Counted from the stretch's first letter, positions 1-55,181 are shown. The stretch is 55,181 nucleotides of DNA from an uncultured Candidatus Saccharibacteria bacterium (GCA_964623335.1 CAZUST010000002.1:12867-68047), one strand, 5' to 3'. Translations and numbers: made by a program. Notes: generated by a model not told the origin, from the sequence alone.

Positions 1-192
1 GGCGGGGAATCAAACTATCGAAGCGCCTTGGGCGCGCGATAGTTTATTTACCCGCTATTCATCATCGGGCTTTGCCCCGGGGATGAATGGCGGGGAATCA
101 AACTATCGAAGCGCCTTGGGCGCGCGATAGTTTATTTACCCGCCGGAATACCTCGGAGATTATCGGTTCCCCCGTAATCGTCTCCGGGGTGG
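1..192. repeat. Family-A mosaic palindromic repeat: two tandem units (period 88 nt) plus a terminal hairpin module
   Basis: Identical 55-nt unit at 1-55 and 89-143 (ggcggggaatcaaactatcgaagcgccttgggcgcgcgatagtttatttacccgc). Self-complementary arms AAACTATCG/CGATAGTTT and GGCGGG/CCCGCC. Related copies at six other loci. Confidence 0.9.
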
Positions 193-193
193 T

Positions 194-724
194 TTATTGG
201 CTTATTGACCGAAAAATATTTTGCAACTGAGTCACAATCTGCCTCAAAACCAGTTCATTGTCAATAGCTCTTTTAAGCTCCATTTTCAACGACGTCGCCG
301 TGTTTAATTCGCTCGGGAACCAATCAATGTTCGTATTCACGCCGATACCGATAACCGATGATTTCACCTCCTTGGCGATCACATTTTCCGTCAGTATTCC
401 GCTGATCTTTTTCCCGTTCAAATAAACGTCATTGGGCAATTTTACGAACGGCTCGACTTGGCAATCTTCCTTGACCGCCCTAGCCACGCAAAACGCCGCC
501 AGGATCGTCAAAATTTGCAGGTCGTCAACATTCCCTTTGGGCAGCACCACCGAAAAATACAATCCGCCCTTGGGCGAAAACCACGCGTCACCCTTGCGTC
601 CATACCCCCGCCCCTGTTGTTCGGCGGCCACCACCGTCCATGGCTCGGCCCCGGCCGCCGCCAGCTCTTTGGCCTTGGTACTCGTTGAATCCAATTCCCT
701 GAATTTTTTGATCCGAAAATCCAT
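194..724 (-). CDS. birA: Biotin--[acetyl-CoA-carboxylase] ligase (BirA, catalytic domain only, no HTH)
   Basis: 176-aa ORF with the biotin-protein-ligase motif GRGYGRKGDAWFSPKGGLYFS. Lies directly downstream of accB/accC. Confidence 0.85.
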   Translation of the reverse strand: MDFRIKKFRELDSTSTKAKELAAAGAEPWTVVAAEQQGRGYGRKGDAWFSPKGGLYFSVVLPKGNVDDLQILTILAAFCVARAVKEDCQVEPFVKLPNDVYLNGKKISGILTENVIAKEVKSSVIGIGVNTNIDWFPSELNTATSLKMELKRAIDNELVLRQIVTQLQNIFRSISQ

Positions 725-727
725 TTT

Positions 728-1108
728 TTACGCCAACGTTACCAAAATATCGCCTTCCTTGACCTTCTGGTCTTTGGTTACATTTACCTCTTTAACTTTT
801 CCTTCCACCTCGGCCAGTATCTCATTTTCCATTTTCATTGCTGAAAGCGTCAACAATTTTTGTCCCGCCTTGACAATATCTCCGGACCTGACATTTATGT
901 CCGCAATCGTTCCGGCCAGCGCCGCCCGCACTTCCTTGGCATTCAAATCGCGTCGCGGGATTGCAGTTTGAGGCACCGTAGCCACCTCGGTCGCCGCTTT
1001 CTCATCATAAACAAATTCCTTGCCGTTAACATTGATCCTTATCCCGGTTTCCTGATCAAGAATTTCCACTTCAAAATCTTTACCTTGGTTGTTAAAATTG
1101 AATTTCAT
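728..1108 (-). CDS. accB: Biotin carboxyl carrier protein (biotinyl domain)
   Basis: C-terminal biotinyl domain with the SAMKMENEI (AMKM) biotinylation motif. ATG at 1108 preferred; the ORF track extends to a TTG at 1147. Confidence 0.8.
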   Translation of the reverse strand: MKFNFNNQGKDFEVEILDQETGIRINVNGKEFVYDEKAATEVATVPQTAIPRRDLNAKEVRAALAGTIADINVRSGDIVKAGQKLLTLSAMKMENEILAEVEGKVKEVNVTKDQKVKEGDILVTLA

Positions 1109-1148
1109 ATTCTTTGGGAGGCTTTCCGAAATAACTTGCGTTCTCAAT

Positions 1149-2699
1149 CTAACGTTCTTCGGCCATTCCCAGCCGGTCGGCCATCACCCATTTGGAAATG
1201 CGGTCCGAACCCGCGCCGGTTGATTCGGAAACGTTTTTTACCTCTCGGTATATCTTGTAAGCGATATCGGCCACTGTTTTTTCCTCGATATCCTTGTGGC
1301 TGCACACCATCTTCTTCTGCAAGTAAGGTTTAAACATCAGTTCCTGCACGATCCCGCTTTTTTCGATAAAATTGGTAAAAAATGTTCCATTGATAAACTC
1401 TTCTTTTTCCAGCAGAAGCTTAAAGAAAGGAATAGTCGTGGCCACGCCTTCAATATCGGTTTCCGAAAGCGCCCGATCCAGTTTTTTGATTGCCGACTGG
1501 CGATCTTTGCCGTAAGTGATAATCTTTGCCAATAATGAATCAAAGTAAGGGTAAATTTCTTGGCCATCCTGCAAAAAGCTGTGCACGAAAACTCCCTGCC
1601 CCTGCGGCGGAATGTATTTGGTCACCGTTCCCGGCGAAGACGCGAAATTTTTCTGGGGATCTTCGGCATTGACGCGCACTTCAATCGCCCAACCGCTTTG
1701 GTAAATGCTTTCCTGCGTGGAGAATAACCGTTTGCCTTCCGCGATCCGGATTTGCTGTTCCACAATATCCACTCCGGTAACCACTTCGGTCACCGGATGT
1801 TCCACTTGAATGCGCGGATTGACTTCCATAAAATAAAAATTCTTGTCTTTGTCCAATAAAAACTCCACCGTGGCCGCGCCCTCATAACGCAACGACTCGG
1901 CCATTTTCACCGCCCAAGCGCCCATCTTCGCGCGCAATTCCGGGTCTAACGCCGGTGAAGGCGATTCCTCCACCAACTTCTGGAAACGACGCTGGATCGA
2001 ACATTCGCGTTCGCCCAAATGCACCGCTCTTCTTCCATCGCCCAACACCTGAAACTCAATATGTTTAACTTCGGGCAGATATTTTTCCAAAAAGAAATCA
2101 ATATCATCAAATGCTCCCGCCATTTGCCGCTGTACCCCCAAAGACAGCGCCATCATTTCCTCGTAATTCATCTGGCCGTTGACCACGCGAATGCCCATCC
2201 CTCCTCCGCCCCGCTGGGCCTTGATAATGAACGGCGGCTTGATGCGATTGGCCCATTTTATCAAATCTTTTTTGCTTTTTATCGATTGATCGGATGCCGG
2301 CACTGTGGGAATGCCGATTTTTTTGGCAATTTTTTTCGATTCCACTTTGTCTTGCAAAATACGCAAAGTTTTGAAATGCGGCCCGATGAATTTGATCCGG
2401 TTCTTGTCGCACATCAGCGCGAACTGCCAATTTTCCGCCAAAAAACCGTAACCCGGATGAATCGCGTCCGCCTTGGCCTTTTTGGCGATCTCGATAATCT
2501 TTTCCTTATCCAAATATCCTTGAGCGCCGTCTTTCTCAAGGTAATAGAATTCATCGGCAAGCGACGTTTCCAGGAAATTTCTTTCCTGGCCCGGTTGAGG
2601 ACATAACGCCACGGTTTTTATACCCATTTCATGGCAGGTGCGCAGAATTCGCAACGCGATTTCCCCCCGGTTGGCGATCAGTATCTTTTTGATCTCCAT
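1149..2699 (-). CDS. accC: Biotin carboxylase (ATP-grasp) with a roughly 65-aa C-terminal extension
   Basis: N-terminus MEIKKILIANRGEIALRILRTCHEMGIKTVA and glycine-rich loop RGGGGMGIRVV are typical of AccC. At 516 aa it is longer than the usual ~450 aa. Confidence 0.9.
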   Translation of the reverse strand: MEIKKILIANRGEIALRILRTCHEMGIKTVALCPQPGQERNFLETSLADEFYYLEKDGAQGYLDKEKIIEIAKKAKADAIHPGYGFLAENWQFALMCDKNRIKFIGPHFKTLRILQDKVESKKIAKKIGIPTVPASDQSIKSKKDLIKWANRIKPPFIIKAQRGGGGMGIRVVNGQMNYEEMMALSLGVQRQMAGAFDDIDFFLEKYLPEVKHIEFQVLGDGRRAVHLGERECSIQRRFQKLVEESPSPALDPELRAKMGAWAVKMAESLRYEGAATVEFLLDKDKNFYFMEVNPRIQVEHPVTEVVTGVDIVEQQIRIAEGKRLFSTQESIYQSGWAIEVRVNAEDPQKNFASSPGTVTKYIPPQGQGVFVHSFLQDGQEIYPYFDSLLAKIITYGKDRQSAIKKLDRALSETDIEGVATTIPFFKLLLEKEEFINGTFFTNFIEKSGIVQELMFKPYLQKKMVCSHKDIEEKTVADIAYKIYREVKNVSESTGAGSDRISKWVMADRLGMAEER

Positions 2700-2708
2700 T
2701 TGGTAAAA

Positions 2709-3374
2709 TTATTGTAATTTCTTTGCCAAGTCGCGCACATCCCGTTCAATTTGGGCGGTAACGTTCGCACAAAGATTGTGATATTCTTTTGAGTCTTTGT
2801 CAAGACCCTTGGCTTGTTCGTACTCTTTCGGAAAAACCGCCGGCTGGCCAATCGCGATTTTCGCCACCTTTGCGAATTTAGGCCGGCCGTGCGGCGGCAT
2901 CAATTCGTTGGTATCCTTCAATGCGATCGGCAGCACCGGAACTCCGGTCTCGATGTAAAGTTTGCCCACGCCCGGCTTGAAATCCCTCATCACGCCGTTG
3001 TAAGCCCGCCCGCCCTCGGGATAAATAACCACGCAATACCCTCCTTTAAGCATCTTAATCGCGGTCTCAATCGCTTTTTTTTTCGACTCGTCGCTCTTGC
3101 GATTGATCGGAATTATCCCGCCCCATAAATAAATGATATTGCGCCAGAGTTTTTTGAACCCCGTGTATTGGTCCATTTGAGCAATAAATGTGAACTTGCG
3201 CGGCGTGGCGATATAACCGCTCATGAACCAGTCCATATGGCTCAAATGATTGGATGCCAAAATAAAATTCCCTCTTTTAGGCACATTTTCCAGCCCTTTG
3301 ATATCCTTGATCAATAATCGACGTATCGGCCCCGCCAACACCGCCCTCGAAATTATCGAAACCAACTTATTCAT
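2709..3374 (-). CDS. plsC: 1-acyl-sn-glycerol-3-phosphate acyltransferase-like (PlsC family), copy 1
   Basis: HX4D motif NHLSHMDW and YPEGGR block. Start placed at the ATG giving MNKLVSII, parallel to the paralogue start MNKFVSIL; the ORF track extends to 3392. Confidence 0.8.
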   Translation of the reverse strand: MNKLVSIISRAVLAGPIRRLLIKDIKGLENVPKRGNFILASNHLSHMDWFMSGYIATPRKFTFIAQMDQYTGFKKLWRNIIYLWGGIIPINRKSDESKKKAIETAIKMLKGGYCVVIYPEGGRAYNGVMRDFKPGVGKLYIETGVPVLPIALKDTNELMPPHGRPKFAKVAKIAIGQPAVFPKEYEQAKGLDKDSKEYHNLCANVTAQIERDVRDLAKKLQ

Positions 3375-3388
3375 GTGTATATATGACA

Positions 3389-4054
3389 TCAACCGGTGTC
3401 ATTTTTTAACAAATTTCTGACTGCTTCTTCGGTCTTTTTGGCGATAGTTGCGCAAATTTGGCGGTACTCTTCCGAATTTTTATCCAGCTTGGCCGCCGCC
3501 TCCCGCTCCGGCAAAAACTCCATTGGCTTGCCGATTAATATTCTGGCCGTCTTTTTTACTTTCAATTTTCCTCCCGGCGGCATCATTTCATAAGTTCCCT
3601 TGAACGCGGACGGCACTACCGGCGCACCGGTCTCGATATATATCTTGCCCACTCCCGCCCTGAATTCATGCGTCTGGCCGTCGCGCGACCGCATTCCTTC
3701 CGGATAAATCGCCAAACTATAACCGTTTTTAACCATTTCGATCGCCGTGGCCAACGCCGCCTTTTTTGATTCTTTGTTGTTTCTGTCCACCGTAACCACG
3801 CCGCAAACCCAATAAAGCAAATCCCGAAAAAACTTTTTCGTTCCGGTCATTTTGTCCACCTGCGCGATAAAAACATGCCGCCGCGGCGATAAAAGCCCGC
3901 CATCGATGAGCCAATCCAAATGACTCAAATGGTTCGACGCTAGAATAAAGTTTCTCTTGGGGAAATTATTTTCCCCCGCAACCTCCTTCAAAAAATTGAT
4001 TTTTACGTACGGTCTCACCAAAATAAAGGTAAGGATTGAAACAAATTTATTCAT
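3389..4054 (-). CDS. plsC: 1-acyl-sn-glycerol-3-phosphate acyltransferase-like (PlsC family), copy 2
   Basis: HX4D motif NHLSHLDW and IYPEGMRS block. Tandem paralogue of 2709-3374. Confidence 0.8.
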   Translation of the reverse strand: MNKFVSILTFILVRPYVKINFLKEVAGENNFPKRNFILASNHLSHLDWLIDGGLLSPRRHVFIAQVDKMTGTKKFFRDLLYWVCGVVTVDRNNKESKKAALATAIEMVKNGYSLAIYPEGMRSRDGQTHEFRAGVGKIYIETGAPVVPSAFKGTYEMMPPGGKLKVKKTARILIGKPMEFLPEREAAAKLDKNSEEYRQICATIAKKTEEAVRNLLKNDTG

Positions 4055-4072
4055 ATTCTCCGCAATATGGAA

Positions 4073-5014
4073 TTACGAAAACAACTGGCAGCCGTTATCC
4101 ATGATTTTCTTTGCTTCGCCGACGATCTCTTCGATAATGTCTTTGCAAGGCTTCAAATCCCGAATACCCCCGGCGCAGGTGCCGCACAACAACGCCGACA
4201 GATCGGCATCGGCGCCGCCTTTGTTGCCGGCAAAACGCTCCGATTTAATCTCTTCGGGAAAAGGATTTTTGGCCTCAATCTTGCGCACCGATTCCACGAA
4301 TTTGTTCTTGATCATCCGCACCGGATGGCCGGTAAAGCGCGCCACCACCGCGATGTCCTCATCGGTCGCTTTGATAACCGCCTCTTTGTAACTTTCGTGT
4401 ATCTGGCACTCGGTGGCGGCTAAAAACCGCGTGCCGATCTGCACGCCGTCCGCGCCCATGATCAACGCCGCCGCAAAAGTCCGGCCGTCGCAAATACCGC
4501 CCGCGCCAATCACCGGAATGTTTTTGACCGCACTGCTTGTTTGCGGGATTAAGCACATGGTCGTACCTTCACCAATGTGTCCTCCCGATTCAAGCCCCTC
4601 CACCACCACCGCGTCCGCCCCCGCCTGTTCCATCTTTACCGCCAGCCGCACGCACGGCACCACCGGAATCACTTTTACCCCTCCCTGCTTAAAGAAAGGC
4701 ATCACGGGCAAGGGATTTCCCCCTCCCGTGAATACTACCGGCACCTTATTGGCGATGATTATCCTGATTAAGTCCGGCGCCCCGGGATTTTGCAACAAAA
4801 GATTGACCCCGAACGGCTTATCCGTCCGTGCCTTTGTTTTTTTGATCTCCTCCTCCAGCCACGCCGGTGGCGCGAACCCCGAGCCGATGACCCCCAAGCC
4901 ACCGGCGTTGGAAACCGCCGCTACCAGCGTTGATTCCGAAACTCCCGCCATGCCGCCCTGGATTATCGGATATTTGATACCCAGCAATTTGGTGAGTTTA
5001 TTGTTATCAAACAT
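4073..5014 (-). CDS. fabK: Enoyl-[ACP] reductase II / nitronate-monooxygenase family (FabK-like)
   Basis: 313 aa; N-terminal KYPIIQGGMAGVS FMN-barrel signature and SGGHIGE motif, typical of FabK/NMO proteins. Confidence 0.8.
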   Translation of the reverse strand: MFDNNKLTKLLGIKYPIIQGGMAGVSESTLVAAVSNAGGLGVIGSGFAPPAWLEEEIKKTKARTDKPFGVNLLLQNPGAPDLIRIIIANKVPVVFTGGGNPLPVMPFFKQGGVKVIPVVPCVRLAVKMEQAGADAVVVEGLESGGHIGEGTTMCLIPQTSSAVKNIPVIGAGGICDGRTFAAALIMGADGVQIGTRFLAATECQIHESYKEAVIKATDEDIAVVARFTGHPVRMIKNKFVESVRKIEAKNPFPEEIKSERFAGNKGGADADLSALLCGTCAGGIRDLKPCKDIIEEIVGEAKKIMDNGCQLFS

Positions 5015-5055
5015 ATCTCTTCTGTTAGTTTGGTTTAAAAATTTGGTTTTAACGT

Positions 5056-6567
5056 TTAAAGCTGGGCGAGCAACGGCTCTTTGGCCAGAATCGCGTTGGC
5101 TTCATCGACCAGTTCCTTGATCAGATCGGCAACTTTATACATTTTTTTGACGCGCCAGACATTGGCTCCGGCAAAAACCAGGCCATTATCCAAATCCCCC
5201 TTGCGGGCCGCTTCCAATGCTTTAAGAATGCAATAACTTTTGTCGCAAACCGGACCGATACACCCCTTGCACTCTTCCGGCAAAGCTTTAGGGGCAGTCC
5301 CCGCCAATACTTTATCCACGAACGGCGTGCGCACCGCCCGGCCCGGCAACCCGACCGGCGAATGGATTATCACCACATCTTCCTGCTTGGCGTTCAAATG
5401 CGCCTCCTTGAATTTGATATTGGCGTCGCATTCTTCCGTGGAAACAAATCTCGTCGCCATCTGCACTCCGGACGCGCCGTTGCGCAGCATCTCCACGATA
5501 TCCGCGCCGCTGAATATACCTCCGGCCGCGATCAACGGGAGCTTAATTCCCGCCGCCACGACTTCCTTTAAAATATCTATCGTCTTGCGGAACGGCTTGC
5601 CGTGCGGAAACCCCAGATGGCCGCCCGCGTCCGCGCCCTCGATCACGATCGCCGCGGCCCCGGCGGCTTCAGCCTTCTGGGCCACTTTCAACGATGACGC
5701 GATGGAAAATACCGGAATATTCGCCGCCTTGGCCATGTCAAAAGTATCATAGCGGAATCCCGCTCCCTGAACAATTAAGTCCACTTTCTCTTCAATCGCC
5801 GCGTTCAACAACTGGGTGAAGCGCCCGATCACGCCCATGATATTCACACCGATCACCCCCCCGGGTCCGGCAATTTCCCGCGCCTTGCGGATTTCATCCT
5901 TTACTTCTTGGGAATCCAGCATCCCCGAAATCGCCACGATTCCCACACCGCCGTTTTTAGCCACATTGCCGGCCAAATTGTGCAAAGATACGCGCACCGC
6001 CATCCCTCCCTGAATAATCGGATATTTGGCGGTCCATCCGCCCACGCTTAAAGATGGCAGATTGAATAATTTTTTTTTGGTTGCCGTCGCCGTTTGGGCT
6101 TGTTGCCCGTAAAATTTTTCTTTCATTTCGCGTTTATCCATTACCGCCACCGAAAACCGGACTTCGCATTTTAAAACGCCGCCCACCGTGGCCTCTCCCA
6201 CAAAATTGGCAATCTTATCTTTGTAAAAACCAACCAGTTGCAACCGGTATTTAATCCTGTCTCCGGGTAAGATGGGCGACAAAAATTGCGCCCCCCGCAC
6301 CTGGTAAGCCAGCAAATGCTTGTTTTTGTGGTCCGCGCCGATCTTTTGGCGCAACAAAATTGTCCCGGTTTGGGCAAGTCCCTCAACGACCAAAACGCCG
6401 GGCATAATCGGAAAATCCACGAAGTGGCCGGCAAAATAAGGTTCATCCGGAGATGTCTGTTTATACGCGACAATCGTGTCGTTCTCGATCTTTTCCACTT
6501 CATCGACCCATAGGAATGGTTCCTTATAAGGAATTATCTCTCTGATCTGATCTTTGTTATACAACAT
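5056..6567 (-). CDS. Fusion protein: N-terminal FabZ/FabA-type hot-dog dehydratase + C-terminal FabK/NMO-type enoyl reductase
   Basis: N-terminal part has PYKEPFLWVDEV and GHFVDFPIMPGVLVVEGLAQ (FabZ signature). C-terminal part has AKYPIIQGGMAVRVS ... GADAGGHLG (FabK/NMO). ATG at 6567 (MLYNKDQ) preferred; the ORF track extends to 6633. Confidence 0.8.
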   Translation of the reverse strand: MLYNKDQIREIIPYKEPFLWVDEVEKIENDTIVAYKQTSPDEPYFAGHFVDFPIMPGVLVVEGLAQTGTILLRQKIGADHKNKHLLAYQVRGAQFLSPILPGDRIKYRLQLVGFYKDKIANFVGEATVGGVLKCEVRFSVAVMDKREMKEKFYGQQAQTATATKKKLFNLPSLSVGGWTAKYPIIQGGMAVRVSLHNLAGNVAKNGGVGIVAISGMLDSQEVKDEIRKAREIAGPGGVIGVNIMGVIGRFTQLLNAAIEEKVDLIVQGAGFRYDTFDMAKAANIPVFSIASSLKVAQKAEAAGAAAIVIEGADAGGHLGFPHGKPFRKTIDILKEVVAAGIKLPLIAAGGIFSGADIVEMLRNGASGVQMATRFVSTEECDANIKFKEAHLNAKQEDVVIIHSPVGLPGRAVRTPFVDKVLAGTAPKALPEECKGCIGPVCDKSYCILKALEAARKGDLDNGLVFAGANVWRVKKMYKVADLIKELVDEANAILAKEPLLAQL

Positions 6568-6657
6568 GTTTTTTTCTAAAATATTCCCAAAAACGAACGC
6601 CTTCTTATTACCACGAAAAAACCGCGACCGCAACCCAGGCCATGATTAATTATAACA

Positions 6658-7884
6658 TTAAAAACAGTAAACATGGTCGCGCGTAAGCGGCCAATCGTTG
6701 TCTATGCCGCTACTGAAAACCACCTGGTACAGGCGATTGCCGCCATTCTTGAAAGTTGTCGAACTAGCATTCAAATACAAACGCCACATCCTGATAAACC
6801 GTTCCGCCTGTTTCTCGTCGCGCAGACGGTTCACTACCGCCTGGCGGACCGCGGCGATCCTGTTTTCAAAATTACCGGCCCACGTGTCCAGCGTCATCCC
6901 GTAATGGAGCCCCAGATTTTCCACATCCTGCAACACCAATTCGGCTTTAGCCATATTGTCCGAAATCATTCCCAGTGTCGGGATAAAACCGCCCGGGAAA
7001 ATGTATTTTTCAATCCACGGGTCGTTCGGTCCGCCGGTAGTGCCGCCAATTGTCTGCAAAACCCCAACCCCCTTGGGCTTCAATATCTTTTTGATCGATT
7101 TAAAAAACTCCGGGTAATTTTTCTTGCCCACATGTTCGAACATCCCGATTGACACGAATTTATCGAAATTTCCCTTGATTTTGCGATAATCATCCAAAAA
7201 AACCTCCACTTTCCCGCCCAGCCCCTTTTCTTTTATTTTTTCTTTGACGTATGTAAATTGGTTTTTCGACAAGGTATAGCCGGTACAGCGAGCGCCGTAT
7301 TTATTGGCCGCGTAAAACATCATTCCTCCCCAGCCGCACCCGATATCCACCAAAGTTTGCCCCTCTTGCAATCTCAATTTCCGGCAAATGTGGTCATATT
7401 TGTTCTTCTGCGCGGTTTCCAAATCATTGTCAGCCTCTTTAAAATAAGCGCAGGAATAAGTCATCGTCGGATCAAGCCATAACGAATAAAAATCATCGCC
7501 GATATCGTAATGGTAATGGATATTCTTTTTATCAACGCCGATCGTCCGCGGCAACAACTGCTTCAATCTCGCCCCGATCCTTGCCCATAACGGCATTTTC
7601 CCGGCAATCTCCTCCCATTTTCCGCTAAACGCGGCCATCGCCTGCAGATTGCCTTCGATATCAATGTTGCCATCCATATATTCCTCCCCGAATGCCTGCG
7701 TGCCTCCCCCCAGAATCTTTTTGATCGTTCCTTCGGAACGGATGGTTACCGTAAATTTGGCCGTTCCCTTCCCGTAACACGATTCTTTCCCATCCCAAAA
7801 GCGGACCGCGAACGGAGTTTCGGGATACGCCTGGCTTAATTTGTCCAAAACCGCGCCGATGATTTTCTCCATGGTAGCGGGCAT
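6658..7884 (-). CDS. cfa: Cyclopropane-fatty-acyl-phospholipid synthase family SAM-dependent methyltransferase
   Basis: 408 aa; SAM motif LVDIGCGWGGMMFYAA and overall CFA/mycolic-acid-methyltransferase-like sequence (YSCAYF, FEHVG). Confidence 0.85.
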   Translation of the reverse strand: MPATMEKIIGAVLDKLSQAYPETPFAVRFWDGKESCYGKGTAKFTVTIRSEGTIKKILGGGTQAFGEEYMDGNIDIEGNLQAMAAFSGKWEEIAGKMPLWARIGARLKQLLPRTIGVDKKNIHYHYDIGDDFYSLWLDPTMTYSCAYFKEADNDLETAQKNKYDHICRKLRLQEGQTLVDIGCGWGGMMFYAANKYGARCTGYTLSKNQFTYVKEKIKEKGLGGKVEVFLDDYRKIKGNFDKFVSIGMFEHVGKKNYPEFFKSIKKILKPKGVGVLQTIGGTTGGPNDPWIEKYIFPGGFIPTLGMISDNMAKAELVLQDVENLGLHYGMTLDTWAGNFENRIAAVRQAVVNRLRDEKQAERFIRMWRLYLNASSTTFKNGGNRLYQVVFSSGIDNDWPLTRDHVYCF

Positions 7885-7904
7885 GCGGCGAACGGCGCCG
7901 GCGG

Positions 7905-8654
7905 CTAGATCATCAAGCCGCCATCGATGTTCACCACCGTACCGGTAATGAAACTTGCTTCGGATGAGGCTAAAAACGCGATCGTTGATGCCACTTCTTC
8001 GGGTTTGCCGAACCGTCCCATCGCCGTCGCTTTCTTGATCAGCATTTTCATCTCTTCGGGAATCGCTTCGGCCATTTTGGTCTCAATGAATCCGGGCGCC
8101 ACCGCGTTGACCCGCACATTGAATCTTCCCACTTCCTTGGCCAAGGCTTTGGTAAATCCGATAATCCCGGCTTTGGCCGCGGCATAATTGGTCTGGCCAA
8201 AATTACCTTCCTGCCCCACCACTGAAGCCAAACTGACGATTGAGCCCTGCGCCGCGATCAGTAAAGGCAAAGCAATTTTTGAACAGTTAAAAATACTGGT
8301 CAAATCGATATCGATCACCCGTTGCCACTCTTCCACGGTCATTTTGGCCAGCGTCCTGTCCTTGGCGATTCCGGCATTGTTTATCAAGACGTCCAACCGG
8401 CCGAATTCCTTTTGGATATTCTGCACCATCGCTTCCACTTCGGCGAATTTGGACACATCGGCGCAAAAATATTTGGCATCCGGCGCCCCGGCTTTTTTTA
8501 TGTCATCAACCGCCAGTTTCAAATTTTCCTCCTGCGGCGCGATATCGTTTAACGCAATCTTGGCCCCTAAGGACGCGAACTTGGTGGCGATTGCCTTGCC
8601 GATCCCCTGCGACCCTCCCGTCACCAGTACTATCCTGCCATTAAATGTGTACAT
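7905..8654 (-). CDS. fabG: 3-oxoacyl-[ACP] reductase (SDR family, FabG-like)
   Basis: VTGGSQGIGKAIA cofactor motif, LINNAGI, catalytic YAAAKAG (YxxxK). 249 aa. Confidence 0.9.
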   Translation of the reverse strand: MYTFNGRIVLVTGGSQGIGKAIATKFASLGAKIALNDIAPQEENLKLAVDDIKKAGAPDAKYFCADVSKFAEVEAMVQNIQKEFGRLDVLINNAGIAKDRTLAKMTVEEWQRVIDIDLTSIFNCSKIALPLLIAAQGSIVSLASVVGQEGNFGQTNYAAAKAGIIGFTKALAKEVGRFNVRVNAVAPGFIETKMAEAIPEEMKMLIKKATAMGRFGKPEEVASTIAFLASSEASFITGTVVNIDGGLMI

Positions 8655-8733
8655 TTAATAAATCCAAATATCAAATTTCAAACGTCGAACAAAATCTAAA
8701 TCCGATGGCAAATTTTAAAAAAGTATTTTTTAT

Positions 8734-8790
8734 CATTTGTCATTCGAACTTTGACGTTTGTTTGCCATTTGTCATTCGAACTTTGACGTT
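8734..8790. repeat. Tandem 25-bp direct repeat upstream of fabG (candidate operator)
   Basis: catttgtcattcgaactttgacgtt is identical at 8734-8758 and 8766-8790 (period 32). Lies 80-136 nt upstream of the fabG ATG (8654) on the minus strand. Confidence 0.85.
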
Positions 8791-8890
8791 ATTTGCATCA
8801 CACGATGAATCCGCGCCTAATGGGAATCATTGAAATCGTTTGATTCCTTAATTTTTGCGCTTTTGGCGCGGTTTCCAAATGTGATTTCAA

Positions 8891-9083
8891 TAGACCTACT
8901 GCGTAAATATTTACGCGACGAAATTTTCAGATTTCGCGCGAGGGAAATAAGGAAGGTCTGCTCGCAGTCTCGTTTCGCAAAAACGAGGGAGGCATACTTG
9001 ACTTAAAGTCTGCCGACGACTGACGAATTTTCCGTAGCCGAAATATGGAAATTGCAGTAGGAAATATTTACGCAGTAGGTCTA
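8891..9083. repeat. 193-bp element bounded by perfect 22-bp terminal inverted repeats (MITE-like or structured RNA)
   Basis: tagacctactgcgtaaatattt (8891-8912) is the exact reverse complement of 9062-9083. Internal hairpins at 8915-8939 and 8969-8987. No ORF inside. Confidence 0.8.
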
Positions 9084-9098
9084 ATATTTAAAATATAT

Positions 9099-10130
9099 TT
9101 AAAATATCTCGGCTTGGTATTGCACTTCCTTGATCGTTCTTCCGACAATCGGTATCATCGCCATGTCAATATCCTTTAAAACTTCGGGCAGTTTGAACGC
9201 CTTGGTAACCTCATTGAACACCCGGTCCACATTGCGCGGCGCGCGGCCGGCCAAAACCAGCCCCGTAAACGCCACGAGTTTGTTTGATCTCTGGATAAAC
9301 TCCGCTTCGCCGATTACCACCAGCTTGCCAATTACCGGCTCCAGCTTGGCCGCGATCTCCGCGTCCGACGACAAATATTTCTGCCCCAGATAACATTCCT
9401 TTTTTAGCGCCTTTAAAATATTGCCGGTCGCGTTGGCCGCCCCCATTTTTTCCATTGCCAGATCAATCACCAAATCCGCGTCAAGCGCCGGTTTGGAAAC
9501 TTCAAATTGCCCGATGGTTTCAAACTCGCCCGTAGCAAGATCAAGCGGCATGATCCCGAATTTCATACAAGCCTCAACCAGTCCCGCCTTCATTGCCGCG
9601 GCTCCGGCCGGTATTTCGTCAAAACTTTGCGTCCCTACCGTAATATTTTCCTTCTTTACCCCGCAATCCAGCAACAACTGAAGCAACGCCGCTAAAAATT
9701 CCGGCGAAGTATTATCGCGGAAATATGAATGGGTCGGTTTGGTGATCGTCGGCAGCACCGCCACTTTTGAATCCGCGCCGATATTAATACCGCCGATCAG
9801 GCTCAACGCCTTCTCAATCGCTTCTCGGGGTTCATACTTGACCCGCCAGATCGCCACCGCGTTCTTATTGGAGTCGGTTTCGACCGTAAATTCATCCCCG
9901 GCTTTATATTCCTTTTCCGATTTATATCCCCACATATTGCCCGCCTCATCTTCGAGTAGTAGGACATTATAGGGAACATCGGGATGAAAAAGCGTCGGGA
10001 TCGCCACTTTGACCGCGCCGCGCACTGTAACTTTTTTCCCGCCAATCTTATCCAAGGGCATCAGGCAATACGGACATTCGGCAATCGGATATTGCCACCG
10101 CCGTTTGCATTTTTGGCATTCATAAAACAT
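9099..10130 (-). CDS. Fusion of a DUF35-like zinc-ribbon/OB-fold domain with a DUF362 domain
   Basis: N-terminus CQKC..CPYC zinc ribbon followed by an OB-like segment (PYNVLLLEDEAGN), as in thiolase-associated DUF35 proteins. C-terminus fits the DUF362 pattern by eye (VAVLPTITKP..TSPEFLAALLQLLLDCGVKKENITVG ... LVVIGEAEF). Confidence 0.6.
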   Translation of the reverse strand: MFYECQKCKRRWQYPIAECPYCLMPLDKIGGKKVTVRGAVKVAIPTLFHPDVPYNVLLLEDEAGNMWGYKSEKEYKAGDEFTVETDSNKNAVAIWRVKYEPREAIEKALSLIGGINIGADSKVAVLPTITKPTHSYFRDNTSPEFLAALLQLLLDCGVKKENITVGTQSFDEIPAGAAAMKAGLVEACMKFGIMPLDLATGEFETIGQFEVSKPALDADLVIDLAMEKMGAANATGNILKALKKECYLGQKYLSSDAEIAAKLEPVIGKLVVIGEAEFIQRSNKLVAFTGLVLAGRAPRNVDRVFNEVTKAFKLPEVLKDIDMAMIPIVGRTIKEVQYQAEIF

Positions 10131-10311
10131 AATCTTGTGGTAAAATAAAATGGTTAAACTTCAAGCATCAAGCGCCAAATCACAAAGTAAATTCTAATAT
10201 TCGAAACTTAAATTTTAAATATCAAGATTTAAATATTATTTGGAACTTGCCCGCCGAAAACGGACGCGTCCCCGGCGCAGAATTTGGTTCTTGTAATTTA
10301 TTGTTTAGTAT

Positions 10312-10809
10312 ATGCCAAAAACCTATATTTTGCCAGAGAAAAACCGCCTGCAAATGCAAAAAGTCTGGGGCAAAGCGCTTTTCGGCTCGGAAAATGAAAT
10401 AAAACGAAAATACGCGCAAACTCTGGCCTGGAAAAAATACAAAACCGTGATCACCGTGGGTGATTATTGTTCGTATCACCTGCAATCCGATATTAAAATT
10501 TTTGACAAAAAAGTCCAGCGCCGCGACTTTAGTCAAAAGCACGCCTGCTCCATGAACGTTAAAAACCCGGCCGGCACCATCCAAAAAGAAAGCTGGAATG
10601 CCATGCGCGAAGCGATCAAAAAAACCGCCAATCTTTGCATTGACGGCGAGGAAGACCTGTTGGTGATCCCGGCGGTAATTCTGGCAAAACCCAAAACCCT
10701 GGTGGTCTACGGCTTTCCCAACAAGGGCATCTGCCTTTTGGAAGCCAACCTGAAAAACAAAACCATCTTTCGCCTCGTCCTTAAAAAATACTTCACTTCC
10801 GCTAATTGA
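10312..10809 (+). CDS. DUF359-family protein (archaeal GTP-dependent dephospho-CoA kinase-like)
   Basis: 165 aa with ITVGD and DGEEDLLVIPAVILA..VVYGFPNKG motifs characteristic of the DUF359/TK1697 family. The antisense ORF 10222-10830 was rejected. Confidence 0.65.
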   Translation: MPKTYILPEKNRLQMQKVWGKALFGSENEIKRKYAQTLAWKKYKTVITVGDYCSYHLQSDIKIFDKKVQRRDFSQKHACSMNVKNPAGTIQKESWNAMREAIKKTANLCIDGEEDLLVIPAVILAKPKTLVVYGFPNKGICLLEANLKNKTIFRLVLKKYFTSAN

Positions 10810-10899
10810 CGGAAAAAATAAATCTGGCAAACAGCTTTAATCGTCCTTTCAAAAATTAACGCGCCCGGAACAAATTACATAGGCGAAATCTATATAATT

Positions 10900-12042
10900 T
10901 TAATCTTTTTTGAATATATGCACCGTCGCGCTGCCGCCGGCACCGCCGATGTTATGCGTTAAACCGATTTTGGCGTTTTTAACTTGCCTTTCCCCGCAAT
11001 TACCGCGTAACTGATTGGTAATTTCATAGATCTGCGCCAAACCCGTTGCCGAGATCGGATGACCCTTGGCCTTCAAACCTCCTGACGGATTTATCGGCAT
11101 TTCACCGTCCAAATTGATTTTACCCGAACGGATCAACTCGCCCCCCTTACCCGGATCGGCAAATCCCAAATCTTCGTATGACAACAGCTCCACCGAAGTG
11201 AATGCGTCGTGAATCTCGGCCACATTGATATCTTTGGGCAATAACCCCGCCATCGTAAACGCTTTTTCCGCCGCCAACTGCGTCGCTTTGAAATGCGTCT
11301 TATCTTTCCTTTCGAAAGTCAGAATATAATCCGTGGCAAAACCCGAGCCAACCGTCTCAATCTCCGCTTCTTCCTTGGAAACGATTACTGCCGCGCCGCC
11401 GTTCACCGACAGCGAACAATCCATCAGCGTCAACGGTTCGGCCACCATTGGTGAACTTTTGATTTTTTCCATTTCCACCGGCCGCTTGTAATAATAAGCT
11501 TTGGGATTTAACGCCGCATTTTGGTGATTTTTGAACGCGATCAATTCCAAATCTTCATGCTTGCCGCCGTATTTGGCGCAGTACTGCTGAAAAACCAGCG
11601 CGTTCTGCACCGGAAAAAGCAAACCTTCCGGCTGTTCCACCACTCGCTCCGCCGCTGATAATATCCAGTCGGTAACCACCTCGGCGCGGCTCTCCACCAG
11701 TTTTTCGCCGGTCAAAACTAAAATATTTTTAAACTCGCTGTCGCGCAAAAGCCGCAACGCCGCCCAAAACGCCACGCCGCCGCCGCCGCAAACCGACGGC
11801 GTCTCAATAATGGGGACGTTGGTCTTGAATAACCCTGACAACAGCGATACCTTATGAGTCTGGTGCTCCCCCCCGGCCGCCGAAGATACGCCGGAAAAAA
11901 CAATTGCGTCGATCCCGGAAAAATCCATCTTGGCATCCTTAAGCGCGTCCAGCGCCGCCTCATAAGCGTAACCCCACCACGGTTTTTGGGTATAATCGAA
12001 ACGAGTCATTCCCACGCCCTTGATATACATTTTTGGTTCCAT
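10900..12042 (-). CDS. Thiolase-superfamily protein, archaeal/SCP-x-like acetyl-CoA acetyltransferase type
   Basis: Catalytic-Cys region ETPSVCGGGGVAF and C-terminal NPSGGLKAKGHPISATGL ... HNIGGAG blocks. A second in-frame ATG at 12030 (MYIKGVG) is an alternative start. Confidence 0.8.
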   Translation of the reverse strand: MEPKMYIKGVGMTRFDYTQKPWWGYAYEAALDALKDAKMDFSGIDAIVFSGVSSAAGGEHQTHKVSLLSGLFKTNVPIIETPSVCGGGGVAFWAALRLLRDSEFKNILVLTGEKLVESRAEVVTDWILSAAERVVEQPEGLLFPVQNALVFQQYCAKYGGKHEDLELIAFKNHQNAALNPKAYYYKRPVEMEKIKSSPMVAEPLTLMDCSLSVNGGAAVIVSKEEAEIETVGSGFATDYILTFERKDKTHFKATQLAAEKAFTMAGLLPKDINVAEIHDAFTSVELLSYEDLGFADPGKGGELIRSGKINLDGEMPINPSGGLKAKGHPISATGLAQIYEITNQLRGNCGERQVKNAKIGLTHNIGGAGGSATVHIFKKD

Positions 12043-12477
12043 AAATATATTTTAATACAAAAAAATCAAAATCTGGTAGCGCCCGAATATTCTATATCAA
12101 GCAAACACCAAAAGTAAAGGAAAATTATGGCGGCTCCCGGGAAGCCGCCCTCTCATCCGGCAACGCGCGGCGCGATTGCTATTATATTGAAACGAATATC
12201 ACTTATTTACGCCGCGAAAATCCGCATCCCCGCCCATCGCGTACGCACTGCGCAAGTATCCGGCGGTAAATTATCGGCGGTTTTCAAATAAAATTTCCTT
12301 CCTCCGTAACCTCCGCGTAAAGAGCGTTCACGCCACCCGTAGCCAATGCGCGGCCATGCCGCACTTCTGCCAATTATATTAGCGATATCTTAAATGATTG
12401 CAAATGATTGTAAGACGCACACACGAGGTTGCGTTCATCCGTTTTTTATGGTACCGTTTAACCGTTGATCTTCATTG

Positions 12478-12550
12478 GCCCTCGTAGTTTAATGGATAAA
12501 ATGCGAGGTTGCGGACCTTGCGACTACAGGTCCGATTCCTGTCGAGGGCA
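12478..12550 (+). tRNA. tRNA-Arg (anticodon GCG), manual fold, atypical T-loop
   Basis: Cloverleaf: acceptor GCCCTCG/CGAGGGC, anticodon stem CGAGG/CCTTG, loop TTGCGGA, T-arm ACAGG-TCCGATT-CCTGT (C instead of U at position 55), discriminator A. No encoded CCA. Confidence 0.65.
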
Positions 12551-12596
12551 CAACAATCAGAAAGTCGGGGGGAACCCCGACTTTCTGATTGTTGTG
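12549..12596 (+). repeat. Perfect 22-bp inverted repeat (hairpin, GGAA loop) abutting the tRNA-Arg 3' end
   Basis: cacaacaatcagaaagtcgggg (12549-12570) / ccccgactttctgattgttgtg (12575-12596). No clear U-tract after it. Confidence 0.85.
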
Positions 12597-12699
12597 AATC
12601 TTTATGACCCTGCTCGAACCTACTTTACCCAAAATTGCTCTTGGGACAGGCTAACTATTATAGAGGCAAGTTATGTCCCCGCGGCCGCGCCGCCGGCCC

Positions 12700-12936
12700 G
12701 GAATTGAGGCATTTACCATACATTCCCGCCTGCCAGCAAGCAAATAGTTGCAAAGTGGGAGGAAAATAAACTACCGCGCGGCCAAGGCGGCGCGGTAGTT
12801 TGATTCCCCGCTAGGTATTTTGGCGGGTAAATAAACTGCCGCGCGGCCAAGGCGGCGCGGTATTCCCGCGGAAAAGTTTGATTCCCTGCCATTCATTCCC
12901 GAAGCAGAGTCCCGAGGTGTTTTGGCGGGTAAATAA
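12700..12936. repeat. Family-A mosaic palindromic repeat locus (two core hairpins, reverse orientation)
   Basis: aaataaactaccgcgcggccaaggcggcgcggtagtttgattccccgc (12766-12813), a second core at 12830-12890, and the attcattcccgaagcagagtcccgaggtgttttggcgggtaaat module. Confidence 0.85.
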
Positions 12937-13223
12937 AATAAAAGGCCGCTTGAAAATCCAAAAGCGGATTAAATGATATTTTTATGAGTTTGACTGTTGT
13001 TGCCGGACGGAAAAAAGAAGCCTAGCGAAATCGAAAACGACGAATTGATGTATTCGCTCGAAAAGAAGACTGTGCGGTCGGTGCCGATTATTGCTCGATC
13101 CGCGGCTAAATTCAGCATTAAATTAATCGCTCAAAAAGCGATTTTTTGGTATTATAACAAAACATCGCTGACGCAATTGCGATTTTTAATCGAATTTATG
13201 TTTTTATAGGGTAAATTTTTACA

Positions 13224-13778
13224 ATGAAAAATAAATCTCTCAAAATTTTATTCATTTTTAACGGTATTTTTGTTTTCGCGAGCAATCTGCTGGGTCCGCT
13301 TTACGCCGTATACGTGGGAATGCTGAATAAAAATCTTTTTGCCATCAGTGCGACTTGGGCGGTTGGCCTTTTGGCAACCAGCATTTTCACTTTCGCGGTT
13401 TCAAAAAAGGGAGATCTTCTAAAAGAAAAAGAATACTTGCTCCTGGCTGGATTTTTAATAAGGGCAATTGCCTGGTTTTTGTATATTGGCATCGGGAATA
13501 TTTTTCAGCTGGTTCTGCTGCAAATATTGTTAGGGCTGGGCGAGGCCGCTGGATCGCCGGCCTTCAATGCGATTTTTGCCGAACATTTGGATTTTGGAAA
13601 ACAAATCAAAGAATATTCTCAATGGATGGTATTCAGCAATTTATTAACTGCGGCGGGTACGGTCGCCGGCGGTTTTGTGGCTTCAATGTTCGGATTCCAT
13701 TGGCTTTTTATCTGTATGGGAACCTTGGCGCTGGTTTCTTTTTTCGGCATCCTCGTCCAACCCAGAAAACTGCTTTGA
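13224..13778 (+). CDS. Six-TM membrane protein, MFS-like half-transporter
   Basis: 184-aa strongly hydrophobic ORF with about six predicted helices by eye. No catalytic motif recognised. Confidence 0.5.
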   Translation: MKNKSLKILFIFNGIFVFASNLLGPLYAVYVGMLNKNLFAISATWAVGLLATSIFTFAVSKKGDLLKEKEYLLLAGFLIRAIAWFLYIGIGNIFQLVLLQILLGLGEAAGSPAFNAIFAEHLDFGKQIKEYSQWMVFSNLLTAAGTVAGGFVASMFGFHWLFICMGTLALVSFFGILVQPRKLL

Positions 13779-13901
13779 CTTCTTTGCCAAAAGCACCATT
13801 TGTCATTGGCGTCCAGCACATTTTTTTGAAAGGAATAAGAGGGTTAAAACTATTGCCGGAATACTAAAAAAATGTTACAGTCAATTCCTTGATAAAACAA
13901 A

Positions 13902-14813
13902 ATGTACAAACACGTTTTTACAATTTTTACTCCCTCGTATAATCGCGAACTGACGTTAAGGCGTTGTTATGATTCTTTGGTCCGCCAAACATTTAAAAAC
14001 TTCGAATGGCTTATCGTTGATGACGGATCGACGGATGGAACCGAATCGCTCGTCCAATCGTTGATTTCGGAAAATGTGATTGATATCAAATATTTCAAGC
14101 AAACGAATAGCGGCAAGCATATTGCGATAAACAAAGGGGCGTCGCTTGCCGACGGAGAATTTTTCTTGATACTCGATTCCGACGATATGCTTACGCCAGA
14201 CTGTCTTGAAACTTTAATAAAATACTATGACGGGATTGCCGACGCGGAAAAACCGCGTTTTACGGGCGTGGAAGGCTCAACTTGTTCTTTTAAAAGAAAA
14301 CTTATCGGTACCGCTTTTCCGGCTGCGGACGGCAAGAAATTTTTCGATTCTAACTACTTGGAAATTCGGTTGAAATATAAAGTTAAAGGCGATAAACACG
14401 GTTTCGTGAAAACGGATATTATAAAAGAATTTCCTTTTCCGATATTTGGCCGGGAAAAATTTTTGACAGAACAGATAGTTTGGAACCAGATAGCATTGAA
14501 ATACTCGACCCGGTTTATCAACGAATCGATTTACCAAGCTGAATACAGAAAAGACGGGTTGACCAGAAACTGGGCAAAGCTTCGCATGCAAAACCCTATA
14601 GGGACTATAAATTATTGTCGTCAATTTCTCCAATTGCCCATAAATCTTCCCTTTTTTGAAATGACGACTAAATATGCCAATTTGGTGCGTTTTTCGATTC
14701 ATGCCAAAAAAACAGATTTTTTTCCGAAAACAAGCAAGTCTAAGCTGTTGCTGGCGTTTGTCGCGTTGCCCGTCGGATTTATTTTGTACGCGAAAGATAA
14801 ATTATTGACGTAA
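13902..14813 (+). CDS. Family 2 glycosyltransferase
   Basis: N-terminus FTIFTPSYNRELTLRRCYDSLVRQTFKNFEWLIVDDGSTDGT and LILDSDDML (DxD), typical of GT2. Confidence 0.85.
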   Translation: MYKHVFTIFTPSYNRELTLRRCYDSLVRQTFKNFEWLIVDDGSTDGTESLVQSLISENVIDIKYFKQTNSGKHIAINKGASLADGEFFLILDSDDMLTPDCLETLIKYYDGIADAEKPRFTGVEGSTCSFKRKLIGTAFPAADGKKFFDSNYLEIRLKYKVKGDKHGFVKTDIIKEFPFPIFGREKFLTEQIVWNQIALKYSTRFINESIYQAEYRKDGLTRNWAKLRMQNPIGTINYCRQFLQLPINLPFFEMTTKYANLVRFSIHAKKTDFFPKTSKSKLLLAFVALPVGFILYAKDKLLT

Positions 14814-14857
14814 AATCATAGGCCAAACGCAAAAATATTCTCTAAGAAGGTTTTTAC

Positions 14858-14968
14858 GAATAAACTATCGCGCCGCCCAAGGCGCCCCGGTAGTTTGATT
14901 CCCCGCCAGGTATTTTGGCGGGTAAATAAACTACCGCGCGCCCAAGGCGCCCCGGTATTCCTGAGGTA
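14858..14968. repeat. Family-A mosaic palindromic repeat locus (two core hairpins, reverse orientation)
   Basis: taaactatcgcgccgcccaaggcgccccggtagtttgattccccgcc followed by aggtattttggcgggtaaataaactaccgcgcgcccaaggcgccccggtattcc. Confidence 0.85.
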
Positions 14969-15187
14969 AAGATGCGAGCATGGTATGAATATTATTTGTG
15001 AAAACCTCCTTATTATTAAAAAATATGATCAAGCTGGCACTGATTGATGAGAAAAAGTTGACGCTTTAACCCGCAGGAATATGCGCGCACCGGAGGTTTT
15101 AAAAAAACGGACATTGCTTGACGGTTTTATTTTTCCGTGTGCCGGACGATGTCAAGTGCTTGTTGGAAAGGAGTATAGCTACATAAA

Positions 15188-17407
15188 ATGAAACAGATTT
15201 TTTTAATAATTTTAGGGGTTATCGCAATAGTCAGTTTGGCGGTCTTGGGATTTACCTTGTATCAAGTTAACGACCAGAGATTGTCGCTTTCGGCGGATTT
15301 GGAATCCAGAACCAAGTTGCTTGCCGACAGTCTTAACGAATCGGTTGAACCCTTGTTCCTAAAAAATTCGACCGAGGCGTTGCAAAAAGTTCTGGACAAA
15401 TTCGCCGGTAAACAACGTTTGCTGGGAATGGTCGTTTACGACAACAAAGGCAATGTGGTTGCGTCATCCACCGGCTTGTCCGAATCGATTGTCAATGATG
15501 CCGTTCTGGCCGGACAAGCGATGGATGCGAATAATGATACCGGTTCCTTTTTTGCAACCGACAGCGGCAAGATATATAAGTTCGTTCAACCCCTGCGACA
15601 GGATAATGTCGTCGTCGGGGCGCTGATGGTGGTTCAACGGGCCGATTATATCGATACGGCGATTTTACAAACTTGGGAAAATAATTTTTACAGGTTTTTG
15701 GTTCAGGCGCTGATAATTTCTTTGGCCATAGTTTTGATCTTGCGTTTTTTAATAATCAAACCGGTGGAGGCAATGGTCAAATCCATCAAGATGGCGCTTG
15801 CCGGAAAATCGGCACAAATAGAAGGAACCTCAAAAAATGGATTTTTCGATCCGCTGACGAAAGAAATTTCAAAAATGTCAAAGAGCCTGATCCGGGCCCG
15901 TTCGGCGGCAAGCGAGGAAGCCAGGATGAGGTTGGAAAAGCTGGATACGCCATGGACTGCCCAGCGGTTGCAAGAATTTGTTAAAGCGTATTTAAAGGAA
16001 AGAACCATTTTTGTCGTTTCCAATCGAGAGCCTTATTCGCATAAAAAAGTAAAAAACGAGCTTATTTGTTCGATACCGGCCAGCGGCGTCGTAACGGCGA
16101 TGGAGCCGGTAATGGAAGCTTGCGGCGGTTTATGGCTGGCGCATGGAAGCGGCGATGCGGACAAGCTGACCGTGGATGTCAATGACAAGATACAAGTACC
16201 GCCCGACGAGCCGAAATATACATTGAAGCGGGTTTGGCTCACCGAAGAAGAAATCCGGGGATATTATGTCGGGTTTTCCAACGAAGCGCTTTGGCCATTA
16301 TGCCACCGGGCGCACGTCAGACCGATTTTTCGTAGAGAAGATTGGTTCGAATACCGAAAAGTTAATGGCAAATTCGCGCAAAATCTTTTGGCCGAGATTA
16401 AAAAAACCGAGCGGCCGCTTATTTTGATCCAAGATTTTCATTTTGCGCTTTTGCCGCAAATGATAAAAAAGAGCCGGCCCGACGCGCAAGTAAGCATATT
16501 CTGGCACATTCCCTGGCCGAGTGCCGAAGATTTTGATATCTGTCCTTGGAAAAAAGAGATTGTTGAAGGAATGCTGGGTGCCGATGTCATCGGTTTTCAC
16601 ACCCAGCAATACTGCAATAACTTCATGAACACGGTGGCCAAAGGTTTGGAAGCGGTAGTGGATCTGGAGCAATTTTCCGTGACTCGCACGGGCCATATTT
16701 CTCATATCAAGCCCTTTCCCATCAGCGTGGCTTTTACGAATGGTTCAACCAACATTGATCGTCCGCGGGAAAAAGACCCGTTTGAAAAGTTTGGCATAAA
16801 AACAAAATACAAAGGAATCGGCGTGGACCGGCTGGATTATATCAAAGGTATCCTGGAAAGATTCGCCGGAATAGAATTTTTTTTCAAATCGCACCCTGAT
16901 TATAAAGGGCAGTTCACTTTTTTGCAGATTGCGCCGCCCAGCCGAGAAGGTGTTGAAAAATACCGTGAATTCAATAAGCAAGTCACCGATAAAGCCAATC
17001 AGATAAACGAAAATTTGGGAACCGGCAGCTGGAAGCCGATCGTACTAATTAAGGAAAATTTGTCGCATGAAGAGCTTTATCCGCTCTACCGCGGGGCGAA
17101 TGTCTGCCTGATCACATCGGTTCATGACGGTATGAATATGGTGGCCAAGGAATATGTTGCCGCGAGAAACGACGAAAGCGGAGTTTTAATTTTGAGCCAA
17201 TTTGCCGGTGCTTCGCGGAATTTGAAAGAAGCGATAATTGTTAATCCTTATAGCGCCGAACAAACCGCCGCCGCCATTTACGGAGCGTTGAATATGTCGC
17301 CGCTGGAACAGCATCGGCGGATGAGTAAAATGCGCGAATCGGTAAAAAACTACAATGTTTATCGATGGTCAGCCGAGTTAATTAAAGCGACCGCAAGCTG
17401 TGATTAA
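15188..17407 (+). CDS. otsA: Trehalose-6-phosphate synthase (GT20, OtsA-like) fused to an N-terminal TM/extracytoplasmic/TM/HAMP-like sensor region
   Basis: C-terminal ~470 aa align by eye with OtsA (VVSNREPY, SNEALWPLCH, IQDFHFALLP, HIPWPS, GVDRLDYIKG, LQIAPPSR, HDGMNMVAKEY, LSQFAGA). The first ~265 aa contain two hydrophobic helices flanking a ~150-aa domain, then a HAMP-like linker. Confidence 0.85.
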   Translation: MKQIFLIILGVIAIVSLAVLGFTLYQVNDQRLSLSADLESRTKLLADSLNESVEPLFLKNSTEALQKVLDKFAGKQRLLGMVVYDNKGNVVASSTGLSESIVNDAVLAGQAMDANNDTGSFFATDSGKIYKFVQPLRQDNVVVGALMVVQRADYIDTAILQTWENNFYRFLVQALIISLAIVLILRFLIIKPVEAMVKSIKMALAGKSAQIEGTSKNGFFDPLTKEISKMSKSLIRARSAASEEARMRLEKLDTPWTAQRLQEFVKAYLKERTIFVVSNREPYSHKKVKNELICSIPASGVVTAMEPVMEACGGLWLAHGSGDADKLTVDVNDKIQVPPDEPKYTLKRVWLTEEEIRGYYVGFSNEALWPLCHRAHVRPIFRREDWFEYRKVNGKFAQNLLAEIKKTERPLILIQDFHFALLPQMIKKSRPDAQVSIFWHIPWPSAEDFDICPWKKEIVEGMLGADVIGFHTQQYCNNFMNTVAKGLEAVVDLEQFSVTRTGHISHIKPFPISVAFTNGSTNIDRPREKDPFEKFGIKTKYKGIGVDRLDYIKGILERFAGIEFFFKSHPDYKGQFTFLQIAPPSREGVEKYREFNKQVTDKANQINENLGTGSWKPIVLIKENLSHEELYPLYRGANVCLITSVHDGMNMVAKEYVAARNDESGVLILSQFAGASRNLKEAIIVNPYSAEQTAAAIYGALNMSPLEQHRRMSKMRESVKNYNVYRWSAELIKATASCD

Positions 17408-17731
17408 CGGAACGGCTATCTCAAGATGACGTATGGCATGTCGCGACGGCAGCCTCTTCGATCTCTTCCGGATTAGACGCGCCGATCGCCGCGATCATGC
17501 CCGTTTCAGCCGCTCTTCAAAACAGCAATGGTTTCGCTGCCCCCATTTCCGGTACAAATCTTTTCTTTGCTTCGGTCATTCAATTCACCTTTTTCAAATT
17601 TACAAAGAGCGCCCTTTATCGGATTAAAAAATACCCTATTGAATTCAATTTTTATAGGCGCTCCTCCTTCATCAGTTTCGGAGGCTTATTCCGAAGTTTG
17701 CCTCTGAATTGATACGCAGGCCGGGAAATGG

Positions 17732-18142
17732 TTATTTTTTAATGGCACGAGCCCGATTGATCATCATCTCAATATTTTCATTGCTGTTTATTGTTTCTAT
17801 CGCGACATCGGGATGCTCATTGCTCCAAACTCGGAAAATTTGGTCCGCGAACGCCTGGCCGGCAGTTTCGATATGGGCAAAATCAAGTATGATCTTTTTA
17901 AACCTGTCCAATCCGGTCATTATTCTTCTTGCTTGCGATCGCGACACGTAAATATCGTCCATTTTATACAACCGCACCGCGACCTTTGTAGTGTCAAATT
18001 CAAAAGTATCCCCGGAATATTCCCGAAAAACCGCCCCTAAGTCTCTTGCCGATGAAATAGAAATTCCGAATAAAATTTTTGTCCCCTGGCGAAATTTATT
18101 GTCTTGGACAAAAATATCTTCAACGATATTATCAAAAATCAA
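17732..18142 (-). CDS. DUF4325 (STAS-like) domain protein
   Basis: 136 aa; the segment SRSQARRIMTGLDRFKKIILDFAHIETAGQAFADQIF matches the DUF4325/STAS-like pattern. TTG start overlaps the upstream stop (TTGA). Confidence 0.6.
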   Translation of the reverse strand: MIFDNIVEDIFVQDNKFRQGTKILFGISISSARDLGAVFREYSGDTFEFDTTKVAVRLYKMDDIYVSRSQARRIMTGLDRFKKIILDFAHIETAGQAFADQIFRVWSNEHPDVAIETINSNENIEMMINRARAIKK

Positions 18143-18765
18143 TTTTTTATTCGAACTGGCGATATTGAATATGTCTGCGACTTTTGAAGTAAAAAAATCC
18201 CTTCGCCGCTATGACCCTGCGGCGCGGTAGTTTGTTTCCCCTTTAATAAATCTTGTACCGCCTCCAATTCACTAGCCAGCCCTTTCTTTTGCTTTATATT
18301 GTTAAAAACGCCCACGCCCGAATCAATTACCTCAAACTTAACTCTTTGTTTGTCTTCTGAAAACCTAATTTCTATTTCTTTGGATTGTGAATGCTCAATA
18401 GCGTTATTGACCATTTTGGTAAAAGAATAATCCAAGATATCGGCAACATTTTTCGGCAAACCCAAAAATATACCGGTTTCGCGTTTTATTTGGTCTAAAA
18501 TTATATCATCCGAAAGACCCTCGTTTTTAATTATCTTTCGAACCGCAAGAATGTTCTTCTTTATTTCCGATAATTTTTCCTTATCGGCCGGTATATAATA
18601 AGCGCCCCTTCCTGCGCCAATCAGTAAAATTTGTCCATTGTTTCTTAATTCCTGGAAAAAACGGTTAATGTAAGCGCGCGAAAAACCGGTATCTTTCAAA
18701 ATATCAGCCATCGAAACCTTATCCGCGTTTTTCAACTTCTCCAAAATAAGAGATTTTATGTCCAT
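18139..18765 (-). CDS. Winged-HTH + GHKL (HATPase_c) ATPase, anti-sigma-kinase-like
   Basis: N-terminal HTH-like segment (MADILKDTGFSRAYINRFFQELR). GHKL boxes NNAIEHS, DSGVGV, GEGIF. ATG at 18765 (MDIKSL) preferred; the ORF track extends to 18819. Confidence 0.6.
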   Translation of the reverse strand: MDIKSLILEKLKNADKVSMADILKDTGFSRAYINRFFQELRNNGQILLIGAGRGAYYIPADKEKLSEIKKNILAVRKIIKNEGLSDDIILDQIKRETGIFLGLPKNVADILDYSFTKMVNNAIEHSQSKEIEIRFSEDKQRVKFEVIDSGVGVFNNIKQKKGLASELEAVQDLLKGKQTTAPQGHSGEGIFLLQKSQTYSISPVRIKN

Positions 18766-19103
18766 TATAACATTATTGTTTACATTTACATGTATACGTT
18801 TTTTAAATGTCAACATCATGTCAACTTTCGATAAAAATTCGGATGTTCTCTTTTCAATGGATTTCTACCCATTCGTTTAATTTGTCCTATCCGCAATCCG
18901 CCTCGTTATCAACATTTCTCATTCAATCTGTTCCGTTCTTGGTATCCGTATTCATTTGTTAAACATCGCCAACTTTCATTACAAAATTATCGGTACAACC
19001 ATAAATCAAATTTTAATAACGGTCAATATGGTTTGCGTCGCGTTTGATTTCGTCCCCGATCAAAGGACTTGAAATTATCAATAAATATTGTATATTCCGA
19101 ATT

Positions 19104-19934
19104 ATGACCAAAGATACCATAAAAAGCGTGGCGCCCGCCGCTTCGATTAATCCTCCGAAAGTCGGAGAAATCGTAAAAGGAACCATAATTATACAGGAAC
19201 GTTCGTCCCTTTTTGTTGATTTGGGCGCGATCGGCACCGGCATTGTTTACGGTAAAGAATTTTATGAGATCAAGGATCGCTTGAAGGACCTCAAAGAGGG
19301 CGACCCGATTTCAGCCAAAATTATCAACCTCGAGAACGAGGATGGTTATATTGAATTATCCGTCAGCGGCGCGACCCGCAAGCTTGTTTGGGATGATTTG
19401 CGCGAAAGCATGGAAAATCGCAGTCCGGTCACCATTAAAGTAATGGGAGCCAACAAAGGCGGTCTGATCGCGAAAGTTTCCAGGCTTCCCGCCTTCCTGC
19501 CCGTATCGCAACTGGCCAGCGGCCATTATCCCAAAGTCATGGGCGGCGATCCGGAAAAAATCCTTAAAGAGCTTCAAAAATTCGTCGGCGCCGACCTTTC
19601 GGTCCGCATCCTGAATTTGAAACCCAAGACCGGCGAGATCATCCTGTCGGAAAAAATGGCGGAAATGGAAATGCGCGAAGAACGTCTCAAAAAATACCAG
19701 ATTGGCCAGAAGATCGAGGGTGATATTACCGGTGTGATGGAATTCGGCATTTTCGTACGCTTCGGCGCCGACAGTACCGACAATGTCGAAGGTCTGATTC
19801 CGGTGGCGCAAATCGACCAAGCGCGCGCGTCCAATCTCTCCGAAAATTTCAAGATTGGCCAAAAGATCTCGGCCAAGATCATCGAGATCAGCAACGGCAA
19901 AGTGTTCCTCTCTTTGAAAGAAGGCCTCGAATAG
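19104..19934 (+). CDS. rpsA: Ribosomal protein S1-like protein (three S1 domains)
   Basis: Repeated S1-domain pattern (VGEIVKGTII..FVDLG; VTIKVMGANKGGLIAKV; IGQKIEGDITGVMEFGIFVRF). ATG at 19104 preferred. Confidence 0.75.
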   Translation: MTKDTIKSVAPAASINPPKVGEIVKGTIIIQERSSLFVDLGAIGTGIVYGKEFYEIKDRLKDLKEGDPISAKIINLENEDGYIELSVSGATRKLVWDDLRESMENRSPVTIKVMGANKGGLIAKVSRLPAFLPVSQLASGHYPKVMGGDPEKILKELQKFVGADLSVRILNLKPKTGEIILSEKMAEMEMREERLKKYQIGQKIEGDITGVMEFGIFVRFGADSTDNVEGLIPVAQIDQARASNLSENFKIGQKISAKIIEISNGKVFLSLKEGLE

Positions 19935-19986
19935 GCCGTCTTTCTTTAAATCCGGCTTGTCAAGCAGTCGCTAAAAATCACCCATT

Positions 19987-21831
19987 ATGAAGAATTTCTT
20001 CAAAAATTTCGCGCTCGCGGTTTTCTTGTTGGTTTTTGCTGTGGGACTGTTCTCGATGTTCGCGCAACCCCCGGAAAAAACCGAATCAATTTCTTTATCG
20101 CAGCTGGTAACCGACATCAATGACGCCAAAATCAAAAGCGTAACTGTTACCGACGGCACGCTCAATATTGTTTATAATGATGACAAAAAAGCGGTCGCGG
20201 AAAAAGAAATCGATTCTTCGCTCTCTCAAACCCTGGTGAATTTGGGCGCCAAAACCGACGCATTGTCTAAAGTTAGCTTTGAATCCAAAGCTGACACCAG
20301 TGTTTGGAGTTGGCTGGCTCCTTTATTGCTTTCCAGCATCCTGCCGCTGGCGATTTTTGTGATCATCATGATGATGATCTTCCGCCAGGCAAAAGGCAAC
20401 GCCATGCAAGCGTTCGACTTCACCAAAGCCAAAACCCGGATGTTGACGGGCGAGAACCAAAAAGGAAAGGTAACCTTCAATGATGTCGCCGGGTTGGAAG
20501 AAGCCAAGGAAGAGCTGCAGGAAATTATTGATTTTTTGAAGAATCCGGAAAAATACCTGAAAATGGGCGCTAAAATCCCCCGCGGCGTATTGCTGATGGG
20601 CCTGCCCGGCACCGGCAAGACCATGCTGGCCAAAGCCATTGCCACCGAAGGCAATGTTCCTTTCTTCTCAATCTCCGGTTCGGAATTCATCGAACTTTTT
20701 GTGGGTGTTGGCGCCAGTCGCGTTCGCAGTTTGTTTGAACAAGCGCATAAGGTCGGCCGCGCTATCATCTTTATCGATGAAATCGATTCGATCGGCAAAG
20801 TTCGCGGCGTTGGTTTGACCGGCGGTCACGAAGAACGCGAACAAACTCTGAATCAAATCCTGGCCGAAATGGATGGCATTGAAACCGGCGAAGGCATTAT
20901 CGTTTTGGGCGCCACCAATCGCCCCGAATACCTTGATCCGGCGTTATTGCGTCCCGGACGGTTTGATCGCCGTATCGTTCTGGATCTTCCCGATGCCAAA
21001 GATCGTGAAGCGGTTTTAGCGATCCATTGTCGCAAAAAACCTTTAGCCAAAGACATAAACTTGCGCGAAATTGCCGAACGCACCCCGGGATTCTCCGGTG
21101 CCGATTTGGCCAACGTCGTCAACGAAGCGGCTTTGTTTGCGGCGCGCCAGAATAAAACCGAGATTGCCCAGTCCGATTTTCTTGAATCAATCGAAAAAGT
21201 GATGCTTGGCCCCGAGAAAAAAAGCCATTTGCTTTCCAAAGACGAAAAGAAAATTGCCGCCTATCACGAATCCGGCCACGCGCTGGTTTCATCTTCCTTG
21301 CCCGACACTGAACCGGTCCGTAAAATTTCCATCATTTCCCGCGGCATGGCGGCCGGCTACACCCTGAAAACCCCTGTCGAAGAAAAGAAACTGCACACCA
21401 AGAACGATTTTATTTCCGAAATCGCCACTTTGCTCGGCGGCTTGGTCGCCGAAAAACTGGTTTTCGGTCAGTCGTCCACCGGCGCTTCCAATGATTTGAA
21501 GAAGGCTTCCTTCTTGGCCAGAAAAATGGTAAAAGAATACGGGATGTCGTCATTGGGCGCGATCACCTTTGGCGAAAAAGAGGAATTGGCGTTCTTGGGC
21601 CAGGAATTCGAAGGCCAGCGGAATTATTCCGAAGAAGTCGCCGCCAAAATCGATGCCGAAGTCACCAAGATTATCAAAGAAGGCGAAAATTTGGCCACCC
21701 TTACCCTGACGCAAAAACGCGATACTCTGGAAAAAATTGCGCTTCGGCTGATCGAAAAAGAAACCATCGGAAAAGAAGAATACGAAAAATTGGTAGGAAT
21801 CGCTGCCAAAAAAGAAGAACCCGCCAAATAG
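19987..21831 (+). CDS. ftsH: ATP-dependent zinc metalloprotease FtsH
   Basis: N-terminal TM helices, AAA Walker A GLPGTGKT, SRH region, zinc motif HESGHA. Confidence 0.95.
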   Translation: MKNFFKNFALAVFLLVFAVGLFSMFAQPPEKTESISLSQLVTDINDAKIKSVTVTDGTLNIVYNDDKKAVAEKEIDSSLSQTLVNLGAKTDALSKVSFESKADTSVWSWLAPLLLSSILPLAIFVIIMMMIFRQAKGNAMQAFDFTKAKTRMLTGENQKGKVTFNDVAGLEEAKEELQEIIDFLKNPEKYLKMGAKIPRGVLLMGLPGTGKTMLAKAIATEGNVPFFSISGSEFIELFVGVGASRVRSLFEQAHKVGRAIIFIDEIDSIGKVRGVGLTGGHEEREQTLNQILAEMDGIETGEGIIVLGATNRPEYLDPALLRPGRFDRRIVLDLPDAKDREAVLAIHCRKKPLAKDINLREIAERTPGFSGADLANVVNEAALFAARQNKTEIAQSDFLESIEKVMLGPEKKSHLLSKDEKKIAAYHESGHALVSSSLPDTEPVRKISIISRGMAAGYTLKTPVEEKKLHTKNDFISEIATLLGGLVAEKLVFGQSSTGASNDLKKASFLARKMVKEYGMSSLGAITFGEKEELAFLGQEFEGQRNYSEEVAAKIDAEVTKIIKEGENLATLTLTQKRDTLEKIALRLIEKETIGKEEYEKLVGIAAKKEEPAK

Positions 21832-21839
21832 GTTATTCT

Positions 21840-21916
21840 GGGCGCATAGCTCAGCTGGTTAGAGCACGGCTCTTATAAAGCCGGGGTCATTGGTTCGAAT
21901 CCAATTGCGCCCACCA
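21840..21916 (+). tRNA. tRNA-Ile (anticodon UAU), CCA encoded
   Basis: Acceptor GGGCGCA/TGCGCCC, D-arm GCTC-AGCTGGTTA-GAGC, anticodon stem CGGCT/AGCCG with loop CTTATAA, T-arm ATTGG-TTCGAAT-CCAAT, ACCA end. Confidence 0.85.
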
Positions 21917-22021
21917 ATCGCCCAGAAAATAATTTTTGAAAGCGGCGGAAATCACTATCGCGATTTCACCAAACCGAGATCAACGATTCGAATCCGTCCG
22001 CGCCCATAAAAACATCGACAC

Positions 22022-22095
22022 GGGCAATTAGCTCAGTTGGCCAGAGCGTCACATTGACATTGTGAAGGTCACAGGTTCAAGTCCTGTATTGCCCA
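22022..22095 (+). tRNA. tRNA-Val (anticodon GAC)
   Basis: Acceptor GGGCAAT/ATTGCCC, anticodon stem TCACA/TGTGA with loop TTGACAT, T-arm ACAGG-TTCAAGT-CCTGT. Confidence 0.85.
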
Positions 22096-22100
22096 CATTT

Positions 22101-22129
22101 TTGACTTTTGATCAGAATTAGTTTATAGT
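22101..22129 (+). promoter_or_regulatory. Candidate sigma-70-type promoter for rplS
   Basis: TTGACT (22101-22106), 17-nt spacer, TATAGT (22124-22129), about 40 nt upstream of the rplS ATG. Confidence 0.45.
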
Positions 22130-22170
22130 TATCAGTTGTCGGCATAAAATCCAATACGGCAAAAAATATC

Positions 22171-22554
22171 ATGGAAAAGCAAATCGAAAAATTCATTGAA
22201 CAAAACAAAAAGCAGGATATTCCCCTTATTAAATCCGGAGATACCGTGCGCGTCTATCAAAAATACAAAGACAAAGACGGTAAAAACAAGATCCAGATGT
22301 TCGAAGGTTTGGTTTTAAGCCGCAAGCACGGCAACGAGATCGGTTCTTCGATAACTGTCCGCAAGATCGCTTCCGGAGTTGGTGTCGAAAAGATATTTCC
22401 CATCCACTCGCCGATCATCGATAAGATCGAAGTGGTAAAAAGCGGCAAGGTTCGCCGGGCCAAGATCTATTACATTCGTAAAGCCCGCGGTAGAAAGGCC
22501 CGTTTAAAGCAAATAGGGGCCAAACCTGCCGCCAAAGCAGAAGTTCAAAAATAA
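22171..22554 (+). CDS. rplS: 50S ribosomal protein L19
   Basis: GDTVRVYQKY..QMFEGLVLSRKHG..ITVRKIASGVGVEKIFPIHSP..VRRAKIYYIR is a typical L19 sequence. Confidence 0.95.
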   Translation: MEKQIEKFIEQNKKQDIPLIKSGDTVRVYQKYKDKDGKNKIQMFEGLVLSRKHGNEIGSSITVRKIASGVGVEKIFPIHSPIIDKIEVVKSGKVRRAKIYYIRKARGRKARLKQIGAKPAAKAEVQK

Positions 22555-22561
22555 AATCTCC

Positions 22562-22582
22562 CGGCCCCGCGTTGCGGGGCCG
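22562..22582 (+). terminator. GC-rich hairpin after rplS
   Basis: cggccccgc-gtt-gcggggccg, 8 nt after the rplS stop. Weak U-tract. Confidence 0.45.
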
Positions 22583-22615
22583 ATGTTGTTAATCCCGCCC
22601 GCAAGGGCGGACGAT

Positions 22616-22699
22616 GCCCGGGTGTCGGAATTGGCAGACGAGCTAGCTTGAGGTGCTAGTGGGTTCACTCCCGTGCGAGTTCAAGTCTCGCCCCGGGCA
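22616..22699 (+). tRNA. tRNA-Leu (anticodon GAG), long variable arm
   Basis: Acceptor GCCCGGG/CCCGGGC, anticodon stem CTAGC/GCTAG with loop TTGAGGT, T-arm GCGAG-TTCAAGT-CTCGC. Confidence 0.85.
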
Positions 22700-22731
22700 C
22701 AAAATTTTGCTCCGCTATTTTATTTTTTTTG

Positions 22732-22803
22732 GGGCGCTTAGCTCAGCGGCAGAGCGACTCGTTTACACCGAGTAGGCCAGGGGTTCAAATCCCTTAGCGC
22801 CCA
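22732..22803 (+). tRNA. tRNA-Val (anticodon UAC)
   Basis: Acceptor GGGCGCT/AGCGCCC, anticodon stem ACTCG/CGAGT with loop TTTACAC, T-arm AGGGG-TTCAAAT-CCCTT. Confidence 0.8.
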
Positions 22804-22827
22804 CAGCATCATTTAAAAGGTGGTATT

Positions 22828-23170
22828 TTGGCAATAAAAATAAGAAATGATATCCTGGAAAGGATACTGGAAAACCAAGCGGCAGCCATGATTCAGGCGC
22901 TATTGGAGGAAGACATTCCAAAAGCCAATGGTTATTTCGACGCCGGATGCGCGACAGCTAAAAAAACGGAAAAAATATTGATCACTTCTTAAACATTGTC
23001 GCGGGCGAATTACAAAAAATGGTCAGATAAATCGGCTGGAGGGAAATTTAGAAGAAGCTTCAACAACACTTTCTGAATCTGAGATAATCATCGCATTTTT
23101 GTCAAAAAAATACCCTAATTTGGATTTCCTTGCGTCTTGCCGCAACATGATTGAATTATTAAAGGTTTAA
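22828..23170 (+). pseudogene. Small hypothetical ORF split by a +1 frameshift (about 114 codons if fused)
   Basis: TTG at 22828 preceded by aaaggtgg. 54 codons run to TAA at 22990-22992. A second open frame (22982-23170) overlaps it and ends just at a terminator hairpin (23161-23187). Confidence 0.3.
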
Positions 23171-23307
23171 TACACCTTTTTTTAATTGCTTTCCCGCTTA
23201 AAAGATGGTATAAACTAAATGTTGCCCGCGATGGTTTATTTTGTTTTGGAGTTAGATTTTGCATTTCATTCTTTAACTCCCCGCTCATCGACTAATCAAC
23301 TGTCCAC

Positions 23308-23394
23308 GGTGGGATGCCAGAGCGGCCGAATGGGGCGGTCTCGAAAACCGTTATGCCTTTACCGGTATCGGAGGTTCGAATCCTCCTCCCACCG
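23308..23394 (+). tRNA. tRNA-Ser (anticodon CGA), long variable arm
   Basis: Acceptor GGTGGGA/TCCCACC, anticodon loop CTCGAAA, T-arm GGAGG-TTCGAAT-CCTCC, discriminator G. Confidence 0.8.
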
Positions 23395-23489
23395 CCTTCA
23401 GTCCGCCAAAGCAAGTCCGAAACGCATTGAAGACCGCCGATTAAATTCGCGGAGGCGATTTCATATCAGATCCGCTAATTCGAAACCTC

Positions 23490-23870
23490 ATGCCTCTTTT
23501 CTCAAAAAAACCGGCTCCCGAGCCAACCAACATCGATGAAGTGCTGGCCAAATTCAAAGAACTCCAAAACGAATGCGAATTACTCCGGAAAGAAGTTGAA
23601 AAACTGCGCCAGGAAAATCTCCGAATGGTGGACAAGGTCGGTATCGTCAGATACAACCCTTTTGAAGGTTTGGGAAGCAATCAAAGCTTTTCTTTGGCGT
23701 TATTGGATGGTAACAATAACGGCGTAGTTATAACCAGCCTGTTCTCCCGCGACGCTAACCGTGTTTACGGCAAGCCCATCAAACAGGGAACTTCCGAATT
23801 TAAACTCGCCGAAGAAGAAATCAACGCCATCAAATTGGCAAAAGATAACAACAAACTCAATGGCGGATAA
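23490..23870 (+). CDS. DUF4446-family protein
   Basis: 126 aa; coiled N-terminus then VGIVRYNPFEGLGSNQSFSLALLDGNNNGVVITSLFSRD..RVYGKPI, matching the DUF4446 pattern as remembered. Confidence 0.6.
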   Translation: MPLFSKKPAPEPTNIDEVLAKFKELQNECELLRKEVEKLRQENLRMVDKVGIVRYNPFEGLGSNQSFSLALLDGNNNGVVITSLFSRDANRVYGKPIKQGTSEFKLAEEEINAIKLAKDNNKLNGG

Positions 23871-25359
23871 ATCAAACCAAAATCTGGTTACCCGGCCGCC
23901 GGTGGTGGTGGTAATGGGGCATGTCGACCATGGCAAGACCTCGATTTTGGATTATATCCGCAAAACCCATGTGGCTAACCGCGAATCCGGCAGTATTACC
24001 CAGCATATTGGCGCTTCCGTTGCCGAATTCAATGGCAAAAAAATAACTTTTATTGATACTCCTGGACACGAAGCTTTTTCCCAAATGAGAATCCGCGGAT
24101 CGCGGATCGCGGATATCGCGATTTTGGTGATTGCCGCTGAAGAAGGGTTAAAACCTCAAACCAAAGAAGCGATCAACGCGATCCGTAAAGCCGGCATCCC
24201 GATGATCGTTGCCATGAATAAAATGGATCTGCCCCAGGTCAATGTGGAAAAAGTTAAACGCGAGCTCCAGAAAGAGGAAATTCTCGTGGAAGATTGGGGC
24301 GGCGAAATTCCGTCTATCGCCGTTTCGGCCAAAACCGGCAAAGGCATTGATGAACTTCTGGAAATGATCAACCTCGTCGCCGAAATGCAAAATCTGAAGG
24401 CCGACACCAAGGCTTCCGCCTCGGGTATTGTTATTGAATCATCCTTGGATAAACAGCGCGGCCCCAGCGCGACCATTCTTTTGCAAAACGGTTCGCTTGC
24501 CGGCGGTAAGATCATCGCGACCCCATCGACCTTTGGTAAAATCAAGTCTTTGGAAAACTCCCGCGGTGAAAGGATTGAAAATTTATCCCCTTCTCAACCC
24601 GCCGTTTTGATCGGTTTTGAAAACGTGCCTGTGATTGGCGAAGAATTCAAAGAAATGGAAAATCTGGAAACGGCCCAGGAATATGTCAAAACCCAGCAAA
24701 CCCGGGTTGCCCAAGCCAACGCCGATAAAACCTACCGCGCCGCCAAAGAAGGCCAAAAAGTCGTCAACCTCGTGTTAAAAGCCGACTTCCTCGGATCCCT
24801 TGAAGTATTGCAAGAAACCATTCGCCAAATTCCCCAAAACGACGTACTGTTGGAAGTTATTCATACGGGTGTCGGCGAAATCAATTTGAACGATGTCAAA
24901 ATGGCCCGCTCCAGCCAATCGATTATCATCGGTTTTAAAGTCAAAACCAGCCCCGACGCTAAAGTCATGGCCGAACGCGAAAAAATCCGGGTCATGAACT
25001 TCGAAATCATTTACGAAATGATCGAATGGCTGCGCAATTACGCCGAAAAGATCAAGATTCCGCAAGTTGTCCGCAAAGACCTGGGGAAAATGAAAGTTTT
25101 GCTAAGTTTCTGGGGCGAAAAGAACCGTCAGATTGTTGGCGGCAAGATTATCGAGGGCGAAGTTAAAAAAGGAGTCAAGATCGAAGTTTTCCGCAACGAA
25201 CACCTTGTTACCCAGGGACGCCTGATCAACCTTCAAAAGAATAAACACGATATTGTCGAAGCTGGCAAGGGAGAAGAAGTCGGTATTCTTTATGAAGGTT
25301 CGGAAAAGATTCAGGAAGGCGATTATTTGGTATTTTACGTTCAAGAAAGAAATTCTTAG
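23860..25359 (+). CDS. infB: Translation initiation factor IF-2 (short form)
   Basis: GTPase motifs GHVDHGKTS, DTPGHEAF, NKMD. ATG at 23860 (MADKSNQ) overlaps the upstream stop; the ORF track extends to 23761. Confidence 0.9.
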   Translation: MADKSNQNLVTRPPVVVVMGHVDHGKTSILDYIRKTHVANRESGSITQHIGASVAEFNGKKITFIDTPGHEAFSQMRIRGSRIADIAILVIAAEEGLKPQTKEAINAIRKAGIPMIVAMNKMDLPQVNVEKVKRELQKEEILVEDWGGEIPSIAVSAKTGKGIDELLEMINLVAEMQNLKADTKASASGIVIESSLDKQRGPSATILLQNGSLAGGKIIATPSTFGKIKSLENSRGERIENLSPSQPAVLIGFENVPVIGEEFKEMENLETAQEYVKTQQTRVAQANADKTYRAAKEGQKVVNLVLKADFLGSLEVLQETIRQIPQNDVLLEVIHTGVGEINLNDVKMARSSQSIIIGFKVKTSPDAKVMAEREKIRVMNFEIIYEMIEWLRNYAEKIKIPQVVRKDLGKMKVLLSFWGEKNRQIVGGKIIEGEVKKGVKIEVFRNEHLVTQGRLINLQKNKHDIVEAGKGEEVGILYEGSEKIQEGDYLVFYVQERNS

Positions 25360-25371
25360 CAATACGCCGAT

Positions 25372-25722
25372 ATGGGAGATTACCGCATCGAACAGACAAA
25401 CAATCTTATTAAAAAAACCCTTGCCGGATTGATCGAAAAGGATTTTTGCGTTACCCGCGACGTTTTGATCTCTCTGACTCGCGTTGAATGCAGCGGCAAC
25501 CTCCAGGAAGCCAAAGTTTTCATCAGTGTTCTTCCCGATTGGGAACAAAAAAATATCGTTTCCATTCTGGAAAAAAATGCCTGGCAATTCCAAGAGAAAC
25601 TGAACAAAAAACTTAGGATGCGCCCCGTGCCCAAGATCATTTTTATCGGTGATATCCTGCCCGGACAAGCCCAGGAAGTAGAAATCATCTTGGAGCGCCT
25701 GAAAAACGGGAATAAACGTTGA
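25372..25722 (+). CDS. rbfA: Ribosome-binding factor A
   Basis: 116 aa, RIEQTNNLIKKTLAGLI...AKVFISVLP pattern, and the conserved infB-rbfA gene order. Confidence 0.8.
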   Translation: MGDYRIEQTNNLIKKTLAGLIEKDFCVTRDVLISLTRVECSGNLQEAKVFISVLPDWEQKNIVSILEKNAWQFQEKLNKKLRMRPVPKIIFIGDILPGQAQEVEIILERLKNGNKR

Positions 25723-25775
25723 AAAAAACCTTATTTTGTATTAAATTTTACTATTGATCGGTTTGTTTCTGCCAC

Positions 25776-25847
25776 GGCCGTGTAGCCAAGTAGTAAGGCG
25801 ACAGTCTGCAAAACTGTTATACGCGGGTGCGATTCCCGCCGCGGCCT
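25776..25847 (+). tRNA. tRNA-Cys (anticodon GCA), atypical T-loop
   Basis: Acceptor GGCCGTG/CGCGGCC, anticodon stem ACAGT/ACTGT with loop CTGCAAA, T-arm GCGGG-TGCGATT-CCCGC (G instead of U at position 55), discriminator U as expected for tRNA-Cys. Confidence 0.7.
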
Positions 25848-25978
25848 CAAGTAACTTTCGCTTCTCCCGGTCTGCGGTAATCAATAATTGGGAAATGACA
25901 GAAATCGCGCATTATCAAAAGCGAAAGATGCTTTTTTGAATACCAAATACTCATTATAAATGCTGGATTTTATATTGG

Positions 25979-26062
25979 GCCCGAGTGCTGAAATTGGCAT
26001 ACAGACAGCACTTAAAATGCTGCGAGGGTAACCTCATGTGGGTTCGACCCCCACCTCGGGCA
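25979..26062 (+). tRNA. tRNA-Leu (anticodon UAA), long variable arm
   Basis: Acceptor GCCCGAG/CTCGGGC, anticodon stem CAGCA/TGCTG with loop CTTAAAA, T-arm GTGGG-TTCGACC-CCCAC. Confidence 0.85.
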
Positions 26063-26111
26063 CTTAGCCAATCAATAACCAAAAAAATTAACAATAGAGT
26101 ATTTTACCAAA

Positions 26112-26145
26112 AAACCGTCCTGTTTGCCGCAGGGCGGTTTTTTGA
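26112..26145. terminator. Bidirectional rho-independent terminator between tRNA-Leu and the 3D-domain gene
   Basis: aaaccgtcct / agggcggttt 10-bp stem (one G-U), flanked by an A-run and a T-run. Confidence 0.6.
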
Positions 26146-26157
26146 TCTTATATAAAT

Positions 26158-26724
26158 TTAATTGTTTTCAAGCACTTCCACGTAAGCGTATTTAACGCCG
26201 AAGTTCTTGGCCTGCTCATAAGTCGGGAACCAAATATCAAAATGATAGCTGCTTTTGCTCCAATGCATCCGATCCTCCACTTCGAATACTTTTTCGCCGT
26301 AGATATCGGGGATCCTTATTTCAGTGCCAAACGATAAACCATTATTGGCAACAATTCCGTCATGAACGTAAGTTCCGTTAGCCGTAATGAACGGCGTGCT
26401 GTCGGTTTGCGCCGCGGTGCTCGAATAACCCGTTAGCACCACTTTTATCCGGTTTATCGCCTGTTTAGGTTTTTCCTCGCCCTCATCCTCCGAAATGCAA
26501 TTGTCCACTCCCAAAAAATCAGCCCGGGAAAACTCGGTACTGCAAAGCAGAATTTCCGATATGTTGCCCGCCGAGCCGGATACTGCCGCCGGAGTACCGG
26601 TGGCAAAACTGCCGCTTTCCGCTTCCGCGTTGCTAAAACCGAACATTAAGCCCATTGTACCCAAGCCCATCATAAAAATTAACAAGCTCTTGGTACAGCT
26701 GGGATATTCGAAGTTTATACGCAT
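26158..26724 (-). CDS. Secreted 3D-domain (MltA-like double-psi beta-barrel) protein
   Basis: N-terminal signal-like hydrophobic segment. C-terminus TGYSSTAAQTDSTPFITANGTYVHDGIVANN...FEVEDRMHWS..HFDIWF fits the 3D-domain pattern. Confidence 0.6.
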   Translation of the reverse strand: MRINFEYPSCTKSLLIFMMGLGTMGLMFGFSNAEAESGSFATGTPAAVSGSAGNISEILLCSTEFSRADFLGVDNCISEDEGEEKPKQAINRIKVVLTGYSSTAAQTDSTPFITANGTYVHDGIVANNGLSFGTEIRIPDIYGEKVFEVEDRMHWSKSSYHFDIWFPTYEQAKNFGVKYAYVEVLENN

Positions 26725-26858
26725 AATAATTAGTCTGTTCGGGCCGCAGATACCCCGTTATACTCATTTCCACCTGTTGTTTTAACGCATTCATCAACAC
26801 ATTTATTGATATTTGTCAACGATAGGCTAAAATGCATTTTTTGTCTGCAACGCCCTCT

Positions 26859-26887
26859 ATTGTATTTCAATATTGTTTTTTTGTCAA
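26859..26887 (-). promoter_or_regulatory. Candidate sigma-70-type promoter upstream of the 3D-domain gene
   Basis: On the minus strand: TTGACA (26887-26882), 17-nt spacer, TACAAT (26864-26859). Implies a leader of about 130 nt. Confidence 0.4.
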
Positions 26888-26972
26888 TAATGACACAAGA
26901 TTAAAATCTTAGTTTTTTCGATTTAAGTTTTAGTAAATTCATATTTTCAAAAAATTTTTTTGTAAAACGAAA

Positions 26973-27006
26973 AACCGGAAAATGTTTTTGCCCGCATTTT
27001 CCGGTT
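26973..27006 (-). terminator. Rho-independent terminator downstream of the Mur ligase gene
   Basis: 12-bp stem aaccggaaaatg/cattttccggtt, followed on the minus strand by TTTTTCG. Confidence 0.6.
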
Positions 27007-27210
27007 CTCTTTTGGACCTTAAGAAATTTTTACAAATAATATCCGCGTCACACCCGCGTTTTTGCCTCGTATTTCAAATTTCCCTGATCGCGATATTCTT
27101 ACCGCGGCGGCCGCCGCGCCTCAGACATCGCTCGGTCGAAAATTAAAAATCCAAAAATAAATCTATGGGCAATATTCGGATATTGTTTATAAAAATCTTC
27201 TTTAAAAAAA

Positions 27211-28527
27211 CTAACTTTTGCTTAAACGATCCAATTCTTCTCTTACCACCGATTTCTCATCCCACGCGACCTTCCTTCCCTTCTCATATCTGATCGCCGC
27301 TTCACTTCCCTTACCGGTCAAAATAACCTTATCGGCCGATCCCGCTTCGGACAGCGCTTGGGCAATTGCCTGCCGCCGATCGCGGATTTCGCTTAAATTC
27401 TGAACCGGAAACCCCTCTTTTATCACGCCCGTCTTAATCATATCAATGATTTTTTGCGGATCTTCATCATAAGGGTCCTCGTCGGCGAGAATAATTCGGT
27501 CGCAATATTTAGCCGCGATCTGTCCCAAAACCGGACGTTTCCACTTATCTCGTCCGCCCCCGCACGCTCCCAAAAGGCAAATCAATTTACTGCCGCTTCT
27601 CATATCGCGCCGCAGGGTTTTATAAACCTGTTCTAACGCATTGGGAGTAAATGCATAATCCACAAAAACCTCCGGACATGACCCAACCCGCTCCATCCGG
27701 CCGGGGATCGACTTAACTTTTGCCAGCGCCCGCCGGCAAACTTCCAACCCTATCCCTTGGGAAATCGCCGCCCCGATCGCCGCAAGTGCGTTATAAACGT
27801 TGAATTCTCCCGCCAAATTTAACACTATTTCCGTCCCGTTTACCGTAAAACGCGACCCGTTTTTTGCCAAAACGATGCCGCTGGCGCAGATATTGACGCA
27901 CTCGGCTCTCTGGCCGCCGGTTCTATCGCATTTGCCGTAACAATACTTCTTTTCCGCTTCAAACTCTAAAAAAAATTTGGCGTTTTCGTCGTCACGATTA
28001 ATGACGTGAAACCCTTTGGTTGCCTTGAACAGCTCCAATTTGGCATTGCGATAATTTTCAAAATTACCGTGCGACTCGATATGTTCCAGTGTCAAATTGG
28101 TAAAAACCGCTCCCTTAAAATCGATAAATTTATGCCGGAACTGCTTTATCCCTTCCGACGTTACTTCAATAATCGCGTAGTCGCATTTAGCCGCCGCCGC
28201 TTGCGCCAATAACCGCTGCAGTGCGAATCTTCCCGGCATTGAATTGCCGGCACCGTTTTTCCGCGCGTCCCCCGCCACCTCAAATTTTATCGAAGACGAT
28301 ATCGCGACCTTAAACCCGGCTTCTTTTAAGATTGCCGCCAACAATTCGATCGTGGACGATTTTCCATTGGTCCCGGTTACGCCGATAACCCTGACTTTCT
28401 TTGATGGAAAACCGTGCCTGACCGCCCCCCCCATCGCCAATAAATAATGATATCCTCCCAGTAAAGGCGCCGGCACCAGTTTTCTGGCCGCTCCCTTGAT
28501 TTGATTGATGATTGCCATATCCTCCAT
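27211..28527 (-). CDS. murE: Mur ligase family protein, MurE-like (UDP-MurNAc-tripeptide synthetase)
   Basis: ATP-binding loop GVTGTNGKSST and Mur-ligase middle and C-terminal domains. Start at 28527 or 28518 preferred; the ORF track extends to 28638. Confidence 0.75.
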   Translation of the reverse strand: MEDMAIINQIKGAARKLVPAPLLGGYHYLLAMGGAVRHGFPSKKVRVIGVTGTNGKSSTIELLAAILKEAGFKVAISSSIKFEVAGDARKNGAGNSMPGRFALQRLLAQAAAAKCDYAIIEVTSEGIKQFRHKFIDFKGAVFTNLTLEHIESHGNFENYRNAKLELFKATKGFHVINRDDENAKFFLEFEAEKKYCYGKCDRTGGQRAECVNICASGIVLAKNGSRFTVNGTEIVLNLAGEFNVYNALAAIGAAISQGIGLEVCRRALAKVKSIPGRMERVGSCPEVFVDYAFTPNALEQVYKTLRRDMRSGSKLICLLGACGGGRDKWKRPVLGQIAAKYCDRIILADEDPYDEDPQKIIDMIKTGVIKEGFPVQNLSEIRDRRQAIAQALSEAGSADKVILTGKGSEAAIRYEKGRKVAWDEKSVVREELDRLSKS

Positions 28528-28670
28528 TCTACACAACGGACAAACCCTTCGCAACCGTCCCCCTTTGCCGCAAATTAAAACCCGTGTCCTTGCAAAAAAC
28601 AAAAAAGATAGTATAGTGTAGATTATTGCGACTCGCAATAATTATTTTTAATTACTAATACCAGAACAAA

Positions 28671-28937
28671 ATGCCAATCACCAAATCCGCTAAAAAAGCC
28701 TTGCGCCAGAATCTTCGGCGCCAAACCAAGAACAAAATCATGAAAAACAAGCTCAAGGCGATTTTGAAAGAAACCCGGAAGCTTGTTTCCCAAAAAAAGA
28801 CCGTCGAGGCTCAAAAAAACCTCCCCGCGATCTTCAAAGCAATCGATAAAACCGCTAAAAAAGGTATCATTAAAAAGAATACGGCCGCCCGTCGTAAATC
28901 GAGAATTGCCCGCCTTTTGGCCAAAACCGACGCCTAA
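28671..28937 (+). CDS. rpsT: 30S ribosomal protein S20
   Basis: MPITKSAKKALRQNLRRQTKNK...: basic 88-aa protein typical of S20. Confidence 0.9.
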   Translation: MPITKSAKKALRQNLRRQTKNKIMKNKLKAILKETRKLVSQKKTVEAQKNLPAIFKAIDKTAKKGIIKKNTAARRKSRIARLLAKTDA

Positions 28938-28943
28938 TCCTTT

Positions 28944-29114
28944 AAAATAACTGCCGCGCGCTCAAGGCGGCATAGTAGTTTTATTCTCCACCATTCATCC
29001 CCGAGGCGAAGCCCCGCGGTATTCCGACGGAAAAGTTTGTTAATCCTCCGCTTCGCGATCGCCGCGCTGCGGGCGGGCATTCATCCCCGATGCTAAGCCT
29101 CAGGGTATTCCGCC
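28944..29114. repeat. Family-A mosaic repeat locus including a 98-nt composite module
   Basis: Degenerate core aaaataactgccgcgcgctcaaggcggcatagtagtttt, then the cattcatccccgaggcgaagccccgcggtattccg module. The 98-nt segment 29017-29114 is about 89 percent identical by eye to 40034-40131. Confidence 0.85.
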
Positions 29115-29126
29115 AGATTAATAAAA

Positions 29127-29155
29127 AACGCCTTCAGAAAAAAGGTGTTTTTTTG
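29127..29155. terminator. Bidirectional terminator between rpsT and holA
   Basis: aacgcctt/aaggtgtt stem (one G-U) followed by TTTTTTT. Confidence 0.55.
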
Positions 29156-29165
29156 TATTCGTCAA

Positions 29166-30083
29166 TTAAATTTGAGATACCAATAAGTCTAAACCCGCTT
29201 CCGGATCAATTTTGCCGGTTTTAATATCCAGATCGGTTCGGCAAATAAGTCTATATATCTTTTTAAGCTCCTCGATCGTAAACTGCCGGGCCTGGCCCGT
29301 CGTCTTTGACAAAACATAAGGATGGATACCCAAGCGCGCCGCGGAACCGCCTTCTTCTGCGCAAATTTTTACCAAAAACAGATTTTTGAACTGGCTGGCC
29401 ATCATCGCCAACAAATATAACGGGTGATCCCCTTTGGCGATGTGTTCTTTTATCAAGCCCAGCGCCCGCTTTTTATCTCGCTGAGCAACCGCGTCGATTG
29501 TTGCAAAGATATTCAATTCGCTTGTCGCCACCGCGTTATTCTCGATGTCGGCCGCGGTAATGATCTTTGGTCCCAAAAAATGCCCGATTTTTTGGATCTC
29601 GTTGGCCAGATTCCATAGGTCGCCGCCCGCCCGTTGCGCCAACAGTGTCGCTGCCCCCCGGTCGATTTTGCATCCAATTGCCGCGAATTCCGCCTCAATC
29701 CAAGCCGCCTGCTTTTCCCCGGTTAACGGACCGAATTCCGCCACCTGCGCGTTTTTTTTGAAAACAGCAAGCAGCCGGTCGGTTTTCAAAATCTTGCCTT
29801 CTTGGCAAAACAAGATATTATGGCCGGAATTGGCCACAAGCTTCATTCTCTTCAGTAGCTCTTCCTTAAAATCTTTATTGGCGATCGGGTTTTTAAGTAT
29901 GATAAATTTTTTTTCTTGGAATAGGGAATTTTGCCCTAAAGCGGCAAAAAAATCCTCTCTGTTGTCGGCCAGCGCGTCTACCACCAAAAAATCCCCGCCT
30001 TTGCGTTTTTTGTATTCCTCCACAATTTCAACAATTTTTTTCGACAGGCGGTAAGTATCCGACCCGTAAAGGAATATCAACAT
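29166..30083 (-). CDS. holA: DNA polymerase III delta subunit
   Basis: 305 aa; N-terminus MLIFLYGSDTYRL and overall clamp-loader delta-like organisation (judged by eye). Confidence 0.65.
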   Translation of the reverse strand: MLIFLYGSDTYRLSKKIVEIVEEYKKRKGGDFLVVDALADNREDFFAALGQNSLFQEKKFIILKNPIANKDFKEELLKRMKLVANSGHNILFCQEGKILKTDRLLAVFKKNAQVAEFGPLTGEKQAAWIEAEFAAIGCKIDRGAATLLAQRAGGDLWNLANEIQKIGHFLGPKIITAADIENNAVATSELNIFATIDAVAQRDKKRALGLIKEHIAKGDHPLYLLAMMASQFKNLFLVKICAEEGGSAARLGIHPYVLSKTTGQARQFTIEELKKIYRLICRTDLDIKTGKIDPEAGLDLLVSQI

Positions 30084-30172
30084 ATTGATTTGCCTGGCCC
30101 ATTATAACGGAAAATCCCGCCCGGAAGCGAGATCTTTAATGCTCGATTGGACACTTCGCTCCCGCAAACCGG

Positions 30173-30541
30173 TTATTTGATAATATTGCGCACTTTTTCA
30201 ATGATCTCTCCGGGCGTAAAATGCGCCTTGATCAAATAATCAACCGCCCCCAAACCTAAACCGCGGTCAACATCCTCTTTTTGTCCCAAGTTAGACAAAA
30301 TAATCACCGGAATTGTTGCCACGAAAGGATCTTCCTTTTTTTGCGCCAACACCTCAAAACCGTCGATTCCCGGCAATATAAGATCAAGCAATACCAAGTC
30401 GGGCTTGGTTTCTTTTATTTTTTGGATACCCTGCTCCCCGTCAACCGCCTCGACCACCTCATAACCCTCATTGCTTAATTTTCTGACAATAAGCTCCCGC
30501 AGGAATTTGTCATCTTCAACAATTAAAATTTTTTTTGCCAT
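30173..30541 (-). CDS. Single-domain response regulator (receiver only)
   Basis: KKILIVEDD, phospho-acceptor region DLVLLDLILPGIDG, conserved K in DYLIKAHF. ATG at 30541 preferred. Confidence 0.85.
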   Translation of the reverse strand: MAKKILIVEDDKFLRELIVRKLSNEGYEVVEAVDGEQGIQKIKETKPDLVLLDLILPGIDGFEVLAQKKEDPFVATIPVIILSNLGQKEDVDRGLGLGAVDYLIKAHFTPGEIIEKVRNIIK

Positions 30542-30557
30542 ATGGTTATTTTTACCT

Positions 30558-30929
30558 TCATCCGATATATTTTTGCACCTTTTCCACAACCTCCTTTGGA
30601 TCGAATTCCGTTTTTACCAGCCAATCCACCGCCCCAAGCCTTTTGGCTCTGTCCAATTCCAGCGGCTGGCCGGAATTTGAAATAATGATTACCGGAATCG
30701 CCGCCAACTCCGGGTCGCGCCTCATTTCCTCCATCACATCAAATCCCCCTTTTCGGGGCATGATGATATCTAGCAATATCAGATTAGGTTTATCCTTCCT
30801 CATTTTATCCAAACCATCTTGGCCGTCCATCGCCAAGGTTACTTCATAACCGATATCGGTCAACTTCCTCCCCAAAAGCCGGATGATCAGTTCCTCGTCT
30901 TCAATTAAAAGTATTTTTTTGCCTGCCAT
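30558..30929 (-). CDS. Single-domain response regulator (receiver only)
   Basis: KKILLIEDE, NLILLDIIMPRKGG, DWLVKTEF. ATG at 30929 preferred. Confidence 0.85.
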   Translation of the reverse strand: MAGKKILLIEDEELIIRLLGRKLTDIGYEVTLAMDGQDGLDKMRKDKPNLILLDIIMPRKGGFDVMEEMRRDPELAAIPVIIISNSGQPLELDRAKRLGAVDWLVKTEFDPKEVVEKVQKYIG

Positions 30930-31063
30930 ATTTTTTTCCTCCAAAACCGTTCCAAAGACTGCTTAATTTAATATTCAATCTTTGATTTAATTATTTTAGC
31001 TCATTTGAAAAAACCTGCAAGGCAACCGCTCTACAATGCAAAAGCAAAAAATCATGTCTTTCG

Positions 31064-32473
31064 TTAAAATTGGGCCGGCGGCGCCAAAACCGCTATCGGA
31101 ACCGTAAAGAAGAATGATGTTCCTTTCCCCTCTTCCGAAGTGAACCATATTTTCCCGCCATGGACTTCCACAATGTTTTTAGCGATAAACAAACCTAGCC
31201 CCGTGCCTTCGGTTTCTGTTTTTAAAGCGTTGGTGCCTCGGAAATATTTAGTGAATATCCGGCTTTGCTGGTCCTTCAATATTCCGATTCCATTATCCTT
31301 CACCATTACTTTCAGACTTTCGCTGTCACTGCTGATCTCAACAACTATTTTGCCTCCCGCGGGAGTATATTTTATCGCGTTTTCGATCAGATTGGCAATC
31401 ACTAGTTTCATCTTTTCCGCATCAATCTTTACCTGGGGAAGTTTGATCGACGGTTTGACGAAATCGATTTTCAATTTTTTCTGTTCCAATATCTGTCCAT
31501 AATTATTCACCAGTGTCTCGAGAATATCTTCCAGGTTTACCAAAACCAGATTATACAAATGCCGCCCTTCCTCGATCCGGGTTACGTTAAGCAAGTCATT
31601 GATCAAATTGATCATCCGCTCGTTGGACTGGTAGGTTTTGTTCAAAAAATCCCGCTGATCCTCGGTAATCGGCCCCAAATCGCCGTCTAAGATCATTCTC
31701 AAAGTCCATTTGATCGCCGATATCGGTGTCCGTAATTGATGGGCCGCAATCGAAACAAATTCGGTCTTCATCCGCTCCACTGATTTTTCGCGGCTGACAT
31801 CATGGGCGATGATCACCGTCCCGGTTTTGCCCCGTTCGCTCTGGATATCCAGCGAACTGACTTCGTAAACTTCATTTTCGCTGATGTAAAGCTCCTTGCG
31901 GGTTACCTCCGTCAACACTGGCCCGATCAAGTCGGCTAACGGCCGGAATCCATTCACCATCTGGAAATCACTGATCTTCTTTCCAATCAAATTCCTTGCT
32001 TCTTCCCGGGTTACCCCGAAAGACGCTTCTATCTGCGGATTGATTAGCGTGCATCGGTCATTAACGTCAAAAAGTATCAGTCCGTCGGCAAAATTATTGA
32101 TTATCGCCAGAGTTTTCTCTTTCTCTTCTTCTTCCCGCCGGCGCAAGTCTTCCATATCTTCAAGCATATTCATCAGCGCGAGGCGGGAAGACTCCAATAT
32201 TTTCATCTGTTCCCGCAACTCGCGCGTTCTCTCGTCGGCCTGCCACTCGCCCCCCTCGGCATTTGAAATGGAAATACTTCCCTTCTCTTTGGTAACGACC
32301 GCCGGAATAACCGGCGGCTTCGCCGTGTCCCATTTATTTTTTTTGTTCGCATCCGTTATTTTTGCTTTCTCGGCCGTATCGCCGCCTTCCTTCTGGTTTT
32401 GCGCCGAAACCGGCCTCGGTATGCTTGCGGCAAAAGTCGGGATGGTGGAATTTGTTTTTTTATCCGGTTCCAT
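31064..32473 (-). CDS. Cytoplasmic sensor histidine kinase (coiled coil + PAS + HisKA + HATPase_c)
   Basis: H-box SIAAHQLRTPISAIKW, N-box LIENAIKYT, G-boxes DNGIGI and GTGLGL. No TM segment. Confidence 0.9.
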   Translation of the reverse strand: MEPDKKTNSTIPTFAASIPRPVSAQNQKEGGDTAEKAKITDANKKNKWDTAKPPVIPAVVTKEKGSISISNAEGGEWQADERTRELREQMKILESSRLALMNMLEDMEDLRRREEEEKEKTLAIINNFADGLILFDVNDRCTLINPQIEASFGVTREEARNLIGKKISDFQMVNGFRPLADLIGPVLTEVTRKELYISENEVYEVSSLDIQSERGKTGTVIIAHDVSREKSVERMKTEFVSIAAHQLRTPISAIKWTLRMILDGDLGPITEDQRDFLNKTYQSNERMINLINDLLNVTRIEEGRHLYNLVLVNLEDILETLVNNYGQILEQKKLKIDFVKPSIKLPQVKIDAEKMKLVIANLIENAIKYTPAGGKIVVEISSDSESLKVMVKDNGIGILKDQQSRIFTKYFRGTNALKTETEGTGLGLFIAKNIVEVHGGKIWFTSEEGKGTSFFFTVPIAVLAPPAQF

Positions 32474-32478
32474 GATTG

Positions 32479-33726
32479 TTATTGTTGTTCTGGATTGCCC
32501 CCCAGTTTGGTAATTGCCGCCCGCAAACGCTCATTTTCTTTTTTCAGCTCGATCATCTTCAATTCCCGGCCGATAGTTATCTTCTGGAATGTTTCCAGAT
32601 CCCTGATTTTCTTCTCCAGGTCATTGGTACGCTCAATCACCTTTTCTTCCAAAGTTTGGTTTAGCCTCTCCAACTCGACCGTACGAGCCTTGACGCGCAC
32701 TTCCAGAATCGAATTCATCTCTTCCAGATTTTGTTTGGCGTTTTCAAGCTCCCGAGTTCTATCGGCCACTATATTTTCCAACAGTTCCTTCTCGCGATAT
32801 TCCTTGATCGCGATCTTGATCAGTAAATAGCCAAACGCGCAAAAAAGTACGAACAATACGATCAAAAACGCCTGTTGCCACGAATAGTCGATAAAAAATG
32901 GCATCACCGCCAGGCTGGCCCCCATTAAACCCACGAAAATTTCGACCAATATCACTTTAACGCCGAATAATCTCTCGCATGCTGCCTGGTAAGCGACATA
33001 TCCCAGCGTCACCAGCACGACGTAATCTATCAAAAGCGAAAAAAACTTAATATATGCCAGCTCCTCGATCAATACCGGCCCGATAACGCTGAACAGCAAA
33101 TTGACTATCCCAAAGACCGCCGCGGCCAGCGCGGCCAGTTTTGCTTTCTTCCGATTTTCCAAGTCGGCGAATCGCCGGTTCTTTGACAAACGCGAAAACG
33201 ATAACATCAAAGTTCCTGCCGCCAATATCGCATAAGGCCAAAAAAGCCATCCGGGAATAACCCAGATCGCCAACGGCAGCGCAACATTAAAGCCGATATC
33301 CCGCACCACCAGAGGCGTAAACGATATCACTCCGAAAAACGTCCAGGCAAAAACTTGGAAAATATCCATTCGGCGCCTTTTCTTTTCCAATGGATTGGCC
33401 GCGGGAAAATTGGATGCGAAAAAATAAAAACCCGTGAAGAACACCGGCAGCATCGCGTAGATACCTCTTGTCGCCCAAACCGCCGCTTCATAAATATAAT
33501 TGCCGCTAAAGAAAAATTGCGCCATCGTGCTGATCAGTTCCAAATTTATCCAAAGCAACACATAAAGCATTCCCATCAAAAATAGCGATCTGGGTTTTGA
33601 ATAACGGTTGGCGATATATGCCCACAAAACAAGCTCCAATCCCACCACATTAACCAAAAAAAGCAGCAGCTTGTCTATCAAAGCTACGTAATTGATTATG
33701 TCAAAAAATAATAATCCGGAAACCAT
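32479..33726 (-). CDS. Polytopic membrane protein with C-terminal coiled coil (histidine-kinase 7TM-sensor-like, no kinase domain)
   Basis: About 300 aa of hydrophobic helices, then heptad-rich RTRELENAKQNLEE...GRELKMIELKKENERL. The stop lies 5 nt before the kinase ATG. Confidence 0.6.
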   Translation of the reverse strand: MVSGLLFFDIINYVALIDKLLLFLVNVVGLELVLWAYIANRYSKPRSLFLMGMLYVLLWINLELISTMAQFFFSGNYIYEAAVWATRGIYAMLPVFFTGFYFFASNFPAANPLEKKRRRMDIFQVFAWTFFGVISFTPLVVRDIGFNVALPLAIWVIPGWLFWPYAILAAGTLMLSFSRLSKNRRFADLENRKKAKLAALAAAVFGIVNLLFSVIGPVLIEELAYIKFFSLLIDYVVLVTLGYVAYQAACERLFGVKVILVEIFVGLMGASLAVMPFFIDYSWQQAFLIVLFVLFCAFGYLLIKIAIKEYREKELLENIVADRTRELENAKQNLEEMNSILEVRVKARTVELERLNQTLEEKVIERTNDLEKKIRDLETFQKITIGRELKMIELKKENERLRAAITKLGGNPEQQ

Positions 33727-33810
33727 AAATAAAAATGATCTTTACGCGTCCCGCCTCCTCGAAATTATTGATCTCAACGATATTTAATATTTTAACACTA
33801 AAAAACGCGA

Positions 33811-33858
33811 CGGCAAAAATCCGGACTTGTTTCTCTCTGCGCGAAAAATTTTTTGCCG
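33811..33858 (-). terminator. Hairpin with U-tract downstream of the 5'-3' exonuclease gene
   Basis: cggcaaaaa/tttttgccg 9-bp stem with a 30-nt loop, with T/A runs on both sides. Confidence 0.35.
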
Positions 33859-33865
33859 TGTTTTT

Positions 33866-34798
33866 TTAAAAAAGGGTACCGTTGCGGCTTGCCTGTCCCA
33901 ATGGCAGGCGCTTGGCCAAGCTCGCCAGGCCTATTTCCAATAACGCTGCCTTGGGTTTGTCTCCCGAAAAATTATCAAACCGGCAATTTTCAAACACTTG
34001 GCCCACCGCCGCGTCCGTGCGCATCGTCGCCAATTTTTTAAATTGCAGAATCTTTTCCTTATTTTCCAAAAGAATGGTTTTTAACCGCTGGCCGTTGCCA
34101 TTGCCGGTTACCGCCAAATCGCCGTTCTTTTCGGCCGCCGCGTACAACTCTTCCAGACTGGCAAAATTTTGCAGTATTTGCGCTGCCGCTTTGGGTCCGA
34201 TGCCCGGTGCCCCCGGAATATTGTCCGACGGATCTCCCGCCAATGCTTTATAATCCGGAATCTGCTCCGGCTCCACGCCAACCTCTTTTTTTACTTTGGC
34301 CGCGTCAAACATCACCGCGTTTTTCACGCCGCGGGTGATAATAAACGATTTGACGTTGTCGCGCGCCAATTGCAGGCTGTCGCGATCCCCCGTCAGTACG
34401 TAAAAATCCGTATCCGCGTTATTCGGATCTTTTTGCCCCGCCGCCACCACTGACGCGATCAAATCGTCCGCCTCAAACCCGTCTTTGGTAAAAACTTTTA
34501 CTCCCATATCTCTCAATAGGCGTTGCACGATCTCAAATTGCGGGATCAGGGTTTCCGGAGTTTCGGGCCGCTGCGATTTATAATCTCCAAATTCCTCGTG
34601 CCGGAAAGTTGGCGCTTTAGTATCAAAGCATACCGCGATATGTTTTGGCCGGAAATCCTCGATCGATTTGAACAACGCCAGCATGAATCCGTAAACCGCG
34701 CCTATCGGTTCCCCTTTTTTGTTTGTTAGAGGCGGCATCGCGTGAAACCCCCGATGCAGCACCGAATTACCGTCAATAATGATGAAATTATTTTTCAT
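33866..34798 (-). CDS. 5'-3' exonuclease (Pol I N-terminal/FEN-like domain, stand-alone)
   Basis: IIIDGNSVLHRGFHA, GDRDSLQL and H3TH-like region GDPSDNIPGAPGIGPKAA. No polymerase domain. Confidence 0.85.
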   Translation of the reverse strand: MKNNFIIIDGNSVLHRGFHAMPPLTNKKGEPIGAVYGFMLALFKSIEDFRPKHIAVCFDTKAPTFRHEEFGDYKSQRPETPETLIPQFEIVQRLLRDMGVKVFTKDGFEADDLIASVVAAGQKDPNNADTDFYVLTGDRDSLQLARDNVKSFIITRGVKNAVMFDAAKVKKEVGVEPEQIPDYKALAGDPSDNIPGAPGIGPKAAAQILQNFASLEELYAAAEKNGDLAVTGNGNGQRLKTILLENKEKILQFKKLATMRTDAAVGQVFENCRFDNFSGDKPKAALLEIGLASLAKRLPLGQASRNGTLF

Positions 34799-35275
34799 TT
34801 AATTTATAATTTCTACTTTTATTTCTCTTTCGTTTTCGCCGCGAACCGCGAACCCTATCTCCAGCGTCTCGCCAAATTGCAGATCTTTCTCCACCACCGC
34901 GGGCCATTCCAGTACCACGATATTTTCCGGCGCCGCCAGAATCGCGCCGATCCCCAGATCTTCCAAGTCGCGCCCCGAACTCAATCGGTAGCAATCGATA
35001 TGGTAAAAATTATTAAATCCGCCTTGCCCGGCCAGCGCGTATTTTTTCATGATTATAAATGTCGGGCTGTTTACCGTTTCCCTTACCCCCAGTCCTTTGG
35101 CAAACCCTTGCGTAAACTGGGTTTTTCCCGCGCCCAAGTCGCCCCGCAACAATAAAACCCGCGCCCGATCGCCTTTGCCGCTTTCTAAAATCGTTTTTGC
35201 CAACATTCCGCCCAACCGGCTTGTTTTTGCCGGTGAATTTGTCGCGTAAATCAATTTTTTCTTTTTTTTGTCCAC
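34799..35275 (-). CDS. tsaE: tRNA threonylcarbamoyladenosine biosynthesis ATPase TsaE
   Basis: P-loop LRGDLGAGKTQFTQGFAKGLG and YHIDCYRL motif. Confidence 0.85.
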   Translation of the reverse strand: MDKKKKKLIYATNSPAKTSRLGGMLAKTILESGKGDRARVLLLRGDLGAGKTQFTQGFAKGLGVRETVNSPTFIIMKKYALAGQGGFNNFYHIDCYRLSSGRDLEDLGIGAILAAPENIVVLEWPAVVEKDLQFGETLEIGFAVRGENEREIKVEIIN

Positions 35276-35385
35276 GTTTTTGTTTGACTTTTCTCTCGCT
35301 CTGGGATACTTTTAAACAATATTCTGCAACTCTTTTGATCGTAACGATAAAATAACATATATCATATTATTGATTTTCGCACATC

Positions 35386-36714
35386 ATGAGCACATCTCAA
35401 AAAATCACTCAAAAAATCACCCTGCCCCAGGGTCTCACCGAAGCTCTGCGTGTTTCGATGGCGGGATTGGCTGGCCTCCGCGCCGAAATCGAAAAACGGA
35501 TGGCCGAAAAAGATGTGACCGTCACTCAAATCGTCGAAATGATACTTGCCGGTTCGATCGCCCTTGACGGCTCCGATATTCACATCGAAGGCCAGGAAAA
35601 CGACGCCAAACTTCGCATCCGTCTGGACGGCGTTCTGCAGGATGTGATGGTTTTCGATAAAAAAACCTACGAATCCTTGGTCAACCGCGTCAAACTTCTT
35701 TCGGAAATGAAATTGAATATTGCCAATAAACCGCAAGATGGCCGCTTTTCGATTCTGGCCGGTGATGATTCCGTGGAAATCCGCGCCTCTATTCTGCCCA
35801 CCGAATATGGCGATTCGATCGTCATGAGAATTTTGAACCCCAAAAGCCTGATCAGTTTGGACCAGGCGGGCTTGCGCAAAGACCTTTATGATATCTTCTT
35901 GCAGCAGATCAACCGCCCCAACGGCATGATCATCGTCACCGGCCCTACCGGATCCGGTAAAACAACCACTCTCTACGCCTTTTTAAAACAGATCCAAAAT
36001 TCCGAGATCAAGATCATTACTATTGAAGACCCGATCGAATACCATCTGGAAGGGATTTCCCAAACCCAAGTCGAACCTGACAAAGGGTATGATTTTGTTT
36101 CCGGTTTGCGCGCCATTGTCCGCCAAGATCCGGACGTCATTCTTGTCGGTGAAATCCGCGATCTTGAAACTGCCGACATCGCGCTCCAGGCCGCCCTTAC
36201 TGGCCACATGGTCTTTTCGACGCTCCACACCAATGATGCCGCCGGCACGATTGCCCGTTTGATCAGTTTGGGCGCCAAACCATTCAACATCGGCCCGGCC
36301 CTGAACATGGCCGTCGCTCAACGCCTGGTCCGCAAAGTTTGCGTTGATTGCGGTGTATTAGAAACTCCCGCCCCCGAAGAACTGGCTGAATTCAACGAAT
36401 TACTGGTTCCGGTCGCCGCCGATTTAACCCAAAAGGGCGTGCAATTACCGCCCATCGACGCTAATTTCAAAATTCCCCGCGCCAAGGGATGCCCCAAATG
36501 CAACAATACTGGTTATCGCGGCCGGGTAGGAATTTATGAGGCTTTTTTAATTGACAGTGAAATTCAAAGCTATATTTTGGGACAGCCTACTATCCCCGGG
36601 TTGAAGGCAATGGCGCAAAGAAAGGGCATGTTGACGATGTATCAAGATGGCTTGGTAAAAGTATCCCAAAGCTTGACCACATTGGATGAAATACGCCGGG
36701 TCGCGGAAAAATAA
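35386..36714 (+). CDS. pilB: Type IV pilus / type II secretion assembly ATPase (PilB/GspE family)
   Basis: Walker A GPTGSGKTTTLY, Walker B DPDVILVGEIRD, His box GHMVFSTLHTNDA, tetracysteine CVDCG...CPKCNNTGYRGR. Confidence 0.9.
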   Translation: MSTSQKITQKITLPQGLTEALRVSMAGLAGLRAEIEKRMAEKDVTVTQIVEMILAGSIALDGSDIHIEGQENDAKLRIRLDGVLQDVMVFDKKTYESLVNRVKLLSEMKLNIANKPQDGRFSILAGDDSVEIRASILPTEYGDSIVMRILNPKSLISLDQAGLRKDLYDIFLQQINRPNGMIIVTGPTGSGKTTTLYAFLKQIQNSEIKIITIEDPIEYHLEGISQTQVEPDKGYDFVSGLRAIVRQDPDVILVGEIRDLETADIALQAALTGHMVFSTLHTNDAAGTIARLISLGAKPFNIGPALNMAVAQRLVRKVCVDCGVLETPAPEELAEFNELLVPVAADLTQKGVQLPPIDANFKIPRAKGCPKCNNTGYRGRVGIYEAFLIDSEIQSYILGQPTIPGLKAMAQRKGMLTMYQDGLVKVSQSLTTLDEIRRVAEK

Positions 36715-37114
36715 TCCCCCGATTTTAATCAAAAAACCCCGGAATCGGGAGTCAAATTGGTTCTGCGCCCAATTTTTGGAATTCCCCGAGGAATATCCCA
36801 GCCTCAGCCAGGGTACCCATCGTAAAAAATTCCAGACTCCCAATTTCGGGATTTTTTTGCTTGCTCTAGTATTATAGTATATTTCAATTTTCTTGTCAAG
36901 CCTTTTGCCCCGCGATAATTAAAACCGTTTGATTGACTAATCCCGAATTTTAATGTAGTATTGTCAATATCAGCACAAAATCGACTGTTTTGTGATGATT
37001 TTTTTGTGGAAATCCATTTTCCATATATACATATTAATACAATAAATCTAATCGTTTAATTTCTCTTTCGGCCCGCAAAAAGCCGGCCCAAACAGGAAAT
37101 TGAATTTTATTCCC

Positions 37115-37849
37115 ATGTCCGGACATTCTCACGCGAAAACTATTGCTCACGATAAAAATATTGCCGACCAAAAACGCGGTGCGGCGTTCTCGAAAATGAT
37201 CCGCCTCATTACTGTCGCGGTAAAAGATGGCGGTCCTAACGTTGAAACCAACGCGCGTTTGCGCATGGCTCTGGATATGGCCAAGGGTATCAACATGCCC
37301 AAAGATAACATTGAGCGCGCCATCTCTCGCGCGTCCGGCGCCGAAGAAGGCCAAATTTTTTCCGATTTTCTGTTCGAAGGCATGGGACCCGGCAACATCG
37401 CCATTCTCGTCGAAGGCATTACCGACAACAAAAACCGTGCCGTCAACGATATCAAAACCATTTTAAGCCAGAACGGGGGGAAAATGGTTGGCGAAGGCGC
37501 GGTTCGTTGGATGTTTGAACGCAAAGGAATTCTTATTGTTGAATTGGCCGAACAGCCCGCCGAAATGCAAAACAAGGAAAATTTGGAAATGGAAGCGATT
37601 GAAGCTGGCGCTGACGATATTTATTGGTTCGAAAATATTCTGGAAATCCATACCTCCCCCGAGTCGACCGAAGCGACCAAAAAAGCTCTCGAATCCAAGG
37701 GTGTCAAAGTTAAATCTTTTTCCTTGGGGTGGTTGCCCAAAGAAGAAGTTGAAGGTGATGAAAAAATCAAGGAACAGAACGAAAAACTGATGGAAAAACT
37801 CAACGACAACGATTCTGTTCAGGAAGTCTACTCCAACCTCAAAGATTAA
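37115..37849 (+). CDS. yebC: YebC/PmpR family DNA-binding regulator
   Basis: MSGHSHAKTIAHDKNIADQKRGAAFSKMIR... is a typical YebC N-terminus. The ORF track starts at a TTG at 37100. Confidence 0.9.
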   Translation: MSGHSHAKTIAHDKNIADQKRGAAFSKMIRLITVAVKDGGPNVETNARLRMALDMAKGINMPKDNIERAISRASGAEEGQIFSDFLFEGMGPGNIAILVEGITDNKNRAVNDIKTILSQNGGKMVGEGAVRWMFERKGILIVELAEQPAEMQNKENLEMEAIEAGADDIYWFENILEIHTSPESTEATKKALESKGVKVKSFSLGWLPKEEVEGDEKIKEQNEKLMEKLNDNDSVQEVYSNLKD

Positions 37850-37896
37850 TCCCTAATCGTTAAATCTCTAATCACTGACAAAACAAAACGCAAAAA

Positions 37897-37919
37897 GCCC
37901 CGCTGACGCGGAGTTTTTT
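37897..37919. terminator. Terminator hairpin between the convergent yebC and AAA-ATPase genes
   Basis: On the minus strand: ctccgc-gtca-gcgggg followed by CTTTTTG. On the plus strand it is followed by TTTTTTG. Confidence 0.5.
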
Positions 37920-37975
37920 GGTATTCGCATTTTGCGTTCGCAGGGTAATTCTTACGCTCATCCGCATTTTTACAA

Positions 37976-39157
37976 TTAGCGGATGGCGCCGGCCCAGACG
38001 TAATCGCTAAAAGTCGGAGACAAGTTTTTGCCGATCAAGCGATAATTTTTGATGCCGGCAACTTTTGCCATTTCGGCAAGATCGTTCTTATCCGGCTCTA
38101 TGGGCGTTTCTTTGGCTTCAAGCGCGTATTTTTTATTGAAAACAAAATCAATTTCCCGCCCGTTTTTCAACGCGTAATATCTGATCTCCCCTTGCGTCCG
38201 CAATTGCGCGAAAACCGCGTTTTCAAATTTTGCGCCGCCGCCGACATCTGCCAAAATACCCAGTATGCCGCTGTCGCAAAAATAAAGTTTTTCGGCTTTG
38301 ACAATTTCGCGATCGGGATTATTGGTGAAAACCGGAATTCTTGAAATTAAATAGGTTCCCTCAAACAAATCCAGATAATTTTTAATCACGGGACGCGCCA
38401 AACCGCTCAACCTTGACAATTTCGCGTAATCCAGCCGCGTGCCGACACGGCCAGCCAGCATTTTCATCAGATTGGCAATATTCCTCCGATCGGCAAAGTC
38501 CGCCAATGTCGCCACGTCAACATTGGCATAGGAACTTAAAATCTCGTTGAGCAAATCTTTCTTTTCTTGATTTGACGGCGCCAAAACCACCTGCGGAAAG
38601 CCGCCATATTCAACAAACTCTTCGTAGTTTGATTTGAGCCAGCTATATTCGGCCGGATCAAAATTTTTGTCCTCCCAATCGCCGCCAGAAGCGATCTTGA
38701 CATTTTTAAACGCCAAAAATTCGGCAAAATCCAACGGGAAAAGTTCAAAAATTTTTTTCCGGCCGGCCAGCGATTCGGTAAAAAGATTTTTTAAATAATA
38801 AGAACTTGATCCGGTGACCACAAACTTGATGTCGTAATTATCATAGAGATATTTTAAAATCCCGGGAATTTCTTTTACTAACTGAATCTCGTCCAAAAAA
38901 ACATAAACTTTCTGGGAAAAATCCAACCCGCGCCGCTTCAAGCTCTCGACAATCGCGTCAAAATTGCGTGGCGAAAAAATATCCTGGTTGGCAAGAATTT
39001 GCAAGTCAAAATAGATTTTGTTTTCCGAATCGATTTCTTCCAATAACTGTTTCACCAAAGTGGTTTTTCCGGTGCGCCGCATTCCCGTCAACACCGTGAT
39101 CTCTTTTTTGGCCAGATGCTCTTTGAGTTCTTTATGGATTTTCCTGGGATAAATCAT
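37976..39157 (-). CDS. AAA+ ATPase with C-terminal DUF4143-like domain
   Basis: Walker A LTGMRRTGKTTL, Walker B VFLDEIQ. 393 aa with the architecture typical of the AAA_14/DUF4143 family. Confidence 0.75.
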   Translation of the reverse strand: MIYPRKIHKELKEHLAKKEITVLTGMRRTGKTTLVKQLLEEIDSENKIYFDLQILANQDIFSPRNFDAIVESLKRRGLDFSQKVYVFLDEIQLVKEIPGILKYLYDNYDIKFVVTGSSSYYLKNLFTESLAGRKKIFELFPLDFAEFLAFKNVKIASGGDWEDKNFDPAEYSWLKSNYEEFVEYGGFPQVVLAPSNQEKKDLLNEILSSYANVDVATLADFADRRNIANLMKMLAGRVGTRLDYAKLSRLSGLARPVIKNYLDLFEGTYLISRIPVFTNNPDREIVKAEKLYFCDSGILGILADVGGGAKFENAVFAQLRTQGEIRYYALKNGREIDFVFNKKYALEAKETPIEPDKNDLAEMAKVAGIKNYRLIGKNLSPTFSDYVWAGAIR

Positions 39158-39405
39158 AATTTTATATTTAAAAAAGTATTACTATTTGTATCTAAATCTT
39201 ACCATTTAGTAACACTTTTTGTCAATTCCACGGTAAAGTATTTGTACGGGCAATGGTTAGATTTTAGATGTCCAAACGCATTCGAAAGTGGCCAATCCGG
39301 GCAAGTGAGAGTATAATGGAAGCACTCTGAATTTTAATCAATTTTGACATTTTTCACTTTGGCATTTCTTTGTCATTGGAAATTGGAAATCTTGATATTT
39401 TGATT

Positions 39406-39891
39406 ATGTTAATTTTAGGCATTGACCCCGGACTGGCGACCACCGGTTTTGGACTGGTTAGCCCCGACAAAACCGCCCCCTCCAAACTTAAATGTGTTGC
39501 TTATGGTACGATCGACACCGCTCCCAGCCTGATTCTGCCCGAACGCCTGAAAAAAATCCACACCGATCTAAATCGTATCATCACCCAATACCAGCCCCGC
39601 GCTCTGGTCATGGAAAATGTGTTTTTCTTCAAAAACGCCAAAACCATCATCCCGGTCAGCCAGGCCCAAGGAGTGATTTTGTTGTCCGCCGCCAAAAAGA
39701 AAATGCCGGTTTACCGCTACACCCCCATCGAGGTTAAAATGACCATTACCGGGTTCACCAAATCCGATAAAAAAGATGTCCAGCGCGAGATCCGTAAAAT
39801 CTTGCGCCTGGAAGAAGTTCCCAAACCTGACGACGCCGCCGACGCCCTCTCGATCGCTTCCACCTACCTTATCCGCAGTATGAATTTGTGA
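39406..39891 (+). CDS. ruvC: Holliday junction resolvase RuvC
   Basis: ILGIDPGLATTGFG catalytic N-terminus and C-terminal DAADALSIA. ATG at 39406 preferred. Confidence 0.9.
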   Translation: MLILGIDPGLATTGFGLVSPDKTAPSKLKCVAYGTIDTAPSLILPERLKKIHTDLNRIITQYQPRALVMENVFFFKNAKTIIPVSQAQGVILLSAAKKKMPVYRYTPIEVKMTITGFTKSDKKDVQREIRKILRLEEVPKPDDAADALSIASTYLIRSMNL

Positions 39892-39945
39892 TCCTGGTTA
39901 AGATGGAACAAATTTTAATCTCGGAAGATATCAATTGATTAGCTT

Positions 39946-40131
39946 TAAATAAACTGTCCGGGGACTAGCTCGAATCGATAAGCCCCGAGGTGTTCCGGCG
40001 GGGAAATCAAACTACCGTGCGCCCAAGGCGGCGCGGTATTTCCGCGGAAAAGTTTGTTAATCCTTCGCTTCGCGATCGCCGCGCTGCGGGCGGATATTTA
40101 TCCCCGATGTGAAACCTCGGGGTATTCTGCC
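39946..40131. repeat. Family-A mosaic repeat locus including the 98-nt composite module
   Basis: ccggcggggaaatcaaactaccgtgcgcccaaggcggcgcggta core, then 40034-40131, homologous to 29017-29114. Confidence 0.85.
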
Positions 40132-40146
40132 AAATCAATAACCAAA

Positions 40147-40172
40147 AAAACTGTTGGGTTATTAACAGTTTT
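40147..40172. terminator. Bidirectional terminator between ruvC and tyrS
   Basis: aaaactgtt/aacagtttt stem flanked by an A-run and a T-run. Confidence 0.6.
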
Positions 40173-40211
40173 TTGCGGATTATCAATATATTATTAACAA
40201 GTTATCCACAA

Positions 40212-41411
40212 CTAATCAACCTTAAAATATTTATCCTTTCCGATCTGGACCAATTGCCCCGGTTTTATTTCAATCACCTCTTTGATATTGTTTTTTTTCT
40301 GGTTATCAATTTTCACCCCGCCCTGCGCCACCAGCCGCCTTGCCTCGGATTTTGATGTTGCCGCCCCGGTTGCCGCCACCAGATCGACGATGTTTATTGT
40401 TTTTTCCGCAATCGCCACCGCCGGAATGTTGGCGGGTAGATTTCCCTTCTGTTTTACCGAAACAAATTCCGCCGCCGCTCCTTCCGCCGCCGCCGGATCG
40501 TGATAGGTCGCGACGATTTTTTTAGCCAGCTCCATTTTTACGTCCCGCGGATGCTTTTGCCCGGCGCCCACGTCTTTCTTGTTTTTTTCAATATCTTCTC
40601 TTGATATATCGGTCAGCAACTCAAAATAATTCCACATCATCTCGTCGCCGATCTGCATTATTTTATTGAACATTTGAACCGGCTCCTCATTGATTTTGAT
40701 ATAATTACCCGCCGATTTGCTCATCTTTTTTACTCCATCGATCCCGATCAGCAACGGCACCGTTATTACGTCCTGTTCCGGCTGTCCGAACGCCCGCTGA
40801 ACCTTGCGTCCGAATAACAAGTTAAGCCATTGATCATGACCGCCCAATTCCACATCCGCCTTGACGGCCACCGAATCGTATCCCTGCAATAACGGATACA
40901 AAAGCTCCAGCATGCTCACATCGAGCCCCCCCTTTAACCGCCTTTGGAAATCGTCGCGTTCAATCAGCCGCGCCACCGTAAAACGCCCCGCCAGATCCAT
41001 TAAAAACGACATTGGTTTGTTGCCAAACCACTCGCTGTTATGGTGGACTTCCGCCGTGCCGATATCGATCACTTTGGCGGCTTGCTTTATATAATCCTTC
41101 ATGTTATTTCGAATTTGTTCCGGAGTTAACGGCGGCCGCGAGGTCGTCCTTCCCGAAGGATCACCGATCAGGGTGGTAAAATCGCCGATGATCAGCACCG
41201 CCTTATGACCCATTTTTTGGAATTGCGCCAGCTTGCGCAAACCAATCGAATGTCCCAAATGGATATCGGGCGCGGTGGGATCGATTCCCATTTTGATGCG
41301 CAGCTGCCGGCCGGATTTCATTTTTTCCGCCAGAGTCGCGCTCTCAAAAACCCCCTCCACTCCTCTCTCCATTGCCTCTTTTATTTTTTGCGAATCAGTG
41401 TTTATTTCCAT
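40212..41411 (-). CDS. tyrS: Tyrosyl-tRNA synthetase
   Basis: HIGH-type motif DIHLGH, KMSKS, C-terminal S4-like domain SKSEARRLVAQGGVKID. Confidence 0.9.
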   Translation of the reverse strand: MEINTDSQKIKEAMERGVEGVFESATLAEKMKSGRQLRIKMGIDPTAPDIHLGHSIGLRKLAQFQKMGHKAVLIIGDFTTLIGDPSGRTTSRPPLTPEQIRNNMKDYIKQAAKVIDIGTAEVHHNSEWFGNKPMSFLMDLAGRFTVARLIERDDFQRRLKGGLDVSMLELLYPLLQGYDSVAVKADVELGGHDQWLNLLFGRKVQRAFGQPEQDVITVPLLIGIDGVKKMSKSAGNYIKINEEPVQMFNKIMQIGDEMMWNYFELLTDISREDIEKNKKDVGAGQKHPRDVKMELAKKIVATYHDPAAAEGAAAEFVSVKQKGNLPANIPAVAIAEKTINIVDLVAATGAATSKSEARRLVAQGGVKIDNQKKNNIKEVIEIKPGQLVQIGKDKYFKVD

Positions 41412-41480
41412 ATAAATTCATTTTACAATAAAAAAATCGCCTCATAAACCGGTTCCTTTCCGAATTACTAAATAATTTTC

Positions 41481-43448
41481 ATGAAATTGTCAAAACCAAA
41501 ACTGTCCAAAATCAAGTTATTCAAAAAGGGCCCCAATAAAAAACCGGGCCGGTTTTGGCCAATTGTTTCTAATATTATCGGAATACTGATCCTTCTGGGA
41601 TTGCTTGGTGTCGCGTTTGTGGGTATGCTTTTTATTTACTATACTCGCGATCTTCCCCGTCCGGAAAAATATTCCGAAAAAAGCACCACCCAATCCACCA
41701 AGATCTACGACCGTTCCGGCGGAATCCTTTTATATGAAATATACGGCGAAGAAAAACGCAACTGGGTAAATTTTTCTGACATCCCCGACACGGTTAAAAA
41801 AATGGCGGTTGCCGCCGAAGATAAGAATTTTTACCAAAACAATATCGGCATCGATATTGAAGGTATTACCCGCTCGATAAAAAATTTCATCGTCACCGGC
41901 AAAGCAACCATGGGTGGGTCAACCATTCCCCAACAATTGATCCGTTCCACTTTTCTCACTAATGAACGGACGATCGAAAGAAAGATTCGCGAGATCGTGA
42001 TGGCAATTGAGCTTACGCGCCGCTATTCCAAAGATCAGGTGCTTGAATGGTATTTAAACCAGGTTCCTTTCGGCCAAAACACTTACGGCGTTGGCGCCGC
42101 CAGTGTTAATTATTTTGGTAAACCAATCTCTGAAATAAATGCCGCCGAGGCCGCCACCATCATTTCACTGATCCAAGCGCCGTCATACTACCCCAATCAC
42201 TTCGATGAATTGATGGCGCGCAAAGAATATGTGATCAATCGCATGGTTGATGACGGGTATATGTCCAGCCAAGACGCCGATATCGCCAAAAAAACAGAAG
42301 TGAAATTTGTCGAAAAAGAAAACAACATTAAAGCTCCTTATTTTACTTTATGGATAAAACAGCGGCTCGAAGAACAATACGGCAAGCAATATCTTCAGGA
42401 AGCTGGATTAAAGGTTGTCACTTCTCTTGATTGGAACATGCAGCAACAAGCTCAGGAGATCGTTAAAAACGGGGTTAAGAAAAATTACGTCTACAATGCT
42501 CATAATGGCGCCCTGGTCGCTCTCGATCCTAAAACCGGCCAAGTTTTAGCGATGACTGTCGGCTCCGGTGATTATTACGATACCCCTTATCCCGAAGGCT
42601 GCACCCCGGGGAAAGATTGTTCTTTTGATCCGCAATATAATGTCGCGGTTCAAACTCCCGGCCGCCAGCCCGGATCATCGTTTAAACCGATTGTTTACGC
42701 CGAAGCTTTCGAGAAAGGCTACGACGACAAAACCATTGTTAACGATGTTTACACTTGTTTTGGCAAATGGGGTGGTAAGGAATATTGCCCGCAAAACTTC
42801 GACCTTCGTTTTCGGGGTGCGGTAACCCTGCGCTTCGCCTTGGCTGGATCATTGAATGTTCCTGCGGTTAAAGTATTGAATTCCATGGCCGGATTAAACG
42901 ATAGTATCGCTAAGGCTAAAGAAATGGGTATCACCACCCTAGACAATCCATCCGCTTTTTACGGTCTTTCATTGGTCTTGGGGGGTGGTGAAGTTACTTT
43001 ACTGGATATGACATCGGTTTATGGTGTTTTTGCCGCCCAGGGATACCGCATGCCCCCTACCGGCATCATTAGCATCACTGACAGCAAGGGTAATTCTGTT
43101 TACGAAAACGATAAAACTCCTCAAAAGGTTTTAAGCGCCCGTAGTGCCAACACGATCAGCAGTATCCTCTCCGACAACAACGCTCGCGCCCCGATTTTTG
43201 GCTACAATTCCCCCCTGTATTTTCCCAACTACAGCAATGTGGCGGTTAAAACCGGCACCACTAGTGATTATCGTGATGGTTGGATCATTGGCTACACCCC
43301 TTCAATCGTGGTTGGTATGTGGGTCGGTAACAGCAATAACGAAGTAATGAATAAAGAACCCGGATATGTCGTTGCCGGCCCGATCTGGCATCAATTTATG
43401 GAAAAAATCCTCCCCAATTATTCCAGTGAACCCTTTCCCGCGATCTGA
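41481..43448 (+). CDS. Class A penicillin-binding protein (transglycosylase + transpeptidase)
   Basis: N-terminal TM, GT51 motif AAEDKNFYQNNIGID, transpeptidase motifs SSFKP, SLN, KTGT. Confidence 0.9.
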   Translation: MKLSKPKLSKIKLFKKGPNKKPGRFWPIVSNIIGILILLGLLGVAFVGMLFIYYTRDLPRPEKYSEKSTTQSTKIYDRSGGILLYEIYGEEKRNWVNFSDIPDTVKKMAVAAEDKNFYQNNIGIDIEGITRSIKNFIVTGKATMGGSTIPQQLIRSTFLTNERTIERKIREIVMAIELTRRYSKDQVLEWYLNQVPFGQNTYGVGAASVNYFGKPISEINAAEAATIISLIQAPSYYPNHFDELMARKEYVINRMVDDGYMSSQDADIAKKTEVKFVEKENNIKAPYFTLWIKQRLEEQYGKQYLQEAGLKVVTSLDWNMQQQAQEIVKNGVKKNYVYNAHNGALVALDPKTGQVLAMTVGSGDYYDTPYPEGCTPGKDCSFDPQYNVAVQTPGRQPGSSFKPIVYAEAFEKGYDDKTIVNDVYTCFGKWGGKEYCPQNFDLRFRGAVTLRFALAGSLNVPAVKVLNSMAGLNDSIAKAKEMGITTLDNPSAFYGLSLVLGGGEVTLLDMTSVYGVFAAQGYRMPPTGIISITDSKGNSVYENDKTPQKVLSARSANTISSILSDNNARAPIFGYNSPLYFPNYSNVAVKTGTTSDYRDGWIIGYTPSIVVGMWVGNSNNEVMNKEPGYVVAGPIWHQFMEKILPNYSSEPFPAI

Positions 43449-43476
43449 TACGGAATTACCCGTTTTCGGGTAAAAT

Positions 43477-43500
43477 AAAACCCGATTGCGGGTTTTTTTT
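43477..43500. terminator. Bidirectional terminator between the PBP gene and dnaN
   Basis: aaaacccg-attg-cgggtttt followed by a T-run. A second hairpin ttacccg-tttt-cgggtaa lies at 43456-43473. Confidence 0.65.
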
Positions 43501-43507
43501 GTCTTGT

Positions 43508-44644
43508 TTAATACTTCTTGATCGGCATTAAAATATAAATAAAATCCGCGCCTTCAGCGGGTTTTAACACCCCGGGACCGTCATCGCTGGAAAACTCCAT
43601 AAGGCACTTGTCGTCTTTAATTGAATTAAGCCCGTCCGCCAAAAACTTATAATTAAAAGTAATGGTTATGTCTTCTCCGGTATTTTTTTCCAATTTAAGT
43701 TCGCTTTCATAATCACCCAACTCCGCCGACCGGCTCATAACCATCAATACCCCTTCTTTTTGCAATAATTTGATTACTATTTCGTTTCCTTTCCCCGCGA
43801 ATAATCCCGCCGATTTTAAATGGTTTAACAACTCTTTCTTTGAAAAAGTTATACTGGCCGCGTAGGTTGTGGGAATTATCGCCTGATAATCCGGGAATTC
43901 ACCATCGATCAACCGGCTTACGAATTGTATTCGCGGTTGCGCCGCGTCATCTTCCGGATCAACTTCGATTGTCACCTGGTTTACCGAAAAAAATATATTG
44001 ACATTTGATTGCTTGTCGCCAAAAATCGAGATTATCTCTTTAACTGCGCGCGCCGGCAAAATTATCGGGTATTCTTTGGATAACGCCTTACCCTTGGGCA
44101 TTTTGATTGTCTTTTCACCCAAACGAAAACTGTCCGTCGCCACTACCTTTATCTCGTTGTCCGCAAACAACGCATAAACCCCGGTGATTTCCGGCTTGAC
44201 TGAAGATGAACTGGTAAAATTAACCACTTGCGTTAAAGCCTGGCAAAATATTTCCGCCTTGATTGTTAGGAATTCCCCCTCGGTATTTATCGGCAACGCT
44301 GGAAATTCGTCCGCGCTCAACCCTTTTAGCGTGGATTTTCGCTTATTTCCGGATATCACCACTGAAACAGTGTCCGATTCAATATTGATTGATCCGGCCG
44401 GGAATGATCCTATCAATCCTGATAGGGTTTGAGCTGGCAGCGCGATCCCCCCATCCTCTTCGGTTTTTGACAATAATTTCCAAGATATTCCCGTTTCCAG
44501 ATTGGTTGCGACCGCGGTTAGTGAATTTTTTTCTGCTTTTAAAAGGATATTGCTCAGAATTGGCAAGGTAACATCCCTTCCCGTGATCTTTTCGACCTGG
44601 GATATCGCCTGGTAAAGTTTTTCCTGTAATATCTTGGTTTTCAT
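43508..44644 (-). CDS. dnaN: DNA polymerase III beta sliding clamp
   Basis: 378 aa, three-domain clamp-like sequence, immediately downstream of dnaA. Confidence 0.9.
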   Translation of the reverse strand: MKTKILQEKLYQAISQVEKITGRDVTLPILSNILLKAEKNSLTAVATNLETGISWKLLSKTEEDGGIALPAQTLSGLIGSFPAGSINIESDTVSVVISGNKRKSTLKGLSADEFPALPINTEGEFLTIKAEIFCQALTQVVNFTSSSSVKPEITGVYALFADNEIKVVATDSFRLGEKTIKMPKGKALSKEYPIILPARAVKEIISIFGDKQSNVNIFFSVNQVTIEVDPEDDAAQPRIQFVSRLIDGEFPDYQAIIPTTYAASITFSKKELLNHLKSAGLFAGKGNEIVIKLLQKEGVLMVMSRSAELGDYESELKLEKNTGEDITITFNYKFLADGLNSIKDDKCLMEFSSDDGPGVLKPAEGADFIYILMPIKKY

Positions 44645-44895
44645 TTGATTGTTGTTATATGTATTAATATTTATTTTTATTGATTAATTATAATTAGTAT
44701 TAATAATATACATTGTGGAAAACTGTCGTTTTAATCTTAATTTCCCTTTGAATTATTTGTGGATTACTGTTGGTCTCGTGTGTTTATTGATTGTTTGTAT
44801 CTTTGTTGCGGTATTTCTTTGTTTGAATTGTTCACCACCCTTCCTGTTGTGCATCCTCCGGTTTATTCATGGTTGTATCCACATTTTTTCAACAA
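44645..44895. promoter_or_regulatory. AT-rich dnaA-dnaN spacer with DnaA-box-like sites
   Basis: TGTGGAAAA 44714-44722, TGTGGATTA 44758-44766, GTATCCACA 44875-44883, each one mismatch from TTATCCACA/TGTGGATAA. No ORF of note. Confidence 0.55.
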
Positions 44896-46257
44896 CTAAG
44901 AATTGTATATTTTTTGCTTTAACATGTTAATCTCTTCTTGGAAGTTTTCATTGGTTTTCAACTCCGTAGAGATTTTTTTATAGGCATGCATTACGGTTGT
45001 GTGGTCTTTGTCTCCCATTTTCCTGCCAATAAAAGGAAATGAAGCGTTTAATTCTTCCCTTAGAAGGTACATTATCACTTGGCGTGGTTTAACAATTTCC
45101 TTTTTTCGCGAGTCGGATAAAATATCCTTTTCTTTTAAATCGTAAAAATCAACCGTGCTCTGGATTATTTTTTTAAAATTCACCACTCTTTTGGGGTTAA
45201 TGGATGATAATATCGACTGGCAAAGTTCAGTGGTTGGGTTGATGTTTTTGAATTTGGTGTGAGCTGCCACTTTGGTTAATGCGCCTTCAAGTTCCCGAAT
45301 GTTGCTTTGGATTGATGAGGCGATTGTGGATAGGATTTCATCTGAAAAACCCAAGTTTGCTTGTTGGCATTTGGTTTTAAGGATCGCCATCCGGGTTTCA
45401 AAATCAGGCAAGCTGACATCGGCAATCATCCCTCCCTCAAAGCGCGATCTTAACCGGTCGGATAGTTCCGGGATCGCTTTTGGGGCGCGATCCGACGACA
45501 AGACTATTTGTAGGTTTTTGTTGTATAGACTGTTGAAGATGTAAAAAAATTCATCCTGGGTCCTTTCTTTTCCGGAAATAAATTGAATGTCATCGATAAT
45601 AAACACGGCGGTATCAAGATATTTGGCGCGCAAACTCTCGATTGTGCCGTTGCGAATCCCGTAAATTATCTCCGACGTCAATTTTTCAGTAGGAATATAG
45701 CGTATTTTTTTTTCGGGAAAGTTATTTAACACTTCATTGCCCAATGCTTGGAGTAAATGGGTTTTACCTAATCCCACCCCGCCATAAATAAATAGCGGGT
45801 TATAGACCATCCCCGGATTTTTTGCGACGGCCCACGCGGCCGCGTGGGCTAATTCGTTGTAGGGGCCGACGATAAAACCATCAAAACTGTATTTGGGGTT
45901 AAGGTTGGTGTCGCGATTTTGCTTAAATTCGTCAAGCCCCATCTGGCCTCCGGGCGTGGTTTGCGTTGCGGGGGGCGTTGTGGTTGGTTTGGGTTTGGTT
46001 GTTGCCGGGTTATCTTTGACGACCCTGAAAAAAACTTCTCTGATTGAACCGTCGGTGTCCCGCAAGATTTTTAATATTTGCTTGTGGTATTTTTGTTCTA
46101 GCCATTCTTTGGCGAACGAATTTGGAGTGGCGACCACCGCTTCCCCGTTTTCAATCGAAACAATGCTGGTTGATTTGAACCAGGTGGTGAATATTGCCGG
46201 AGAGACGTTCAATTGTATCTGAGCCAGAATTGAATCCCAGATTTCTTTGTTTGTCAT
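44896..46257 (-). CDS. dnaA: Chromosomal replication initiator DnaA
   Basis: Walker A GGVGLGKTHLLQA, AAA+ domain, C-terminal DNA-binding signature DHTTVMHAYKKI. Confidence 0.95.
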   Translation of the reverse strand: MTNKEIWDSILAQIQLNVSPAIFTTWFKSTSIVSIENGEAVVATPNSFAKEWLEQKYHKQILKILRDTDGSIREVFFRVVKDNPATTKPKPTTTPPATQTTPGGQMGLDEFKQNRDTNLNPKYSFDGFIVGPYNELAHAAAWAVAKNPGMVYNPLFIYGGVGLGKTHLLQALGNEVLNNFPEKKIRYIPTEKLTSEIIYGIRNGTIESLRAKYLDTAVFIIDDIQFISGKERTQDEFFYIFNSLYNKNLQIVLSSDRAPKAIPELSDRLRSRFEGGMIADVSLPDFETRMAILKTKCQQANLGFSDEILSTIASSIQSNIRELEGALTKVAAHTKFKNINPTTELCQSILSSINPKRVVNFKKIIQSTVDFYDLKEKDILSDSRKKEIVKPRQVIMYLLREELNASFPFIGRKMGDKDHTTVMHAYKKISTELKTNENFQEEINMLKQKIYNS

Positions 46258-46698
46258 TGGGATATGCGCGCGATGTCGCGCCGGTTTTTAAAAATGGCGC
46301 GCCAAAACCGTGTGGAGGTTAGTAAGTAATTATAACGCCAGACAAGTCGTATCGGAAATAATCTGTTCGCCCCGGTTTTTGCGCTCCGCAACGGAGTATT
46401 TAACCGGGTTTGGGTTTGTTGGGATGTTAAATTTTAAATTACCGCCTAAAAAACTTAAAATAGAAAATTTTTCCGAAAAAACGCAATATATCGGATGTGT
46501 TTATAACTTGTGGATAACTATGGGTACAATGTGGATAAAACTATTCACTGGCTGATTATTGAGATTATCATTAAAGTTTTAAAAACACAAAAAATTAAAA
46601 AACAACCCCCCTTTAATAATTACCGGTAACGATAACTTCGCCTTTACTTTTCGGATTTTTAATGTAAAATGAACTCGTGTTGAAAATAACCCAATAAC
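46258..46698. promoter_or_regulatory. Candidate oriC (dnaA-rpmH intergenic region)
   Basis: Two perfect DnaA boxes TGTGGATAA at 46509-46517 and 46530-46538, and an adjacent AT-rich stretch at about 46556-46620. Classic rpmH/dnaA context. Confidence 0.65.
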
Positions 46699-46833
46699 AT
46701 GAGTGTTACCTACCAGCCTAAAACCAAAAAACGGAGCAAAACTCACGGGTTTCGCAAACGTTCCCAAACAACCGGCGGCCGCCGCGTGTTGAAAGCGAGG
46801 CGGGCCAAGGGGCGGGCAAAACTAACGGTATGA
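46699..46833 (+). CDS. rpmH: 50S ribosomal protein L34
   Basis: Manual translation [44 protein letters not shown] (44 aa, below the ORF-track cutoff). Confidence 0.9.
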
Positions 46834-46842
46834 TTCAATATT

Positions 46843-47181
46843 ATGCTGCCGCCTGCCAACCGCCTAAGGAAAAAGAAGGACATCGATCGGGTGTTCGCCA
46901 ATAGAAAAAGTTGCAAAAGCGGTCTGTTGGTCTGTAAAACGGCATTGAATGATCTCGATGTCGCCCGTTTTTGTTTCGTTGTGTCAAAACGCGTTTCCAA
47001 TAAAGCGGTGGTGCGTAATCGGTTAAAACGCCGCTTAAGGGATGCGGTCGCCTCGCTTATGCCCGATATCGTTAAAAAATGCGACTGCGTGCTTATCGCC
47101 TGCCCCGGTTTGGAAACCCGGGAATTTGACGAATTGCGTGCTCTTGTAAAAAAAGTTTTTCTGCTTGCCGGCATTTTATAA
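46843..47181 (+). CDS. rnpA: RNase P protein component
   Basis: MLPPANRLRKKKDIDRVF..., conserved RNR-like motif VVRNRLKRRLR, and position after rpmH. Confidence 0.85.
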   Translation: MLPPANRLRKKKDIDRVFANRKSCKSGLLVCKTALNDLDVARFCFVVSKRVSNKAVVRNRLKRRLRDAVASLMPDIVKKCDCVLIACPGLETREFDELRALVKKVFLLAGIL

Positions 47182-47190
47182 ATTGGAAAC

Positions 47191-47901
47191 ATGAATATTT
47201 TTACTGTTTTGCTTTATCAGCCGCTTTTCAACCTTCTGATCTTGCTTTACGAGTATGTTCCTGGACACGATTTTGGCGTTGCGGTTATTTTGCTTACGGT
47301 TTTGATCCGGCTTTTGCTTTATCCCTTAATGGCTGAATCTTTGCGGGTGCAAAAGGTTACTGCGAAAATCCAGCCGCAAATGAAAGAAATTCAGGAAAAA
47401 TACAAGGATAACAAGGAAAAACAGGCAACCCTGATCATGCAGTTGTGGCAGGAAAACAAAATAAATCCTTTTGCCAGTTTCTTGTTTTTGCTTATCCAGA
47501 TACCGATCTTGTGGGGCTTGTACTGGGTATTTTTAAATGGCTTTAAGGATGGGACGCTTTCGATGATTTATGGCTTTTTACCTCATCCCGGTTCCATTAA
47601 TCCGATGTTTTTGGGGATGATCAATTTATCCGCGGCCTATCCCTTGTTGGCGATAATCGCGGCGGTATTGCAGTATTTGCAAGTAAAAATGATGATGCCG
47701 CCCAAACCCGCCAATACCGGCAAGGAGCGCAACCAGTCGGAACAGTTTGCCGAAATAATGCGTTTGCAATCGGTTTACGTGATGCCGGTGTTTACCGTCT
47801 TGATTTTTTGGGGGTTGCCTTCGGCGCTTGGATTATATTGGGTGACGAGCAGTCTGTTTACTATTGGCCAGCAATATGTGACGTTGAAGAACAATCGGTA
47901 A
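47191..47901 (+). CDS. yidC: Membrane protein insertase YidC (short form)
   Basis: Oxa1/YidC-type TM pattern with LLYPL..Q..M+.IQP.M+EIQEKYK segment. 236 aa. Confidence 0.85.
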   Translation: MNIFTVLLYQPLFNLLILLYEYVPGHDFGVAVILLTVLIRLLLYPLMAESLRVQKVTAKIQPQMKEIQEKYKDNKEKQATLIMQLWQENKINPFASFLFLLIQIPILWGLYWVFLNGFKDGTLSMIYGFLPHPGSINPMFLGMINLSAAYPLLAIIAAVLQYLQVKMMMPPKPANTGKERNQSEQFAEIMRLQSVYVMPVFTVLIFWGLPSALGLYWVTSSLFTIGQQYVTLKNNR

Positions 47902-47957
47902 ATACAAATTTATCCAAGAGTAGCCCGGACGGCGAAACACTTAAAAATATAAATTCG

Positions 47958-48425
47958 ATGGACGAAAACAATAAAAAAATCGATCTGAAAGCGGTACGGC
48001 GGACAACCGAAAACCTGCTCTGGAAATTGGATCCCGAAGCCTGTATCGATTCGGTGTCTGAAAGTGATGGTACGGTGATGATTTCGGCCAAGGTTGATGA
48101 GTCGCGATTGTCCATTGGCCAGAACATGGAGGCTTTATTGGCGATCCAGCACCTCTTGAAAGTGATGCTGCGCAAGAATACCGGCGTTCCATGCCGCGTT
48201 GATCTGGATATTAACGGCCATAAAGAAAAGCGCCGCGAATATTTAAAAGAATTGGCGGTTAGCACCGCTAACGAGGTGGCGTTGGTTAAGCGCGAAATGG
48301 CCCTTTCGCCCATGAGTGCTTATGAGAGAAGGATCGTTCATGTGGAACTAAGCAAGCGCCGCGACATTGTTACGGAAAGTCGGGGTATTGGGACTGACCG
48401 CTGCGTTATTATCCGCCCCGCCTGA
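47958..48425 (+). CDS. jag: Jag/SpoIIIJ-associated KH + R3H RNA-binding protein
   Basis: C-terminal R3H motif MSAYERRIVHVEL. ATG at 47958 preferred; the ORF track extends to 47808, overlapping yidC. Confidence 0.75.
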   Translation: MDENNKKIDLKAVRRTTENLLWKLDPEACIDSVSESDGTVMISAKVDESRLSIGQNMEALLAIQHLLKVMLRKNTGVPCRVDLDINGHKEKRREYLKELAVSTANEVALVKREMALSPMSAYERRIVHVELSKRRDIVTESRGIGTDRCVIIRPA

Positions 48426-48451
48426 TCATCGCGTATTTTTATCTGGAGGTG

Positions 48452-48575
48452 CCCCGGGACAAGCCCTTGGGAAATGAAATGATAATTCCTTAGGTATTCT
48501 GCGAGCATTCTTGAGGGGGCGCATCTTTGGTGCCGCGTTGGCGACATTCGCTGTTGAAGATATATTTTTGATTTG
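48452..48575 (+). repeat. Family-B conserved non-coding element, copy 1 (3' of the VirB4-like gene)
   Basis: Shares ordered blocks CCCGG, AAGCCCTTGG, ATTCCTTAG, TGCGAG, GCAT, TGCCGCG, CATTCGCT and a GAA-ATATATTT tail with 52181-52365. Confidence 0.7.
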
Positions 48576-48592
48576 CGAACAAGCAAATTTTA

Positions 48593-50407
48593 CTATGTTT
48601 GATTCTGTACCTCCGCTTTAACTTTCTTGATTTTGGCTAATTCTTCCGGATTGGTGGTGATGATTTGGTCTTCAATATACGACGCGACCACTTTCATCGC
48701 CACGTGTTTTTGCCCGGCAAAGAACAGCCCCTCTCCGATTTCAGCTTCCAGCAGGAAGCTTTTTTCGCGGTCGGTCAAGTTGAAGGTTTTTTGCACCACA
48801 TCGATTGTTGCCGGTGACTGTTTCATCAAGAATTGTATTGATGAGTTGGTGATTATCGGCTGGCCGTAGGCCGATCTCATGAAATCTGCCACGTCTTGGG
48901 TGATTGTGGTGACTCCCAGCCAGTATTTGCGCGCGCGCTTGCAAAGCCCGTATAGGAATGACGCGCCGTCTTCGCTTTGCATTAACACCCACGCCTCATC
49001 AACCACCAGGATGCGTTTGCGCAGTTTGGAGCGAACCTTGTTCCAGATATAGTGCATAATGATGTACATGGCCGCGGTCCGCAATTCGTTTTCCATATCA
49101 CGTATGCCAAATACCACCAAGGGTCTATCCATCGTCACATTGGTGGGCTGGTTGAAGAATTCCGCGTAGGATCCCTTGGTGAATTTTGATATGCGCCGTA
49201 CCAGCGAATCGGTTCCGTCCATTCCCTCCAGCACCGCTTCCAAGTCTTGCATCAACGGGATGCGTTCGGGCCACAGGCTCGGGTCGGTTTCCGGGGTAAT
49301 GTCCTTTGCCGCGTAGACCTCGGTCAGGGCGCGGTCGATGATTGAATCCTCTTCGGGAGTTAATCCGCCTAAAAGGATGCGGATCAATCCGACAATGTTT
49401 AAAATATTGGAGCGAATGACATCGGCCGGATTTTCGTCTTCACGCGGTTCGGGCAGGTCGAACGCGTTGATATGGCACGTCGATGCCAGTGAAATATTCA
49501 AAAACGATCCTCCGGTTGCTTCAGCCAAGGTTTTAAATTCGTTTTCCGGATCGACAACAATCCCGTCGACGCCCAACATGAGCGAACGCAACATTTCCAG
49601 CTTTACCCCGTAGCTTTTACCCGAACCGGATTTGGCAAAGATTACTTCGTTGGCGTTCTCCAGACTGAATCGGTCGAATAATACCAATGAATTATTATGC
49701 AGATTGGTACCGTAAAGTATGCCTTCGTTTGCCGAAAGGTCGAATGATATGAACGGAAAAGTCGAAGAAAGCGGCCCTGTGTTCATCGGCGTGTATATCT
49801 GGATTTTGTCTATTCCGTAAGCCGAAGTTGAAATAAACCCTTCCTTTTGTTGGTACATTGCCGGTTTGATGTAAACCAGTTTTGATTCCAGAATTGAGCG
49901 CAACGTGGTTTCGATATTGCGCAATTTATCGAAATCATCCTCGTATACCGTCAGGTAAATTCCCAATCGGAACATCCTTTCCGTTGATGTTTGCAGTTTG
50001 TCGCGCAGGCTTTCCAAATCCTGGTAGGCAATCTCCAATGCCGGATCGCGAACCAACCCCTTCTCTTCCCTGTCTATGATTTCAGCCTGCACTTCGGTGA
50101 GTTTCTTGCGTAATTGCCGTAGTGTGGTGGCGGTATCGATCGGGTAAATATGAAATGCCACGTCCATTGGCGTGTCCAAATTGATAACCGGCGTGAACCA
50201 TCCCGAATTCAGATAGCGCGGATAGGAAAAAATAAAAAATGACTTGCCGCATCGCTCGCCCAACTTTAAATAATCCGCCGCCAATACGATCGATGACGGG
50301 GCGATAATGTCCTTGATATTGATCGTCTTCATTTGAAGTTCCTGCCCCGGCAAGGATATCTTTTTACCCTTGTCTTTCTTTTTTTTGGAAGAAGAGAATA
50401 AACCCAT
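48593..50407 (-). CDS. VirB4/TraC-like type IV secretion ATPase
   Basis: Walker A FAKSGSGKSY, Walker B ILVVDEAW, N-terminal VirB4-like domain (KDIIAPSS...SYPRYLNSGW). 604 aa; start uncertain (alternative ATG at 50332). Confidence 0.85.
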   Translation of the reverse strand: MGLFSSSKKKKDKGKKISLPGQELQMKTINIKDIIAPSSIVLAADYLKLGERCGKSFFIFSYPRYLNSGWFTPVINLDTPMDVAFHIYPIDTATTLRQLRKKLTEVQAEIIDREEKGLVRDPALEIAYQDLESLRDKLQTSTERMFRLGIYLTVYEDDFDKLRNIETTLRSILESKLVYIKPAMYQQKEGFISTSAYGIDKIQIYTPMNTGPLSSTFPFISFDLSANEGILYGTNLHNNSLVLFDRFSLENANEVIFAKSGSGKSYGVKLEMLRSLMLGVDGIVVDPENEFKTLAEATGGSFLNISLASTCHINAFDLPEPREDENPADVIRSNILNIVGLIRILLGGLTPEEDSIIDRALTEVYAAKDITPETDPSLWPERIPLMQDLEAVLEGMDGTDSLVRRISKFTKGSYAEFFNQPTNVTMDRPLVVFGIRDMENELRTAAMYIIMHYIWNKVRSKLRKRILVVDEAWVLMQSEDGASFLYGLCKRARKYWLGVTTITQDVADFMRSAYGQPIITNSSIQFLMKQSPATIDVVQKTFNLTDREKSFLLEAEIGEGLFFAGQKHVAMKVVASYIEDQIITTNPEELAKIKKVKAEVQNQT

Positions 50408-50537
50408 AATAAAAATATATAAATATGAAAATAAAAATTAAATCAAGGTAAAAACAAAGCATATTTCTTGGTGCGCTGCGTATTCTTTGTGTTTTCCCTT
50501 TGCGCTTGGCGCTTTTGGGTTTTTGCCCCCCTTTTCT

Positions 50538-51188
50538 TTACTGGATAAGTTCCGGCGGGATCTCGGGGTAATATCCCCTTTCCGATTCTTCAAGATGGTG
50601 CGAGCTCCAAAAAAACTCCGCCAGTTCCAAGCTGTTTAGCGGGATGCATTGCAGGCCGCACCGCCGCAAACCCAAAGCTACGAATTCCATTCTTTGTAAA
50701 AGCTGCGACTTGCTTTGAGTGAATTGTTCCTGGGCCAGTCCCTGAGTTTTTGGCTGTCCGGATTTTTTGTTTTTTCCTTTACCGGTGTTTGTTCCGGGAA
50801 GTATCATCGTTTGGAATGGCACGACGACATAGAATGATTTGTTCATGATTGACCCTCCCGAAACGATCTCGTTGATAAAATTCCGGTACTCGATAACTTG
50901 TGTTCGCAAAAGATCGTTGGATTGGCGGTTTTCCAGGTCTTTCAATTTATCCAAATAACTGGTGATGTTCAGCCTGCGGCTTTGGATAATTATCTGCAAC
51001 GGGAAATCAAGAGAATTTAAAAAGTTTTGGAATTGGCCGATAATGGCGTTCTGTTCTTCTTCGGCCATTAAGGCGAAATTGATGGAATTTACCATCATTA
51101 TTCCTCTCAGGGATTTATTTTTGAGGATCACGATCCCGTCCTTGATCTGGTCGATCTCGAGAAATTGTTGTGTTGAAAGTATTGCCAT
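50538..51188 (-). CDS. Hypothetical protein of the T4SS-like module (resembles N-terminal regions of Gram-positive conjugation ATPases)
   Basis: 216 aa; STQQFLEIDQIKDGIVILKNKSLRGIMMVNSINFALMAEEEQNAIIGQFQNFLNSLDFPLQIII pattern. No NTP-binding motif. Confidence 0.5.
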   Translation of the reverse strand: MAILSTQQFLEIDQIKDGIVILKNKSLRGIMMVNSINFALMAEEEQNAIIGQFQNFLNSLDFPLQIIIQSRRLNITSYLDKLKDLENRQSNDLLRTQVIEYRNFINEIVSGGSIMNKSFYVVVPFQTMILPGTNTGKGKNKKSGQPKTQGLAQEQFTQSKSQLLQRMEFVALGLRRCGLQCIPLNSLELAEFFWSSHHLEESERGYYPEIPPELIQ

Positions 51189-51553
51189 GGTAGGAAGCGC
51201 GAAGTATAAAACTAAAATTTAGAAGTTTGGAGTCGGCCGCGATTCGCGGAAATGTCTAAAATATTTGCGATTTTTGTTGTTTTTTGCCATTTCTCTGCGG
51301 TCGTTGTCGGATTTTTGGGAATTTTTTGATTAAAAATATATTTCCCGAACGTATTTCATCGGGCGGGGTTCATAACCCGCGCGACGGCTAAAGAGAATGT
51401 TTCTCGTAAGAGGATTTGCGGAGTTATCTGGGAGAATCCTCACCCATCGGATTCCAAGAGTTTGTTCCGATGTCTGTCTCCGGATAAATATGACCGTCGT
51501 CCTGCTTTCATATCTGATTCTTTGTTTTGCGTTCTGCACTTTAAGTTTTGAGA

Positions 51554-51970
51554 TTACTTGGTTTCCAGGTAGTCGCGTATTTTTTGGAGATTGTCTTTTT
51601 TTGTGGTGGCCTCGATCTTGATACTGGTGGGTGCTTTCTGGATCACGATCTTCTCTTGCGCGGTTACCAATTGGTTGGGCAGTTCGAAATTTTTCCATAA
51701 AAATATTTGGGGCGACGTCGCAAACATTATATAGTGTTGGATTACTGTCGGCAGGCTGATTCCGTCCATTTTTACGAATGCCAAAGCGCACGAAATACCC
51801 TCAACAATCGCGATCAGGGCGATTGCCAAAGGCATTGCGCTTTCCGCCATGGGCAAATAAATCAAAAAAGAAATGGTCGTCCCCACCCCGACGAATCCAA
51901 ATTGTTTTAAAGTTAACGGGCCGACGATTTTGGCCTCCATGTCGATGAATTGGGGCAGTACGAAATTCAT
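51554..51970 (-). CDS. PrgI-family (VirB3-like) membrane protein
   Basis: N-terminus VLPQFIDMEAKIVGPLTLKQFGFVG followed by two hydrophobic helices, the pattern of PrgI-family proteins. Confidence 0.65.
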   Translation of the reverse strand: MNFVLPQFIDMEAKIVGPLTLKQFGFVGVGTTISFLIYLPMAESAMPLAIALIAIVEGISCALAFVKMDGISLPTVIQHYIMFATSPQIFLWKNFELPNQLVTAQEKIVIQKAPTSIKIEATTKKDNLQKIRDYLETK

Positions 51971-52024
51971 GGAAGATTATAAATTAATCTCTGATTACAA
52001 TTAATTATATCACAAAAACAATGT

Positions 52025-52055
52025 TGCAAAAACCGCCCCGGTCAAGAGGCGGTTT
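52025..52055 (-). terminator. Rho-independent terminator upstream of the PrgI-like gene
   Basis: aaaccgcc/ggcggttt stem with a 10-nt loop, followed on the minus strand by TTTTTGC. Confidence 0.55.
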
Positions 52056-52093
52056 GCAAAGCTGTACTCGATTTTATTTTCCCGTCAGGAGAT

Positions 52094-52177
52094 CTCGGGG
52101 TTTTGCCCGGGGGATGAATGGCGGGGAATCAAACTTATCGCGTCGCCCAAGGCGGCGCGATAAGTTTGATTCCGAGG
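52094..52177. repeat. Family-A repeat, single unit with perfect 18-bp stem
   Basis: ggaatcaaacttatcgcg / cgcgataagtttgattcc around the tcgcccaaggcgg loop, preceded by the ctcggggttttgcccgggggatgaatggcgg module. Confidence 0.85.
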
Positions 52178-52180
52178 ACA

Positions 52181-52290
52181 GACCCGGAATAAGCCCTTGG
52201 AAGCCGATAGATGAGGATTCCTTAGCTGCTTTGCGAGTACTTTTGCAAAAAAAGCATTTGATGCCGCGCTCGCGTCATTCGCTTCGCTAA
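52181..52290 (+). repeat. Family-B conserved non-coding element, copy 2
   Basis: Same ordered conserved blocks as 48452-48575 and the same orientation. Identity by eye is about two thirds. Confidence 0.7.
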
Positions 52291-52329
52291 GGCCGTTGGC
52301 CGTGGTTTCAGACCGCGGCCGGTGAAACA

Positions 52330-52427
52330 CCTATGAAAAATATATTTGGTCGCGATCACTTCGGGCTCCTCGTTGATTGTGTGAATCTGGGCCTATGAAA
52401 AATATATTTGGTCGCGATCACTTCGGG
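52330..52427 (+). repeat. Perfect 36-bp direct repeat, two copies, 26-bp spacer
   Basis: cctatgaaaaatatatttggtcgcgatcacttcggg at 52330-52365 and 52392-52427. The second copy overlaps the last codons and stop of ORF 52418-52786. Confidence 0.9.
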
Positions 52428-52786
52428 GGCTCCGGCGCGGCGATCGGCGCGGCCGGGGATTGCGTGTCCTTTGAATATAATTTTTCGATCGATTCCCGGT
52501 GCGGCATGATTAAAAAATGGTCAATCTCGTAAAATATTTGTTTGGTTCCGTTTTTTCCTTCAATTCTTTTCCCCACTTCCTCTAAAAATTTATCGAGAGG
52601 CAGGATTCCTAGGTAAACACTCAATATTCTGTCGATCAGGAAGCTGAAAAGTTCCGGGATTTTGTTTCGTTCGCAAATCGCCTCCGCGTTTTCGCCGGTT
52701 TCTCCGGCGTAAATCGCGTCCTGCAGGTCCTCCGGCAATTTTTGGAAAAGTTCGTCAAATTGCTCATGGGTAAGGTCGGTAATCAT
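52418..52786 (-). CDS. Hypothetical protein (122 aa, acidic, Pro/Ala-rich tail)
   Basis: Uninterrupted ORF with an ATG start. No motif recognised. Confidence 0.5.
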   Translation of the reverse strand: MITDLTHEQFDELFQKLPEDLQDAIYAGETGENAEAICERNKIPELFSFLIDRILSVYLGILPLDKFLEEVGKRIEGKNGTKQIFYEIDHFLIMPHRESIEKLYSKDTQSPAAPIAAPEPPK

Positions 52787-52905
52787 TTTTTGTATAGGAA
52801 ATAAAGTATTTATTTATTATAACATCACCGCCGCAAGTCATACACGTTGACTTTATTTAAAAAAATGATATAACAAACAACAAAACCAAATAAGGGGTGA
52901 TAAAG

Positions 52906-53337
52906 GTGGATATTAAATCAGCCATGGACCAATGGAATAATGTGGCTTTGTATCTTGCCGCCTTCGTTGTTGGATTTGGATACTTTTGCTACCAATCGAA
53001 CGATTTTACCAATTACCTGCCCTGGCTGGAAACTGCCGCCGAAGTCCTAATCCCTATATATATATTATCCATGGTGCTATTGTTTTTGTACCATCGTGGA
53101 TATAATAATTGGGTCGTTGTTTGTCTGGGTCGCTTTACGGTATTCTTGATAGCCCTAGATCTTATATTGGTCGCCAATTATATTGTAAGTGGCCGATACA
53201 AGGACGGTGTAGACCTTGTGGGCGGGTTCATGGATATGGATTTCGGTTGGCCGATTGTCGGCGTGCTGGTGGTGTTCGCGGTCGTGGTGTTTCACTATCG
53301 TAAGAATTCATGGGGTTTGCGCAAAGATAAAAAGTAG
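52906..53337 (+). CDS. Hypothetical four-TM membrane protein
   Basis: Hydrophobic ORF. GTG at 52906 lies 8 nt after AAGGGG; the ORF track starts at a GTG at 52897. Confidence 0.5.
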   Translation: MDIKSAMDQWNNVALYLAAFVVGFGYFCYQSNDFTNYLPWLETAAEVLIPIYILSMVLLFLYHRGYNNWVVVCLGRFTVFLIALDLILVANYIVSGRYKDGVDLVGGFMDMDFGWPIVGVLVVFAVVVFHYRKNSWGLRKDKK

Positions 53338-53518
53338 GCGCAACTCTTTTTTTATACCATACTTAACCTTGACATATCTATTTTTTTTTGTATAATAACG
53401 CCAGTATTCGCCCTTGTTTTTTTGGGCATCAAAATTTCATATTCCGTTTGAACATATTCCGTTTAAATCTGGCGTCGGCTGAAGAGTGAAAAGAGCATAA
53501 AGAATGAGGTGATGTTGT

Positions 53519-54970
53519 ATGGTAACTTGGAATGATCTGATTGCTTCAATCGGGCCGTCATCTTTAACAATACCCCGCTTGGGGTGGATGGCTTGGGTTG
53601 CGATAGGTTTTGTTGTGATCATTGGCGGCGTGCTTTATAGCATAAAGCACGGTAGGATCTTGGTTAACCCGCCGCCGTATTTCGGTTGCGCGATTAATCG
53701 TGACCCTTTTCCGTCGATAGCAAAGAGAGAATACCGTGATCCGCGTACCGGGAAGCACGAAGAAATAACGGTAATTGTGAATGGAGTAGAACAAAAGATA
53801 TTGAAGACTGAAAAATATTGGGAACCCCACGGTTTGTATGTTGGGTCAAAGATCAATTACCCGGGCCATTTCGTCGATCAAAACGATTGGATTGTCCCAA
53901 GTCGCTGTCGGCACGACTCCGAAACCGGCCGTGATAATCCCGAAATCGATAAAGATAAAGATGTGCCGGACGAGCCGTCTTCGGGCACCGCGGCAACTCC
54001 GGTTGTACGCTTAACGCGAAGAATAAAAAAGGTTTTTCGCAATATCAGAATTGATTTCGAGGAAAAATTCGGTTACCAGTATATTGGTAACTGGTGGTTC
54101 GTTGAGTGGGCCGCCACGCACGACTGGATTTGGTGGGAGCGAGGCGCCGATGGTATCCCCTTCCGCCGCCGCAATCGCCAGCGGTATTTCCCGCTGGCGG
54201 TTAAGACGAGCGCGGTCGAAATAGAAGGAGAGTTAATCGATGCGTTCGGCTTTCCGTGGAAAGCCGAAGTATCGGTGCAAACCAAGATCCGCAACATCGG
54301 GATTGCGGTGATTAAGGTACCGGACTCGATGGACCAGCTTATCAAGCTTGTCCGGGGTAATATTACGGAGGCGTGGCAGTCCCTTGCGATCATTGATTAT
54401 GAGGGGCTGAAAGAACAAATAAAAACCGTTAACGGCAAAATCATTCCGCCCACGCCGAATCAGGTATCCGCGGTGGCCGGCCAATCGGAGGCCAAGATTG
54501 GCGCCAATACGCACATCCAAAAGTTGCTTTTCCAATACCTTTGCGACAGCGGAGAATGGACCCGGATTATGAACCAGCTTGGCCGTGAGGTTGTTGCCAT
54601 CATCGTCGAGGGCAAGAGTCTTGCGGGTGGTTATGCCGAAGCGATTGCTAAGGTCAGAAAGGCTGAGCTTAGCAAGCAGGAAATGATCACGCTTTCCGAG
54701 GGGGAAAAGCAATCGATGATCAATATCGCCAAGGGCATGGCCGCACAAATTAAAAAAGTTGCCGCAGGTGGGGCCGCGGCAATCTCCATGGTTGAGTCGG
54801 GTATGTTTAACGAAAATGTTCCGCCCATGGATCCTATTCAAAAATTGGTTACTGCGACTCTGTATCCGGATGTGGCAAAGATTCAGAGAGAGATTCAGAG
54901 AGCAGGAACAGAAAAAAAGAAAGAACCTAATGCTTCGGGAGGTGGCGTGAAGAAAAACAGAAAAGTTTAG
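53519..54970 (+). CDS. Membrane-anchored protein with divergent SPFH/band-7-like core and Ala/Lys-rich coiled-coil tail
   Basis: GAGGTGA RBS 7 nt upstream. One TM (WMAWVAIGFVVIIGGVLY). A region AVKTSAVEIEGELIDAFGFPWKAEVSVQTKIRNIGIAVIKV, then AEAIAKVRKAELSKQE...IAKGMAAQIKKVAAGG, reminiscent of SPFH proteins. Confidence 0.45.
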   Translation: MVTWNDLIASIGPSSLTIPRLGWMAWVAIGFVVIIGGVLYSIKHGRILVNPPPYFGCAINRDPFPSIAKREYRDPRTGKHEEITVIVNGVEQKILKTEKYWEPHGLYVGSKINYPGHFVDQNDWIVPSRCRHDSETGRDNPEIDKDKDVPDEPSSGTAATPVVRLTRRIKKVFRNIRIDFEEKFGYQYIGNWWFVEWAATHDWIWWERGADGIPFRRRNRQRYFPLAVKTSAVEIEGELIDAFGFPWKAEVSVQTKIRNIGIAVIKVPDSMDQLIKLVRGNITEAWQSLAIIDYEGLKEQIKTVNGKIIPPTPNQVSAVAGQSEAKIGANTHIQKLLFQYLCDSGEWTRIMNQLGREVVAIIVEGKSLAGGYAEAIAKVRKAELSKQEMITLSEGEKQSMINIAKGMAAQIKKVAAGGAAAISMVESGMFNENVPPMDPIQKLVTATLYPDVAKIQREIQRAGTEKKKEPNASGGGVKKNRKV

Positions 54971-54999
54971 GTTCGGCATAAATATGTCGGACCTTTTTT
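54970..54999 (+). terminator. Terminator after the SPFH-like gene
   Basis: ggttcgg/tcggacc stem (two G-U pairs) followed by TTTTTTA. Confidence 0.5.
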
Positions 55000-55181
55000 A
55001 TTTCCCCGCCGGAATACCTCGGGGCTTTGCTCCGGGAATGAATGGCGGGGAATCAAACTACCACAGCGCCTTGAGCGCGCGGTAGTTTATTTCCCCGCCG
55101 GAATACCTCGGGGCTTTGCTCCGGGAATGAATGGCGGGGAATCAAACTACCACAGCGCCTTGAGCGCGCGGTAGTTTGTCC
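54999..55181. repeat. Family-A mosaic repeat: two tandem units (period 89 nt) running off the window end
   Basis: ttccccgccggaatacctcggggctttgctccgggaatgaatggcggggaatcaaactaccacagcgccttgagcgcgcggtagttt is repeated from 55002 and from 55091. Confidence 0.9.

Follow-up and report, generated by a model that had tools for sequence, protein, structure and literature searches.

Thiolase/DUF35 chemistry in Sulfolobus (2024) and the idea of synthesis independent of acyl carrier protein (ACP) in Nealsonbacteria (2020) are already known. In S. acidocaldarius, a thiolase (KT, Saci_1121) and a DUF35 protein (Saci_1120), together with a FabG-like reductase (ACR, Saci_1104), a dehydratase (MaoC-HCD, Saci_1085) and an enoyl-CoA reductase (ECR, Saci_1115), turn acetyl-CoA into acyl-CoA without using malonyl-CoA (Schmerling et al. 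2024, bioRxiv 10.1101/2024.07.05.601840). For Nealsonbacteria, the available passages of Probst et al. (2020, PMC7242380) report that ACP synthase, FabD and PlsX are missing and explicitly raise an ACP-independent route for the same gene set as here. Those of Nakajima et al. (2025, PMC12281837), on the closed genome of Minisyncoccus archaeiphilus, list the genes of the operon studied here, call their role unclear and report no complete fatty-acid synthesis (FAS) pathway. Beyond what these passages contain, we describe a thiolase/DUF35-fold pair as candidate condensing module, the FabX-like nature of one fusion protein, a DUF362/LarA-like fusion, a carboxyltransferase in the same operon and the conservation of gene order.

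The locus lies in a 55-kb stretch of DNA (55,181 nucleotides, hereafter the window). As in S. acidocaldarius, a thiolase of the class that partners DUF35 proteins is encoded beside a DUF35-fold protein, the ketoreductase is a FabG-like SDR, and no ACP was found, either in the window or among 51 related loci. In contrast to that system, the dehydratase is FabZ-type rather than MaoC-type, the enoyl reductase is an FMN enzyme of FabK type rather than MDR-type, and the DUF35 fold is joined to a DUF362/LarA-like domain. Moreover, the operon includes all parts of a biotin carboxylase system and a ligase for it, acyltransferases are co-encoded, and the locus belongs to a bacterium, whose lipids are ester-linked. 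With bacterial type II FAS the locus shares FabG, FabZ and FabK homologues that lie near the equivalog models (scores just under the cut-offs), a biotin-dependent carboxylase, PlsC/PlsY acyltransferases and the operon arrangement. However, a thiolase stands in the place of the condensing enzyme, and one fused carboxyltransferase replaces AccA plus AccD. Furthermore, no ACP, AcpS, FabD, KAS (FabH/F), AccA/D, PlsX or PlsY turned up in the window when its six-frame translation was searched with phmmer and HMMs, which confirms the absences that had been claimed for it, and ACP (PF00550), FabD, KAS, AcpS and PlsX were found in none of the 51 related loci (881 kb).

A conserved operon of Paceibacteria

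Pfam and NCBIfam profiles and the translations agree with the original prediction in the named genes, their strands and their order; profile-HMM annotation of the ORFs gave, beyond these genes, no more lipid genes in the window with Pfam. The features are as follows.

10900-12042, minus strand: thiolase (KT); Pfam Thiolase_C_1, 159 bits
10312-10809, plus strand: DUF359 protein; Pfam DUF359, 90.6 bits
9099-10130, minus strand: DUF35-fold/DUF362 fusion; DUF362 profile and predicted fold
8655-9098: intergenic region of 445 nt, 5' of fabG; candidate promoter/operator
7905-8654, minus strand: FabG-type SDR 3-ketoacyl reductase; TIGR01830
6658-7884, minus strand: Cfa, cyclopropane-fatty-acyl-phospholipid synthase; Pfam CMAS, 314 bits, and DUF7884
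5056-6567, minus strand: FabZ hot-dog/FabX-like FMN/NMO fusion; FabA-like and NMO domains
4073-5014, minus strand: FabK-type FMN enoyl reductase; TIGR03151
3389-4054, minus strand: PlsC-family acyltransferase, paralogue a; Pfam Acyltransferase, 89 bits
2709-3392, minus strand: PlsC-family acyltransferase, paralogue b; Pfam Acyltransferase, 93 bits
1149-2699, minus strand: biotin carboxylase (ATP-grasp); Biotin_carb_N, CPSase_L_D2, Biotin_carb_C
728-1147, minus strand: BCCP; Biotin_lipoyl, 61.5 bits; AMKM motif
194-724, minus strand: BirA-type biotin-protein ligase; TIGR00121, 143 bits against a cut-off of 83
1-193: interspersed palindromic repeat of ~88 nt, two copies; repeat families D1, D3 and D7

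From fabG to birA the genes are packed as tightly as expected, with spacing from a 4-nt overlap up to 41 nt; with later start codons, gaps of up to 90 nt and 40 nt result. Between fabG and the DUF362 gene lies a gap of 445 nt, which carries two tandem 32-nt direct repeats (8726-8789, repeat family D8); a search within it for an ACP-like ORF found none.

What the window shows here is part of an operon that is conserved in Paceibacteria (Parcubacteria/Minisyncoccia). The order KT, DUF35-like/DUF362, FabG, FabZ-FabX-like, FabK, PlsC, biotin carboxylase (BC), BCCP, BirA, carboxyltransferase (CT) was found in 51 Paceibacteria loci, including loci from the complete genomes CP179887, CP179889 and OZ246399, so that the cluster holds together as a unit in its gene order. 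The full architecture reads KT-(DUF359)-DUF35/DUF362-FabG-(Cfa)-FabZ/X-FabK-PlsC(1-2)-BC-BCCP-BirA-CT-(PlsY), and the cultured archaeal parasite M. archaeiphilus has the same operon (MNSC_05910-06000). The core enzyme of the operon is conserved at 66-90% identity, and dN/dS values of 0.035-0.175 for the 11 genes compared (0.04 for KT, window against locus L084) indicate strong purifying selection on all of them. The KT and DUF35-like genes are adjacent in every locus of sufficient length. The DUF359 gene lies between them on the opposite strand, a position shared by 19 of the 51 related loci.

The candidate condensing module and the carboxylase

By its sequence, the thiolase belongs to the archaeal/SCP2-type class that partners DUF35 proteins, and it is a candidate condensing enzyme. 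It scores 327 bits against NCBIfam PRK06064 and 276 bits against NF053570, the M. thermolithotrophicus thiolase model, both under the model cut-offs. Its top PDB matches are 7YVY, 4YZO and 6ESQ, and the enzyme retains the nucleophile Cys (SVCGGGG) as well as the GHP His. The thiolase had been called archaeal-style: this is correct for the enzyme class but not for a close archaeal donor, which was not found among the nearest named outgroups, a mixture of archaea and bacteria at 35-42% identity.

For the protein at 9099-10130, announced as a DUF35/DUF362 fusion, the DUF362 profile matches all 43 homologues, whereas the Pfam DUF35 profiles (PF01796/PF12172) match none of the 43 at E<=0.1; the DUF35 half of the description stands through the AlphaFold model only. 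COG1545 was assigned to some of the homologues by eggNOG and JGI. In the AF2 model (pLDDT 91.8), the N-terminal part matches ChsH2-DUF35, BbsA, PhlB, MucB and the M. thermolithotrophicus DUF35 protein in Foldseek (E 5e-4 to 2e-2), with probability 1.0 against five different DUF35 proteins and modest TM-scores of 0.42-0.50 normalised to the target. A CxxC...CxxC motif occupies residues 5-22, with C5, C8 and C19 invariant. The model thus supports a Zn-ribbon/OB domain with a DUF35 fold in residues ~1-100, and the protein is presumably the partner or scaffold of KT. The C-terminal DUF362 domain resembles LarA-family racemases (Foldseek E 1e-6, TM about 0.4) in fold only; DUF362 is a separate, uncharacterised family in LarA's Pfam clan, and no lar genes were found among the related loci.

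The same thiolase class occurs in the thiolase/HMG-CoA synthase/DUF35 complex of M. thermolithotrophicus (6ESQ/6ET9; 178 bits to 6ESQ_A), whose chains E-G are structurally matched by the modelled DUF35-fold protein. In contrast to that complex, HMG-CoA synthase is absent in and near the operon, and the neighbours are fatty-acid, not mevalonate, enzymes.

Profiles place the DUF359 protein, at a distance, in the archaeal GTP-dependent dephospho-CoA kinase family (71 bits against NCBIfam NF041125, cut-off 300), which performs the last step of CoA synthesis.

The biotin carboxylase has a ~65-aa C-terminal extension and scores 549 bits against NCBIfam PRK08654, the BCCP starts at 1108 in the JGI gene call, and the BirA-type ligase consists of the catalytic domain alone, without a repressor domain. 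The window starts in an interspersed repeat (1-193) reaching ~190 nt past birA, where the assembly broke. Two contigs of the same population, L085 and L086, match the window at 99.4% identity across 2.7 kb. Past birA they read on through one repeat copy into a 515-aa Carboxyl_trans gene, 239 nt from birA, and then into a 110-aa ORF and genes for an MGDG_synth-type glycosyltransferase and a HAD hydrolase. The cluster therefore includes a whole biotin-dependent acyl-CoA carboxylase. In 42 of the 51 loci, birA is followed by the gene of the carboxyltransferase (PF01039; 581 bits in L002), one fused protein of PccB/MmdA-like type. Thus, the reported lack of accA/accD holds for the window alone; the organism does have a carboxyltransferase, and its apparent absence is a window-edge artefact.

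Since the carboxyltransferase lies beside birA, malonyl-CoA or another carboxy-acyl-CoA almost certainly forms part of the pathway, and the operon's carboxylase suggests an extender other than the archaeal acetyl-CoA. The archaeal ACP-independent model that had been proposed is therefore retained for the thiolase/DUF35-fold pair, but not for its malonyl-CoA-free chemistry: the known thiolase/DUF35 systems work without malonyl-CoA, so a strict archaeal model leaves the carboxylase unexplained.

Reduction, dehydration and chain modification

FabG scores 282 bits against TIGR01830 (cut-off 298), and its Ser/Tyr/Lys triad is intact in all 48 cluster orthologues. The positions of E. coli FabG R129 and R172, which we take to be ACP-docking residues, hold Gln in 40/48 and Phe or Leu in 44/48 orthologues, respectively; this lack of conservation speaks weakly for ACP independence.

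The gene at 5056-6567 had been described as a FabZ-FabK fusion. The FabZ domain is upheld, with H70/E84 invariant in 20 homologues, while the NMO domain is closer to FabX than to FabK, both in a PDB sequence search (171.6 bits to H. pylori FabX, 7E1Q, against 129 bits to FabK, 7L00) and in Foldseek, where FabX structures are the best matches. The protein, whose start was set at M23 of the ORF by alignment consensus, is thus better described as FabZ plus a FabX-like flavoprotein domain. As in FabX (Zhou et al. 2021, PMC8626469), the catalytic His is kept (H339, aligning with FabX H182), and a C-terminal subdomain has four Cys (C455, C458, C463 and C468); all five residues are invariant in the 20 homologues. 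Three of the Cys align with the [4Fe-4S] ligands C304, C308 and C320, whereas the fourth is placed elsewhere in a loop of low model confidence, giving the spacing CxxCx4Cx4C with no counterpart of ligand C300. A [4Fe-4S] site is likely. FabX itself differs in that it is not fused to FabZ, and its ACP-recognition residues R164 and T130 align here with an invariant Gly and a Tyr; like the FabG positions, they are not conserved, which counts for ACP independence. Moreover, H. pylori FabX requires O2 as electron acceptor (PMC8626469), whereas the present hosts are presumed anaerobes. The FabX-like domain may serve to produce unsaturated chains instead of reducing them.

The separate fabK (4073-5014) is a true FabK, as originally assigned: it scores 308 bits against C. 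difficile FabK (7L00), only 68 bits against FabX, and 360 bits against TIGR03151 (cut-off 453). Cfa scores 322 bits against NCBIfam PRK11705 (cut-off 400) and is present in only 6 of the 51 related loci. The PlsC paralogues have the HX4D motifs NHLSHLD (a) and NHLSHMD (b) in translation; many relatives have a single copy. Among the lipid-assembly genes, PlsC, PlsY and MGDG_synth are linked to the operon.

A proposed CoA-based route and its alternatives

As the original prediction had it, there is one candidate for each elongation step (the thiolase with its DUF35-fold partner, FabG, the FabZ domain and FabK), together with acyltransferases and Cfa. We give an even chance to the reading that the operon builds or extends acyl chains on CoA without ACP and passes them to glycerolipid assembly. 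Because no ACP is present in the loci, CoA thioesters are presumed; we infer both CoA as the carrier and a genome-wide lack of ACP. After maturation by BirA, the set of BC, BCCP and fused carboxyltransferase would produce malonyl-CoA. KT, held by the DUF35-fold/DUF362 protein, would then join the extender unit to acyl-CoA, either by decarboxylative use of malonyl-CoA, which would be the reason for a carboxylase in the operon, or by acetyl-CoA condensation as in Sulfolobus. FabG would reduce the ketoacyl thioester, the FabZ domain dehydrate it and FabK reduce the enoyl thioester. The FabX-like, putative Fe-S flavoprotein domain could isomerise trans-2 to cis-3 enoyl chains, yielding unsaturated chains for cyclopropanation by Cfa, or act instead as a ferredoxin-linked enoyl reductase. 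Acyl transfer to glycerol-3-phosphate or to lysolipids would fall to the PlsC paralogues, and in relatives the route would run on through PlsY, a HAD phosphatase and an MGDG-synthase-type glycosyltransferase. CoA would come from the DUF359 kinase. As counterpoints to a CoA route, all four cycle enzymes besides the thiolase are of ACP-dependent bacterial families, and PlsY requires acyl-phosphate, yet PlsX is found in none of the 51 loci.

A bolder and less likely version is a hybrid ACP-free synthase with which Paceibacteria would produce the fatty acids of their own membranes: a malonyl-CoA-fed thiolase on a DUF35-fold/LarA-like scaffold would replace KAS and ACP, and the FabZ-FabX-like fusion would add cis double bonds without oxygen.

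The operon might instead serve salvage, with host fatty acids or lysolipids being elongated, saturated or desaturated, cyclopropanated and re-esterified via PlsC rather than made de novo. CPR cells are enriched in lysolipids and thought to scavenge lipids, M. archaeiphilus has a long-chain acyl-CoA synthetase, preformed lipids are the substrates of the PlsC paralogues and Cfa, and PlsY without PlsX suggests entry of exogenous fatty acids. However, remodelling calls for less than a complete four-step cycle plus a dedicated carboxylase that has a biotin ligase of its own. Moreover, several carriers parasitise archaea, whose ether lipids, by inference, yield no fatty acids. We consider salvage unlikely; its chemistry overlaps with that of CoA-based synthesis, and the two readings are not mutually exclusive.

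That FabG, FabZ and FabK score close to ACP-dependent equivalog models could also point to ordinary type II FAS, with acpP, acpS, fabD and KAS elsewhere in the genome and the thiolase/DUF35 pair as an unrelated neighbour. Some Patescibacteria MAGs carry acpP, and our searches covered the window and the 51 loci. This reading is nevertheless improbable: the KT and DUF35-like genes are co-directional with fabG and abut or overlap it in many loci, forming one operon, ACP, FabD and KAS are found in none of the loci, and none of these genes is reported in the available passages of the whole-genome surveys of Nealsonbacteria and of the closed M. archaeiphilus genome. A non-membrane role, either a CoA-based reverse beta-oxidation electron sink or a source of short 3-hydroxyacyl groups to be used in polymers or in the N-acylation of glycans, would fit a thiolase and a reductase that are also core to butyrate and PHB pathways, and the closest non-Paceibacteria KT (Woesearchaeota locus L057), which lies beside an OB-fold-FabG fusion and next to a nonulosonic-acid sugar cluster with FabZ, but is very improbable given the links of the operon to PlsC, PlsY, Cfa and a DAG-type glycosyltransferase, the little sense that ATP-consuming carboxylation makes in a fermentative sink, and the absence of PHA synthase and butyrate-forming genes from the loci.

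CPR/Patescibacteria are routinely called unable to make membrane lipids, which leaves the origin of their membranes to be explained. Here, a single operon encodes acyltransferases and a carboxylase along with all steps of an elongation cycle, but no carrier protein, and is a candidate route to CPR membranes. It is present in M. archaeiphilus, the only cultured member of the group, and the ether lipids of its archaeal host should be unable to donate fatty acids, so that the proposal is directly testable. If the CoA-based route is true, thiolase/DUF35 fatty-acid synthesis would reach beyond archaea into bacteria, and two undescribed fusion enzymes, FabZ-FabX-like and DUF35-fold-DUF362, would be added. 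If the hybrid synthase were also true, it would be the first thiolase/DUF35 condensing system to use malonyl-CoA and would overturn the view of these CPR bacteria as incapable of lipid synthesis.

Organisation and conservation of the lipid cluster

ORF listing and profile searches bore out the genes, strands and order originally predicted for the lipid cluster.

Genes of the lipid cluster in the window, from ORF listing and profile searches
10900-12042, minus strand: thiolase (KT)
10312-10809, plus strand: DUF359 gene
9099-10130, minus strand: DUF362-containing protein
7905-8654, minus strand: FabG
6658-7884, minus strand: Cfa
5056-6633, minus strand: hot-dog/NMO fusion
4073-5014, minus strand: FabK
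3389-4054, minus strand: PlsC-family acyltransferase a
2709-3392, minus strand: PlsC-family acyltransferase b
1149-2699, minus strand: biotin carboxylase (BC)
728-1147, minus strand: BCCP
194-724, minus strand: biotin ligase (BirA), catalytic domain only

The tight spacing from fabG to birA was likewise found, ranging from a 4-nt overlap to 41 nt (90 nt and 40 nt should the later start codons be the true ones). No ORF lies in the 445 nt preceding fabG, a gap that holds two tandem 32-nt direct repeats at 8726-8789 (minus-strand reading ACGTCAAAGTTCGAATGACAAATG...), ~70-130 nt upstream of fabG. These repeats may form an operator of the fabG-to-birA operon; no regulator gene lies close by. In a promoter and terminator scan, terminator-like sites were no more numerous than in shuffled controls.

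The rest of the window carries housekeeping genes (dnaA-dnaN, ftsH, infB, murE-like, pilB, PBP1, tyrS and eight tRNAs). The dnaN and dnaA genes occupy the minus strand at 43508-46257, and the GC skew flips sign at ~44-46 kb; the chromosomal replication origin is probably located within the window. A TraG-like P-loop ATPase and a PrgI-family protein are encoded amid unannotated ORFs at 48593-51970, a region that may be what is left of a type IV secretion/conjugation module, or its core.

Scanning one genome per GTDB species yielded 51 related loci from Paceibacteria, Minisyncoccales and Nealsonbacteria, three of them on complete chromosomes. The recurrent order is KT-(DUF359, opposite strand)-DUF35-fold/DUF362-FabG-(Cfa)-FabZ/FabX-like-FabK-PlsC (1-2)-BC-BCCP-BirA-carboxyltransferase (CT)-(PlsY 1-2), and ten core genes are co-directional and nearly contiguous in 11 loci. 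CT is present in 42/51 loci, PlsY in 14/51 and Cfa in 6/51. In a minority of loci FabZ and FabK occur, but no FabX-like domain. Across these species the fusion protein shares 66-90% identity. For each of the eleven genes that were compared with the nearest species, dN/dS fell in the range 0.035-0.175, synonymous sites being almost saturated; these values rule out pseudogene decay. The cluster originally noted is real and forms a conserved functional unit.

The DUF359 protein is distantly related to the archaeal GTP-dependent dephospho-CoA kinase and is encoded between the thiolase and DUF35-like genes in 19/51 loci; it gives a bacterium an archaeal-type step of CoA synthesis, linked to the presumed CoA-based pathway. 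Several relatives carry duplicate PlsY genes, tandem or fused, downstream of the operon (L033:9532-10801 and L048:16068-17378, both related loci); PlsX, as a source of acyl-phosphate for them, was not found in the 51 loci.

The carboxylase at the window edge

The absence of accA and accD holds within the window but not beyond its edge. Bases 1-193 hold an interspersed palindromic repeat of ~88 nt in two copies, not the N-terminus of a CT. This GC-rich, REP/MITE-like repeat forms both window ends as tandem copies and occurs at five internal sites, every copy being intergenic (1-190, 12757-12940, 14857-14971, 28943-29124, 39955-40141, 52073-52161 and 54997-55181). Evidently this repeat broke the assembly, which for that reason stops right after birA. 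An exact look-up of the BirA protein led to two further JGI contigs, L085 and L086, 99.4% identical to the window over 2.7 kb, in which a 515-aa Carboxyl_trans gene lies 239 nt past birA with one repeat copy in between. The cluster of this organism therefore includes a complete biotin-dependent acyl-CoA carboxylase.

The CT of the closest species-level relative (L002/L084) scores 581 bits against PF01039 and belongs to the MmdA/PccB-like fused class. A Na+-pumping decarboxylase, to which an MmdA-like CT could belong, is ruled out by the ATP-grasp BC, which shows that the system acts as a carboxylase; no membrane beta subunit was seen. Downstream of CT, in the same population and the closest species, lie a 110-aa ORF, an MGDG-synthase-type glycosyltransferase and a HAD hydrolase (L085:2812-6619, L086:2763-6569, L084:11330-15122); this linkage suggests a step from diacylglycerol to glycolipid.

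In Sulfolobus acidocaldarius, a CoA-dependent pathway has been reconstituted, in which a complex of KT/DUF35, a FabG-like reductase and a MaoC dehydratase operates and an MDR enoyl-CoA reductase closes the cycle (Schmerling et al. 2024, bioRxiv 10.1101/2024.07.05.601840). Malonyl-CoA is not used in that pathway, whereas the Paceibacteria operon encodes a carboxylase and its own ligase. We argue from this gene content that a carboxylated extender is used, and the system would thus differ from the archaeal one. KT itself might, as pure conjecture, accept malonyl-CoA.

The candidate condensing pair and the FabZ-FabX-like fusion

The best models and structures for KT are archaeal/SCP2-type thiolases working with DUF35 proteins (PRK06064, the Methanothermococcus thermolithotrophicus thiolase model, 7YVY, 4YZO, 6ESQ and BbsB), and the nucleophilic Cys and the GHP His are kept. 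Among 1.84 billion cluster representatives, the Paceibacteria clade comprised three, at 49-54% identity; beyond it identity was at most 42%, with mixed named neighbours (Njordarchaeia/Korarchaeota, Thermoplasmata, Negativicutes). Given this drop and these neighbours, "archaeal-style" is apt as an enzyme class but not as a recent transfer from archaea, for which no donor can be named. A mevalonate role of the thiolase/DUF35 pair is ruled out, since HMG-CoA synthase occurs in no locus.

Outside Paceibacteria, the nearest thiolase in the loci retrieved (322 bits) comes from a Woesearchaeota MAG (L057:9956-18931, JACPCD010000005.1); the adjoining FabG is extended at its N-terminus by an OB-fold (DUF35-like). 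An adjacent nonulosonic-acid sugar cluster (NeuB, DegT, PseB-like, CTP-transferase) contains FabZ, and may supply 3-hydroxyacyl groups for sugar N-acylation in this DPANN archaeon.

The presumed KT partner, predicted to be a DUF35/DUF362 fusion, matched DUF362 in 43/43 homologues and Pfam DUF35 models in 0/43 at E<=0.1, while JGI and eggNOG assign COG1545 to some homologues. Its AlphaFold model (pLDDT 91.8) places a Zn-ribbon and an OB fold at ~residues 1-100, and this part matches ChsH2-DUF35, BbsA, PhlB, MucB and the DUF35 subunit of the M. thermolithotrophicus thiolase/HMGCS complex, all partners of thiolase-fold enzymes. At the level of predicted structure, this confident model settles the N-terminal fold as DUF35-type. 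The C-terminal domain is similar to racemases of the LarA family, beside which Pfam places DUF362 in clan CL0471 as an uncharacterised sister family.

The fusion was taken to start at ORF M23, by alignment of 20 homologues, giving a 503-aa protein. Its N-terminal domain is FabZ, as predicted, with the catalytic His and Glu invariant in the 20 homologues. Its other half, predicted as FabK, is closer to FabX: the C-terminal NMO domain scores 171.6 bits against Helicobacter pylori FabX (7E1Q) versus 129 bits against the best FabK, and FabX gave the top Foldseek matches to the AlphaFold model, FabK being only marginally behind. Four Cys are invariant (CxxCx4Cx4C), three of which align with the FabX [4Fe-4S] ligands C304, C308 and C320. 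The stand-alone fabK is a genuine FabK (308 bits to Clostridioides difficile FabK, 68 bits to FabX).

Cfa acts on unsaturated chains. Because Cfa, which needs such chains, adjoins the FabZ-FabX-like fusion, the arrangement suggests that unsaturated chains are made. FabX has an Fe-S subdomain in place of the NAD(P)H site of FabK, and, on the way to unsaturated fatty acids, it dehydrogenates acyl-ACP and converts trans-2 enoyl intermediates into their cis-3 isomers (PMC8626469). In the anaerobe Fusobacterium nucleatum, inhibition of FabK is partly overcome when a FabX homologue is overexpressed (PMC11091888), so that isomerase/dehydrogenase and reductase roles are both possible for the fusion. 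An alternative for the FabX-like domain is a ferredoxin-linked reductase role. A 65-aa single-cluster ferredoxin (CxxCxxCxxxCP ... CP) is encoded directly after CT in seven related loci (L082:17103-17300, L013, L014, L015, L019, L020 and L083); it may be a redox partner of the domain in that one subclade, to which it is confined, which rules it out as a general partner.

A proposed ACP-less pathway and its rivals

As predicted, acpP, AcpS, FabD, FabH/F, AccA/D, PlsX and PlsY were all missing from the six-frame translation of the window (phmmer and HMM). A small ACP gene was found neither in the 445-nt gap upstream of fabG nor at 12043-13223, and a three-ACP HMM had no match better than E = 2.6 among ORFs of at least 45 aa in the 51 loci and at least 40 aa in the window. 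ACP, FabD, KAS, AcpS and PlsX occurred in 0/51 related loci (881 kb in total). E. coli FabG R129 and R172, reportedly ACP-docking residues, are replaced in the cluster FabG by Gln in 40/48 orthologues and by Phe or Leu in 44/48, respectively, and the ACP-contact residues R164 and T130 of FabX are not kept in the fusion; these substitutions weakly favour an ACP-less reading.

The evidence best supports an ACP-less CoA-thioester pathway, in which a thiolase/DUF35-fold pair would stand in place of KAS and acyl chains would be made or extended, then esterified to glycerol backbones. The CoA-based route of the original prediction is partly supported, with corrections for CT, the fusion and the DUF35 domain. 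Among the main rivals, salvage and elongation of host lipids overlaps chemically with this pathway. An ACP-dependent FAS, its missing genes elsewhere in the genome, may still apply, although those genes are absent from all 51 loci; acpP is present in some Patescibacteria MAGs in one study, so phylum-wide absence cannot be assumed. We found no literature on the complete Nealsonbacteria genomes CK12Hparc1 and ER8H12parc2. The third rival is a non-membrane role for the cluster.

The ACP-independent idea itself is not new. Probst et al. 2020 (PMC7242380) describe FAS-II homologues with PlsY and PlsC, but without ACP synthase, FabD or PlsX, in Nealsonbacteria, and raise such a route there without drawing a conclusion. 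For Minisyncoccus archaeiphilus, a cultured archaeal parasite with a closed genome, Nakajima et al. 2025 (PMC12281837) list AccC, FabK, FabG and a FabA-like protein and call their role unclear; in their supplement the whole operon appears as MNSC_05910-06000, including the thiolase, the DUF362 protein (eggNOG COG1545), the hot-dog/NMO fusion and CT. The origin of CPR membranes, a long-standing question, is now directly testable in an existing culture.
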